From Ilumatobacteraceae bacterium (lineage in GTDB: Bacteria; Actinomycetota; Acidimicrobiia; Acidimicrobiales; Ilumatobacteraceae), in the NCBI GenBank assembly GCA_044238425.1, contig JBIIDI010000001.1, positions 1-42,156 on the forward strand: a stretch of DNA of 42,156 nucleotides. Reading direction: 5' to 3'. Position numbers and translations under genes: made by a program. Under the pieces are notes generated by a model that worked only from the letters and a program-made list of their open reading frames with translations, was not told the DNA's origin and did no database searches. This document shows, in pieces, positions 1 through 42,156 of this stretch. Position 1 is the stretch's first letter; the number at the start of each line of letters is the position of its first letter.

Positions 1-1
1 C

Positions 2-1378
2 TACGGCGGTACACCCGAGAACAGGCGTCGCTTCCTGCGCGAGGTGGTCGAATCGATCCGCAGTCACATCGGCAAGGACGTCACCGTCGGTCTGCGTCTG
101 TGCATGGACGAGCTCATGCCCGGCGGGTACGGTGCCGACTACTGCGAGTACCTCGTCGGTCGGTTCACCGACGAGGGCCTCGTCGACTACTTCAGCGTCG
201 ACGTCGGCAACAACTGGGGGGCTCCGTCGTACATCGCACCGTTCACCTTCGCCGAGGGACAGTGGGCGGCGCTCGCCGGCGAAATGAAGAAGGCGACGAA
301 GCTGCCCGTCATCTACGTCGGACGCGTGTCGACCGCCGATCGTGCCGCCGAAATCGTTGAGCAGGGCCTTGCCGACATGGTCGGCATGGTGCGCGCGAAC
401 CTCGCCGACCCGAACTTCGTGAACAAACTGAAGCGCGGACGCGCGCAGTCGATCCGACCGTGCGTCGGCGTCAACGACTGCATCCACCGCATCGTCGTCG
501 AGGGACTGCGTTTTGGTTGTGCGAGCAACCCGTTTGCCGGCCACGAGACCGACGGACCGCTCGTGCCGGCCAAGGACAAGCGCAAGGTGCTCGTCATCGG
601 TGCCGGCCCCGCCGGCCTCGAACTTGCAGGTCTCGCCGCCGAACGCGGGCACGACGTCACGCTGTGGGAGCGCAGCGACCACCTCGGCGGTCAACTCGCC
701 ATCGCCGCCCGTCTCCGCAGCAACCGCGCCTACGAGCGGTGGATTACGTGGCAGAAGTGGCGTCTCGAAGAGGCGGGTGTCGACGTGGTCACGGGCAAGC
801 ACGCCGACGTCGATTCCGTGCTTGCATTCGGTGCCGACGTCGTTGCGACGGCCACGGGTGCAAAGTTTCGTCCTCCTCTCGTTGACGGGGTCGACCTGCC
901 GCACGTGTTCACCGTGCCGCAGGCACTCGACGATCCGTCACGCCTCGGCAAGCGAGTTGTCGTCATTGCCGAGGACGACCGACCGAGTCCGCTGTCGGTT
1001 GCCGATCACCTCGCGAGTCTCGGCCACGAGGTCACGGTCGTGTATCCGACGGTGACGCCGTCACAGTTGATCGGCGCGTATTCGATCGGCGCCATGCTCG
1101 CCCGCTTCGACGAAGTCGGGGGAACGGTGGTGACGAGCACCAAGCTCGTGCGCATCGAACGCGACCATCTCGTCGTGGCGCATGCGTTCAGCTACCGCGA
1201 GCGACGCATCGACGGGGTCGACTCGGTGGTGCTCGCGACGGGCAGTCACTCGGAGAACGATCTGTACGCGCAGTTGAAGCACCGCCATCCGAACGTGCAT
1301 CTGCTTGGGGATGCGTACGCTCCGCGTCGTTGGACGTTCGCCACCCGTCAGGCGTACGAACTCGCGCGCCTCATCTGA
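2..1378 (+). CDS. NADH:flavin oxidoreductase (Old Yellow Enzyme / 2,4-dienoyl-CoA reductase family) fused to an FAD/NAD(P)-binding domain; 5' end lies outside the window
   Basis: The frame is open from nt 2 (YGGTPENRRRFLREVVESIR, an OYE TIM-barrel segment). It carries a Cys-motif region RPCVGVNDC...FGCASNP and a Rossmann GxGxxG (VLVIGAGPAGLELAG). TGA lies at 1376-1378. Confidence 0.8.
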   Translation, partial: YGGTPENRRRFLREVVESIRSHIGKDVTVGLRLCMDELMPGGYGADYCEYLVGRFTDEGLVDYFSVDVGNNWGAPSYIAPFTFAEGQWAALAGEMKKATKLPVIYVGRVSTADRAAEIVEQGLADMVGMVRANLADPNFVNKLKRGRAQSIRPCVGVNDCIHRIVVEGLRFGCASNPFAGHETDGPLVPAKDKRKVLVIGAGPAGLELAGLAAERGHDVTLWERSDHLGGQLAIAARLRSNRAYERWITWQKWRLEEAGVDVVTGKHADVDSVLAFGADVVATATGAKFRPPLVDGVDLPHVFTVPQALDDPSRLGKRVVVIAEDDRPSPLSVADHLASLGHEVTVVYPTVTPSQLIGAYSIGAMLARFDEVGGTVVTSTKLVRIERDHLVVAHAFSYRERRIDGVDSVVLATGSHSENDLYAQLKHRHPNVHLLGDAYAPRRWTFATRQAYELARLI

Positions 1379-1390
1379 CGTCGTTTGCTA

Positions 1391-1517
1391 CCGGCCAGCA
1401 ACGTGTTGCTGTGACTCTGGTCGTGTGTCAACGACCAGCAACGTGTTGATGAGATGCTCGCCGGCCGTTACCGGCGAGCAACATGTTGCTGTGACTCTGA
1501 TCGTGTGTCAACGACCA
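1391..1517. repeat. Two 47-bp direct repeats (1391-1437 and 1471-1517, 44/47 identical) flanking a related middle unit; three copies of the 14-bp palindrome AGCAACNNGTTGNT sit at 1397, 1437 and 1477
   Basis: Read directly: ccggccAGCAACGTGTTGCTgtgactctggtcgtgtgtcaacgacca versus ccggcgAGCAACATGTTGCTgtgactctgatcgtgtgtcaacgacca. The palindromes are spaced exactly 40 bp apart. The array lies between convergent 3' ends (1378 and 1508). Confidence 0.8.
1457..1478. terminator. GC-rich hairpin (8-bp stem CTCGCCGG/CCGGCGAG, 6-nt loop) in the convergent intergenic spacer
   Basis: The stem is perfectly complementary and there is no U-tract. Its position between two convergent genes fits a bidirectional terminator or RNA-stabilising hairpin. 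Confidence 0.35.
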
Positions 1518-1523
1518 GAGTCA
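1492..1523. terminator. 13-bp stem (one mismatch) / 6-nt loop hairpin whose loop holds the stop codon of the FAD-subunit gene
   Basis: TGACTCTGATCGT-gtgtca-ACGACCAGAGTCA. The minus-strand TGA (1508-1510) lies in the loop. Confidence 0.35.
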
Positions 1524-2317
1524 GTGAGCGCGTCTTCGGTGAGGACGCGCGCGAGGTGGCGGCGGTAGTCGGCCGAGGCGCGGATATCCGACGACGGTGA
1601 CGTGTCGCGATCGGCGAGTTGCGCCGCCTCGCGCACGGCTGCACCGTTGCGCAGGGCCTCTTCGACGCCCGTCGCCCGCAGCGGGATCTCACCCATGGCA
1701 CCGAGCGCGATCGCGTCACCGGCAACGGCCACCGAGACGACCGCCCAGTCCTGTGAGCGCACCGTGAACTTCTGGTAGCTCGAGCCCGCGCCCGTGACGG
1801 GAATACGGATCTCGGTGAGAATCTCGTTCGGCTGCAGAGCGGTCTGCCAGAAGCCGACGAAGAAATCCTTCGCGGTGATCGACCGCGACCCGGTCGGACC
1901 GGTGGCGACGAACGTCGCTCCGAGTGCGAGCAGGGCGACGGGAAGATCCGATGCCGAGTCACCGTGCGCCACCGATCCGCCGATCGTGCCGCGGTTGCGC
2001 ACCTGCGGATCGCCGACGAGTGCGGCGGTGCGGGCGAGCAGTGGAACGAGTCGGTTGACCTCGGGTGAGCGTTCGACGAGCACGTGACGTGTGAGTGCGC
2101 CGACGACGAGCTCGTTGCCCTCGTGGCGGATCCCCGACAAACCGGGCAACGACGCGATGTCGACGAGCACGCTCGGCGTCGCGAGGCGCAACTTCATCAG
2201 CGGAATGAGCGAGTGGCCGCCGGCGAGCAGCTTCGCCTCGTCGCCGTGCGTGGCGAGTGCCTCGTGCGCCTCGGCCATCGTGCGGGCCTTGACGTACGTG
2301 AACGGTGCGGGAATCAC
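1508..2317 (-). CDS. Xanthine dehydrogenase/CO dehydrogenase family FAD-binding medium subunit (CoxM-like)
   Basis: [21 protein letters not shown]...[19 protein letters not shown] is a typical CoxM/XdhB N-terminus. GTG at 2317 is preceded by GGAGG and overlaps the small-subunit stop (GTGA). The longer 328-aa track ORF N-terminus overlaps the upstream gene and looks non-coding. Confidence 0.85.
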
Positions 2318-2790
2318 TTCGGACCTCCTGCGTTCTCGGCAGCCCAGCGCACGGAGTTGACGATCATCTCGTAGCCCGTGCAGCGGCAGATGTTGCCCTC
2401 GAGAGCGTGGCGGATCTCGCCGTCGCTGGGGTTCGGGTTCTCGTTGAGCAGTGCGGTGCACGCCATGAGCATTCCCGGTGTGCAGTAGCCGCACTGCAGG
2501 CCGTGTTCCTGGCGGAAGCCCTCCTGTACGTTGCTCAGCCCGTCGAACGGACCGCTGAGGCCTTCGATCGTCGTCACCGACTGACCTTCGGCCTGCGCCG
2601 CGAGAACCGTACAGCTCTTCACGGCTTCGCCGTCGAGCAGCACCGTGCAGGCTCCGCAGTTCGACGTGTCGCAGCCGATGTGCGAGCCGGTGAGCCGTGC
2701 GTGCTCGCGGATGAAGTGGATGAGCAGCGTGCGATCCTCCACCTCGTGGGAGTGCTTGCGGCCGTTGATGGTGATTTCGATTCGTCTCAT
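2314..2790 (-). CDS. (2Fe-2S)-binding small subunit of a Mo-hydroxylase (CoxS-like)
   Basis: [13 protein letters not shown]..., with cluster motifs CDTSNCGAC...C and CGYCTPG...CRCTGY (158 aa). ATG at 2790 overlaps the large-subunit stop (ATGA). This is only the 3' end of the 769-aa track ORF. Confidence 0.9.
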
Positions 2791-5120
2791 CGTGCTGCTC
2801 CGTTCGTGTTGTGCGAGTTCATTGCGGCCCAGATCTTCTCGGGAAGTACCGGCATGTCGAGGTGCTCGACGCCGAGGTGGGAGAGGGCATCGACGATCGC
2901 GTTGACGATCGACGGCGGACTTCCGATCGCCCCCGATTCGCCGATTCCCTTCGCTCCGAGCGGGTTGTTCGGGCACGGTGTGTTGATTCGACCGGGGATG
3001 AAGCCGGGAAGATCGGGCGCCGAGGGAATGAGATAGTCGACGAGATTCGAGGTGATCGGCTGACCGGTGTCCGGGTCGTACTTCATCTCCTCGTACAGCG
3101 CCTGGGCGATTCCCTGTGCCGCACCGCCGTGCACCTGTCCTTCGGCAAGCAACGGATTGATCACCGTGCCGCAGTCGTCGACGAGGATCATCTTGACAAC
3201 CTTCACCTTGCCCGTGCGCCGGTCGATTTCGACGACGCAACCGTACGCACCCGAGGGGTACGAGAAGTTCGGACTCTCCTGGAAGAGACGCTCTTCGAGC
3301 GTGCCGGCCTGCAGTTCGGGCGGCAGGCGCAGGGGTTGGAAGCTTGCCAACGCAACGTCCGACCAACCGACCTTCTTGCCCGGTGAGCCCTTGACGCTGA
3401 AGGCGTCGTCGGCAACGTCGAGGTCTTCCTCGGCTGCCTCGAGCAGGTGTGCGGCAATCTTCTTCGCCCGAACGAGCAGACGCTGGCTCGCCACCTTCGT
3501 CGCCGATCCGACCATCGGCACCGAACGACTGCCCATCGTGCCGATGCCCTGAATCACCGTTGCCGTGTCGCCGTGCACGACGTTGATCCGGTCGAAGGAG
3601 ATGCCGAGTTCGTCGGCCGCAATCTGCGACACGACCGTTTCGGTGCCCTGACCGTGCGGCGATGAACCGATGAACAGCGTGCACGAGCCGTCGGGATGAA
3701 TGCGAACTTGCGCCGACTCCCACGACGCGAGGTGGCCGAATCCCTCGAGCGAGCCATTCGGGCCGAAGCCGGCAATCTCGATCCACGTCGAGAATCCGAT
3801 GCCGATGAGCGGCTTCGTCGGATCGTTGCGGTGGGCGGCTTGCTGCGCCTTCACCGCGTCGTAATCGAGCAGTCGCACGCACTCGCGCAGGGCTTCGGGG
3901 AAGTTGCCCGAGTCGTAAATGACCGCCTCGTTGTGCGTCTCGTAGGGGAACTCGTTCGGTTGGATGAAGTTGCGCATCCGCACCTCGACGGGGTCGAGTC
4001 CCGTGCGGTCGGCCACGAGGTCGACGAGGCGCTCGATCGAGTACGTCGCTTCCGGCCGGCCGGCACCGCGGTACGCCGCAACCGGTGTCGTGTTCGTGAC
4101 GACCGAGCGGAACGCGGTCTGCACCTTCGGCACCTTGTAGCAACCCGCCGCCATCCAGTTCGTGAGCACCGGCAATCCCATGCCGGTCGGATCGGGGTAT
4201 GCACCGAGATTCTGCGTGACGACGAAGCGCAGGGCCTTGATCTTGCCGTTCTTGTCGAAGCCGACTTCGAGATCGTGTTCCTGGTCGCGGCCGTGGGTCA
4301 TCTGCAGCATCGCCTCGGTGCGCGACTGCATGAACTTCACGGGGCGGCCCGTCCACTTCGAGAGCAGCGGAGTGACGAACAATTCCGGCGACCACACGAT
4401 CTTTGCGCCGAATCCGCCGCCGACCGCGGGCGCGATGACGCGGCACTGCGTGTGCGGGATATTCAACCACGCCGCCACCTTGTTGCGCAGGTGGTGCGGC
4501 GCCTGGAAGGTGGCCCACAACGTGAGGCCTTCCATCGTCCAGTCGGCGAGGCATCCCATCGGCTCGATCGGTACGACGGCGCAGCGCTGGTTGACGAGGT
4601 GCAACGTGGCGCGCATGTCGCACGACTCCATGACGCGCTCGAGGTCGTCGACCATCGGCACGGTGACGACGGCGTTCGATCCGTGGTGGGGGAACAGCAG
4701 CGGCGCGTTGGGCGCAACCGCCTCGGAGATCGTCGTGACGGCAGGCAGCACCTCGTATTCGACGCGGACGGCGGCAACTGCATCGGCTGCGGCGTAGCGA
4801 TCCTCGGCAACGACGACGGCAACGGGTTCACCCGCCCAGCGCACGCGACCCGTGGCGAGCGGCGGACGCTCGAGATCGGGAACGCCACCGGGAAGGTCGG
4901 GGTAGTCGACGAAGTCGTGCGACGTCCAGATGCCGAGAACACCGGGCATCTTCAACGCGTCGCGCGTGTCGATGGAAAGGATGTTCGCGTGCGCGTGCTC
5001 CGACACGACGAACTGGGCGAACGCGACGTTCGTCGGCTTCATGTCGTCGACGAACTGGGCGCGACCGGTGAGAAGGCGCGGGTCCTCCTTGCGCAGGACC
5101 TTGGCTCCGACGAGGCTCAT
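2787..5120 (-). CDS. Molybdopterin-binding large subunit, form-II CoxL-like (xanthine dehydrogenase family), substrate unknown
   Basis: 777 aa. N-terminus is [19 protein letters not shown]. The active-site loop reads [12 protein letters not shown] (not AYxCSFR), and GAKGIGESG is present. An AAGGAG lies about 6 nt upstream. ATGA overlaps occur at both ends. Confidence 0.9.
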
Positions 5121-6433
5121 GAGTTCTCCTTCTTTCGTCTACGTGGGAAGTAACGGCTGATCTTCTTGCGACGTTGGCGGCTCGGGCGATGATGGTGTGC
5201 CTGGGAATCCGCGGGGTCGTGCCACCACTCGCGCGCCTCGGGGGTCGAGTTCGTGCCCCAGCGCATGATGCGACCGAGCAGGTACTCGGGGCCGCTCTCC
5301 TCGCGACGCCACCAGCGACGCTGACCGCCGTGCACGCGGCGTTGGTACGTCGACAAACCGACGGAGATGATGAGTGCCAGACCGAAGAAGAGGTTTTCCA
5401 CCCATAGAACGGCGACTCCTGCCAGTTGCAGCCCCTTCACTCCACTTTGTAGCACGATCACGCTGAGGAAGGTTCCCGGAACGTTGAAGCGGCGCTTGAA
5501 CTGCGTGGAACCGAGGAACACCGCGGCAAACGCGGGGAGCAGGTACGGAGCGCCCGACTGGGCCTGGGTGGAGCCGTACTGGGAGGCGAGGAGCACGCCG
5601 GCGATCGAGGCGACGAATGCCGAGACGACCATCGCCGCGAAGATGTACCGGTCGGTGTGGATGCCGGCGAGCCGCGCGGCGTCGCGACCGCCACCGGTGG
5701 CGAAGAAGTACCGCCCGACGGGTGTGTGCTCGATGACGAACCAGGCGATGACGGCGAGCACGACGGCGATGATCACCGAGGTGCGCAGACCGAAGGCGAA
5801 TTCGGTCGTCAGCGACAGGAACGAATCGGGCATGCCGAGAATCGACCGGTTGCCCGACCGCCACACGGCGAAGGCAGTGAGGATCGAGCTCATTCCCAAC
5901 GTGGCGATGAACGAGTCGATGCGTATCTTCACGATGAGGAACGCGTTGATCGCACCGATGACGAGTCCGAGCAGCAACGCGGCACCGATTGCGGGCCACA
6001 CGGGCCACGCGCGGTCGACGAGCAACCACGACACGACGACTGCCGATGCCGAAATCGTCGCTGCGATCGAAAGGTCGAACACGCCGCTGGCCAGGGGGAT
6101 GATGAGGCCGATCGCCACGACGATGAGAATTGCCTGTTGGTTGATGACCGAGCGGTGGGTGAGCCAGGTCAGCCAGGTGTCGGGCACCCACGCGGTGTAG
6201 ATGATCCACGTCGCGGCATAGAGATAGAGCACACCGATGTTGCGCGGGTGGAGCTTGCGCCACTTGAAGGGCGATCGACGTGTGTCGAAACGGCTGTCGA
6301 TCTTCTCGCGGCGCTCGACGCGGTCGTACTTCAGTCGCCAGCGTCGCGTGATCTTGTTCTGCTTGAGGACGAGTCGTGCCTCGACTTCCCCGGTGGCCGG
6401 ATCGACCTTCAGCGGACCTTCGGCATTGCTCAT
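5117..6433 (-). CDS. ABC transporter permease, ribose/xylose (CUT2) type, with basic N- and C-terminal extensions
   Basis: The core (VINQQAILIVVAIGLIIPLASGVFDLSIAA...) resembles RbsC/AraH-type permeases. ATG at 6433 overlaps the ATPase stop (ATGA) and the stop overlaps the coxL-like ATG. There is a ~65-aa Lys/Arg-rich N-tail and a ~75-aa Arg/Trp-rich C-tail. Confidence 0.8.
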   Translation of the reverse strand: MSNAEGPLKVDPATGEVEARLVLKQNKITRRWRLKYDRVERREKIDSRFDTRRSPFKWRKLHPRNIGVLYLYAATWIIYTAWVPDTWLTWLTHRSVINQQAILIVVAIGLIIPLASGVFDLSIAATISASAVVVSWLLVDRAWPVWPAIGAALLLGLVIGAINAFLIVKIRIDSFIATLGMSSILTAFAVWRSGNRSILGMPDSFLSLTTEFAFGLRTSVIIAVVLAVIAWFVIEHTPVGRYFFATGGGRDAARLAGIHTDRYIFAAMVVSAFVASIAGVLLASQYGSTQAQSGAPYLLPAFAAVFLGSTQFKRRFNVPGTFLSVIVLQSGVKGLQLAGVAVLWVENLFFGLALIISVGLSTYQRRVHGGQRRWWRREESGPEYLLGRIMRWGTNSTPEAREWWHDPADSQAHHHRPSRQRRKKISRYFPRRRKKENS

Positions 6434-8064
6434 GTCGTCTCCTTCGTGCGCGTTGTCAGGGAAGCGTTCGTCGTTGCGGGTGCGTCGTCACGAATGACGG
6501 TGAAGCCGAGCTTGCGCTCGACCACCCGCGTTCCGGCGCGCAAACTCGTGGCGCCGAGCGTTTCGGTGACGATGCGGCTCGTCGTGAGGTTCGATCCCGA
6601 GAGCTCGCAGGCGATCATTCCGCCGCGCAGAACGAGTACGCGGTCGCACAGTCGGACGAGTTCCTCGGGGTCCGGTGAGGTGACGATGACGGCGCCGCCG
6701 TTGCGGGCGAATTCGTCGATCTTCTCGTAGATCGCGGTTTTGGCACCGACGTCGACGCCCTGGGTCGGTTCGTCGAGGATGAGCACCTTCGGGTTCGTGC
6801 GCAGCCAGCGCGCGAGCACCGATTTTTGTTGGTTGCCGCCGGAGAACTTCTCGAGTCGACGGCGCAGAATCGGTGGCTCGACCTGCAGTCGCTCGACCCA
6901 GTCCTGGACGTCCTCGCGCAGCGGCGTCATTGCGATCTTCGGGCCGCGGCGGTGCGTGGACAGACGAGGCAGCGGCACGTGTTCCTCGAGTCGGTCCGAA
7001 GCGATGAGGCCGAGCCGCTTGCGGTCGGCGGGCACGAGTGCCATGCCGGCCTTCACCGATTCGTGCGGATGGGCGAACACCTTCTTCTTGTTCACGAGAA
7101 CCTTGCCGGCGAAGCGCGGCGTTGCGCCGAACACGGCGGTGCCGATTTCGTCACGACCCGACCCGACGAGTCCGGCGAAGCCGACGACCTCGCCGGCGCG
7201 CACCTTGAAAGTGACTCCCTTCAGCGTCATGCCGAAGACGTTCTCCACCTCGAGCGTGTTCAGGCCGAAGTCCTTGTCGTCGTGCTGCACGTGTGCGCCG
7301 ATGTCACGCCCGACCATGAGTCGCACGAGGCTTGCGGTGTCGTGGTCCGACGCACGTTCGCCGGCGGCGACGACCTTGCCGTCGCGCAGAACGGTGATGC
7401 GATCGGCGAGAGCCAGCACCTCGGGCAGTACGTGGCTGACGAAGATCACTCCCGCGCGGCGTTCGGTGAGTCGGCGCACTTCGCGGAACAGGGCATCGAC
7501 CTCACCGCGGTTCAGTGACGCAGTGGGTTCGTCGAGGATGAGCAAGCCGGGAGCGGAGTCGTCCCAGTCCTGCAAGGCGCGCACGATGGCAACGGCGGTG
7601 CGCTCCGCCGCGGTGAGTGTGGCGACGGGGCTGCGCACGTCGGGCGCAAGACCGAATCCGAGCAGCAATTCCTGGCAACGCTTTGCCTCGCGCCGCCAGC
7701 GGATGTTCTTCAGTGCGCCGGTGTCGAAGCCGCGTCCGAGCGCGAGGTTCTCGATGGTGGACAGTGTGGGGACGAGACCGAGATCCTGGTGAACGATGCG
7801 GATGCGGTCACGCTGGTCGTGGCGCGGATGCCACAGATCGATCGGTTCGCCGTTGAACCGCACTCGTGCGCCGTGGTCGGCCTTGACGTACCCGGCGATC
7901 GTCTTGATGAGAGTGGATTTGCCCGAGCCGTTCTGGCCGATGAGGGCGTGCACCTCGCCGGGCATCACCTGCAACGAGGCCTCGACAAGTGCGCGCTGAC
8001 CGGGGTACGTCTTCGACAGCGTCTCGACGTCGAGGACGGGTGTGACCGTTTGTCGTTCTGACAT
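6430..8064 (-). CDS. Sugar-type ABC transporter ATP-binding protein with two fused NBDs (RbsA/MglA-like)
   Basis: NBD1 has GQNGSGKST and LLILDEPTASL. NBD2 has GLVGSGRDE, FSGGNQQK and VLILDEPTQGVD. I chose ATG at 8064 (MSERQTV...) because AAGGAGGT lies upstream; the track ORF start at 8193 was rejected. Confidence 0.88.
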   Translation of the reverse strand: MSERQTVTPVLDVETLSKTYPGQRALVEASLQVMPGEVHALIGQNGSGKSTLIKTIAGYVKADHGARVRFNGEPIDLWHPRHDQRDRIRIVHQDLGLVPTLSTIENLALGRGFDTGALKNIRWRREAKRCQELLLGFGLAPDVRSPVATLTAAERTAVAIVRALQDWDDSAPGLLILDEPTASLNRGEVDALFREVRRLTERRAGVIFVSHVLPEVLALADRITVLRDGKVVAAGERASDHDTASLVRLMVGRDIGAHVQHDDKDFGLNTLEVENVFGMTLKGVTFKVRAGEVVGFAGLVGSGRDEIGTAVFGATPRFAGKVLVNKKKVFAHPHESVKAGMALVPADRKRLGLIASDRLEEHVPLPRLSTHRRGPKIAMTPLREDVQDWVERLQVEPPILRRRLEKFSGGNQQKSVLARWLRTNPKVLILDEPTQGVDVGAKTAIYEKIDEFARNGGAVIVTSPDPEELVRLCDRVLVLRGGMIACELSGSNLTTSRIVTETLGATSLRAGTRVVERKLGFTVIRDDAPATTNASLTTRTKETT

Positions 8065-8140
8065 CTCCGTACCTCCTTTGCGTGAGTTCGTCGCCACGAT
8101 TCCGAGCGCCAGATCCGGTGAATTCGATGCTGGCTTGCAC

Positions 8141-8171
8141 AAGGGCCGCCGGGAAAATCCCGGCGGCCCTT
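8141..8171 (-). terminator. Perfect 13-bp stem / 5-nt loop hairpin between the binding-protein and ATPase genes (intercistronic attenuator or stabiliser)
   Basis: AAGGGCCGCCGGG-aaaat-CCCGGCGGCCCTT. No U-tract follows on the minus strand. The placement after the SBP gene is typical of ABC operons. Confidence 0.45.
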
Positions 8172-8219
8172 GGCAGTGATGTTGCAACGACACCGTGCGG
8201 TGCCGCTAGCCGCGTGGGA

Positions 8220-9413
8220 TCAGCTGAGTCCCCAGCGCTGCTTGAACAGGTCCTGGAATCCTTCGATTCCGGGCCACAGCGCGGTCGGATCCTTCACCGT
8301 GGGTTGCGTGAGGATCTGGCGGGGCAGACCGTTGAGACCGATGTCGGTCTTGTCGAAGATGCCCTCGATGGCCGGCGACTTCGAGATCGTGCCGTCGGTG
8401 AACAGCGTGATCGCGATGTCGACTGCGCGCCAGCCGAGCAGACCCGAGGCGAGTGCGAACTCACCGGTCTGGTGCTTGCCGTCGGCAATGAACTGGAAGT
8501 TCATCGGTGAGCCGGCCTGCGACACGGCCTTCGCCTGGTCGACGAGTCCCGCAGCTTCGAGTGCTTCCGGAACGCCGAACATCATGCCGCCGAATGCGTA
8601 GGCAATGAAGTCGAGGTTCGGGTCGGCCTGGAGAGCCGACACCATCTGGCCGGGCAGGTTCGTTCCGAGGTCGGCGAGGCCGATCTCCTGGAACTTCACC
8701 GTGCACTCGGGGCAAATGAGTTCGATCTCGGCTTTGAAGCCGTCCTGCACGAGTGACAACACGGGGAACACCGGCAGACCGACGAACAGGATGTTCTTGT
8801 TCGGGCTGTTGGCGTACGCGTAGTCGGCCATGACCACTCCGTAATAGAAGTAGTCGTCACCGGACAGGATGTTCACGGCGATGCCTTTGCCCGGTTCGAA
8901 CGGCTCGGGAATTGACCACGAGATGACCGGGATGTTCATCGACTCGAGCGTGTCGAGCTGGGTCTGGAACCATTCGCGCGGGTTGCCGCTCGTCATGACG
9001 ACGTCAGGCTTCGCCGCGATGGCCGCATCGAAGGCCGCCGCGACGGTGTCGGGCGTGTCCTGGTGCGACGTGGTCTTGATCGTCCAGCCCTTCGAGGCCA
9101 GTGCCGCTACTGCCTCTTCGACTCCGGAGCCGATCTCAGCACATACCGGCACGGAGCAGGTGATGTAGAACACGGTCTTGTTTTCCGGAACTGACGTCGG
9201 CGCCGGGCCCAAGTCGAGCTCGGTGACGGGCTGCGAAAGTGCCTCAACGCGCGCGAGCGCGATGTCGGCGGGGCTTTCACCCGTTGCTTCCGCAGTGGTC
9301 TCTTCGGTCGCCACGGTGTCTTCCGTGGCAGTGTCGTCGCTCGAGCCACCACAGGCCGTGACAACCACGAGCCCGAGTGCCGTGAGCGCGGCGACGAGTG
9401 TCTTGCGTTTCAT
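8220..9413 (-). CDS. ABC transporter substrate-binding lipoprotein (type I periplasmic-binding fold, sugar-binding-like)
   Basis: MKRKTLVAALTALGLVVVTAC|GGSS is a lipoprotein signal with a lipobox Cys, followed by an acidic/Thr linker and a PBP-like body. ATG at 9413 has AAGGGGGA upstream. The protein also contains CSVPVC and CPEC motifs. Confidence 0.8.
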   Translation of the reverse strand: MKRKTLVAALTALGLVVVTACGGSSDDTATEDTVATEETTAEATGESPADIALARVEALSQPVTELDLGPAPTSVPENKTVFYITCSVPVCAEIGSGVEEAVAALASKGWTIKTTSHQDTPDTVAAAFDAAIAAKPDVVMTSGNPREWFQTQLDTLESMNIPVISWSIPEPFEPGKGIAVNILSGDDYFYYGVVMADYAYANSPNKNILFVGLPVFPVLSLVQDGFKAEIELICPECTVKFQEIGLADLGTNLPGQMVSALQADPNLDFIAYAFGGMMFGVPEALEAAGLVDQAKAVSQAGSPMNFQFIADGKHQTGEFALASGLLGWRAVDIAITLFTDGTISKSPAIEGIFDKTDIGLNGLPRQILTQPTVKDPTALWPGIEGFQDLFKQRWGLS

Positions 9414-9444
9414 GTGTATGGGTCCCCCTTGTTGCGGTTGTGTA

Positions 9445-9484
9445 ACCGTGGCTTGACCGTACCGTGCCACGGGTCACCGTGCCA
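9445..9484 (-). promoter_or_regulatory. Candidate operator: ACCGTGGC (9445-9452) plus two exact ACCGTGCCA copies (9461-9469 and 9476-9484); inverted pair CCGTGGC/GCCACGG (9446-9452 / 9466-9472)
   Basis: Read directly, 30-70 nt upstream of the SBP start codon in the 147-nt leader/promoter region. Confidence 0.3.
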
Positions 9485-9560
9485 AACTCGAGAACGGACC
9501 GGGACCTTGCCTTCGGACTCCGGCGAGGTGGGTGTCCGAGCCCCGGCTACTGCCTGTTCG

Positions 9561-10121
9561 CTACAGCCACGTGCTGCTCAGCGCGTCACGTCGGGCAGTC
9601 CATTCCTCGCTCGTACACCCGAAACGGTCGTGGTCTTCCCACACGCCGTTGATCTCGAGGAATCCGAGCGCTCGACCCTCGTGGCGAAAGCCCACCTTCT
9701 CCATCACGCGCAAGCTGTTGCGGTTGCGCGGAATGATGCACACCTCGACGCGGTGCAAGCGCAAGTCGTCGAAGGCGAACTTCGTGATGACGACGACGCC
9801 CTCGGCGATGTATCCGTTGCCGGCGCGGTCACGGTCGATCCAGTAACCGATCGTGCCCGATTGCATCGCGCCGCGCATGACGTTGTTCAGGTTCACCTCG
9901 CCGACGAACGCCGAATCGACGAAGACGCCGAAGGAGTACGCATGTCCCCCCGCGCGCTCACGTTCACGGGCCACGCAGCGCTGCCGGAACGCGGTGCGGT
10001 CGAGGGCGGGATCGGAGGTGCCTGCGGGACGTGTCGGTTCCCAGGCGGTCAACCACTCACCGTTGCGGCGTCGCACCTCGCCGTACGCCTCGAAGTCCGA
10101 TTCGGTGAGCGGACGCAGCAT
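9561..10121 (-). CDS. GNAT family N-acetyltransferase (RimJ/RimL-like)
   Basis: MLRPLTESDFEAYGEVRRRN..WL..WEP...GYWIDRDRAGNGYIAEG...LHRVEVCIIPRNRNSLRVMEKVGFRHEG is a RimJ-like pattern. The start is uncertain: ATG 10121 is chosen, with GTG 10175 as an alternative. Confidence 0.8.
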   Translation of the reverse strand: MLRPLTESDFEAYGEVRRRNGEWLTAWEPTRPAGTSDPALDRTAFRQRCVARERERAGGHAYSFGVFVDSAFVGEVNLNNVMRGAMQSGTIGYWIDRDRAGNGYIAEGVVVITKFAFDDLRLHRVEVCIIPRNRNSLRVMEKVGFRHEGRALGFLEINGVWEDHDRFGCTSEEWTARRDALSSTWL

Positions 10122-10198
10122 GATCCGTCGTCCGTACAGACGCGTCGGTGCGTGGGGGTTGCCGGCCGGATGCACGACGCGTCCGCCGTGGCGCGCCG

Positions 10199-11170
10199 TC
10201 ACGGCGACACCTGCGACGCAGTGGACGGACCGTCGTTGCGCATCGCGGCGAGGGCGAGTCCGTCGAGGAGGTTGTGCGTGCTCACGGTGATCTCGGACAG
10301 GTGGAGTCGGCGCATGATCGCGACGAGCAGGCAGCACCCGGCGACGATGACGTCGGCGCGCTCGCGGGGCAGACCGGGATTGTGAATGCGGTCGGCGAGC
10401 TTCTCCGTTGCGAGCGTGCGGAACACGTCCTCGGCGGCGTCCTTCGTCAGCGACATGCCGTGCAGGCGCGTCGCATCGAACGTCGCGAGTCCGAGTTCGA
10501 CGGCGGCGATCGTGACGATCGTTCCCGCGACGCCGACGACATGCGTCGCGGAGCCGATGAGCGGCTGTTCGAGAACCGCATTGTCGACGGCATCCCCGAC
10601 GATCGACACTGCATTCGACAGTTCTTCGGGGCGTGGTGGATCGTGGTGCAGCTCCGATTCCGTGAGCGAGACGACACCGAAGGGCAGGCTCACCGTGCCG
10701 TCGACGTCGCTCGTGCCGACCGTCAGTTCGGTCGATGCGCCACCGATGTCGATGACCATCGTCGGGGCGTTCCCGCCGGGAGCGCCGCGCGCGTCCGTCT
10801 GGCGGTCACGAAGTGCGCCGTGCCACGCCAGCTCGGCCTCCTCGCGTTCGGACAGCAAGCGCGGAGTCGTGCCGACGATGTCGTGGACGCGGGCGAACAA
10901 GTCCTGGGTGTTCGTTGCGATGCGGCACGCAGCCGTGGCGCCGATCGTCGTCGTCGTCACGCCGTGACTGCGGATGAGTTCGGCGTACGTCGCGACCGTG
11001 GTGCACACGCGATCGATTGCCGCCGCACCGAGCACGCCCGTGGCAGAGACACCTTCGCCGAGTCGCGTGACGCGCACCTCGCGGTGAACGTCGACGAGGC
11101 GTCCGTCGCGCACGTCGGCGATGAGCAGGTTGGACGAATTCGACCCGAGGTCGATGGCGGCGATCCGCAT
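10199..11170 (-). CDS. Ppx/GppA family phosphatase (exopolyphosphatase-like)
   Basis: MRIAAIDLGSNSSNLLIAD... is the ASKHA N-terminal motif. ATG at 11170 overlaps the DUF501 stop by 1 nt (TGATG). Confidence 0.88.
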   Translation of the reverse strand: MRIAAIDLGSNSSNLLIADVRDGRLVDVHREVRVTRLGEGVSATGVLGAAAIDRVCTTVATYAELIRSHGVTTTTIGATAACRIATNTQDLFARVHDIVGTTPRLLSEREEAELAWHGALRDRQTDARGAPGGNAPTMVIDIGGASTELTVGTSDVDGTVSLPFGVVSLTESELHHDPPRPEELSNAVSIVGDAVDNAVLEQPLIGSATHVVGVAGTIVTIAAVELGLATFDATRLHGMSLTKDAAEDVFRTLATEKLADRIHNPGLPRERADVIVAGCCLLVAIMRRLHLSEITVSTHNLLDGLALAAMRNDGPSTASQVSP

Positions 11171-11583
11171 CAGCGCGCTTCCCCGAGTTTCACCGCGACC
11201 CACGCACCGACCGGATCGTCGTTACCCGCCAGCCACGCAGCGAAGTGGGCGTGCAGGCACTTCACTCCGCGACGCGTACCGCCCACCCCGCCACTCGGAC
11301 GCGGTCCGGTGTGATCGGTGGGCATCGCGGTGTCACGTTCGTTGGCATATGCCGCGTGGGCGGCAGCGAGCGTTTCGGGATCGATCTCGCGTTCGGCGGC
11401 ATCAACTCCGCCGTCGGCCTCGAGTTGCGAGACGCGTTTTATGTCGCGCGAACCGACGAGCCAGTAACGGGTGGGCATCGGGGTTGCGTCGTCGAGGAGC
11501 GGGGCGTTGCGTACGACACGCGGATCACCCGCGGCGTCGCGCACGATGACGTCGAAGTCGCCGCGCGGGCGACGACCGAGCAA
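11170..11583 (-). CDS. DUF501 domain protein (counterpart of mycobacterial Rv1025)
   Basis: LGRRPRG...TPMPTRYWL...GGVGGTRRGVKCLHAHFAAWLAG resembles DUF501. TTG at 11583 is the only canonical start, but the frame stays open upstream into the coxG stop, so the 5' end is uncertain. Confidence 0.75.
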   Translation of the reverse strand: MLGRRPRGDFDVIVRDAAGDPRVVRNAPLLDDATPMPTRYWLVGSRDIKRVSQLEADGGVDAAEREIDPETLAAAHAAYANERDTAMPTDHTGPRPSGGVGGTRRGVKCLHAHFAAWLAGNDDPVGAWVAVKLGEAR

Positions 11584-11618
11584 TTCGGCGACGCGCTCCC
11601 GATCTGCCTGTGACGCGG

Positions 11619-12488
11619 TCAGAGCAGCAGCACCGCCGCGATGACGACGCCGGCGATGACGATGACGGCGGGCACGAGGCGCTTCACCATCGTCGATCCT
11701 GCCGTCTCCAGGAGGTTGATCGGCTCTGCGGCCGGACCGTCGATTTTGCGGATCGTCGGTGCGGTTTGCGCAGGCGTCGACGGTGTTGCTGTCGACTGTG
11801 TCCCTGTTGTCGGTGTCGCTGTCACCGGTGCAGGGGGTGTCGACGAAACGGCGGCCGACGTCGGTGTTGGCACAGACGACGTAGTCGACACAGACGAAGT
11901 AGTTGGCACAGTGGGTGCAGCGGGTGTCGGTGCAGATGCCGGCGGGGGAGTCGGTGCCGACGCCGGTGCTGCGGACGCGGTTGCCGCGGGAGTTGGTGCC
12001 GCCGCTGGGGTGGCGGTGGTGCCGCTCGATGCTCCGATACCGCCCGAGGCAATGAGCGTGTTGAGGTTGTCGACGAATTGGGCAAGCAGCTTGTCGCTGA
12101 CGTCGGCGAGAGCACCGCGACCGAACTGGGCGACCTTTCCCGAAATCGTGAGGTCGGTGTGCACGTTGCAGCGCGTTGACGTTGCCGACTCCGACGTCAA
12201 CGACGCCGTGATGATGGCCGACGCGTTGCCCTTGCCACCCGTGTCACGACCTTCACCCTTCAACGCCGCCGTGTACGTCGCGTCGTTGCGCTCGATGAAC
12301 GACGCCTGACCCTTGAATTGGGCGACGACCGGGCCGACCTTCACGCCGACGTGACCGCGGTACGTGTCACCCTCGACTTCGGTCAACTGCGCGCCGGGCA
12401 GGCACGGTGCGATGCGCTCGAGGTCGGTGAGAATGCGCCATGCGTCGGCGATCGGCACCGCCACCGTGAATTCGTGTCGCAGGTCCAT
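11619..12488 (-). CDS. SRPBCC / CoxG family protein with a Pro-Thr-Ala-Ser-rich linker and a C-terminal transmembrane anchor
   Basis: MDLRHEFTVAVPIADAWRILTDLERIAPCLPGAQL... is CoxG-like for about 145 aa. A ~100-aa low-complexity linker follows, then LVPAVIVIAGVVIAAVLLL*. GAAGGAG lies upstream of ATG 12488. Confidence 0.85.
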   Translation of the reverse strand: MDLRHEFTVAVPIADAWRILTDLERIAPCLPGAQLTEVEGDTYRGHVGVKVGPVVAQFKGQASFIERNDATYTAALKGEGRDTGGKGNASAIITASLTSESATSTRCNVHTDLTISGKVAQFGRGALADVSDKLLAQFVDNLNTLIASGGIGASSGTTATPAAAPTPAATASAAPASAPTPPPASAPTPAAPTVPTTSSVSTTSSVPTPTSAAVSSTPPAPVTATPTTGTQSTATPSTPAQTAPTIRKIDGPAAEPINLLETAGSTMVKRLVPAVIVIAGVVIAAVLLL

Positions 12489-12530
12489 GGACTACTCCTT
12501 CGATCTGTCTCGTCGATTGCCCGGTCGTCG

Positions 12531-13145
12531 TCACTGCGGAGACGTTCGCCCGCTGATGCGGGTGAGATCGTCCCTCGTGTCGACATCCGTCGGCGTTCCG
12601 CGACAGGCTACTTCGCACACGATTTCGGCTTCCTTACGCAGCAGCTGACGGGCGCCTTCGTCACCGACGACGGGAATGTCGGACCACCAGCGTCGGGCGA
12701 TGCGCACGGGATGACCGCGCTCTCCGTCGTACGTTGCCACGGCGAGTTCGCACGCGCAGTCGGCGAGACGTCGCCACGCGTCCGGATCGATGCGCGGTTG
12801 ATCGGCGAGACCGACGACGACGACGTCCAGCCCCCGCTCGGCCGCGGCGTCGAATCCCGCGTGCAGAGACGTCGCCATCCCGTCTGCCCATTGCGGGTTG
12901 TTCACCACGGAGACCGGCACCCGTGACGCCGCCGGCAGCGCGGCGACGACGCGGCTGACTTCGTCGGAGAAATCGTCGGCGCCGACGACGACGATGACGG
13001 GGCCGATGGCGCTGGCGAGGACGCTCTCCAGTGCGTGCGCGAATACGCTCGAGCCGTCGAGTGAGGCGCGCAGCTTGTGTCCCGGGCCGGCGAATCTCCG
13101 CCCGGCGCCGGCGGCGAGGAGCACGGCACACACCTCTGTGGTCAT
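12531..13145 (-). CDS. MobA/MocA-like nucleotidyltransferase (molybdenum cofactor cytidylyl/guanylyl-transferase family)
   Basis: The N-terminal AVLLAAGAGRRF loop is typical of NTP_transf_3 proteins. The start is ATG 13145 or GTG 13151. Confidence 0.75.
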   Translation of the reverse strand: MTTEVCAVLLAAGAGRRFAGPGHKLRASLDGSSVFAHALESVLASAIGPVIVVVGADDFSDEVSRVVAALPAASRVPVSVVNNPQWADGMATSLHAGFDAAAERGLDVVVVGLADQPRIDPDAWRRLADCACELAVATYDGERGHPVRIARRWWSDIPVVGDEGARQLLRKEAEIVCEVACRGTPTDVDTRDDLTRISGRTSPQ

Positions 13146-13215
13146 CGCCACAGCCTGCCAGACCCCTATGAAATCGCGACCTGACGGGGATCGGGCGGAA
13201 TAGGGAGGCCCAAAT

Positions 13216-13254
13216 ATGACGAAATGATGACGAAAGTCCCGTAGGCTGTCATCA
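13216..13254 (+). promoter_or_regulatory. Repeat/inverted-repeat element in the leader of the NlpC/P60 gene
   Basis: ATGACGAAA occurs twice with an 11-nt period (13216-13224 and 13227-13235). An inverted repeat TGATGAC (13225-13231) / GTCATCA (13248-13254) sits in the only AT-rich patch of the divergent intergenic region. Confidence 0.3.
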
Positions 13255-13318
13255 CATCGTTATCCAGACCGTCCCGGTGACGGCCATCCCGATCTCGCCC
13301 CACCCGCCCGGAGGACCG

Positions 13319-14017
13319 ATGCCCACCAACTCGAGCTGCCACCGCCACAACCCCGCGCAACGAACATGCGTTCGCCATCGCCTCGTTCTCGTCGCTGCCG
13401 TCGTGCTCGGCAGCATCGCCGGTCTCGTCGCGGTGCGCCCGGGCGAGGCGCGGGCGGTTGCAATCCCCGAGCATTCAACGGAGTGGATCGCGCGCATGGC
13501 GTTCGACATCACGACCGAACTGCGTCGCGCGGGTGACGTGCCCCGCGCCGAACTGCGTGACGTGGCCGCACGCGCCATTTCCGAGACCGCGAGCCTCGTC
13601 GCGTACCACCTCGACGCCGATCCCGTGTCGTTGCGTCGCGCTTGGCTCGATGCGCCGTTGGAACGCAGGATCGCGGTGTTCTCCGCCCTCAGCCAACTCG
13701 GTGTGCCGTACGAACTGAACGGTGACGCACCGTTCGTCGGTCTCGACTGTTCGGCGCTGACGAAGTACGCATGGGGCCAGGCGGGTGTCGACCTCGATCG
13801 CGCGAGTGCGTCGCAGTACGCACGCGGACGGCGCATCGGCGTCGATCGTCTCCGCGCCGGCGACCTCGTGTGGTATCCGGGTCACATCATGATGTCGCTC
13901 GGGGTGCCCGAGCTCATCGTGCACGCCCGATCCGGCGCGCGAACGGTGGAAATCCATCGCATCGCCGACGAACGTCTCGACTGGATGCGCTGGATCGATC
14001 CGACGACGCGATCCTGA
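13319..14017 (+). CDS. NlpC/P60 family cell-wall peptidase with N-terminal signal/anchor
   Basis: GLDCSALTKYAWGQAG...GDLVWYPGHIMMSLG...IVHA is an NlpC/P60 Cys-His-His arrangement, preceded by the hydrophobic segment LVLVAAVVLGSIAGLVAV. ATG at 13319 follows GGAGGA; GTG 13277 is an alternative start. Confidence 0.8.
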   Translation: MPTNSSCHRHNPAQRTCVRHRLVLVAAVVLGSIAGLVAVRPGEARAVAIPEHSTEWIARMAFDITTELRRAGDVPRAELRDVAARAISETASLVAYHLDADPVSLRRAWLDAPLERRIAVFSALSQLGVPYELNGDAPFVGLDCSALTKYAWGQAGVDLDRASASQYARGRRIGVDRLRAGDLVWYPGHIMMSLGVPELIVHARSGARTVEIHRIADERLDWMRWIDPTTRS

Positions 14018-14031
14018 CGCGCAACGCGTCA
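14015..14031. terminator. 17-bp palindrome TGACGCG-caa-CGCGTCA containing the stop codons of both convergent genes
   Basis: The plus-strand TGA (14015-14017) and minus-strand TGA (14029-14031) form the outer base pairs of a 7-bp stem. Confidence 0.3.
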
Positions 14032-14832
14032 GTGAATCGGCCCGCTCGTCGCCGACAGCGGCCGCGCGGAACGACCCGAACGCGCGGCAACGATTTCCGC
14101 GCAGATGGAAATCGCCGTTTCTTCCGGCGTACGGGCGCCGATGTCGAGCCCGATCGGTGAGTGCAGACGGGAAATCTCCGCGTCGCTGGTCCCCACTTCG
14201 CGCAGCCGTTCGAGCCGCTTGTCATGCGTGCGGCGGCTGCCCATGACGCCGATGTAGCCGACGTTGCCGGCGAGCGCGCCGCGGATCGCGGGGACGTCGA
14301 ACTTCGGGTCGTGGGTGAGTACGCACACCGCGTCGCGCGAACCGAGATCGCCGCCGACCCGGTCGAACAACTCGTTCGGCCAGGCGACGACGAGTTCGTC
14401 GGCCATCGGAAATCGTTTCGGGGTGGCGAACACCTTGCGCGCGTCGCACACGGTGACGTGGTAGCCGAGCACTTTCGCGACGCGCGCGAGAGCGGCGGTG
14501 AAGTCGACGGCACCGAAAATGATCATCCGCGGCGGCGGGGCGAACGATTCGATGAACACGCGCACGACGGTCTCACCGACGAGGTCTGCGGGGGTCGTCT
14601 CGCCGCGCGGCCCGTAACTGCGCACGCCGTTGCGCCCGGCGTCGAGTTCACCGAGTGCGTCGCGGGTCGCGACGCGGTCGAGTTCGACGTTGCCGAGCGA
14701 ACCCTGCGTCGAGCCGTCTCCCGTGACGAGCAGCGATGCCCCGCACCGTTCGCCGTCGAGCACGGTGAGAAGGGCGACCGGTCTGCGGTCGCGGACGGCG
14801 CTCGCGAGCGCGGAAACGTGGTCGTCGCTCAC
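14029..14832 (-). CDS. XdhC/CoxF-like Mo-enzyme maturation protein (XdhC_CoxI plus Rossmann-like domain)
   Basis: RPVALLTVLDGERCGASLLV..., RMIIFGAVDFTAALARVAKVLGYHVTVCDAR and IGLDIGARTPEETAISICAEI match the family pattern. The start is GTG at 14832. Confidence 0.85.
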   Translation of the reverse strand: MSDDHVSALASAVRDRRPVALLTVLDGERCGASLLVTGDGSTQGSLGNVELDRVATRDALGELDAGRNGVRSYGPRGETTPADLVGETVVRVFIESFAPPPRMIIFGAVDFTAALARVAKVLGYHVTVCDARKVFATPKRFPMADELVVAWPNELFDRVGGDLGSRDAVCVLTHDPKFDVPAIRGALAGNVGYIGVMGSRRTHDKRLERLREVGTSDAEISRLHSPIGLDIGARTPEETAISICAEIVAARSGRSARPLSATSGPIH

Positions 14833-14839
14833 CGTTTGC

Positions 14840-15157
14840 TCACCACGTGTAGCGCTGCATGAAGAGGTGGATCGTGCCGCCGCACGTGAGGCCGACGGCG
14901 AATGCCTCGTCGTCGCTGTAGCCGAAGCTGATGAGTTCGGGTGGGGAATCGTTGCGCAGCATCTCCATGGCGCGCTCGACGACGGCCCCCTCGACGCAAC
15001 CGCCGCTCACCGATCCGACGACGTCACCGTCGACGGTGACCGCCATGGCGGCCCCGGGAAGGCGTGGTCCGGACCCTTCGATGTCGACGACGCGGGCGAC
15101 GACGCACGCGGTGCCGCTCTCGCGCCAGCGTTCGAGTTCGTCGAGGATTTCGCGCAT
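14840..15157 (-). CDS. Stand-alone XdhC_CoxI N-terminal-domain protein
   Basis: MREILDELERWRESGTACVVARVVDIEGSGPRLPGAAMAV...GSVSGGCVEGAV, 105 aa. ATG at 15157 overlaps the VWA stop by 1 nt. Confidence 0.8.
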   Translation of the reverse strand: MREILDELERWRESGTACVVARVVDIEGSGPRLPGAAMAVTVDGDVVGSVSGGCVEGAVVERAMEMLRNDSPPELISFGYSDDEAFAVGLTCGGTIHLFMQRYTW

Positions 15158-16266
15158 CAGGACTCCGCCGACATGACCATAGCGAGGCGTTCGAGCGCAT
15201 CAACCGAGTGGCCCTCGACGAACGCGTCGACGTGCGGCAGTGCGGCGGCCATTCCGCGCGCGAGAGGTGCGTATCCGGGTCCGGCCTTCAACGGGTTCAC
15301 CCACACGACCCGGTGTGCAACGCGACCGAGGCGTTGCATCTGCTCGGCGAGCACGTTCGGGTCGCCGCGATCCCACCCGTCGGAGAGGATGACGACGATT
15401 GCGCCGCGGGCCATTCCGCGCACTCCCCACCGGTCGTTGAACTGGCGCAGCGTCTCCCCGAGTCGCGTACCGCCGCTCCAGTCCTCGACGCGCCCCGATG
15501 CGCGGTTGAGGGCCCGATCGGGATCGCGGCTCGACAACTCGCGGGTGACGCGCGTGAGACGCGTGCCGAGCGTGAAGGTCTCGACGCGTTGACGCCCGAC
15601 GACGGCCGAGTGCATGAACTGCAGCAGTGCCCGCGCGTACGGCTCCATCGAACCCGAAATGTCGAGCAGCACGACGAGTCGGCGCAGGCGTTGTGCCGGC
15701 TTCCTGTGCAGTCGGCGCACCGGTTCGCCGTGGTGTCGCAGGGTCGCGCGCACCGTGCGGCGCACGTCGGTGTGGCGCGTGCGACCCGACGCGCGTTCGA
15801 GTCGCAGCGCCCGTCGCGGCGGTCCGGCGAAGCGCAACCGCGACATCAAGCGGCGCGAATCCCGCAATTCGTCCGCCGTGTACTCGGCGAAGTCCTTGCG
15901 GCGCAGCGTTTCGAGTGCGGAGAAGCGCAGCGTCGTCTGTTCGCGGTCGCTGCGTCGCGAGCCGTTGCCGTCGGAGTCGTCGTCGAGGTCGACGGCAAGC
16001 GTTTGCGGGCGTTGCACCGGCGCGTTGCGATCGTCAAGGGCGCGGTGGTCGCCCTCCCAGAACGCGCGGAACGCCTTGTCGTAGAGGTCGAGATCCTCCG
16101 GTCTGCGCACGAGCGATCCGCGTCCGGCCCAGTACACGGCATCGCGTTCGGTCACGCCGACGACGCCGAGGCACTGCACGAACGTGAGGATCGAATCGAG
16201 GGGCACGGCGATTCCGGCGCCGCGCAGCACGCGCCCGAAGGCGACGGCCATGTTTTCCGGTGTCAC
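15157..16266 (-). CDS. VWA domain protein (CoxE-like)
   Basis: The MIDAS motif VVLLDISGSM is present, with a CoxE-like N-terminus AFGRVLRGAGIAV. The start is GTG 16266, or ATG 16251 as an alternative. Confidence 0.85.
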   Translation of the reverse strand: MTPENMAVAFGRVLRGAGIAVPLDSILTFVQCLGVVGVTERDAVYWAGRGSLVRRPEDLDLYDKAFRAFWEGDHRALDDRNAPVQRPQTLAVDLDDDSDGNGSRRSDREQTTLRFSALETLRRKDFAEYTADELRDSRRLMSRLRFAGPPRRALRLERASGRTRHTDVRRTVRATLRHHGEPVRRLHRKPAQRLRRLVVLLDISGSMEPYARALLQFMHSAVVGRQRVETFTLGTRLTRVTRELSSRDPDRALNRASGRVEDWSGGTRLGETLRQFNDRWGVRGMARGAIVVILSDGWDRGDPNVLAEQMQRLGRVAHRVVWVNPLKAGPGYAPLARGMAAALPHVDAFVEGHSVDALERLAMVMSAES

Positions 16267-16330
16267 GCGTCGTTCCCGATCACGATGCCCGACACGTCAT
16301 CCGGACATCGGCCTCGCGCCGCGCCGGACG

Positions 16331-17260
16331 TCACGAGGCCGACAGCGCGCGTCCGATCGCGTGACGCACGAGGTCGTCGACTCCGGCGTCGCGTACGCGC
16401 TGGTGGTCCTCGCGATACTTCAGCACCGCACCCAAGGTGGCGTCCACGACCGACTCGTCGATCTTTGCCACGCCGAGCGCAGCCAACGACGTTGCCCAGT
16501 CGATCGTCTCGGCGATGCCCGGTGGTTTGTACAGGTTCATGTCGCGCAGTCGCTCGACGACGGCGGCGACCTGGCGGGCAAGATCGACCGTCGCGCCGGG
16601 GCAGCGCAGTCGCACGATCTCGACCTCGCGTTCGAAACTCGGATGTTCGACCCAGTGGTACAGGCAGCGCCGCTTCAGTGCGTCGTGCACATCGCGCGTG
16701 CGGTTCGACGTGAGCACCACGAGCGGCGGCTCGGAGGCGCGGAAGGTTCCCACCTCGGGCACGGTGATCTGGAAGTCGGAGAGAACCTCGAGCAGGTACG
16801 CCTCGAATTCGTCGTCGGCGCGGTCGATTTCATCGATGAGCAGCACGGGGGGCACCGCGTTGTTCGGGTCGATCGCGCGCAACAGGGCGCGACGGATGAG
16901 GAAACGCTCGCCGTACAGCTCGTTCTCGAGTGCGTCGCTGCCCTTCGTCGTTGCTTCTCCGGTGGCTTCGGCGGTGCGCAGGTGGAGGAGCTGGCGCGAG
17001 TAGTCCCAGTCGTACACCGCTTGCGCGGCGTCGATGCCTTCGTAGCACTGCAGGCGTATGAGCTCGGCACCGCGCACTCGCGCGAGAACCTTCGCCAACT
17101 CGGTCTTGCCGACACCGGCTTCACCCTCGAGAAAGAGGGGACGCTTCAACGTCAATGAGAGGAACACGGCCGTGGCGAGACCGTCGTCGCTGAGGTAGCC
17201 CTCGGCGGAGAGTGCACTGCGAACGTCGGCAACGCTCGACAAGTTCGCGAGGGGCGGCAC
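16331..17260 (-). CDS. MoxR-family AAA+ ATPase (CoxD-like)
   Basis: Walker A is LEGEAGVGKTE and Walker B is VLLIDEIDRAD. The start is GTG at 17260. Confidence 0.88.
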   Translation of the reverse strand: MPPLANLSSVADVRSALSAEGYLSDDGLATAVFLSLTLKRPLFLEGEAGVGKTELAKVLARVRGAELIRLQCYEGIDAAQAVYDWDYSRQLLHLRTAEATGEATTKGSDALENELYGERFLIRRALLRAIDPNNAVPPVLLIDEIDRADDEFEAYLLEVLSDFQITVPEVGTFRASEPPLVVLTSNRTRDVHDALKRRCLYHWVEHPSFEREVEIVRLRCPGATVDLARQVAAVVERLRDMNLYKPPGIAETIDWATSLAALGVAKIDESVVDATLGAVLKYREDHQRVRDAGVDDLVRHAIGRALSAS

Positions 17261-17326
17261 CTCGCCAGCATACGACGGGTGTCGTTGACGACGTTTCCGA
17301 CGGTGACCGGCGGTCTACCCTGAGGA

Positions 17327-18076
17327 GTGATGGATCTGGGCATTGCCGGTCGCACCGCCGCCGTTGCCGCAGGCACCGCCGGTCTCGGTTTTGCGAGTGC
17401 GGCTGCGTTGTGCGAAGCGGGCGTGCAGGTCGTCATCTGCGGTCGTGATCGTGCGCGTGTCGACGACGCCGTGTCGCGACTCGGCAAGAACGCGCGCGGA
17501 GTCGTTGCCGACGTCGCCACCGCGGCCGGAGCGACGGCGTTCGTTGCGCAGGCGGGCGAGTTGCTCGGGCGCATCGACATCCTCGTTGCCAACGGCGGCG
17601 GCCCGAAGCCGGGCACCTTCTCGTCGCTGTCGGTCGACGACTACCTGCCCGCCGTCGAGCAGAGTCTGCTCGCCACGGTTGCGATGTGCCATGCGGCAGT
17701 TCCGTCGATGCGCGAACGCAGATGGGGTCGAGTCGTTGCCATCACGTCGATCGCGGTGCGTCAGCCGATCGCCAACCTCATGTTGTCGAACACCGCGCGC
17801 GCCGGGCTCACCGGGTTCCTGAAGACGCTCGCTCGTGAAGTCGCCGTTGACGGCGTCACCGTCAACTCGGTGCAACCGGGTGTGCATGCAACGGACCGCA
17901 TCACGCAGGTGTACGGCGCGCAACCCGATGCCTCCGCGCTCGGCATTCCCGCCGGGGTCATCGGTGATCCGGCCGACTTCGGGCGCATCGTCGCCTTCCT
18001 GTGCAGCGAGTCGTCGCGGTTCGTCACCGGAGTGCACCTGCCGGTTGACGGCGGCGCGTACGCCGGTTTGCTGTAG
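17327..18076 (+). CDS. Short-chain dehydrogenase/reductase family protein with a non-canonical catalytic motif
   Basis: AAVAAGTAGLGFA is a variant TGxxxGxG, and ILVANGG and ITSIA are present. LSNTARAG sits where YxxxK is expected. TACCCT at 17316-17321 lies 5 nt before GTG 17327, which fits a leaderless mRNA; ATG 17330 is an alternative start. Confidence 0.75.
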   Translation: MMDLGIAGRTAAVAAGTAGLGFASAAALCEAGVQVVICGRDRARVDDAVSRLGKNARGVVADVATAAGATAFVAQAGELLGRIDILVANGGGPKPGTFSSLSVDDYLPAVEQSLLATVAMCHAAVPSMRERRWGRVVAITSIAVRQPIANLMLSNTARAGLTGFLKTLAREVAVDGVTVNSVQPGVHATDRITQVYGAQPDASALGIPAGVIGDPADFGRIVAFLCSESSRFVTGVHLPVDGGAYAGLL

Positions 18077-18078
18077 TT

Positions 18079-18100
18079 CGTCGCCCCGTCGTCGGCGACG
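18079..18100. terminator. Hairpin (CGTCGCC / GGCGACG, 8-nt loop) filling the 24-nt gap between convergent genes
   Basis: Read directly between TAG 18074-18076 (plus strand) and TGA 18101-18103 (minus strand). Confidence 0.3.
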
Positions 18101-18925
18101 TCAGTTCTGCATCTTGCGCAGGCCGCGCAGGGCGAACGTGATCGTCAGGGCCGACATGACGACGACCGCGACGAGACCGCCCCACACCGAACCCCACGAC
18201 AGCGCGTCGGGTGATGCCGGATCGACGAGACCGGTGCGCGCGAGGCGCAGGACGTTCGTCGCCGGGTTGAGCCGAGCGACCGAGTGCAGCCACCCGCTCA
18301 TCACCTGCAGCGGAACCTGTGCGGTGGAGAGGAACATGACGACGAAGATCGACAGCTGCATGATCGCCGCGGCGCGCATGTCGCGGAAGCGGTAGGCGAG
18401 ACCGAGACCCCAGCCCGCACCGGCCGTCGCGATGCCCATCGCCGCGACGTACAGGCACAACACACCGAGGATCCCGCCGGGGAACCGCGCACCGAGTGCG
18501 ACGCCGAGCACGATGACGAGCGTGCACATGAGGATGACGCGCACGAGCGAACCGAGGATCGGGCCCATGACGAGCGACAGTCGCGAGGTCGGTGACATCC
18601 GCAGGCGGTCGTAGAAGCCGGTCTGGATGTCGCGAATGGTCGTGAAGCCGAGTCCGACGCCGGCGAACGCCGAGCCCATCATGATGCCGAGCGGCATGTA
18701 CCAATTGATCGACCGGTCGGTGGGGAATCCGGGTAGTTGCGTGATCGCGTAGAACGTGCCGGAGAAGGCGATCATGTTGAACACCGGCATTGCGAGCGCC
18801 GGAAAGAATGCCGACGGCAGGCGGCGGATCGTGCGGATGCTGCGCAGTGCGAGCATGCGTGCACTGCGCACGGTACGCGAACGAAGTTGGCCGACGGAAT
18901 CCGACGACGGAGCGATGACGGTCAT
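18101..18925 (-). CDS. ABC-2 type transporter permease
   Basis: A multi-TM protein with the N-terminal LRSIRTIRRLPSAFFPALAMPVF pattern typical of ABC-2/DrrB-like permeases. ATG at 18925 overlaps the upstream stop (ATGA). Confidence 0.8.
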   Translation of the reverse strand: MTVIAPSSDSVGQLRSRTVRSARMLALRSIRTIRRLPSAFFPALAMPVFNMIAFSGTFYAITQLPGFPTDRSINWYMPLGIMMGSAFAGVGLGFTTIRDIQTGFYDRLRMSPTSRLSLVMGPILGSLVRVILMCTLVIVLGVALGARFPGGILGVLCLYVAAMGIATAGAGWGLGLAYRFRDMRAAAIMQLSIFVVMFLSTAQVPLQVMSGWLHSVARLNPATNVLRLARTGLVDPASPDALSWGSVWGGLVAVVVMSALTITFALRGLRKMQN

Positions 18926-19719
18926 GAGCGCGCAATCCTGCGCCGAAGTTGATCGAGCGACACGAGCGTTGCACCGACTCCGATGAGCGCCGGGATGGCG
19001 AGCGAGCGCACGAGCGCACCGGCCGACATCCCGTCGATGATGAGTGCGCGCAAGCCCTCCACCATGTGCGACACCGGGTTGACGTCGGCAATGCGACGGT
19101 AGACACCGGTCATCGTCTCGCGGGGGAAGAACGCGCTCGACAGGAAGAGAAGGATGAACAGCAGCGGAAATGCGCCTTGCACCGCTTCGGCCGATCCGGT
19201 GCGCAACGCAACGCCGGACATCAGCGCACCGACGGCGAACGAGATGAGCAGACTGCCGAGGATGATCGCCAGGTAACCGGCGACTCCCGCGCTCACGCGC
19301 ACGCCGAACGGTGTGAGCACGGCGACGAACACGGTTGCCTGCACCGCACCGAACAGCGATGCTCCTGCAAGGCGACCGAAGAGGATCGCCGTACGTGACG
19401 TCGGCGCGACGAGCAGACGGTCGAAGAATCCGTCGCCGATGTCGGTGGCGAGCGCGGCCGCTCCGGTCACCGAACCGAAGAGCACGCCCTGGATGACGGT
19501 GCCGGCGAGCGAGTACTGCAGGTACGAGTCGACGACGGGGAAGCCGGGTAGCGACGTCGCCCGACTGAACGCCGACGCACCGAGGGCGGCGAAGAACAGA
19601 GGGAAGATGAGCGACGGCCCGATGAGCGCCGGCTGGCGCAGCATCGCCATCGTCGAGCGGCGGGAGAGCGCGACGAGATGTCGCGCCGACTCAGCGGGCC
19701 TTCGGCGCATTGTCCGCAC
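18922..19719 (-). CDS. ABC-2 type transporter permease (paralogue)
   Basis: LSRRSTMAMLRQPALIGPSLIFPLFF... is multi-TM. The start is GTG 19719 or ATG 19710, overlapping the ATPase 3' end by 20-29 nt. Confidence 0.78.
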   Translation of the reverse strand: MRTMRRRPAESARHLVALSRRSTMAMLRQPALIGPSLIFPLFFAALGASAFSRATSLPGFPVVDSYLQYSLAGTVIQGVLFGSVTGAAALATDIGDGFFDRLLVAPTSRTAILFGRLAGASLFGAVQATVFVAVLTPFGVRVSAGVAGYLAIILGSLLISFAVGALMSGVALRTGSAEAVQGAFPLLFILLFLSSAFFPRETMTGVYRRIADVNPVSHMVEGLRALIIDGMSAGALVRSLAIPALIGVGATLVSLDQLRRRIARS

Positions 19720-20650
19720 CTTCCAGCCGGTAGCCGGTCGCCTCGGCGAAGACGTCGTCGAGGCTCGGTTCGTTGAGGGCGAGGTGCTGCACCTTCACGC
19801 CCGCTTCGTCGAGGCGGCGAATGACCTCGGCGACGCGGCCGGCACCGCCGCGCAAACCGACGCCGAGCGTTCCCTCCGCGGTCGGGCGCAAGTCACCGAA
19901 TTCACGCAACACTGCGCTTGCCGTGGCGAGTTGGTCGCGGGCGACGTCGACGAGCAGCGTCGGATCACCGACGCCCTGCTTCAGGGTCGAGGGAGTTCCC
20001 TCGCGCACGATCTTGCCGTGGTCGATGATCGCGACCCTGTCGGCGAGCTGGTCGGCTTCTTCGAGGTACTGCGTCGTCAACATCACCGTCGTGCCCTCCG
20101 CGTTGAGGCGGCGCACTTCCTCCCACAGCGTGAGGCGGCTCATCGGATCGAGTCCGGTCGTCGGCTCGTCGAGGAACAGCACGACGGGGCGGTGGATGAG
20201 CGACAGCGCGAGATCGAGTCGTCGCCGCATGCCGCCCGAATACGTCGCGACGCGGCGGTTCGCCGCCGCGGTGAGCCCGACGCGTTCGAGCAGTTCGTCG
20301 GCGCGCTTCTTCGTCGAGTTCCGCGGCAGGCCGTACAGCACCGCTTGCAGCGCGAGCAACTCGGCGCCGGTCATCAACGGATCGATCGCTGCGTCCTGCA
20401 GTGCGACACCGATGCTGCGTCGCACGTCGTCGGCCTGCGTGACGACGTCGTAGCCCGCGACTCGTGCGCTTCCCGACGTGGGGCGAAGGAGAGTCGTGAG
20501 CATGCGCACCGCCGTGCTCTTGCCGGCCCCGTTCGGACCGAGGAAGCCGAAGATCTCACCTTCCTTCACGGTGAGGTCGATGCCGTCGACGGCCTTCACG
20601 TCTCCGAAGTGCCGGGTGAGTCCTTCGGCAATGATGGGTGCGTTGTTCAC
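19691..20650 (-). CDS. ABC transporter ATP-binding protein (DrrA/CcmA-like, exporter type)
   Basis: GPNGAGKST, YSGGMRRRL and VLFLDEPTTGLD are present. GTG at 20650 overlaps the coxL-like stop (GTGA). Confidence 0.9.
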   Translation of the reverse strand: MNNAPIIAEGLTRHFGDVKAVDGIDLTVKEGEIFGFLGPNGAGKSTAVRMLTTLLRPTSGSARVAGYDVVTQADDVRRSIGVALQDAAIDPLMTGAELLALQAVLYGLPRNSTKKRADELLERVGLTAAANRRVATYSGGMRRRLDLALSLIHRPVVLFLDEPTTGLDPMSRLTLWEEVRRLNAEGTTVMLTTQYLEEADQLADRVAIIDHGKIVREGTPSTLKQGVGDPTLLVDVARDQLATASAVLREFGDLRPTAEGTLGVGLRGGAGRVAEVIRRLDEAGVKVQHLALNEPSLDDVFAEATGYRLEGADNAPKAR

Positions 20651-22935
20651 GCCTCTGGTCTAGTGGCTGCGATTGCTTTCCAGATGCGTTCCGGCGTCAG
20701 GGGCATGTCGATGTGACGCACGCCCACGTGCGACAACGCGTCAATGACGGCCGACTGCACGGCCGGTGTCGAACCGATCGTGCCCGATTCGCCGATTCCC
20801 TTTGCGCCGAGCGGATTGCGCGGCGTCGGCGTTTCCATCGGCACCGTCGTGATGCGGGGCATCTCACTCGCGGTGATGAATGCATAGTCGACCAGGTTCG
20901 TCGTCTTCGGCGTGCCGTCGGCGTCGTAGATGACCTCCTCGAGCAATGCCTGCGCAGTTCCCTGCGCGATCCCGCCGTGCACCTGGCCGGTGAGCAACAG
21001 CGGATTGATGATCGTTCCCGCGTCGTCGCAGGCGAAGTGCCGGCGATGGTGCACGGCACCGGTGCGCGTGTTCACCTCGACGACGGCGACGTGTGCTCCG
21101 AACGGGAACGTCGGGCCACCCGACGTGAATCGCCGTTCGCACTCGATTCCGTGCGACGCATCGACGCTGCGCGCGACGTCCGCCCACCCGACTTTCACCG
21201 ACGGAGTTCCGCGCACGTGGAACATGCCCGACACCGGGTCGCACACGACGTCGTCGACGTCCGCTTCGAGCAGTCGCGCGGCATGTTCGCGCGCGAGATC
21301 GACGAGACGGTCGGCGGTGTGCTGCACGGCAGAACCGCCGAGTTGCAGCGAACGCGAACCGTACGTACCGAGCCCTTCCGCAACCACGTCGGTGTCTCCC
21401 CACACGAGCGAGATCCGATCGATCGGGATTCCGGTGCGTTCGCTCGCGATCATCGCCCATGCGGTGTGGTGACCCTGGCCGTGCGGTGAGGTGCCGGTGG
21501 CGATCGTCGCACTGCCGTCGGGGTGCACCGTGATGCGCGCGTCCTCGTGGGTGGTGCCGCCGCTCGTGATCTCGACGTACACGCTCACGCCGATACCGAG
21601 CTGCATGTCGTCGCCACGTTCGCGGCGCTCACGCTGCTCGCGACGCAACTCGTCGTAGTTTGCCGCGGCGAGCACTCGATCGAGGGCACCGGCGTAGTCG
21701 CCGACGTCGTATTCGACGCCGATCGCCGTACGGTGCGGTTCGCGGAACGGGGCGATGAGGTTGCGTCGGCGCACGTCGACGGGATCCATGCCGAGTTCGC
21801 GGGCGACGAGATCCATTGCACGTTCAACGGCCGCCGTCGCCTCGGGTCGTCCCGCACCGCGGTACGCGACGATGGGCGTCGTGTTCGTGAGCACCGACCG
21901 CACGCGGGCCTCGATGCGCGGAATGGCGTAGACCCCGGACGACATGTTGCGCGTGCCGCGCGCGAGAACCGTGCCGATGTCGGCGAACGCACCGCAGTCC
22001 TGCACGATGTCGAGGCGGTAGGCGAGGATGCGACCGTCACGCCGCGCGCCGATGGTGACGTCCTGAATCTGCGCCCGACCGTGACCGAGGGCGAGCATCG
22101 ACTCGGTGCGCGACTCGCGCCAGGTGACGGGTGCTCCGACGACGCGCGCGATTGCACCGAGTGCGAGTTCCTCGGGGTATGCGGTGATCTTCGATCCGAA
22201 CCCGCCGCCGACGTCGGGAGTGACGACGTGAACGGCCGAGGCATCGACGCAGTGGATCGATGCGAGCTGATCGCGCACTCCGTGCGCGTGCTGGGTGGAA
22301 ATCCACTGGTGCAACCGCCCGCGATGCCATGCAGCGGCGGAACCGCGCACCTCGAGCGGGCACGGTGCGACGCGCTGGTTGACGAACCGGCCGCGCACGA
22401 CGACGTCGCAGTCGGCGAAGAACTCGTCGCCGGTGAAGCCCGGCAGACCCGCGGCCACCGACCCGTACGCGACGTTGCTGTCGAGCTCGGGATACAGGAG
22501 CGTGTCGGAGTCGAGTGCGGCGAGCGGATCGACGACGGCAGGCAGCGGATCGATGTCGAGCTCGACGGCGTCGACGGCATCGGCGACGAGGGCGGGGGCC
22601 GTACCGACGACGACCGCCACGGGTTCGCCGACGTAGCGCACGCGGTCGTCGGCGAGCACCGAGCGGCTGACGAGCCGATTGAAGTTCGACACTTCACGGG
22701 GTAACCCGAGGTCGCCGGCGACGAGCACGGCGACGATGCCGGGCATCGATCGGGCCCGCGACGTGTCGACCGATCGGATCGTTCCGTGGGGGAGCGGCGA
22801 GCGGACGAATGCGACGTGCAGTGCACCCGCGAGAAGCGGTTCGTCGCCGAGTTCGTCGACGTGACGCGCACCGCCGACGAGCAGGCGACGATCCTCGAGT
22901 CGAACGACGCGAGTTCCCAGGATGCTCGTGCCCAC
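20647..22935 (-). CDS. Second molybdopterin-binding large subunit, form-II CoxL-like, with no adjacent FeS/FAD subunits
   Basis: 762 aa. Motifs include RVVRLEDRRLLVG, the active-site loop [12 protein letters not shown] and GAKGIGESG. The start is GTG at 22935. Confidence 0.88.
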   Translation of the reverse strand: MGTSILGTRVVRLEDRRLLVGGARHVDELGDEPLLAGALHVAFVRSPLPHGTIRSVDTSRARSMPGIVAVLVAGDLGLPREVSNFNRLVSRSVLADDRVRYVGEPVAVVVGTAPALVADAVDAVELDIDPLPAVVDPLAALDSDTLLYPELDSNVAYGSVAAGLPGFTGDEFFADCDVVVRGRFVNQRVAPCPLEVRGSAAAWHRGRLHQWISTQHAHGVRDQLASIHCVDASAVHVVTPDVGGGFGSKITAYPEELALGAIARVVGAPVTWRESRTESMLALGHGRAQIQDVTIGARRDGRILAYRLDIVQDCGAFADIGTVLARGTRNMSSGVYAIPRIEARVRSVLTNTTPIVAYRGAGRPEATAAVERAMDLVARELGMDPVDVRRRNLIAPFREPHRTAIGVEYDVGDYAGALDRVLAAANYDELRREQRERRERGDDMQLGIGVSVYVEITSGGTTHEDARITVHPDGSATIATGTSPHGQGHHTAWAMIASERTGIPIDRISLVWGDTDVVAEGLGTYGSRSLQLGGSAVQHTADRLVDLAREHAARLLEADVDDVVCDPVSGMFHVRGTPSVKVGWADVARSVDASHGIECERRFTSGGPTFPFGAHVAVVEVNTRTGAVHHRRHFACDDAGTIINPLLLTGQVHGGIAQGTAQALLEEVIYDADGTPKTTNLVDYAFITASEMPRITTVPMETPTPRNPLGAKGIGESGTIGSTPAVQSAVIDALSHVGVRHIDMPLTPERIWKAIAATRPEA

Positions 22936-22982
22936 CGCCTCAGACGGTAGCGAAGCCGGCCGGGACGACCGTCGCGCAGCGC

Positions 22983-23408
22983 TCAGGGTTGCAACGGATC
23001 GAAGCCGTCGATGTCGCCGGCTTCGACGCGGGCAAACGCGTCACGACGCACGTCGAGGATTCCCGCAACGAGGGTGTGCGGCCACCGATCCGGCAGCGTG
23101 ATCGGTGCATCGGGTTGCGCAAGCAGCGGAACCCGCCGTTCGTTGGGGAGGAGGTACCCGAGCTGCGAACGGATGGCCTGCTGCAAGCCCGTCGGCGTTT
23201 GCAGCGAGTCGACTTCGTCCTGCAGGGCGTCGTTGATGTCCTCGAACAATGCGTACTGGGCCTCACGCTCGCCGAGCAGGTCGCGCTGGGAGAACCACGT
23301 GCGCAGCGGCAACACGAGCAGCGTGAGGAGAATCGCCACGAGGCCCGCGGCGATGAGCGGCACGCTCCACCGCCGCGCCCGCGCCACCACGTTTCCGACG
23401 AAGCTCAC
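22983..23408 (-). CDS. Septum formation initiator (FtsB/DivIC-like) family protein, counterpart of Rv1024
   Basis: A single N-terminal TM (VPLIAAGLVAILLTLLVLPL) is followed by a short coiled-coil-like segment. It sits directly downstream of eno, as in other actinobacteria. The start is GTG at 23408. Confidence 0.6.
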   Translation of the reverse strand: MSFVGNVVARARRWSVPLIAAGLVAILLTLLVLPLRTWFSQRDLLGEREAQYALFEDINDALQDEVDSLQTPTGLQQAIRSQLGYLLPNERRVPLLAQPDAPITLPDRWPHTLVAGILDVRRDAFARVEAGDIDGFDPLQP

Positions 23409-23426
23409 CTCACCATTGTGGCGTTG

Positions 23427-23452
23427 ACGACGCGTCGTGCATCGTCATGCAC
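23427..23452 (-). other. Two overlapping palindromes between eno and the ftsB-like gene
   Basis: ACGACGCGTCGT (23427-23438) is a perfect 12-mer, and GTGCAT-cgtc-ATGCAC spans 23437-23452. Confidence 0.3.
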
Positions 23453-23455
23453 GGC

Positions 23456-26220
<2,765 letters not shown>

Positions 26221-26276
26221 TGCGTTGTCCGGTCGACGACTCGTCGGTGAATCCGGCCGGGGACCCAGTAGGTGAC

Positions 26277-27206
26277 CTAGTTGGCGACGACTGCGCCGGC
26301 GAGCGGATCCCAGCGGCCGTAGGCGGAATCGACGCGGATGTCGGCATCGGCGAGGGCTCCGAGCAGGAGGTAGTCACCGGCCGACGTTGCATAGTTCGCG
26401 GTGACCGATTCGGCCACTGCATCGAACGGCCGCACGAAGATGACGTGGTAGCCGAACGACGAGCGCACGGGTCCGAACGGACGTGCCACCGACGCATCGA
26501 GCGCACCGGCGAGGAAGCGGTCGTCGAAACCCTCCTGGTACTGGTTGAGTGCGATGCAGTCGCCGTCGGCAGCGCTCAGTGCGCCACCGGTCGTCTTCGC
26601 ATTCGGCTCCACCGAATACTTGGCGGCGACGGCGGCGAATGCCTCGTCGTCGACGGTCGTCGTGCCGAGTTCCTTCAAAGCCGTGCGCGCGGTTGCTTCA
26701 TCGGGCACGACGAGATGTCGCAGGCACAACATGCCGACGGACGCCGGCCGGCGCTCGTAGCTCGCCCGCAGCGCGTCGGTTGACGGAGCTTTGGCGCGGT
26801 CGAGTGCCGACACGGCACTGTTCAACTGGATGATGATCTCGCGCAGCGAGTCGCTGTACTCCGCGCCACCCGATTCTCCGAAGCGTTGTTCGCTGAACTC
26901 GCGATCGCCGTCGGTCACCTCGAGCCCGAGGTCGGTGAGCAGTCCGTCGGTGGTGCGACCGATGATGAGCGAGGTGAGCACGCTGCGCACAAACTCGGCG
27001 TCGGCCATTCCGTTCGTCGTGATCGCAGTCTGTCCGACGGCGGCAAGGTCGGCAACGACCGTTTCCAGCTCGGCGCGGTCGATGTCACTGCCGTTGATCG
27101 ATGCAGCGGCGTTGCTCGTGACGCCGCACGACGGAAGGACGACGAGCGCCGCGAGTGCGGCGGCGACGAAGCGGCGGTGACGGGACGTGGATCGCATGTG
27201 TTGCAC
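26277..27206 (-). CDS. PpiC-type (parvulin) peptidyl-prolyl isomerase lipoprotein
   Basis: The lipobox reads AALVVLPSC|G. The parvulin core is LCLRHLVV...SSFGYHVIFVRPF. The start is GTG at 27206. Confidence 0.75.
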   Translation of the reverse strand: MQHMRSTSRHRRFVAAALAALVVLPSCGVTSNAAASINGSDIDRAELETVVADLAAVGQTAITTNGMADAEFVRSVLTSLIIGRTTDGLLTDLGLEVTDGDREFSEQRFGESGGAEYSDSLREIIIQLNSAVSALDRAKAPSTDALRASYERRPASVGMLCLRHLVVPDEATARTALKELGTTTVDDEAFAAVAAKYSVEPNAKTTGGALSAADGDCIALNQYQEGFDDRFLAGALDASVARPFGPVRSSFGYHVIFVRPFDAVAESVTANYATSAGDYLLLGALADADIRVDSAYGRWDPLAGAVVAN

Positions 27207-27228
27207 GCGAACACCCTAGTTGTCGGGG

Positions 27229-27259
27229 TGCGCACGGGGGCCGGCGTCCGCCGTGCGCA
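27229..27259 (-). terminator. 9-bp stem / 13-nt loop hairpin abutting the mfd stop codon
   Basis: TGCGCACGG (27229-27237) pairs with CCGTGCGCA (27251-27259). No U-tract is present. Confidence 0.25.
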
Positions 27260-30200
27260 TCACTCGTCGGGATCGAAGAGTTCGCGCAGCACGTCGAGGA
27301 ACACGGTGACTGGAGCCGCTGCGGAGACGAGCGGAACAGTCAGCTCCTTGTCGTCGACGTCGAACTTCGCTCCCGTGAAGACGCGCTCGATGCGCATCCG
27401 ACGACTCGCCGGCACGGTGACGGGAGAAACCCGGATCCGTTTGTCGACGACCGCCACGTGGGTGATGCCGTGCTCGACGCAGCGGGCACGCAGCGCGCCG
27501 ATGTCGAGCAGGGCGAGGGCCTCGGGCGGCGGTGGTCCGAAGCGGTCCGTCCATTCGGCACGCAACGCCTCGACGTCGTCCATCGACCGCACCTGCGCGA
27601 CACGGCGGTAGCCATCGAGGCGCAACTCCTCGGCGTCGACGTACGTGTCGGGAAGGAATGCGCGCGTCGGAATCTCGATCTTGACGTCGACGGGCGGCGG
27701 CAACTGTTCACCCTTCAGTTCCTCGACGGCTTCGGACACGAGCTGGCAGTAGAGGTCGTAACCGACGGCGGCGATCCGTCCGCTCTGCTGTTCGCCGAGG
27801 AGGCTGCCCGCACCGCGCAACTCGAGGTCGCGCCGGGCGATCTTGAAACCGCTGCCGAGCTCGGTGGCTTCACCGATGGTCCGCAGCCGCTCGTACGCAA
27901 CTTCGCGCAACACGAGGTCGCGCGGATGGAAGAGGTACGCGTACGCCTGCTGCCCGCCGCGCCCGACACGACCGCGCAGCTGGTGCAACTGGCCGAGACC
28001 GAGACGGTGCGCATCTTCGACGACGAGCGTGTTCACCGCCGGCATGTCGATGCCGCTCTCGATGATCGTCGTGCACACGAGGACGTCGAACTTGCCTTCC
28101 CAGAAATCGACGACCGTGCGTTCGAGGGTTGCCTCGTCCATCTGGCCGTGGGCGAAGGTGATCCGCGCCTCGGGCACGAGCGTGCGCAACTCCTCGGCGC
28201 GTTCCTCGATCGTCGCGACGGTGTTGTGCACCCAGAAAACCTGTCCCTGGCGCAACAGTTCGCGCCGGATTGCCTCGGCGGCGATGCGTCGGTCGTATCC
28301 GGTGACGAACGTGCGAATGGGTTGGCGATCCGCCGGTGGAGTGTTCAGCAGTGACATGTCGCGGATGCCGACGAGACTCATCTCGAGCGTGCGCGGAATC
28401 GGGGTGGCCGACAGCGTGAGCACGTCGACGTTCGTGCGCAGCATCTTCATCGACTCCTTGTGCTGCACTCCGAAGCGCTGCTCCTCGTCGACGATGAGCA
28501 GTCCGAGATCGCGGAACTTCACTCCCTCCTGCAACAAGCGGTGAGTGCCGATGACGCAGTCGACGTCACCGCTCGCGAGTCCGGCGAGGACCTTGCGTGC
28601 CTGCGTGACGGTGACGAATCGGGACAGCATCTCGACGCGCACCGGGTACCGCGCGAAGCGCTCGCTGAACGTGGTGAAGTGCTGCGATGCGAGCAGCGTC
28701 GTCGGCACGAGCACCGCCACCTGCTTGCCGTCCTGAATGCACTTGAATGCCGCGCGGAGCGCGACCTCGGTCTTGCCGAAGCCGACGTCGCCGCACAGCA
28801 GGCGATCCATCGGCGCGGGGCGTTCCATGTCGCGTTTGATCTCCTCGATCGCCCGCAACTGGTCGTTCGTCTCGACGAACTCGAACGCCGCTTCCATCTC
28901 CTGTTGCCACGGCGTGTCCGGGCCGAACGCGTGGCCGACCGCGTGCAGTCGGCGCTGGTAGAGCACGACGAGTTCCTGGGCGACGAGACGCAGCTCGGAA
29001 CGCACGCGTTGCTTCACGCGCTCGAAGTCGGCGCCGCCCATGCGGTTGAGGGTCGGTGAGTCGCCGCCGACGTACGGACGAATCGCGTTCACCTGGTCGC
29101 TGAGGACGTAGATGTTGCCGTTCGCGTACCTCAGGCGCAGGTAGTCGCGCTCGACGCCGTCGATCTCCTGTCGGACCATTCCCTCGTACACGCCGATGCC
29201 GTGCACCTCGTGCACGACGTGGCCACCGACGACTAGATCCTCGAACGACAGCGCCGCTTCGCGCCGCTTCGTGCCGCGCCGTCGTGTCGAGCGACGACCG
29301 ACGATTTCCCCCTCGGAGACGATCCACAGTCGCTGCTCGGGAAAGACGCATCCGTCGTTGAGCGGGGCGATCGCCAGGTACGTGCCGGGTGCTTCGGGTG
29401 CGGTGTCGGCGGAGAGTCGGCGCGGCGCGACCCCGTGCGCCGAAAGTTGCGCGGCGAAGCGCGTCAGCGATTCGCCGGTGTTGAAGCACAGCACGACGCG
29501 CTGATCGCGCTGCACCGCATCGCTCAGGCGCGCGGCGAAATCCTCGATCGTTGCCGGTGCGGATCCCCAGCGACTCGTGCGCACCGTGGCCGACGCGTCG
29601 ATCTCCATTGCGGGTGACGAGATCGTCAGCGCGAGCGGTGCGGGGGCGTCACCGAGCACGGTGTCGAGCGGCAGGTGCAGGCGGGGGAATCGTTCCGCGT
29701 CGGTGCGGTCCCACGTCGAGGCAAGCCCTTCGGCGAGCGCGAGTTCCTCGTCGAGCACGTCCCGGGCGCGATTCTCGAGGTAGTGCGGGTCGCACACGAT
29801 GATCGCCGCGCGTTCGGGTAGCAGCGAGACGACCGTCGTGTCGTCGGCGAACCACGGCGTCCAGTTCTCGATTCCGTCGAACGCGGTGGCGGCGGCGAGC
29901 CGCTCCCAGTGCTCGCGACCCCACGGTTCCTCCCCGACGAGCTGACCGGCTCGCTCGCGTACGGCGGCCGTGATGATGAACTCGCGTGACGGCACGATCC
30001 GCGCGACGTCGACGTCGTCGGTGCTGCGCTGGTCGTCGACGCCGAAACGCGTGACGCGCTCGACTTCGTCACCCCACCACTCGATGCGCACGGGTGCGTC
30101 GCTCGTTGCGTCGAACACGTCGAGGATCGCCCCGCGCCGCGAGAACTCGCCGCGGTGCTCGCACAACGGTTCACGGCGGTACCCCCACTCGACGAGCATC

Positions 30201-30706
30201 GTCATCAGCGACTCGGGATCGACGACGTCGCCGCGTCGCACGACGATCGGTGTCACGTCGGCGATGCCCGGTGCGAGTCGTTGCATGACCGCACGGCCCG
30301 AACCGACGACGATGCGCGGCGTGCGTCCGTCACGAAGTCGCGCGATCACCGACATGCGCCGGCCCATCGTCGCGACGTCGGGGCTCATCCGTTCGAAGGG
30401 CAGCGTTTCCCAGGCGGGGAAGTGTTCGACGTCGTCGCCGAGAAAGCAGCTCAGATCGTCCGCAAGCGCCCGTGCCTGCGCCTCGGTCGGCACGACGACG
30501 AGTGACGTCGATGCCGGTCGGGTGTGGGCGAACGATGCAAGCAGCGCAGGGCGCGCGTTCTCCGGCCACGTCACCCCCGCGCCGTCGGGTTGGTTGAGGC
30601 CGATGCCGCGTCCTGCTGCGGCGAGCACGGCGGCGACCCCGGCGAGCGGTGCCGCGCGGTACTGCGGAGGCGGGACGGGATCGGACATCGTGCGCGGGGT
30701 CGGCAT
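27260..30706 (-). CDS. mfd: Transcription-repair coupling factor
   Basis: 1148 aa with helicase motifs [19 protein letters not shown] and HGQM. A CarD-like segment is [16 protein letters not shown]. The start is ATG 30706, or 30688 as an alternative. Confidence 0.95.
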
Positions 30707-30717
30707 GCGGCGTCGGG

Positions 30718-31335
30718 TCAGGACGCGTTGATCTGCTGCATCGCGGTGTCGGCACCGTGAAGGACGACGAGCTCCACGGCATCGGCGGCGCGTTGCACGG
30801 CGTGGTCGAACAGTTCGCGATCGCGACGGTTCATCTTCGTGAGCACGTGGTCGGCGCCGTCCTCTTTCGTACGCGGTTTGCCGACGCCGATGCGGATGCG
30901 CACGTAATCCTGCGTCTTCAGTTGTTGCGTGATCGAACGCAGCCCGTTGTGGCCGGCGAGACCACCTCCCACCTTCACGCGAACGACACCCGGCTCGAGG
31001 TCGAGTTCGTCGTGCACGATGACGATGCGGTCGGGTTCGTTGATCGCGTAGCGGCGCGCCATCGGTCCGACCGACTGGCCGGAGTTGTTCATGTACGTCG
31101 TCGGCTTGGCGAGAACGAACACCTGCGCGGTGTGACGCACTTCGGCGACGAGGGCCCGGTCACGACCGGCCTTCAGTTGCACCGAGTGTCGTCGCGCGAG
31201 TTCGTCGATGACGTCGAAGCCGACGTTGTGTCGCGTGTCGTCGTAGTCGCGGCCGGGATTGCCCAAACCGACGACGAGCGCGCCGTACGGCGTTCCCCGC
31301 CGCTCGGGTCGCGCACCGCGACCGAACAGCGCCAT
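30718..31335 (-). CDS. pth: Peptidyl-tRNA hydrolase
   Basis: LVVGLGNPGRDYDDTRHNVGF and GGLAGHNGLRS. Confidence 0.95.
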   Translation of the reverse strand: MALFGRGARPERRGTPYGALVVGLGNPGRDYDDTRHNVGFDVIDELARRHSVQLKAGRDRALVAEVRHTAQVFVLAKPTTYMNNSGQSVGPMARRYAINEPDRIVIVHDELDLEPGVVRVKVGGGLAGHNGLRSITQQLKTQDYVRIRIGVGKPRTKEDGADHVLTKMNRRDRELFDHAVQRAADAVELVVLHGADTAMQQINAS

Positions 31336-31341
31336 CTCGGC

Positions 31342-31989
31342 TTAGGACGCGGGCTTGGTCTCGGCGGCGGGAGCAGCGGCGGGAGCGGCAGCACCTTCGG
31401 CCGGGGCCGCGGCGGCAGCGGGAGCTGCGGCGTCGGGCTTCGTCGACACGACGGTGACGATGACGAACTCGGGATCACCGACGATCGACACGCCTTCGGG
31501 CAACTGCAGGTCGCCGAGACGGATGACGTCGTCCATGCCCATCGCCGAAATGTCGACGGTGATGTCGTTGGGAATGTTGCTCGCGGTGGCGCGAATCTCG
31601 ACCGAGTTGCTCACCGGGTCGACGAGTCCGCCCTCGGCGACGACGGCCTTCGCCACGCCCTTCAAGTGCAACGGAACCTGGACGGTGATCTTCTCGGTGA
31701 GGCTGATCTGCTGGAAGTCGACGTGACGCACGGTGCGCTTCAGCGGGTCGCGCTGCATCTCCTTGACGATTGCGGGGTAGGTCGAACCGTCGACGTGCAA
31801 CTCGAGAATGGTGTTCACACCGGCCGGTCCGGACAGCGCGATGCGCAGATCACGACGCTCGACGGTGACGGGAATCGGCTGCATGCCGTGTCCGTAGATG
31901 ACGGCAGGAATGTGGTCGGCGGCGAGGAGTCGGCGCGATGCGGCACTCCCGAGGGCGCGTCCGACGGAGGTTTTCAGCGCTGTTGGCAT
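31342..31989 (-). CDS. rplY: 50S ribosomal protein L25 / general stress protein Ctc
   Basis: RRLLAADHIPAVIYGHG...RHVDFQQI, with an Ala/Pro-rich C-terminal tail. It occupies the conserved position between prs and pth. Confidence 0.9.
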   Translation of the reverse strand: MPTALKTSVGRALGSAASRRLLAADHIPAVIYGHGMQPIPVTVERRDLRIALSGPAGVNTILELHVDGSTYPAIVKEMQRDPLKRTVRHVDFQQISLTEKITVQVPLHLKGVAKAVVAEGGLVDPVSNSVEIRATASNIPNDITVDISAMGMDDVIRLGDLQLPEGVSIVGDPEFVIVTVVSTKPDAAAPAAAAAPAEGAAAPAAAPAAETKPAS

Positions 31990-32032
31990 CCTGCCAGCCT
32001 ACGGGGGCGACGGACGGGACAAACCCCCGGGC

Positions 32033-33037
32033 TCAGGCTTGGTTTTCGCCGCCGAAAAGTTCGCTCACCGACGTCTCTTCGAACACCGCCGACAGTGCGT
32101 CGGCGATGATCTTGGCGACCGACAGCACCTCGATCTTCGGGCTGTGCTTGCTCTCGTCGAGGGGAATCGTGTTCGTGAGCACGATCCTCGAGATGGGCGA
32201 CTTCTCCAACCGTTCGATCGCCGGACCCGAGAGCACGCCGTGCGTCGCCATGGCCCACACTTCCTTCGCACCGCGGGCAATGAGCAACTCGGCCGCCGAC
32301 ACGATGGTGCCGGCGGTGTCGATCATGTCGTCAGTGAGCACGCACAGGCGACCCTCGACCTCGCCGATGACTTCCTTGGCAACGGCGACGTTTGCCGTAC
32401 CCGGCGGGCGACGCTTGTAGACGAACGCAACGTCTGCGTTGATGTCCGACAAGTGCTGGGCGAATCGCTCGGCGACCTTCACGCGGCCCGCGTCGGGCGA
32501 CACGATGACGAGACCGTCGGAGGCGTTCTCGCGCAGGTAGGTCTCGAGCACCGGGAACGCGGTGAGGTGATCGACCGGACCGTCGAAGAATCCCTGAATC
32601 TGGCCGCTGTGGAGATCGATCGACACCATGCGCTTCGAACCCGCGGCTTTGAACATGTCGGCGAGCATGCGCGCGGTGATCGGCTCGCGACCCTCGGCCT
32701 TGCGGTCCTGGCGCGCGTAACCGTAGAAGGGACACACCGCGGTGACGCGCTTGGCCGAAGCGCGGTACGCGGCATCGATCATGATGAGCTGCTCCATGAT
32801 CGAGTCGTTGATGCTGCGCCCGTTGAAGCCGCAGTGCGTCTGCATGACGAACACGTCGCCGCCGCGCACGCTCTCGCCGAAGCGCGGGCGCACTTCTCCG
32901 TTCGAGAACTCGATGACGTTCGAATCACCGAGTGTGATGTTGAGATGTTTCGCCACTTCCTCGGCGAGTTGGGGATGAGTGCGTCCGGTGTACAACACCA
33001 TTCGCTTCGTCGTGACTTTGTCGATCGACTTGTTCAT
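32033..33037 (-). CDS. prs: Ribose-phosphate pyrophosphokinase
   Basis: FSNGEVRPRFGESVRGGDVFVMQ, DLHSGQIQGFF, VSPDAGRVK and LTDDMIDTAGT. ATG at 33037 overlaps the glmU stop (ATGA). Confidence 0.95.
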   Translation of the reverse strand: MNKSIDKVTTKRMVLYTGRTHPQLAEEVAKHLNITLGDSNVIEFSNGEVRPRFGESVRGGDVFVMQTHCGFNGRSINDSIMEQLIMIDAAYRASAKRVTAVCPFYGYARQDRKAEGREPITARMLADMFKAAGSKRMVSIDLHSGQIQGFFDGPVDHLTAFPVLETYLRENASDGLVIVSPDAGRVKVAERFAQHLSDINADVAFVYKRRPPGTANVAVAKEVIGEVEGRLCVLTDDMIDTAGTIVSAAELLIARGAKEVWAMATHGVLSGPAIERLEKSPISRIVLTNTIPLDESKHSPKIEVLSVAKIIADALSAVFEETSVSELFGGENQA

Positions 33038-34143
33038 CGCGCGCCATCATAGAACGAACCCGTCTTCGCGCCCGCGGCGACGGTCGTTCCGGCGGGAAGG
33101 TGCGCATACGGTCCGACGTGCGCGCCGTCCCCGATGGTCGCTTCGTAGGCGGTGGTGTGTTCCATGTGCACGTTCCTGCCCACGACGCAGTCGACGAGTC
33201 GCGTCGACGGACCCACTTCGGTGCCGTCACCGATCGTCGTGGATCCCTGCAGGATGACCCCGGGATAGAGGGTGACGTCGGTGCCGATCGTGACGGTGAC
33301 GTCGATGAACGTCTGGCGCGGATCGAGCATGGTGACGCCCTCGAGCAACCAGCGCCTGTTCGTTCGGGCTCGCAGCTCGCGCTCGGCGAGGGCGAGCTGC
33401 CAGCGGTCGTTCACCCCGGTGACCTCGGCCGGATCGGCGTTGTGGGCATCGACGCGGTGCCCCATCGCGGCGAGCACCCCGACGGCGTCGGTGAGGTAGT
33501 ACTCGCCTTGGGCGTTGGCGGTGCCGATGCGACGCAATGCGGGGCCGAGAAGACCGCGACGGAAGGCGTAGATGCCCGTGTTGATCTCGCGAATTTCTCG
33601 CTGTTGCGCACTCGCATCCTTGTGCTCGACGATCGCCGTCACTCCGCCGTGTTTGGCGCGAACGACCCGTCCGTAGCCCGTCGGGTCGGTGACGATGCTC
33701 GACAGCATCGTCACCGCGGCACCGCTCGCACGGTGCGTTGCCACGAGGTCGGCGATGGTCTCGGATCGCAGCAGCGGTGTGTCGCCGGGTAGCACGAGCA
33801 CCGTTCCGTCGTCGTCCATGTCGAGATCACCGTCGTCGGCGAGGCCGTCGAGGCGATTCAGCGCATGGAGACCGACGAGCGTGGCGTCGCCGGTGCCGCG
33901 TTGCTCCGGTTGCTCGACGAAGGACACGTTCGCCCACGACGGTGCGTTGCGCGACACGGCGTCCTGCACACGCTGACCCCCGTGACCGACGACGACGAGC
34001 GTGCGGGCCGGCGCAGCCCCGCCGAGAGCCTCGATGACGTGCATGACCATGGGACGACCGCAGATGACGTGCAGCGGCTTGGGTCGGGTCGAGCGCATCC
34101 GCGTGCCGTGGCCGGCGGCGAGTACGAGTGCGGTCGTCGTCAT
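33034..34143 (-). CDS. glmU: GlmU-like UDP-N-acetylglucosamine pyrophosphorylase; the left-handed beta-helix domain ends early, before the acetyltransferase catalytic segment
   Basis: MTTTALVLAAGHGTRMRSTRPKPLH... is the uridyltransferase domain. Hexapeptide repeats run up to ...GPYAHLPAGTTVAAGAKTGSFYDGAR*. The product is only 369 aa, and ATG at 34143 is the only possible start. Confidence 0.8.
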   Translation of the reverse strand: MTTTALVLAAGHGTRMRSTRPKPLHVICGRPMVMHVIEALGGAAPARTLVVVGHGGQRVQDAVSRNAPSWANVSFVEQPEQRGTGDATLVGLHALNRLDGLADDGDLDMDDDGTVLVLPGDTPLLRSETIADLVATHRASGAAVTMLSSIVTDPTGYGRVVRAKHGGVTAIVEHKDASAQQREIREINTGIYAFRRGLLGPALRRIGTANAQGEYYLTDAVGVLAAMGHRVDAHNADPAEVTGVNDRWQLALAERELRARTNRRWLLEGVTMLDPRQTFIDVTVTIGTDVTLYPGVILQGSTTIGDGTEVGPSTRLVDCVVGRNVHMEHTTAYEATIGDGAHVGPYAHLPAGTTVAAGAKTGSFYDGAR

Positions 34144-34216
34144 GGTTCCGGGGAGAGGATTCGAACCCCTATATACGGGACCAAAACCCGTCGTCCTGCC
34201 ATTGAACGACCCCGGA
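34143..34216 (-). tRNA. tRNA-Gln (anticodon UUG), with CCA encoded
   Basis: Folded by hand. Acceptor stem is TCCGGGG/CCCCGGA and D arm is GTTC-AATGGCA-GGAC. Anticodon arm is ACGGG-TTTTGGT-CCCGT and T arm is AGGGG-TTCGAAT-CCTCT. Discriminator is A followed by CCA; total 74 nt. Confidence 0.9.
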
Positions 34217-34227
34217 GCGTCGTTGCA

Positions 34228-34245
34228 GATGTGCATTCACACATC
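34228..34245. promoter_or_regulatory. 18-bp palindrome GATGTG-cattca-CACATC in the divergent promoter region (tRNA-Gln/glmU-prs versus bS22)
   Basis: Read directly. A TTGACG -35-like hexamer for the minus strand sits at 34248-34253. Confidence 0.3.
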
Positions 34246-34287
34246 GCCGTCAAGGGTAGTGGTCACGGCGGTAGCGTGATGCCCCTC

Positions 34288-34383
34288 ATGGGTTCACTCG
34301 TCAAGCGTCGTCGCAAGCGGATGCGCAAGAAGAAGCACAAGAAGATGCTTCGTCGCACCCGTCACCAGCGCAACAGCAAATAG
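34288..34383 (+). CDS. 30S ribosomal protein bS22 (small, highly basic actinobacterial protein)
   Basis: MGSLVKRRRKRMRKKKHKKMLRRTRHQRNSK (31 aa) closely resembles the mycobacterial bS22 sequence as I recall it (MGSVIKKRRKRM.KKKH.K.LR.TR.QR). Confidence 0.8.
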   Translation: MGSLVKRRRKRMRKKKHKKMLRRTRHQRNSK

Positions 34384-34384
34384 T

Positions 34385-35125
34385 TCAGCGCTGAGTCGAC
34401 GCGACGACCACCGTCGCCTCCGGCAGAGCGGTGGTGAGTTCGGGATGCCTGCCGTCCACGAACCACGTCGAACCGCTTCCCGCCAGCGTCGGTGTTGCAC
34501 CGCACGCCGCGATGATGCGTTCCTTCCACTCGACCAATCGCGGCTCGACGACGCACGCAGCAGCCTCGAGGTCGTTGCGGCCCGTCGACTGCAGGTGCGC
34601 GGGTAGCGAGTCCCACGCGCGATACACGGCCGGTGTCGACACGAACAACGGCGGCACGACGAGCGTGACGTCGAGTGCACGGAACTCGAGCGGCGTGACG
34701 ATTTCACCGATTCCCGTCACACGTGCGCGACCGCCGATCATGCAGAACGGCACGTCTGCGCCGAGTCGCGATGCGCCGACGAGATCGTCGTAGCCGGCCC
34801 ATCGCAGGACGGCAGCCGCATCGGCGGAGCCACCACCCAATCCGGCACCGTGCGGGACGTTCTTCGTGAGGTGCACCCCGGCGCGCCGACCGGCGAGTCT
34901 CATCGCGCGCGAGACGAGATTCGAGTCGTCGGTTCCGATGCCCGTCGCGAACGGACCGTCGACGGTGAGCCCGTCCCCGGCCGGGTCGATACGCAGCTCG
35001 TCGCAGAAGTCGAGGCTCACCATTTCGGCATCGATCTCGTGGAATCCGTCCGGCCGCACTCCCGTCACCCGCAAGGACAGGGTGAGTTTTGCCGCGGCGC
35101 GCACGTGCACGATCGCGGAACTCAT
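34385..35125 (-). CDS. ispE: 4-(cytidine 5'-diphospho)-2-C-methyl-D-erythritol kinase
   Basis: AAKLTLSLRVTGVRPDGFHEID and the GHMP motif KNVPHGAGLGGGSADAAA. ATG at 35125 overlaps the rsmA stop (ATGA). The product is compact at 246 aa. Confidence 0.9.
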   Translation of the reverse strand: MSSAIVHVRAAAKLTLSLRVTGVRPDGFHEIDAEMVSLDFCDELRIDPAGDGLTVDGPFATGIGTDDSNLVSRAMRLAGRRAGVHLTKNVPHGAGLGGGSADAAAVLRWAGYDDLVGASRLGADVPFCMIGGRARVTGIGEIVTPLEFRALDVTLVVPPLFVSTPAVYRAWDSLPAHLQSTGRNDLEAAACVVEPRLVEWKERIIAACGATPTLAGSGSTWFVDGRHPELTTALPEATVVVASTQR

Positions 35126-35961
35126 CGTTGCGCAGTCTCCCGCGCCGCGACGGTGCGGTACAAGCGGGCCCATCCGGCAACGTCGAGGTCCTCGGCCCGT
35201 GCGGTGGGGTCGATCCCGGCGGCGACGAAATCCTCGGGCAACACGCGTTGTTTCAGGGCGCTGCGCAGCATCTTGCGTCGCGTGGCGAACCCCGCGCGCA
35301 CGAGGGTGAACAGACCGTGCGGGTCGACGTCGGTGAACAATGGTTCGCTGCGGCGCCGGACTTCGAGCAGTGCCGACGCGACACGCGGCTGCGGGAGAAA
35401 CACCGCTGCGGGAACGTCGCCGACGATGCGTGCGGTTGCCCAGTACGCAACTTTCACGCTCGGAGCCCCGTACGCCTCGTCGCCGACCGTTGCGCACAGT
35501 CGCTCGGCGACTTCCTTTTGCACCATGACGAGCATGCGCGTGATGCGCGGAACGGTGTCGAGCAAGTCGAGCACGAGCGGCGTTCCCACGTTGTACGGCA
35601 GGTTTGCGACGAGCACCCAGTGCGGTGCGTCGCCGAGCAGGTCGTCCCAGTTGACGTGCATTGCATCGGCGTGTACGCAGCGAACGTTCGCGCGGTTCGC
35701 GACGTTCTCGCACAACACGGGAAACAGACCCGTGTCGACTTCGACGGCGGTGATGCTCGCGCCGGTGTCGGCGAGTGCGAGGGTGAGTGCACCGAGACCC
35801 GCACCGACTTCGACGACGTGGTCGTCGCTCGTCACGCCGGCGAGTCGGGCGATGCGACGCACCGTCTCGGGTTCGACGACGAAGTTCTGACCGAGTGCCC
35901 GACGCGGAGCCAGTCCGTGGCGACGGAGCAGTTCCGAGGTGGCGGTACGGGAGAGGGTCAC
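35122..35961 (-). CDS. rsmA: 16S rRNA (adenine1518/1519-N6)-dimethyltransferase
   Basis: LGQNFVVEPETVRRI, VVEVGAGLGALT and NLPYNVGTP. The start is GTG at 35961. Confidence 0.93.
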   Translation of the reverse strand: MTLSRTATSELLRRHGLAPRRALGQNFVVEPETVRRIARLAGVTSDDHVVEVGAGLGALTLALADTGASITAVEVDTGLFPVLCENVANRANVRCVHADAMHVNWDDLLGDAPHWVLVANLPYNVGTPLVLDLLDTVPRITRMLVMVQKEVAERLCATVGDEAYGAPSVKVAYWATARIVGDVPAAVFLPQPRVASALLEVRRRSEPLFTDVDPHGLFTLVRAGFATRRKMLRSALKQRVLPEDFVAAGIDPTARAEDLDVAGWARLYRTVAARETAQR

Positions 35962-36045
35962 CGGGACGGGGTCACCAGGCGAGAGTCAACGGGACAGGGT
36001 CACCGGGACGGCGTCACCAGGAGACGGCAACGGGAATCGGCGCGT
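35943..36045. repeat. Imperfect ~42-bp tandem repeat, about 2.4 copies, spanning the RlpA-like stop, the intergenic spacer and the rsmA start
   Basis: Unit 35962-36003 (cgggacggggtcaccaggcgagagtcaacgggacagggtcac) is repeated at 36004-36045 (cgggacggcgtcaccaggagacggcaacggga...). A partial copy at 35943-35961 ends in the same acggga.agggtcac. Confidence 0.75.
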
Positions 36046-36541
36046 TGACGAGGTCGGAGAGAGCGAGGAACACCTGGGTGTGCAGCACGATCCGCGTTCC
36101 CGGCGGGATGCTCGGGGCGACGACGTTCGTGCATGACGTCGTGCGGCCGTTGTTCAGGTTGGTCACCCGCAACACCAGGCCGTACGGGGCCTCCGGGGCG
36201 TAACACACGTACGACGGGCCGCCCTGGAAGTTGCTGAACGAGGCGTTACCGGAGAGTCGTGCGGATTCGCTCGACGGGTAGGCGATGCGTGCCGATCCGC
36301 CGGGAGCGGCCGCCACCGGCCCATTGAGGATGACCGGCTCGGGCAACGAATCGGTCGCCGACTGTGCAGTCGATGCAGGCGGGGCGGTGAGGGAGATGCC
36401 TCCCTGCGGCCCGGCGACGGCGACGGCGGGTGAGTCGACCGAATCGTCGCCGCGCGATACCCACCAGAAGACGGGAAGCAGGACGAGCGACAGCGCACCG
36501 ACGACGAAGAGGCGACGACGATCGGAGGCGGTGAAAAACAC
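36014..36541 (-). CDS. Membrane-anchored RlpA-like double-psi beta-barrel (DPBB) domain protein
   Basis: An N-terminal TM (LFVVGALSLVLLPVFWW) is followed by a C-terminal ...GLVLRVTNLNNGRTTSCTNVV...GTRIVLHTQVFLALS...PVAVSW, which resembles RlpA/expansin-like DPBB. The start is GTG at 36541. Confidence 0.55.
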   Translation of the reverse strand: MFFTASDRRRLFVVGALSLVLLPVFWWVSRGDDSVDSPAVAVAGPQGGISLTAPPASTAQSATDSLPEPVILNGPVAAAPGGSARIAYPSSESARLSGNASFSNFQGGPSYVCYAPEAPYGLVLRVTNLNNGRTTSCTNVVAPSIPPGTRIVLHTQVFLALSDLVNAPIPVAVSW

Positions 36542-36553
36542 GGCCCCGTCACG

Positions 36554-37342
36554 CTACCGAGCGATGCCGGGGAAGGCCGCAGCCGCGTTCGCGCACGTCG
36601 CGGCGGCGAACTCGTCGATCGACTCTCCGCGTTGCGCCGCAAGGAATTCACCGACGACCGCGACGTGGGCGGGCTCGTTCTTGCGACCCCTGTGCGGCAC
36701 GGGTGCCAGCCACGGTGCATCCGTTTCGACGACGATCCGGTCGCGCGGACACCAGCGCGCAGCTTCGCGGATGTCCTCGGCGTTGCCGAAGGTGACGATG
36801 CCCGAGAACGACAGGTACGCGCCGCGCTCGACGCACGCACGTGCTTCGTTCACCGATCCGGTGAAGCAATGGAAGATGGTGCGCTCGGGCATGCCCTCTG
36901 CGTCGAGCACGTCAAACGTGTCGTCCCAGGCGTTGCGCGTGTGGATGACGAGAGGGAGCCGTGCGCGATGCGCAAGGTCGATGTGTCGTGCGAACACCTC
37001 GCGTTGCACGTCGCGCGCCGAATGGTCGTAGTAGAAGTCGAGACCGCATTCGCCGATGGCGACGATGCGCCGTTTCTCCTGTGTTTCCGGGTGTTCTGCA
37101 TCGACCAAAGTGGCGATGGTGTCGAAGCCGCGGGACGCGTCGTGCGGGTGCAGACCCACTGTGGCCCACACGTCGGAATGACGTGCCGCAATGTCGATCG
37201 CCTTCTGCGAGGTGTCGGCATCGGTGCCGATGACGATCATCGCGGCGACGCTCGCGTCACGAGCAGCGGCGAGAGAGCCGTCGGTGCCGCCCGGTGTCGT
37301 CTCGTCGTACACGTGACAGTGGGTGTCGATCCAGTGCGCCAC
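36554..37342 (-). CDS. TatD family metal-dependent hydrolase
   Basis: WIDTHCHV, VGLHPHDA, AIGECGLDFYY and VIHTR. The start is GTG at 37342. Confidence 0.92.
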   Translation of the reverse strand: MAHWIDTHCHVYDETTPGGTDGSLAAARDASVAAMIVIGTDADTSQKAIDIAARHSDVWATVGLHPHDASRGFDTIATLVDAEHPETQEKRRIVAIGECGLDFYYDHSARDVQREVFARHIDLAHRARLPLVIHTRNAWDDTFDVLDAEGMPERTIFHCFTGSVNEARACVERGAYLSFSGIVTFGNAEDIREAARWCPRDRIVVETDAPWLAPVPHRGRKNEPAHVAVVGEFLAAQRGESIDEFAAATCANAAAAFPGIAR

Positions 37343-37395
37343 GATGCGTCGTCCTCGTTACGTTTCCCTGTTGCGTTCCCGGATGCGACCTTCGT

Positions 37396-38901
37396 CTAGG
37401 CCTTCTTGCGCGGGAAGAGCGGTTCGCCCTTCTCGACGCGCAGTCCGCCGGGATACCCACCCCATGTCGTGTCGGGTCCGACACGACGATCCTCGATGTT
37501 GCCGGACAGTCCGAGTCGTCGCCAGATCTCCTGCGTTGTCGTCGGCAGGGCCGGGTGCGCGAGGATCGTGACGATGCGCAGCGCTTCGATCGCATCACCC
37601 ATGACGACGTCGACCTCGGGTCCCGGTGACATCTTCCACGGTTCGTTGCGCTCGAGATGTGCGTTCGTCGCGCGGATGAGGTTCCACGTTGCCTCGAGCG
37701 CACGACTCGGCTGCACGCTGCGCCATGCGGCGTCGGCGTCGGCGACCGTTTGCTTCGCTACCTCGGCGAGCGGCGAGTCGGCACGCGGTGCCGGTCCGAG
37801 TCCGTCGCACTTCTTCTCGACGACGGTGGCGATGCGCGCGGCGAGGTTGCCGAGGTTGTTCGCAAGATCCGAGTTGAAGCGACCGATGAGTCCCTCGTAG
37901 GTGAAGTCGCCGTCGTTTCCGTACACGGTGTCGGCGAGCACGTAGTAACGGAACCCGTCGACGCCGACGTCGTCGATGAGATCGAGCGGATTGACGACGT
38001 TTCCCGTGGTTTTCGACATCTTTTCGCCGCCGACGAGCAACCATCCGCCCACGGCCCAGCCGCGCGGCGGTTCGATGCCGGCCGACATGAGCATCGCCGG
38101 CCAGTACACGCAGTGGAAGCGAAGGATGTCCTTGCCGATGAAGTGCCAGTCGACGGGCCACCGTTGCGCGAATCGTTGCTCGTCGGTGCCGTAGCCGTGC
38201 GCCGTGATGTAGTTGGCGAGGGCGTCGAACCACACGTACGTAACGTGCGACGGATCCCACGGCAGGGGAATGCCCCACGTGAGCGTGCGGCGACTGATGG
38301 AGAAGTCGGCGAGTCCGCCCTTGATGAACCCGATCACCTCGTTGCGGCGGAACGTCGGCGTGATCGCGTCGGGATGGCGCTCGTACCACTCGAGCAGGCG
38401 GTCCTCGAAGCGCGAGAGACGGAAGAACCAGTTCTCTTCCTCGACGAACTCGACGGGACGCTTGTGGATCGGGCAGTTGCCGCCCTCGATCTCGGACTCG
38501 ATGTAGTACGCCTCGCAGGCGACGCAGTAGTGGCCGCGATAGACGTCCTTTTCGATGTCGCCCGCCGCGTAACACGCCTCGAGCAGTCGCTGCACGCCGA
38601 TCTTGTGACGCTCTTCGGTGGTGCGAATGAAGTCCTCGTAGCGCACGTTCAGTCGCTTCCACGCATCGGCGAAGAGGGGAGCAACGTCGTCGACGAATCG
38701 CTGCGGCGTCACGCCCGCCTCCTCGGCGGCGCGGGCGATCTTCAGCCCGTGTTCGTCGGTGCCCGTGAGGAGGTGCACGTCGTCACCGCACAGACGGTGC
38801 CAGCGACACACGGCGTCGGCAATGATCGTCGTGTACGCGTGACCGAGGTGCGGTTTGGCGTTGACGTAGTAGATCGGGGTGGTCGCCGAGAACTTTGCCA
38901 C
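37396..38901 (-). CDS. metG: Methionine--tRNA ligase (short form, without the C-terminal tRNA-binding domain)
   Basis: PIYYVNAKPHLGHAYT is the HIGH region and GEKMSKTTGNVV is the KMSKS region; 501 aa. The start is GTG at 38901. Confidence 0.95.
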   Translation of the reverse strand: MAKFSATTPIYYVNAKPHLGHAYTTIIADAVCRWHRLCGDDVHLLTGTDEHGLKIARAAEEAGVTPQRFVDDVAPLFADAWKRLNVRYEDFIRTTEERHKIGVQRLLEACYAAGDIEKDVYRGHYCVACEAYYIESEIEGGNCPIHKRPVEFVEEENWFFRLSRFEDRLLEWYERHPDAITPTFRRNEVIGFIKGGLADFSISRRTLTWGIPLPWDPSHVTYVWFDALANYITAHGYGTDEQRFAQRWPVDWHFIGKDILRFHCVYWPAMLMSAGIEPPRGWAVGGWLLVGGEKMSKTTGNVVNPLDLIDDVGVDGFRYYVLADTVYGNDGDFTYEGLIGRFNSDLANNLGNLAARIATVVEKKCDGLGPAPRADSPLAEVAKQTVADADAAWRSVQPSRALEATWNLIRATNAHLERNEPWKMSPGPEVDVVMGDAIEALRIVTILAHPALPTTTQEIWRRLGLSGNIEDRRVGPDTTWGGYPGGLRVEKGEPLFPRKKA

Positions 38902-38923
38902 CTCTCCAACCTACGCTGGCGAC

Positions 38924-39718
38924 GTGCCGTTTCAGTTCGACGATGCGACGGCGGTGACGTCGCTCGGTGACGGTCGGTACTCGGCTCGAGTCGTCGCCGG
39001 GTGGGACATCGGGGGAAACGCGAACGGCGGCTATCTCATGGCGCTGTGCGCGCGGGCAATGCGCGACGTCACAGGGGATCCGACGATTCTCAGCATGACG
39101 GGCAACTTCCTCGCACCGATCAACGATGCCGACGTCGTCATCGACGTCGAGTTGGTGAAGCGCGGTCGCACGGTGTCGACGACGCATGCCTCGATGCGCG
39201 CCGACGGTCGCGAAGTGTTGCGCGTCGTTGCGGTGACCGGCGAGTTGCCCCGCGACGCGTCTCCCGCGCACATGGCACCGATGCCCGAGATGCCGGCACC
39301 GGACGCGTGTTACCGGGACGACCGCGCCGACAGGTGGACGAAACCCGCGCTCGTCGACAAGATCACGCTGCAGCTGCATCCCGAGGACGCGGCGTTCATG
39401 GAGAAGCGGGTCATCGGCGTCGCGCGCATGCGCGGCTGGCTGTCGTTCGTCGACGAACGGCCGTTGGACGATCTCGCATTGCTGCTCGCCGTCGACGCGC
39501 TTCCGCCCGCGGTGTTCAACCTCGGTGGGGCGGTGCGGTGGGTGCCGACGATCCAGCTGACGACCTACGTGCGCAACCTTCCCGCGCCGGGCCCCGTGCT
39601 CGTCGTCGCGCACTGCGACCACGTGCAGGGAAACCTGCTCGACGAGAACGTCACGGTGTGGGACTCACGCGGCACGCTCGTCGCCCAGGCGCGCCAACTG
39701 GCAATGCACCGCGGCTAG
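38924..39718 (+). CDS. Acyl-CoA thioesterase-like (double hotdog) family protein
   Basis: ...GWDIGGNANGGYLMAL... and ...LLDENVTVWDSRGTLVAQARQLA resemble TesB-like/thioesterase-family proteins. GTG at 38924 avoids overlap with metG; the track start at 38879 is the alternative. Confidence 0.65.
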   Translation: MPFQFDDATAVTSLGDGRYSARVVAGWDIGGNANGGYLMALCARAMRDVTGDPTILSMTGNFLAPINDADVVIDVELVKRGRTVSTTHASMRADGREVLRVVAVTGELPRDASPAHMAPMPEMPAPDACYRDDRADRWTKPALVDKITLQLHPEDAAFMEKRVIGVARMRGWLSFVDERPLDDLALLLAVDALPPAVFNLGGAVRWVPTIQLTTYVRNLPAPGPVLVVAHCDHVQGNLLDENVTVWDSRGTLVAQARQLAMHRG

Positions 39719-40554
39719 TCGCGCTTCACGTCGAGGGCGAGCTCGTACGCGCGGCGGCGCGACACTCCGAGTTGTTCAGCCACCTCCGTTGCCGCATCCT
39801 TCGTCGACGTACCGGCCGCGATCTTTTCGCGTAACAGGCGCACGACGTCGTCGTCGGTCGCGGCGGTCGGTTCGGGTGCAGCGCCGACGACGATGACGTA
39901 CTCGCCGCGCGGCTCGGATTCGGCCAAGCGCGCAACGACGTCACCGAGTGTGCCGCGCACGATCTCCTCGTGCAATTTCGTGAGTTCGCGGGTGACCACG
40001 ACGCGACGCTGCGGCCCGCACGCGGCGAGCAAATCGTCGAGCGTGCGCTGCAGTCGGTGCGGCGCCTCGTAGAGCACCGTCGTGCGGCGTTCGTCGCGCA
40101 CGGCGGCGATGCGTTCGGTGCGTTGCGTGCCCGACCGGGGCAGGAATCCTTCGAAAACGAAGCGTCGAGTCGGCAGTCCGCTCGTCGTCAGCGCCATGAC
40201 GAGCGCGCTCGCGCCGGGTGCCGAGGTGACGCGAATTCCCGCACGCACGGCCTCGGCCACGACGTACTCACCCGGATCGCTGATGCCCGGTGATCCCGCA
40301 TCGGTGACGAGGGCGACGTCGACGCCCGACTGCAACAAGTCGACGATCGTTCGCGCGGCGTCGTACTCGGTGTGCTCGTTGACGACGATCATTCGCTCGG
40401 GAGAGATGCCGAAGTGCTGCAGCAGGCGTCCCGAACGTCTCGTGTCCTCGCAGCACACGATCGGGCAGGCGCGCAGCGTGTCGATCGCCCGTGCCGTCAT
40501 GTCACCGAGGTTGCCGATCGGCGTGGCGACAAGATGCAACGTGCCGGCCGTCAT
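39715..40554 (-). CDS. rsmI: 16S rRNA (cytidine1402-2'-O)-methyltransferase
   Basis: LHLVATPIGNLGDMTARAIDTL....CCEDTRRSGRLL. ATG at 40554 follows GAAGGTGG. The stop is shared as CTAG with the convergent thioesterase gene. Confidence 0.92.
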   Translation of the reverse strand: MTAGTLHLVATPIGNLGDMTARAIDTLRACPIVCCEDTRRSGRLLQHFGISPERMIVVNEHTEYDAARTIVDLLQSGVDVALVTDAGSPGISDPGEYVVAEAVRAGIRVTSAPGASALVMALTTSGLPTRRFVFEGFLPRSGTQRTERIAAVRDERRTTVLYEAPHRLQRTLDDLLAACGPQRRVVVTRELTKLHEEIVRGTLGDVVARLAESEPRGEYVIVVGAAPEPTAATDDDVVRLLREKIAAGTSTKDAATEVAEQLGVSRRRAYELALDVKRD

Positions 40555-40591
40555 CGCACCACCTTCGCGCCGCAGCACGGGATTGCCCTCG

Positions 40592-40936
40592 TCACGTGCG
40601 GCGCACGTCGACGACGTCTCCGAGCGCGAGTCCCCACCGGGCGAACGACCCGGCGCGAGCCTCGATGACCGTGCGTGCCGCGGGGACGGGCAGCGACATG
40701 CGCATCGGTTCCAGCCGCTGCACCCGCACGAGGCGCGAGTCGGCGTCGAGGTAGCCGACGTCGATCGGGTACCGCATACCGACGCTGTGCACCCAGCGGC
40801 ACTTGGGCAGGACGTAGGCAAATTCGCCCTCGCGACTGCCGATGAGACCGCGCATACGTTGCACTCGCGAGTCGGCCACGGTGGCACTGGCGATCACCCG
40901 CGCGCCGACGACGAGCCAGGCCTCTGCCATGTGCAT
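40592..40936 (-). CDS. DUF192 (COG1430) domain protein
   Basis: ...ATVADSRVQRMRGLIGS....VLPKCRWVHSVGMRYPIDVGYLD... is a DUF192-like pattern. The start is ATG 40936 or 40930. The upstream part of the 190-aa track ORF overlaps ychF and was rejected. Confidence 0.65.
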   Translation of the reverse strand: MHMAEAWLVVGARVIASATVADSRVQRMRGLIGSREGEFAYVLPKCRWVHSVGMRYPIDVGYLDADSRLVRVQRLEPMRMSLPVPAARTVIEARAGSFARWGLALGDVVDVRRT

Positions 40937-40947
40937 CACGTTACGGC

Positions 40948-42045
40948 TCAGACGTTGAAGCGGATCTCCATGACGTCGCCGTCGGCAACGACGTAGTCCT
41001 TGCCTTCGACGCGCAACTTGCCTGCGTCCTTGGCCTTGTTCCACGAGCCGAGACGGAGCAACTCGTCGCAGTGGATGACGTCGGCGCGGATGAAGCCGCG
41101 CTGCAGATCGGAATGGATCTTTCCGGCGCACTCGGGAGCCTTTGCGCCGGCCTTGAACGTCCATGCCCGCGATTCCTTCTCGCCGGTCGTGAAGAACGTG
41201 CGCAGGCCGAGCAGGTGGTACGCACTGCGAATCATGCGCGGCAATGCGCCCTCACCCAGGCCGAGTGCCTCGAGCATTTCCGTGCGGTCGGTACCCGTGA
41301 GCTGCGCCGCCTCGGCTTCGATCTGGATGCTCATGCCGAGCACTTCAACTTCATGCTCACTTGCCGAACCGGGTGGCGCGAGTTCGGCCGCGACGCGGGC
41401 GACCTGGGCGGGAATCGTGTCGAGTGCGTCTTCGGCGACGTTGACGACGGCGAGCACGCGACGCGAGGTGAGCAGGAAGTGCGGGGCGAGCAACTCGCGA
41501 TCCGCTTCCGACAACCCGGCGCGGTACAGCGGACGACCCTCGGACAATTGGGCGAGGGCGCGCTCGAGGGCGGCAACTTCGTCGCCAACCGACTTGTCCA
41601 TGCGCGCAGCTTTTTGCAGGCGCCCGAGGCGCGTCTCGACGGTTTCGAGGTCGGCGAGGGCGAGTTCGAGCTCGACGACTCGCAGGTGCTCGAGCGGATC
41701 GCTCGGTCCGGGAATGTCGTCGTTGACGAACGCGCGCAGCACGAACACGATGGCATCGACCTCGCGAATGTTGGCGAGGAACTTGTTGCCGAGACCTTCT
41801 CCCTTGCTCGCACCCTCGACGAGTCCGCCGATGTCGACGACTTCGACCGTTGCGGGAACGACCTTCGCGCTGCCCGACATGGCCGCAAGCGCATCGAGCC
41901 GCGGGTCGGGCACACGGGCGACGCCGATGTTCGGGTCCTTCGTCGCAAAGGGATAGGGGGCAGCGAGCGCATTCGACCCGGTGAGGGCGTTGTACAGGGA
42001 CGACTTTCCCGCATTCGGCAGGCCGACGAGTCCGAAACGCTCCAT
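40948..42045 (-). CDS. ychF: Redox-regulated ATPase YchF
   Basis: FGLVGLPNAGKSSLYNALT, with a TGS-like C-terminus ...GKDYVVADGDVMEIRFNV; 365 aa. Confidence 0.95.
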   Translation of the reverse strand: MERFGLVGLPNAGKSSLYNALTGSNALAAPYPFATKDPNIGVARVPDPRLDALAAMSGSAKVVPATVEVVDIGGLVEGASKGEGLGNKFLANIREVDAIVFVLRAFVNDDIPGPSDPLEHLRVVELELALADLETVETRLGRLQKAARMDKSVGDEVAALERALAQLSEGRPLYRAGLSEADRELLAPHFLLTSRRVLAVVNVAEDALDTIPAQVARVAAELAPPGSASEHEVEVLGMSIQIEAEAAQLTGTDRTEMLEALGLGEGALPRMIRSAYHLLGLRTFFTTGEKESRAWTFKAGAKAPECAGKIHSDLQRGFIRADVIHCDELLRLGSWNKAKDAGKLRVEGKDYVVADGDVMEIRFNV

Positions 42046-42115
42046 GAGCGCGTTGACGCTACTCGTCGGTGTGCCGTGGGCCCTCGGAAGCGTGCGCGGC
42101 GCCGCGATGTCGCGG

Positions 42116-42156
42116 CCGTGACGATCTATTGCCGTGTCGATCGATGACCGTGTCGA
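42116..42156. repeat. 16-bp tandem repeat, about 2.6 copies, truncated by the window edge
   Basis: ccgtgacgatctattg / ccgtgtcgatcgatga / ccgtgtcga start at 42116, 42132 and 42148, upstream of ychF. Confidence 0.5.

Follow-up and report, generated by a model that had tools for sequence, protein, structure and literature searches.

Why should genes for an importer of the sugar-transporting type be joined to genes for an enzyme that resembles CO dehydrogenase (CODH)? This question is raised by an Ilumatobacteraceae contig (JBIIDI010000001.1), of which we analyzed a stretch of 42,156 nucleotides, hereafter the window. Here, genes for a CUT2-type ABC importer, comprising a substrate-binding protein (SBP), an ATPase and a permease, are followed by genes for the large (L), small (S) and medium (M) subunits of a molybdenum (Mo) hydroxylase. 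Few oxidoreductase genes without an assigned function are as numerous in environmental genomes as CoxL-like genes that lack the Cu-binding loop, which many annotations continue to label CO dehydrogenase. Our analyses establish the operon as a real, conserved and previously uncharacterized import-and-oxidize module, and we consider it fairly probable that this Acidimicrobiia-specific unit couples the uptake of one small organic solute to oxidation by the Mo hydroxylase.

Layout of the operon and its importer

The initial annotation described six minus-strand genes with overlapping ends, and both the genes and their overlaps were borne out on the sequence (Table 1). ATGA is shared by the ATPase and permease genes (6433-6430), by the permease and L genes (5120-5117) and by the L and S genes (2790-2787), while the S and M genes share GTGA (2317-2314), with AGGAGG upstream. 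The AAGGAG said to lie within the permease tail is present at 5131-5126. These data support a co-directional, tightly packed unit, whose spacing suggests co-transcription of the six genes. A scan of positions 1300-9700 found no sigma-70-like promoter, including any that could serve L independently; it used an E. coli-type model and is a weak, uninformative test for an actinobacterium, as is the intrinsic-terminator scan of the same interval, where terminator-like sites occurred at chance level. Translational coupling had also been claimed, and this held in part. The overlaps are present in the window, and the 4-nt S/M overlap was identical in 16/16 relatives that have M, but our junction survey restricted the permease/L overlap to the window's clade, most relatives having a gap of ~27-130 nt at this junction.

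Table 1. Positions of the operon genes and other elements in the window.
Feature	Position	Strand	Remarks
Palindromic repeat units (three, 40-nt-spaced)	1389..1518		strong hairpins
M, FAD-binding medium subunit	1508-2317	minus	FAD_binding_5 + CO_deh_flav_C; 269 aa; GTG start
S, small subunit	2314-2790	minus	Fer2 + Fer2_2; 158 aa
L, molybdopterin-binding large subunit	2787-5120	minus	Ald_Xan_dh_C + MoCoBD_1 + MoCoBD_2; 777 aa
CUT2 permease, single	5117-6433	minus	BPD_transp_2; 438 aa
Permease cytoplasmic C-terminal tail	5120..5353	minus	residues 361-438
Tandem-NBD ABC ATPase, CUT2 type	6430-8064	minus	two ABC_tran domains; 544 aa
Hairpin in SBP/ATPase spacer	8140-8172	minus	perfect, 15 bp, GC-rich
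SBP	8220-9413	minus	Peripla_BP_4 lipoprotein; 397 aa
Intergenic region upstream of SBP gene	9414..9560	minus	likely promoter + 5' UTR
Upstream maturation/anchoring genes	11619..17314	minus	Pfam + NCBIfam
CoxG	11619-12488	minus
MocA-like cytidylyltransferase	12531-13259	minus
NlpC/P60 gene	13220-14017	plus	unrelated
XdhC	14029-15006	minus	best NCBIfam model 'aldehyde oxidoreductase maturation factor'
CoxE-like VWA	15157-16296	minus
CoxD/MoxR AAA+	16331-17314	minus
ABC-2 transporter, second CoxL-like cluster	18101-20650
L2, second CoxL-like cluster	20647-22935

The SBP gene starts with an ATG at 9413, preceded by AAGGGGGA, and its stop codon lies at 8222-8220. The ~70 nt nearest this start are conserved among the closest relatives (GAGTTTGGCnCGGTGACC...GGCACGGTACGGTCAA..CACGGTTACACAACCGCAACAAGGGGGACCC; alignment of the window with the related loci L001-L003 and L005). 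Rfam analysis of the whole window, with a sensitive scan of 8000-9700, detected no riboswitch (e.g., the Moco motif) or known RNA, the only matches being sub-threshold ones on the spacer hairpin. The SBP/ATPase spacer measures 155 nt (8065-8219), as annotated, and ends at the ATPase start codon (ATG at 8064, preceded by AAAGGAGG). Its perfect hairpin, previously given as 13 bp, has at least that length and in fact a 15-bp stem with a 3-nt loop (arms CAAGGGCCGCCGGGA/TCCCGGCGGCCCTTG; -38.5 kcal/mol), and folding of the whole spacer gave z = -4.6 relative to shuffled sequences. Since no U-run follows the stem, the hairpin does not qualify as a canonical intrinsic terminator. In L005, L008, L010-L014, L025, L048, and L064, this spacer likewise contains hairpins that are just as strong but unrelated in sequence. 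The window's hairpin probably stabilizes the 3' end or terminates transcription in part, and thereby raises SBP expression over that of the membrane components. At the distal end of the operon, the palindromic repeats separate the M gene from a convergent OYE/FadH-like gene, the first unit overlapping the M stop codon. With 6 matches versus 0.03 expected by chance and a folding z of -6.3, they likely constitute a bidirectional terminator of the operon.

Domain analyses confirmed the proposed ribose/xylose-type layout of one lipoprotein SBP, one tandem-NBD ATPase and a single permease. Like RbsABC, AraFGH, and XylFGH (TC 3.A.1.2), the importer combines a cluster-B SBP, an ATPase with two NBDs in one polypeptide, and a BPD_transp_2 permease (PF02653, 3.6e-36, residues 96-357); as in CUT2 operons, the SBP gene comes first and is followed by a stem-loop. 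The SBP carries a signal peptide and a lipobox (VTAC) and matches Pfam PF13407 (Peripla_BP_4, 7.9e-20). Its AF2 model (pLDDT 82) has the cluster-B/Peripla_BP_4 fold, and the best Foldseek matches were ribose- or monosaccharide-binding proteins at 14-21% identity, with RbsB structures reaching 1e-14 and target-normalized TM-scores of 0.73-0.81. At the sequence level, a search against solved structures gave one marginal match only (5dte, E = 0.005), and NCBIfam gave none, which sets this SBP apart from known CUT2 binders. The family alignment revealed four invariant cysteines. The ribose-binding residues of E. coli RBP are apparently not conserved in the SBP family, a lead only, given that the profile alignment was of very low probability.

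The ATPase aligns end to end with AraG, XylG, and RbsA, all under the NCBIfam cut-offs (best match AraG, 383 bits vs. a cut-off of 689), and its matches include a B6 model. The permease lies far under the cut-offs for AraH and RbsC (best match AraH, 130 vs. 378). Overall, the two proteins attain roughly half the score that each equivalog model demands. Judged by equivalog cut-offs, neither SBP, ATPase nor permease is an ortholog of a transporter component with known substrate. Unlike known CUT2 systems, both the permease (~415-440 aa) and the ATPase (~535-590 aa) bear conserved extensions. That of the ATPase is C-terminal, family-specific and conserved across the family (ETLGATS..R...VIRDD), and the permease tail has a motif that is near-invariant in permeases from 11 lineages (VHGGQRRWWRREESGPEYLLGR..WG...WWxDPxDxxxHHxKP). 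In the window's clade this tail is longer by ~20 residues, reaching into the L start codon; used alone as a protein query, the tail matched three uninformative fragments. The operon also departs from CUT2 operons in carrying Mo hydroxylase genes downstream, not sugar-catabolic genes. Import of metal or molybdate was considered and rejected, because both the class of the SBP and the family of the permease point to CUT2 and not to a ModABC-type system.

The L-S-M enzyme and related genes in the window

By Pfam, L, S, and M possess the full domain set of a Mo hydroxylase. The cysteine motifs of two [2Fe-2S] domains are visible in the S translation, and L contains the catalytic Gln (FQAPH) and Glu (GIGESG), which align with the corresponding segments of 1n5w, 1ffu, and 1t3q. 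The enzyme had been assigned to form II CoxLSM on the strength of AYRGAGR, and this motif is indeed present: residues 349-355 of L replace the Cu-binding AYRCSFR loop, and L does not display the (A/S)YRCS(F/L)R signature, with its Cu-ligand Cys, of form I CODH. The remainder of the assignment needs qualification. Mo hydroxylases other than form II carry AYRGAGR as well (PMC13240472), the typical form II gene order is coxSLM (PMC7645674) as opposed to L-S-(M) in the window and all relatives, and with TIGR02416, the model for the CODH large subunit, L reached 590 of the 991 bits that the cut-off requires (573 vs. 950 for NF040766). The activity of form II, the 'putative' aerobic CODH CoxSLM (King and Weber, 2007, as referred to in passages of PMC13240472 and PMC7645674), was itself described as still unresolved in June 2026 (PMC13240472). 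L-S-M and form II CODH share the AYRGAGR loop, the three-subunit Mo/FeS/FAD build and the status of orphan enzyme, and both are routinely mis-annotated as CODH; they differ in gene order and in the joining of the L-S-M genes to an ABC importer. We consider it very unlikely that L-S-M is a CO dehydrogenase.

The solved structures closest to L are CODHs. L-S-M shares its domain set, and presumably cytoplasmic hydroxylation of an organic C-H using water, with quinoline 2-oxidoreductase (1t3q), 6-hydroxypseudooxynicotine dehydrogenase (7dqx) and the Sulfolobus glyceraldehyde oxidoreductase family (4zoh), and its loop is of the YRGxG type, aligned to AYRGVG of 1t3q. However, these enzymes are too dissimilar in sequence to be orthologs (E-values 1e-127 to 1e-114, all weaker than for CODH). 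Pairwise scores placed L nearer to CODH and quinoline oxidoreductase than to Sulfolobus-type 4zoh. The best NCBIfam models for L, S, and M were the Sulfolobus glyceraldehyde dehydrogenase subunits (NF041018/19/20), with all equivalog cut-offs missed (639 vs. 790, 263 vs. 350, and 216 vs. 290, respectively). We regard this match as generic, because the paralog L2 receives the same match with the same score, and on these grounds and in view of the pairwise scores we rejected it as a substrate clue. L homologs carry the name 'carbon-monoxide dehydrogenase large subunit' at JGI.

L2, only 41% identical to L, belongs to a second CoxL-like cluster in the window; an exact-sequence look-up of L2 returned no record. 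Like the operon, this cluster joins an AYRGAGR-type L to ABC transporter genes, here by a GTGA overlap, and a metagenome scan showed that the arrangement is also conserved in related Acidimicrobiia. It differs in that the transporter is ABC-2/DrrA-like, of the exporter type and without an SBP, and in that relatives have the transporter placed between the L2 gene and the S and M genes that belong with it. The CoxG, MocA-like, XdhC, CoxE, and CoxD genes upstream of the operon probably serve the L-S-M enzyme. A putative Mo-MCD cofactor and sulfurated Mo center would fit the MocA-like and XdhC genes, which lend them indirect support.

Conservation across Acidimicrobiia

Searches with the SBP recovered 66 species-level genomes, all Acidimicrobiia and mostly Ilumatobacteraceae. 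SBP, ATPase, permease, and L genes occurred in this order and on the same strand in all 43 of 43 loci with enough sequence, and S was present in 42/42. Two further SBP-seeded look-ups gave the same order, as did three of three L-seeded look-ups with independent gene calls. The link between importer and hydroxylase is thus not peculiar to one genome. M is dispensable in the operon: it directly follows S in only 16/40 relatives and is not in the operon in 24/40. Among the components, conservation is highest for L (median identity 73% vs. 60% for the SBP), and order and strand hold while SBP identity falls to 55%.

The flanks vary around this intact unit. The window's clade has cox accessory genes there, L008-L014 have CoxG immediately ahead of the SBP gene, and loci outside the window's clade carry genes for a TrmB-type regulator, P450s, SDRs, and a ThuA-like protein next to the operon. 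The TrmB-like regulator adjoins the operon in 27 loci and the ThuA-like gene in 22; orthologous P450s are adjacent in 39/70 loci, SDRs in ~30, and a ferredoxin in 12. The 42-kb window contains no P450, SDR or TrmB neighbors, and no sugar kinase, isomerase or aldolase with the transporter. A furoyl-CoA-dehydrogenase-like function, prompted by an AMP-binding ligase and an enoyl-CoA hydratase beside the operon in L069, was rejected as an account of the operon in general, since these occur in only 2-3 loci. In agreement with the initial annotation, no ortholog is assigned to a known pathway, as all NCBIfam equivalog cut-offs were missed and none appeared in the literature searched, which also yielded no described pathway with this importer and Mo-hydroxylase layout. 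To our knowledge, none of the characterized Mo hydroxylases of organic substrates named above has been reported to lie behind a CUT2 importer.

Proposed route and rival explanations

In the route that we favor, homology shows that the lipoprotein SBP captures the solute outside the cell and that the CUT2-type importer, with a homodimeric permease and the tandem-NBD ATPase, brings it in; the hairpin after the SBP gene may keep the SBP message above the rest of the transcript. Using water, L-S-M would then hydroxylate a C-H bond in the solute or in a compound closely derived from it, with transfer from Mo-molybdopterin cytosine dinucleotide through the two [2Fe-2S] clusters to FAD, a path consistent with the domains and catalytic residues described above. 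The electrons may enter the respiratory chain, a step that CoxG probably assists at the membrane. Going by the gene neighborhood, the TrmB-type regulator, P450s, SDRs, and ThuA-like protein would extend the pathway in most relatives. Because the operon has been kept together across dozens of freshwater Acidimicrobiia species, the enzyme probably oxidizes an imported organic solute, and we infer that the imported molecule is the L-S-M substrate. A sugar-like or glycoside-derived solute seems somewhat more likely than an N-heterocycle, to judge from the class of the transporter, the fold of the SBP, the regulator of the TrmB type, and neighbors that resemble ThuA and xylose isomerase; this is a weak lean, because CUT2 importers are not confined to sugars and also take up, for example, riboflavin, B6 vitamers, and nucleosides.

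The TrmB/P450/SDR/ThuA island in most relatives raises the alternative that the Mo enzyme acts on a pathway intermediate. The P450s and SDRs would modify the solute first, for example by hydroxylating it and then oxidizing it to an aldehyde, before L-S-(M) acted as an aldehyde oxidoreductase. The frequencies of P450, SDR, and ferredoxin genes near the operon fit this scheme, as do the best NCBIfam models of L, S, and M, which represent subunits of an aldehyde-oxidizing enzyme, and that of XdhC, which represents a maturation factor for an aldehyde oxidoreductase. We nevertheless think it unlikely, since ABC-L-S-M persists in the window and its closest relatives with no P450/SDR/ThuA module nearby, and the glyceraldehyde dehydrogenase match is below cut-off, generic for AYRGAGR-type L and at odds with the pairwise proximity of L to CODH and quinoline oxidoreductase. 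Alternatively, the transporter might import an ordinary sugar, with the L-S-M genes co-regulated or hitch-hiking and no substrate in common. Its family and fold look like those of a generic sugar system, and the permease/L gaps of most relatives could hold promoters. Against this, order and strand are retained in 43/43 loci despite the SBP divergence and the reshuffled flanks, the window has no sugar-catabolic genes of the kinds listed above with the transporter, and the modules are joined by overlapping stop and start codons in four lineages, including that of the window; an association with no link through a substrate is quite improbable.

It would be most surprising if L-S-M were a genuine form II CODH or other trace-gas oxidizer to which the transporter is irrelevant. 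The JGI naming, the CODHs among solved structures and the CoxD/CoxE/CoxG-like genes nearby speak for it, but L lacks the Cu-binding Cys loop and falls well short of TIGR02416, the gene order is neither coxMSL nor coxSLM (PMC7645674), and the form II activity is itself in question (PMC13240472). A gas, moreover, needs no importer, and that all the relatives examined have this L clade locked to a high-affinity importer of its own speaks against a gaseous substrate. These genes should therefore not be counted as CO-oxidation potential in metagenome surveys.

Coupled uptake and oxidation of an organic solute, our preferred reading, offers a route to de-orphaning the enzyme, as identification of the SBP ligand would yield the enzyme substrate or its precursor. 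A bolder version, which we hold to be very doubtful, is that importer and enzyme form a physical transport-oxidation unit in which the Arg/Trp-rich cytoplasmic permease tail, conserved across the operon family, docks L-S-(M) at the membrane along with CoxG. Oxidation would then accompany the entry of an abundant dissolved organic compound, whose electrons would pass straight to the respiratory chain. If true, this would represent energy scavenging by abundant freshwater acIV Actinobacteria, akin to trace-gas oxidation but on an organic solute, and a clade of CODH-like 'orphan' Mo hydroxylases would gain its first physiological substrate. Ilumatobacteraceae are the freshwater acIV lineage. Since hosts of the operon recur in lake metagenomes, e.g., as Lake Mendota MAGs, the solute may matter in the turnover of freshwater dissolved organic matter.

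Anatomy of the six-gene operon

Reading the sequence bore out every coordinate of the initial annotation. In the window, which has a G+C content of about 66%, six minus-strand open reading frames with GC3 of coding type encode the substrate-binding lipoprotein (SBP), ATPase and permease of a CUT2-type ABC importer and the large, small and medium subunits (L, S and M) of a molybdenum hydroxylase. The four claimed ATGA or GTGA gene overlaps are present, and at each of them a Shine-Dalgarno-like purine run lies within the upstream gene. The SBP and ATPase genes are separated by 155 nt holding the perfect hairpin described earlier as 13 bp, whose stem we measured as 15 bp (3-nt loop, -38.5 kcal/mol); the whole spacer folds with z = -4.6, and no U-run was found 3′ of the hairpin. 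In at least six other lineages this spacer also contains hairpins that are strong (-30 to -39 kcal/mol) and unrelated in sequence, which argues that the structure is under selection and not a sequence accident. It is not universal, the spacer being short or missing in some relatives.

Three palindromic repeat units with 40-nt spacing lie between the convergent M and OYE/FadH-like genes, the first overlapping the M stop codon. Their core, CAGCAACRTGTTGCTG plus TGACTCTGRTCGTGTGTCAACGACCAG, was not found elsewhere in the window. These repeats, which form very stable hairpins (-71.7 kcal/mol, z = -6.3), delimit the six-gene unit on its 3′ side. Within a conserved block upstream of the SBP gene, GGCACGGT / CCACGGT motifs recur, and there is an imperfect palindrome, GTGAC-N-GGCAC, whose positional counterpart in the related locus L005 is the perfect GTGTC-N4-GACAC. 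The palindrome could serve as an operator, although no regulator gene adjoins it in the window.

Features of the six-gene operon and its surroundings in the window
Feature	Coordinates	Strand	Details
SBP gene	8220-9413	-	start ATG 9413, AAGGGGGA just upstream; product opens MKRKTLVAALTALGLVVVTAC (signal peptide and lipobox); stop 8222-8220; Pfam Peripla_BP_4
Conserved upstream block	9414-9480	-	repeated motifs, palindrome
Spacer hairpin	8140-8172		between SBP and ATPase genes
ATPase gene	6430-8064	-	start ATG 8064, AAAGGAGG just upstream; two ABC_tran domains
ATPase/permease junction	6433-6430	-	ATGA, 4-nt overlap
Permease gene	5117-6433	-	BPD_transp_2
Permease/L junction	5120-5117	-	ATGA, 4-nt overlap
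L gene	2787-5120	-	Ald_Xan_dh_C, MoCoBD_1, MoCoBD_2
L/S junction	2790-2787	-	ATGA, 4-nt overlap
S gene	2314-2790	-	Fer2, Fer2_2
S/M junction	2317-2314	-	GTGA, 4-nt overlap
M gene	1508-2317	-	FAD_binding_5, CO_deh_flav_C
Repeat units	1389-1518		palindromic
cox-like island	1508-22935		L2 to six-gene operon
Upstream of operon, in order		-	GNAT, ppx, CoxG, MocA-like cytidylyltransferase, XdhC, CoxE-like VWA, CoxD/MoxR AAA+ ATPase
CoxG-like gene	11619-12488	-	289 aa
NlpC/P60 gene		+	within CoxG-CoxD block
Further upstream of CoxD			SDR (+), three ABC-2 transporter genes, L2
ABC-2 permeases	18922-19719, 18101-18925	-	after DrrA-like ATPase
DrrA-like ABC-2 ATPase	19691-20650	-	GTGA overlap with L2
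L2	20647-22935	-	AYRGAGR-type large subunit, 41% identical to L

Family relationships of the importer and the hydroxylase

The operon transporter agrees with CUT2 in all three architectural criteria of the class, yet it is orthologous to none of the named systems. The nearest NCBIfam models, AraG/XylG/RbsA for the ATPase and AraH for the permease, were matched with scores around or below half of the respective cut-offs, and the SBP had no match whatever in NCBIfam. The SBP structure predicted by AlphaFold2 (pLDDT 82) best matched ribose-/monosaccharide-binding proteins, at only 14-21% identity. Four cysteines (residues 86, 91, 234 and 237) are invariant across the SBP family: one pair, C-S-V-P-V-C, occupies the loop directly after the first beta strand, which a low-confidence mapping puts at the ligand-contact place of ribose-binding proteins, and the other, C-P-x-C, lies ahead of strand 238-243. 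These residues could pair as two disulfides or make up a site for metal binding or redox chemistry. The permease ends in a near-invariant cytoplasmic tail (VHGGQRRWWRREESGPEYLLGR..WG...WWxDPxDxxxHHxKP) outside the Pfam permease model, and a C-terminal extension of the ATPase is also conserved in its family.

The L-S-M enzyme belongs to the Mo-hydroxylase (XDH) family and is not a form I CO dehydrogenase (CODH). L has the AYRGAGR loop, together with conserved Gln and Glu segments as in CODH and quinoline oxidoreductase, and scored 590 bits against a CODH large-subunit model whose cut-off is 991. Its top NCBIfam match, the Sulfolobus glyceraldehyde dehydrogenase alpha subunit (639 vs a cut-off of 790), is generic, since L2, a paralogous CoxL-like large subunit in the window, gets the same match; by pairwise scores, L is closer to CODH and quinoline oxidoreductase than to the Sulfolobus-type structure 4zoh. 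The earlier label of form II CoxLSM-like holds for the AYRGAGR motif only and not for gene order, which is coxSLM in form II (PMC7645674) and L-S-M in the operon, as in the wider L2 clade. According to a June 2026 survey, form II activity is still unresolved (PMC13240472), and a sponge-symbiont study gives most CoxL homologues organic, unknown substrates (PMC8941161).

Conservation and gene neighbourhood

Scanning with an SBP alignment, at one genome for each GTDB species, yielded 66 loci, all from Acidimicrobiia and mostly lake Ilumatobacteraceae MAGs, the closest of them from the Lake Mendota time series; the six window proteins were run against these loci by tblastn. ATPase, permease and L occurred in order in 43 of the 43 loci with enough downstream sequence and S in all 42 of 42, while M directly followed S in only 16 of 40. 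Median identities to the window proteins were 60% (SBP), 64% (ATPase), 66% (permease) and 73% (both L and S). On metagenome contigs, gene calls made independently and Pfam annotation gave the same order, from SBP seeds as well as from L seeds (homologues at 72-74% identity). The importer-hydroxylase arrangement is thus real, not unique to the window's genome and conserved across the whole bacterial class, a sturdier finding than the initial annotation could tell.

Adjacency and strand of the two modules are universal among the surveyed loci. The ATPase/permease, L/S and S/M junctions usually overlap by 4 nt or 1 nt, whereas permease and L overlap only in the window and four related loci (L002, L003, L005 and L048), the gap elsewhere being about 27-130 nt. 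Coupling of importer to enzyme by codon overlap, as proposed in the initial annotation, therefore stands for the window and fails for most relatives, and represents a derived state seen in a few lineages. In the window's clade the overlap arose when the permease tail grew into what had been spacer, gaining about 20 residues whose protein sequence is conserved in L005. Six loci (L002, L005, L015, L016, L066 and L006) come from MAGs titled 'uncultured Bifidobacterium sp.', 'Bifidobacterium breve' or 'Gammaproteobacteria bacterium'; these titles are probably wrong and the bins look mislabelled, because the sequences are 57-98% identical to the Ilumatobacteraceae SBP; for a few such records from the SBP scan, identity to the query is 69-98%.

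In the window, no regulator, P450 or sugar-catabolic gene adjoins the operon. Outside the window's clade the flanks vary in side and order, and a TrmB-family regulator flanks the operon in 27 loci. One or two orthologous P450s do so in 39 of 70 loci, SDRs in about 30, ThuA-like genes in 22 and a small ferredoxin in 12; LEH/SnoaL, xylose-isomerase-like TIM-barrel, amidohydrolase-2, PhyH and kinase genes are occasional neighbours, and CoxG lies directly upstream of the SBP gene in loci L008-L014. The ABC-L-S core stays intact through these changes in the accessory genes, and no other observation argues as strongly that importer and hydroxylase are directly linked in function.

The cox-like island (L2, ABC-2, coxD, coxE, xdhC, mocA and coxG, then ppx, GNAT and the six-gene operon) lies inserted in a housekeeping block that is conserved in actinobacteria, mfd-mazG-(probable eno)-divIC ... 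ppx, and the block upstream of L2 keeps its synteny in relatives with as little as 60% L2 identity. Housekeeping genes make up the rest of the window (mfd, mazG, pth, rplY, prs, glmU, ksgA, tatD, metG and rsmI). Of the CoxG-like protein, only residues 6-146 belong to the CoxG/SRPBCC domain; Pfam and NCBIfam gave no match to the C-terminal half.

Candidate pathway and the second CoxL-like cluster

The best-supported reading is that a solute would be imported by the CUT2 transporter and then oxidised by L-S-M; domain content, catalytic residues, junctions, hairpin and conservation of order are its established parts. The six genes would be co-transcribed, the spacer hairpin would have a role in the operon, the SBP ligand would be the enzyme substrate, and electrons would reach the respiratory chain via CoxG-mediated membrane association. 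Given CUT2 membership, the SBP fold and the TrmB, ThuA and TIM-barrel neighbours, we lean towards a sugar-like or glycoside-derived substrate, and neighbours of the P450, ferredoxin and SDR types suggest that the substrate carries O-methyl groups or an oxidisable, partly non-polar moiety. Since CUT2 systems also import riboflavin, B6 vitamers and nucleosides, an N-heterocycle is a possible substrate class as well, although no conserved neighbour of the operon points to N-heterocycle catabolism. Import followed by oxidation of an organic solute would move genes now abundantly annotated as 'CO dehydrogenase' to an organic-solute pathway, with the SBP as a tractable handle for finding the substrate. 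Each component is an ordinary member of its family, and pairing an importer with a catabolic enzyme follows a familiar logic; in line with the initial annotation, which knew of no characterised pathway with such architecture, our literature searches turned up no account of a CoxL-like enzyme placed behind an importer of the CUT2 class.

Relatives of L2 at 60-66% identity (loci within L074-L093) have the order L2, three ABC-2 genes, S2 and M2, which places an ABC cassette of exporter type within a second cox-like cluster; in more distant relatives the order is L2-S-M, and the transporter is absent. S2 and M2 are absent after the cassette in the window (17327-20650) and in its closest relatives, L074 and L075, and present in other lineages (L077-L085 compared). 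The window consequently has two L genes and one each of S and M, both in the six-gene operon, and L2 may share these subunits or be inactive.

Follow-up and report, generated by a model that had tools for sequence, protein, structure and literature searches.

A form-II CoxL-like large-subunit gene beside an ABC-2 exporter cassette in freshwater Acidimicrobiia probably lost its adjoining partner-subunit genes by deletion

Comparison with orthologous loci indicates that the large-subunit gene L2 (20647–22935, minus strand, GTG start), found in the window analysed here (the whole 42,156-bp stretch from an Ilumatobacteraceae genome), looks "orphan" because the genes for its partner subunits were deleted. 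Judging from gene order and branching among relatives, the genes for the [2Fe-2S] subunit (S) and the FAD subunit (M) are absent through a derived deletion in the window's clade, which is a small freshwater group within the Acidimicrobiia. The account that we favour, with slightly better than even confidence as a whole, is that a selected L2 sits in an old gene row, that S and M, with or without a second large-subunit paralogue (L804) between them, were removed from it, that partner subunits would be supplied in trans, and that the adjoining exporter is an optional neighbour. The enzyme family is ordinary and the gene arrangement is apparently undescribed. Environmental genomes contain form-II CoxL-like genes in great abundance, and surveys often count them, wrongly, as CO dehydrogenases.

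Structurally, the 762-aa L2 protein fits the domain architecture of xanthine dehydrogenase/CoxL large subunits, with Pfam matches to Ald_Xan_dh_C, MoCoBD_1 and MoCoBD_2 that clear their cut-offs at 66, 244 and 259 bits. It carries the form-II CoxL-like signature AYRGAGR (aa 357–363), GAKGIGESG at aa 710–718, and a complete set of cofactor and catalytic motifs (STQ, GGGFGxK in the form GGGFGSK, GxGQG, and the catalytic Glu in GxGE) that aligns with 8uem and 1ffu, the CoxL chains that head its solved-structure matches and to which it aligns end to end. We conclude that L2 is the intact catalytic large subunit, maintained by selection, of a form-II CoxL-like molybdenum hydroxylase, probably of the MCD type. 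CO dehydrogenase identity is excluded at the level of sequence, since the active-site loop reads AYRGAGR and not the AYxCSFR of form I, the copper-binding Cys is absent, and L2 reaches 534 of the 991 bits required by the CoxL equivalog model TIGR02416 (NCBIfam).

In relatives whose L2 is 49–67% identical, the gene is followed by the three ABC-2 genes, then by S-M or S-L804-M, and then by a short-chain dehydrogenase/reductase (SDR) gene and coxDE, L804 being an 804-aa paralogue about 41% identical to L2. The order L2-ABC2-S-L804-M is found in L003, L005–L007, L026, L090 and L092, and the order L2-ABC2-S-M in L010, L025, L081, L095 and L102, where L2 is the only large subunit beside the S-M pair in the fetched stretch; L094, whose contig begins inside drrA, likewise has ABC2-S-M, and in L022 S directly follows L2. 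The subunit genes of L2 orthologues are normally downstream on the same strand, usually right behind the ABC-2 genes; S/M genes accompany L2 at these loci and not in the window. There, the stops of permease 2 and the SDR gene are separated by a 24-bp junction (18077–18100; a predicted 7-bp GC hairpin in it has a non-significant z-score of −1.8), at which relatives hold 1.3–4 kb with S-M or S-L804-M. Among these relatives the loss is limited to the window's clade (five genomes, L2 at 87–94% identity), and in a simple neighbour-joining tree, built without support values, the S/M-less clade is nested in a group whose outgroups, L026 and L-S-M operons, keep S-M. The situation that the first-pass annotation had named as counting against its reading, orthologues with S/M genes beside them, is largely what these loci show, as L2 orthologues normally come with S-M or S-L804-M. 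Ancestrally, the order would have been L2, a DrrA-like ATPase, two ABC-2 permeases, S, (L804), M, SDR (opposite strand), coxD, coxE, xdhC, mocA and coxG, in an old acidimicrobiial row inserted between ftsB and ppx, from which S-(L804)-M would have been cut out cleanly between the permease 2 and SDR stops in the window's clade.

The remainder of that row is still in place. Rather than being the isolated orphan of the earlier reading, L2 heads a cox-type cluster that the reading had left unmentioned: coxD, coxE, a split xdhC, mocA and coxG lie 1–9 kb downstream (11619–17260), and L2, the ABC-2 genes and these accessory genes all sit between ftsB and ppx. The SDR oxidoreductase gene (17327–18076, plus strand; Pfam adh_short_C2), convergent with the ABC-2 genes, is a conserved member of the cluster, located between M and coxD in relatives. 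It is followed, all on the minus strand, by a CoxD-like AAA+ ATPase of the MoxR type (16331–17260; AAA_5 and AAA), syntenic in all relatives; a CoxE-like VWA protein (15157–16266; VWA_CoxE, E-value 1.4e-59); a 105-aa XdhC/CoxI N-terminal domain on its own (14840–15157; XdhC_CoxI, E-value 2.1e-24) and an XdhC/CoxF-like maturation factor (14029–14832; XdhC_C and XdhC_CoxI), a split that is called likewise in relatives; a MobA-like NTP transferase (12531–13151; NTP_transf_3) that is probably a MocA molybdenum cofactor cytidylyltransferase, scoring 85.7 bits with the MocA model TIGR03310, below its cut-off of 186 (NCBIfam); and a CoxG (11619–12488; COXG) with one hydrophobic helix (aa 264–289) as C-terminal transmembrane anchor. 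Directly upstream of L2, across a 47-bp gap, is an FtsB/DivIC-like gene (22983–23408, minus strand; weak Pfam DivIC match), which marks the upstream edge of the insertion into a housekeeping block with conserved mazG-eno-ftsB synteny; an uninformative promoter/terminator scan predicted no terminator-like site between the two genes.

Where, then, might L2 obtain its partners? Searching with S and M proteins (tblastn) returned one pair in the window, S1 (FeS, 2317–2790) and M1 (FAD, 1511–2317), both on the minus strand and also identified by Pfam and ORF reading, whose genes form a tightly overlapping operon together with that for a large subunit of their own, L1. S1 begins 17.9 kb downstream of L2, and the 17 kb around L2 hold no S/M gene. 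These results bear out three statements of the first-pass annotation: that L2 is a 762-aa form-II large subunit with no FeS or FAD gene beside it (coordinates, Pfam and tblastn agree), that the sole S/M pair of the window is some 18 kb away in an operon with its own L, and that there is an importer-linked paralogue, L1-S1-M1 being a genuinely conserved module. Speaking against this pair as partners of L2, its genes belong to the operon of L1, and S1 and M1 share only 65% and 54% identity with the S and M proteins flanking L2 orthologues in relatives. Of 36 L2-like loci flanked on each side by 8 kb or more of sequence, 17 had no S/M gene in those flanks, and trans use of S/M subunits would thus be the norm in this group. 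Because L2 is under purifying selection and keeps its catalytic motifs, we consider it most likely, from sequence comparison, that it uses S/M subunits encoded elsewhere. It would assemble with a [2Fe-2S] S and an FAD-binding M subunit in trans, for which S1/M1 or another pair, encoded at some other site in the genome, are candidates, its maturation would be served by the products of the retained coxD, coxE, xdhC and mocA, and electrons could pass from the enzyme to the membrane via the anchored CoxG.

Evolutionarily, two other readings of the missing partners have to be weighed against supply in trans. In favour of L2 as a decaying remnant left by the deletion is its identity within the clade, which is lower (87–94%) than that of drrA, coxD and coxE (92–98%); this reading is effectively refuted, though, by a dN/dS of 0.085–0.107 at dS up to 0.83 across the five genomes of the clade, all of which, at species level, keep an intact, full-length frame, with all catalytic motifs retained, and we regard it as highly improbable. 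The other reading, that L2 is active without S and M, passing electrons by another route (e.g., another redox protein) or holding or sensing the cofactor in a non-redox role, draws on the distance to the nearest S/M genes and on the rate at which L2 evolves, four to five times that of L1 as measured by dN/dS (0.1 versus 0.023), as could follow from a change in constraint after partner loss. Yet the catalytic motifs are unchanged, gene content at the locus is all that sets the closest relatives with S/M genes apart, and, as is established for this family, every solved member that L2 matches has [2Fe-2S] centres, housed in either a subunit or a domain. Moreover, the frequency of large-subunit genes without flanking S/M points to routine sharing in trans and not to new chemistry, and we judge S/M-free activity very unlikely.

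The ABC-2 cassette begins where L2 ends, all four genes being on the minus strand. The TGA stop of L2 overlaps the GTG start of a 319-aa DrrA-type ABC ATPase (19691–20650; Pfam ABC_tran and DrrA1-3_C) as GTGA at 20647–20650, the ATPase scoring above the cut-off of the NCBIfam drrA subfamily (TIGR01188, 357.8 versus 312.45 bits). Permease 1 (18922–19719, 262–265 aa; Pfam ABC2_membrane, 89 bits), with several hydrophobic segments in a hydropathy scan, may start at GTG 19719 or ATG 19710, both of which overlap the end of the ATPase gene; the ATG is the more likely start, as it yields the 262-aa protein and the 20-nt overlap that are annotated in relatives. Permease 2 (18101–18925, 274 aa; ABC2_membrane, 58.9 bits) overlaps permease 1 by an ATGA and is about 28% identical to it. 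The first-pass annotation had described both the overlap of the L2 stop with an exporter-type ATPase and the overlapping starts of two ABC-2 permeases, and the coordinates agree. As in exporters, the cassette has ABC-2 membrane subunits and no solute-binding protein, the closest binding-protein gene (8220–9470) being part of the L1 importer. The permeases do not qualify for the drrB subfamily, scoring 77 and 52.7 bits with TIGR01247 (cut-off 223).

The GTGA overlap is kept in four further species-level genomes of the same clade (L001, L008, L009 and L024) and, among the relatives compared, is exclusive to it; outside the clade, 2–86 bp separate L2 from the ATPase, except where an opposite-strand ORF intervenes and the gap is about 550 bp. 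The 4-bp overlap is a clade-specific compaction and not evidence of a dedicated enzyme-exporter machine. The ORF inside the ~550-bp gap has a CxxCH motif and may encode a cytochrome c.

Whether enzyme and exporter also work together is a separate matter. The first-pass annotation had read their linkage as product export or detoxification. In such a two-step module the hydroxylase would oxidise a cytoplasmic aldehyde or heterocycle, the DrrAB-like pump would export the product or toxic substrate, and the placement of the pump genes inside the operon would reflect selection for co-expression. What stands of this is the neighbourhood itself, which is conserved from 49% to 94% L2 identity, with L2, ABC-2 and S-M on one strand and separated by short gaps; where the cassette lies between L2 (49–67% identity) and S-M, DrrA is 70–83% identical. 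Since the cassette is conserved in that position, and the block travels together in L026 to a place away from the eno-ftsB site, it resembles a functional operon; in addition, its genes overlap in the window's clade, purifying selection on the ABC-2 genes is strong (dN/dS 0.02–0.12), and a second lineage, L165, has an ABC-2 pair within a coxDE-xdhC-S-L-M row. Against an obligatory link, L2, the cassette and S-M were each lost separately in different relatives: L2 is absent and ABC2-S-M retained in L099–L101 and L103–L105; the ABC-2 genes are absent and L2 retained in L022, L019 and L015; L020 has L2 and S…M but no ABC-2 genes in the fetched stretch; and L106, a 5.6-kb contig, has ABC-2 genes and ppx without a cox gene. 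Further, the entire mfd-to-ppx region is syntenic, such that adjacency could be inherited without shared function; the L165 ABC-2 pair (77–80% identity) has unrelated neighbours in three other genomes; DrrA relatives at 50–65% identity occur without cox genes (in fetched flanks of up to 6 kb, many on short contigs); and the literature searched yielded neither such an enzyme-exporter coupling nor a report of an ABC-2 cassette separating a large subunit from its S-M partners. Given the independent losses, a dedicated hydroxylase and product exporter module is only possible, and we hold it as a minority reading. In the account that we favour, the exporter would be an ancestral, co-directional and probably co-transcribed neighbour whose functional link is optional, not obligatory. 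More speculatively, and at slightly longer odds, the cassette could be a working part of an acidimicrobiial molybdenum hydroxylase in a detoxification resembling "phase I / phase III", in which hydroxylation or oxidation in the cytoplasm by an L2-S-M enzyme would be coupled to ATP-driven efflux of product or toxic substrate, with L2 and L804 interchangeable on a shared S-M scaffold; such interchangeability would explain both the separate losses and the many large-subunit genes without adjacent S/M.

Taken as a natural series, the locus offers L2-ABC2-S-M, L2-ABC2-S-L804-M, L2-S, ABC2-S-M without L2, and L2-ABC2 without S-M. The series points to S/M partners being shared or exchanged among large subunits, and to changes in gene order, not a new enzyme type, as the usual source of "orphan" large-subunit genes. 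Practically, before new biochemistry is invoked for an orphan large-subunit gene, the gene should be judged by comparison with orthologous loci. If the link to the cassette is functional, it would tie a molybdenum hydroxylase to efflux.

Among known systems, the best structure matches of L2 are the large subunits of CoxSML from Mycobacterium smegmatis (8uem, 469 bits), Oligotropha carboxidovorans (1n5w, 458 bits) and Hydrogenophaga pseudoflava (1ffu, 431 bits), with which it shares the three-domain architecture, and the locus also has the CoxD/E/F/G set of CO dehydrogenase (AAA+ CoxD, VWA CoxE, an XdhC-like factor and membrane-anchored CoxG). Unlike in CO dehydrogenase, the gene order is not coxMSL, S/M are missing at the L2 locus and an ABC-2 cassette is inserted. 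A published account (PMC12202499) describes M. smegmatis CoxG as a membrane-bound, menaquinone-binding partner and the route of electrons to the respiratory chain. With form-II coxSLM clusters ("putative CoxL", xanthine dehydrogenase family) L2 has AYRGAGR in common, and L804 of the relatives shows the S-L-M arrangement that is usual for form II; L2 itself departs from coxS-coxL-coxM, standing ahead of S-M in relatives with three transporter genes between, and having lost S-M in the window's clade. The archaeal glyceraldehyde dehydrogenase/oxidoreductase (NF041018–NF041020) supplies the top NCBIfam models for L2 (alpha subunit NF041018, 643.5 bits), S1 and M1, and its Sulfolobus tokodaii chain 4zoh matches L2 with 408 bits; all three proteins, however, score below the equivalog cut-offs (790, 290 and 350), so L2 was rejected as that alpha subunit and no substrate can be transferred to it.

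On the transporter side, the cassette is most like the DrrAB(C)/Rv1217c–Rv1218c exporters of Actinobacteria, with an ATPase that resembles Rv1218c and ABCA-type nucleotide-binding domains, two differing ABC-2 permeases (as are DrrB and DrrC of M. tuberculosis) and no binding-protein gene. It differs from them in sitting in a molybdenum-hydroxylase row, outside any antibiotic or lipid biosynthesis context, and in permeases far below the drrB cut-off. An NCBIfam-linked example of an efflux-type transporter with a dehydrogenase is the PedC-type ABC-2 system of PQQ-alcohol-dehydrogenase clusters, whose models match the cassette weakly (TIGR03864, 190 versus 302 bits; TIGR03861, 52.5 versus 241), and assignment to that type was rejected; the enzyme of those clusters is of a different class from L2 and periplasmic.

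The arrangement proposed by the first-pass annotation, a tight array in which a CoxL-like large subunit gene without adjacent FeS (S) and FAD (M) subunit genes is coupled through a GTGA overlap to an ABC-2 exporter, was confirmed by gene coordinates, Pfam domains, and a search of the window for S/M genes. All four genes lie on the minus strand: the large subunit L2 (20647-22935, GTG start, 762 aa), the ABC ATPase drrA (19691-20650, GTG start, overlapping the TGA stop of L2 as GTGA), permease 1 (18922-19719, starting at GTG 19719 or, more likely, ATG 19710, since with the latter both the product length (262 aa) and the overlap (20 nt) agree with those called in relatives), and permease 2 (18101-18925, joined by an ATGA overlap). 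The window contains a single S/M pair, at 1511-2790, and none adjoins L2. L2 has the full trio of Pfam domains expected for a large subunit of the xanthine dehydrogenase/CoxL type, as well as the motifs AYRGAGR (aa 357-363), GAKGIGESG (aa 710-718), GGGFGSK, and STQ, and solved CoxL chains align along its whole length (8uem, 469 bits; 1ffu, 458; 1n5w, 431). It bears the form-II signature, and an identity as form-I CO dehydrogenase is ruled out by the absence of the AYxCSFR loop and a TIGR02416 score of 534 bits versus a cut-off of 991. No NCBIfam equivalog was reached, the best model being glyceraldehyde dehydrogenase alpha (643.5 bits versus a cut-off of 790), which was likewise best, below the equivalog cut-off, for L1 (the window's other large subunit) and L804 (an 804-aa large-subunit paralogue present in relatives). 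Compared with DrrAB, the ATPase is of DrrA type and passes the NCBIfam drrA subfamily cut-off, whereas both permeases fall below the drrB cut-off; the latter are ABC2_membrane proteins (Pfam) with ~28% mutual identity, for which a solved-structure search gave marginal ABCG matches or none. Downstream, 24 bp separate the stop of permease 2 from that of a convergent SDR gene, and a small GC hairpin predicted in this junction was not significant. A promoter scan found no promoter-like site, with terminator-like sites at chance rate, and an Rfam scan of the window found no regulatory RNA, its sole hit being a tRNA gene (34146-34216, minus strand, 57.8 bits). This tRNA lies inside the 5' extension of a long glmU-like frame (33034-34236), and the true glmU start is therefore downstream of it.

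Searching the window's remaining frames against profiles revealed cox accessory genes beside L2, on which the first-pass annotation had not remarked, and L2 is the head of a cox-type row containing the usual maturation and membrane-anchoring genes. Upstream of L2, the minus-strand order is glmU, prs, L25, pth, mfd, PPIase, mazG, eno, and ftsB; after L2, drrA, and the permeases come the SDR gene (plus strand), coxD-like AAA+ and coxE-like VWA genes, a 105-aa XdhC N-domain gene, xdhC, an NlpC/P60 gene (plus strand), a mocA-like gene, and coxG. These are followed by a likely DUF501 reading frame (11170-11583; identified by position, as DUF501 occurs there in relatives), ppx, GNAT, a sugar-type ABC importer, and then L1 with its own subunits S1 and M1, such that the entire L2/cox row is placed between ftsB and DUF501-ppx. 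The CoxD-like and CoxE-like proteins (15157-17260, minus strand) had the MadB AAA ATPase and MadC VWA models as top NCBIfam matches, both below cut-off. The split of xdhC into two genes (14029-15157, minus strand), one encoding an N-terminal XdhC_CoxI domain alone and the other full-length XdhC, is kept in all relatives examined. The NlpC/P60 cell-wall hydrolase gene (13277-14017) sits on the opposite strand amid the accessory row and is kept there in the window's clade (the window plus L001, L008, L009, and L024) and in the relative L010. CoxG (11619-12488, minus strand) carries a Pro-, Thr-, and Ala-rich linker of ~110 aa, with one transmembrane helix (aa 264-289) at its C terminus, an architecture that fits M. 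smegmatis CoxG, described as membrane-bound and menaquinone-binding (PMC12202499).

L2 orthologues are abundant in assemblies of Ilumatobacteraceae and other Acidimicrobiia. One close relative stems, to judge from the isolate name ME2004-08-06, from repeated sampling of a lake over time. We collected the contexts of five L2/L1 homologues, 80 species-representative loci via L2, and 80 metagenome loci via the DrrA-like protein, and identified the frames in them through BLASTP comparison with the proteins of the window; L085 and L087 were left out, as these loci were too poorly resolved. The window's arrangement without S/M recurs at the eno-ftsB site in its clade (L001, L008, L009, and L024; L2 87-94% identical), to which the assemblies GCA_049433365.1 (JBMTET01), JBIIUH01, CAZIME01, and ERZ27247375 belong. 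Seven loci (L003, L005, L006, L007, L090, L092, and L026) instead carry L2, three ABC-2 genes, S, L804, M, SDR, coxD, and coxE, and five (L010, L025, L081, L095, and L102) lack a second large subunit, running from L2 through three ABC-2 genes to S and, immediately after it, M. The part of this latter order from ABC-2 to M is also seen in L094, whose contig begins within drrA and leaves L2 out of view. In L013, L014, L016, L018, and L021, L2 and ABC-2 are followed by two unrelated genes and then S (plus M where the contig extends); an opposite-strand frame, putatively a cytochrome c from the CxxCH motif read in L014, intervenes between L2 and drrA in L014, L018, and L021, and the L2-drrA gap in L016 is only 66 bp. 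L2 is followed directly by S in L022, while L019 has S-M several kb from L2 and no ABC-2 genes; a similar layout is suggested for L020, where a large-subunit gene would fit between S and M. In the metagenome contigs L099-L101 and L103-L105, ftsB is followed directly by ABC-2 with no space for L2, and by S where the contig extends; in the 8.5-kb contig L101, S-M-coxD-coxE follows ABC-2, a mirror case of an S-M pair without any large-subunit gene. The 5.6-kb contig L106 has ABC-2 genes and ppx without a cox gene, and more distant DrrA homologues (50-65% identity, from soil and elsewhere) had no cox genes in the fetched flanking sequence, which extended 6 kb at most, many of these contigs being short.

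Evolutionarily, a neighbour-joining tree of L2-like proteins placed the window's clade as sister to all other L2 proteins of the eno-ftsB site, with L026 (L2-ABC2-S-L804-M) just outside these and L-S-M operons next out; the order L-ABC2-S-M-coxDE-xdhC is also seen in L102, at 49% identity between its large subunit and L2. The simplest reading is an ancestor with S-M downstream of ABC-2, from which S-(L804)-M was deleted in the window's clade, an event that would have left the 24-bp permease 2/SDR junction. The view of L2 as an orphan is therefore largely refuted: the tree and the S/M-bearing loci of relatives indicate that its orthologues normally have S/M downstream, and its present lack of them is a deletion peculiar to this lineage, in a cluster of a known kind. 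Relocation of the missing genes to L1-S1-M1 was rejected: L1, L2, and L804, which all carry AYRGAGR, have ~41% pairwise identity; identity to the relatives' S and M is 65% for S1 and 54% for M1, below the 65-83% of true row orthologues; and L1-S-M and its importer are conserved as a module of their own. Within the L2-like group, it is common for a large-subunit gene to have no S/M nearby, as in 17 of the 36 loci whose flanks reach at least 8 kb on both sides. A further Ilumatobacteraceae paralogue group, ~53% identical to L2 (L033-L048, L051, L083, and others), also has no nearby S/M, and where flanks are long enough has SDR and importer-type ABC genes on its sides.

Functionally, the S/M-less clade retains full-length L2 in five species-level genomes, with dN/dS of 0.085-0.107 at dS of 0.35-0.83 (compared with 0.02-0.12 for the ABC-2 genes and 0.02-0.08 for coxD and coxE), which rules out a pseudogene and, at the sequence level, points to a protein that is clearly maintained by selection and probably still functional, under weaker constraint than L1 (dN/dS 0.023 at dS 0.65). 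To our knowledge, every solved family member matching L2 has [2Fe-2S] centres, as a subunit or domain, and in several relatives L2 is the sole large subunit beside an S-M pair within the fetched stretch; L2 is thus inferred to assemble into an L-S-M enzyme, using in this genome subunits encoded in trans. The only candidate partners in view are S1 and M1, which are placed correspondingly in a further member of the clade (L170) and belong to a tightly overlapping L1-S1-M1 operon conserved by itself with its importer; it is equally possible that the partners are encoded at another site in the genome.

As for the exporter, the first-pass annotation suggested a functional link, with export or detoxification as its role. 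The cassette does sit between L2 and S-M on one strand with short gaps over wide divergence, travels with the block in L026, and overlaps L2 in the window's clade. However, the GTGA overlap is limited to that clade, the L2-drrA gap elsewhere being 2-86 bp or ~550 bp; L2, the cassette, and S-M have each been lost independently of the others; and the mfd-to-ppx region is syntenic throughout, so that adjacency may simply be inherited. Nothing relevant came from searches of the literature on orphan large subunits and on Mo-hydroxylase clusters containing ABC-2 genes, and the coupling of an L2-type enzyme to ABC-2 was not found there. The sole independent ABC-2 pair in a cox-like row was in L165, a Nocardioidaceae-like contig (5935-10665: coxD, coxE, xdhC, ABC ATPase, ABC-2 permease, S-L-M), and it was rejected as an independent association, since pairs at 77-80% identity have unrelated neighbours in three genomes (Jiangella, a Streptosporangiaceae genome, and one other). 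The Jiangella pair (L171) adjoins a sulfite-oxidase-type Mo enzyme, and neither context is conserved. A functional link thus seems doubtful, and we lean slightly towards the exporter being an inherited, possibly co-transcribed neighbour with no obligatory role for the enzyme. The placement of an ABC-2 cassette after a large subunit and before the S-M pair that partners it appears to be undescribed and is mildly interesting, and the L2 locus calls for no new biochemistry.

The binding protein, double ATPase, permease, and L1-S1-M1 (1511-9470, minus strand) form a conserved module (L088, L089, and L170), which in relatives at 76% L1 identity follows coxG and occupies another place in the genome. 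Constraint on both L1 and S1 is unusually strong (dN/dS ~0.02 at dS 0.65). Between genomes with only 87% L2 identity, L1 identity reaches 98%; recent transfer of L1 was rejected given its dS and dN/dS, and the high identity therefore reflects strong constraint.
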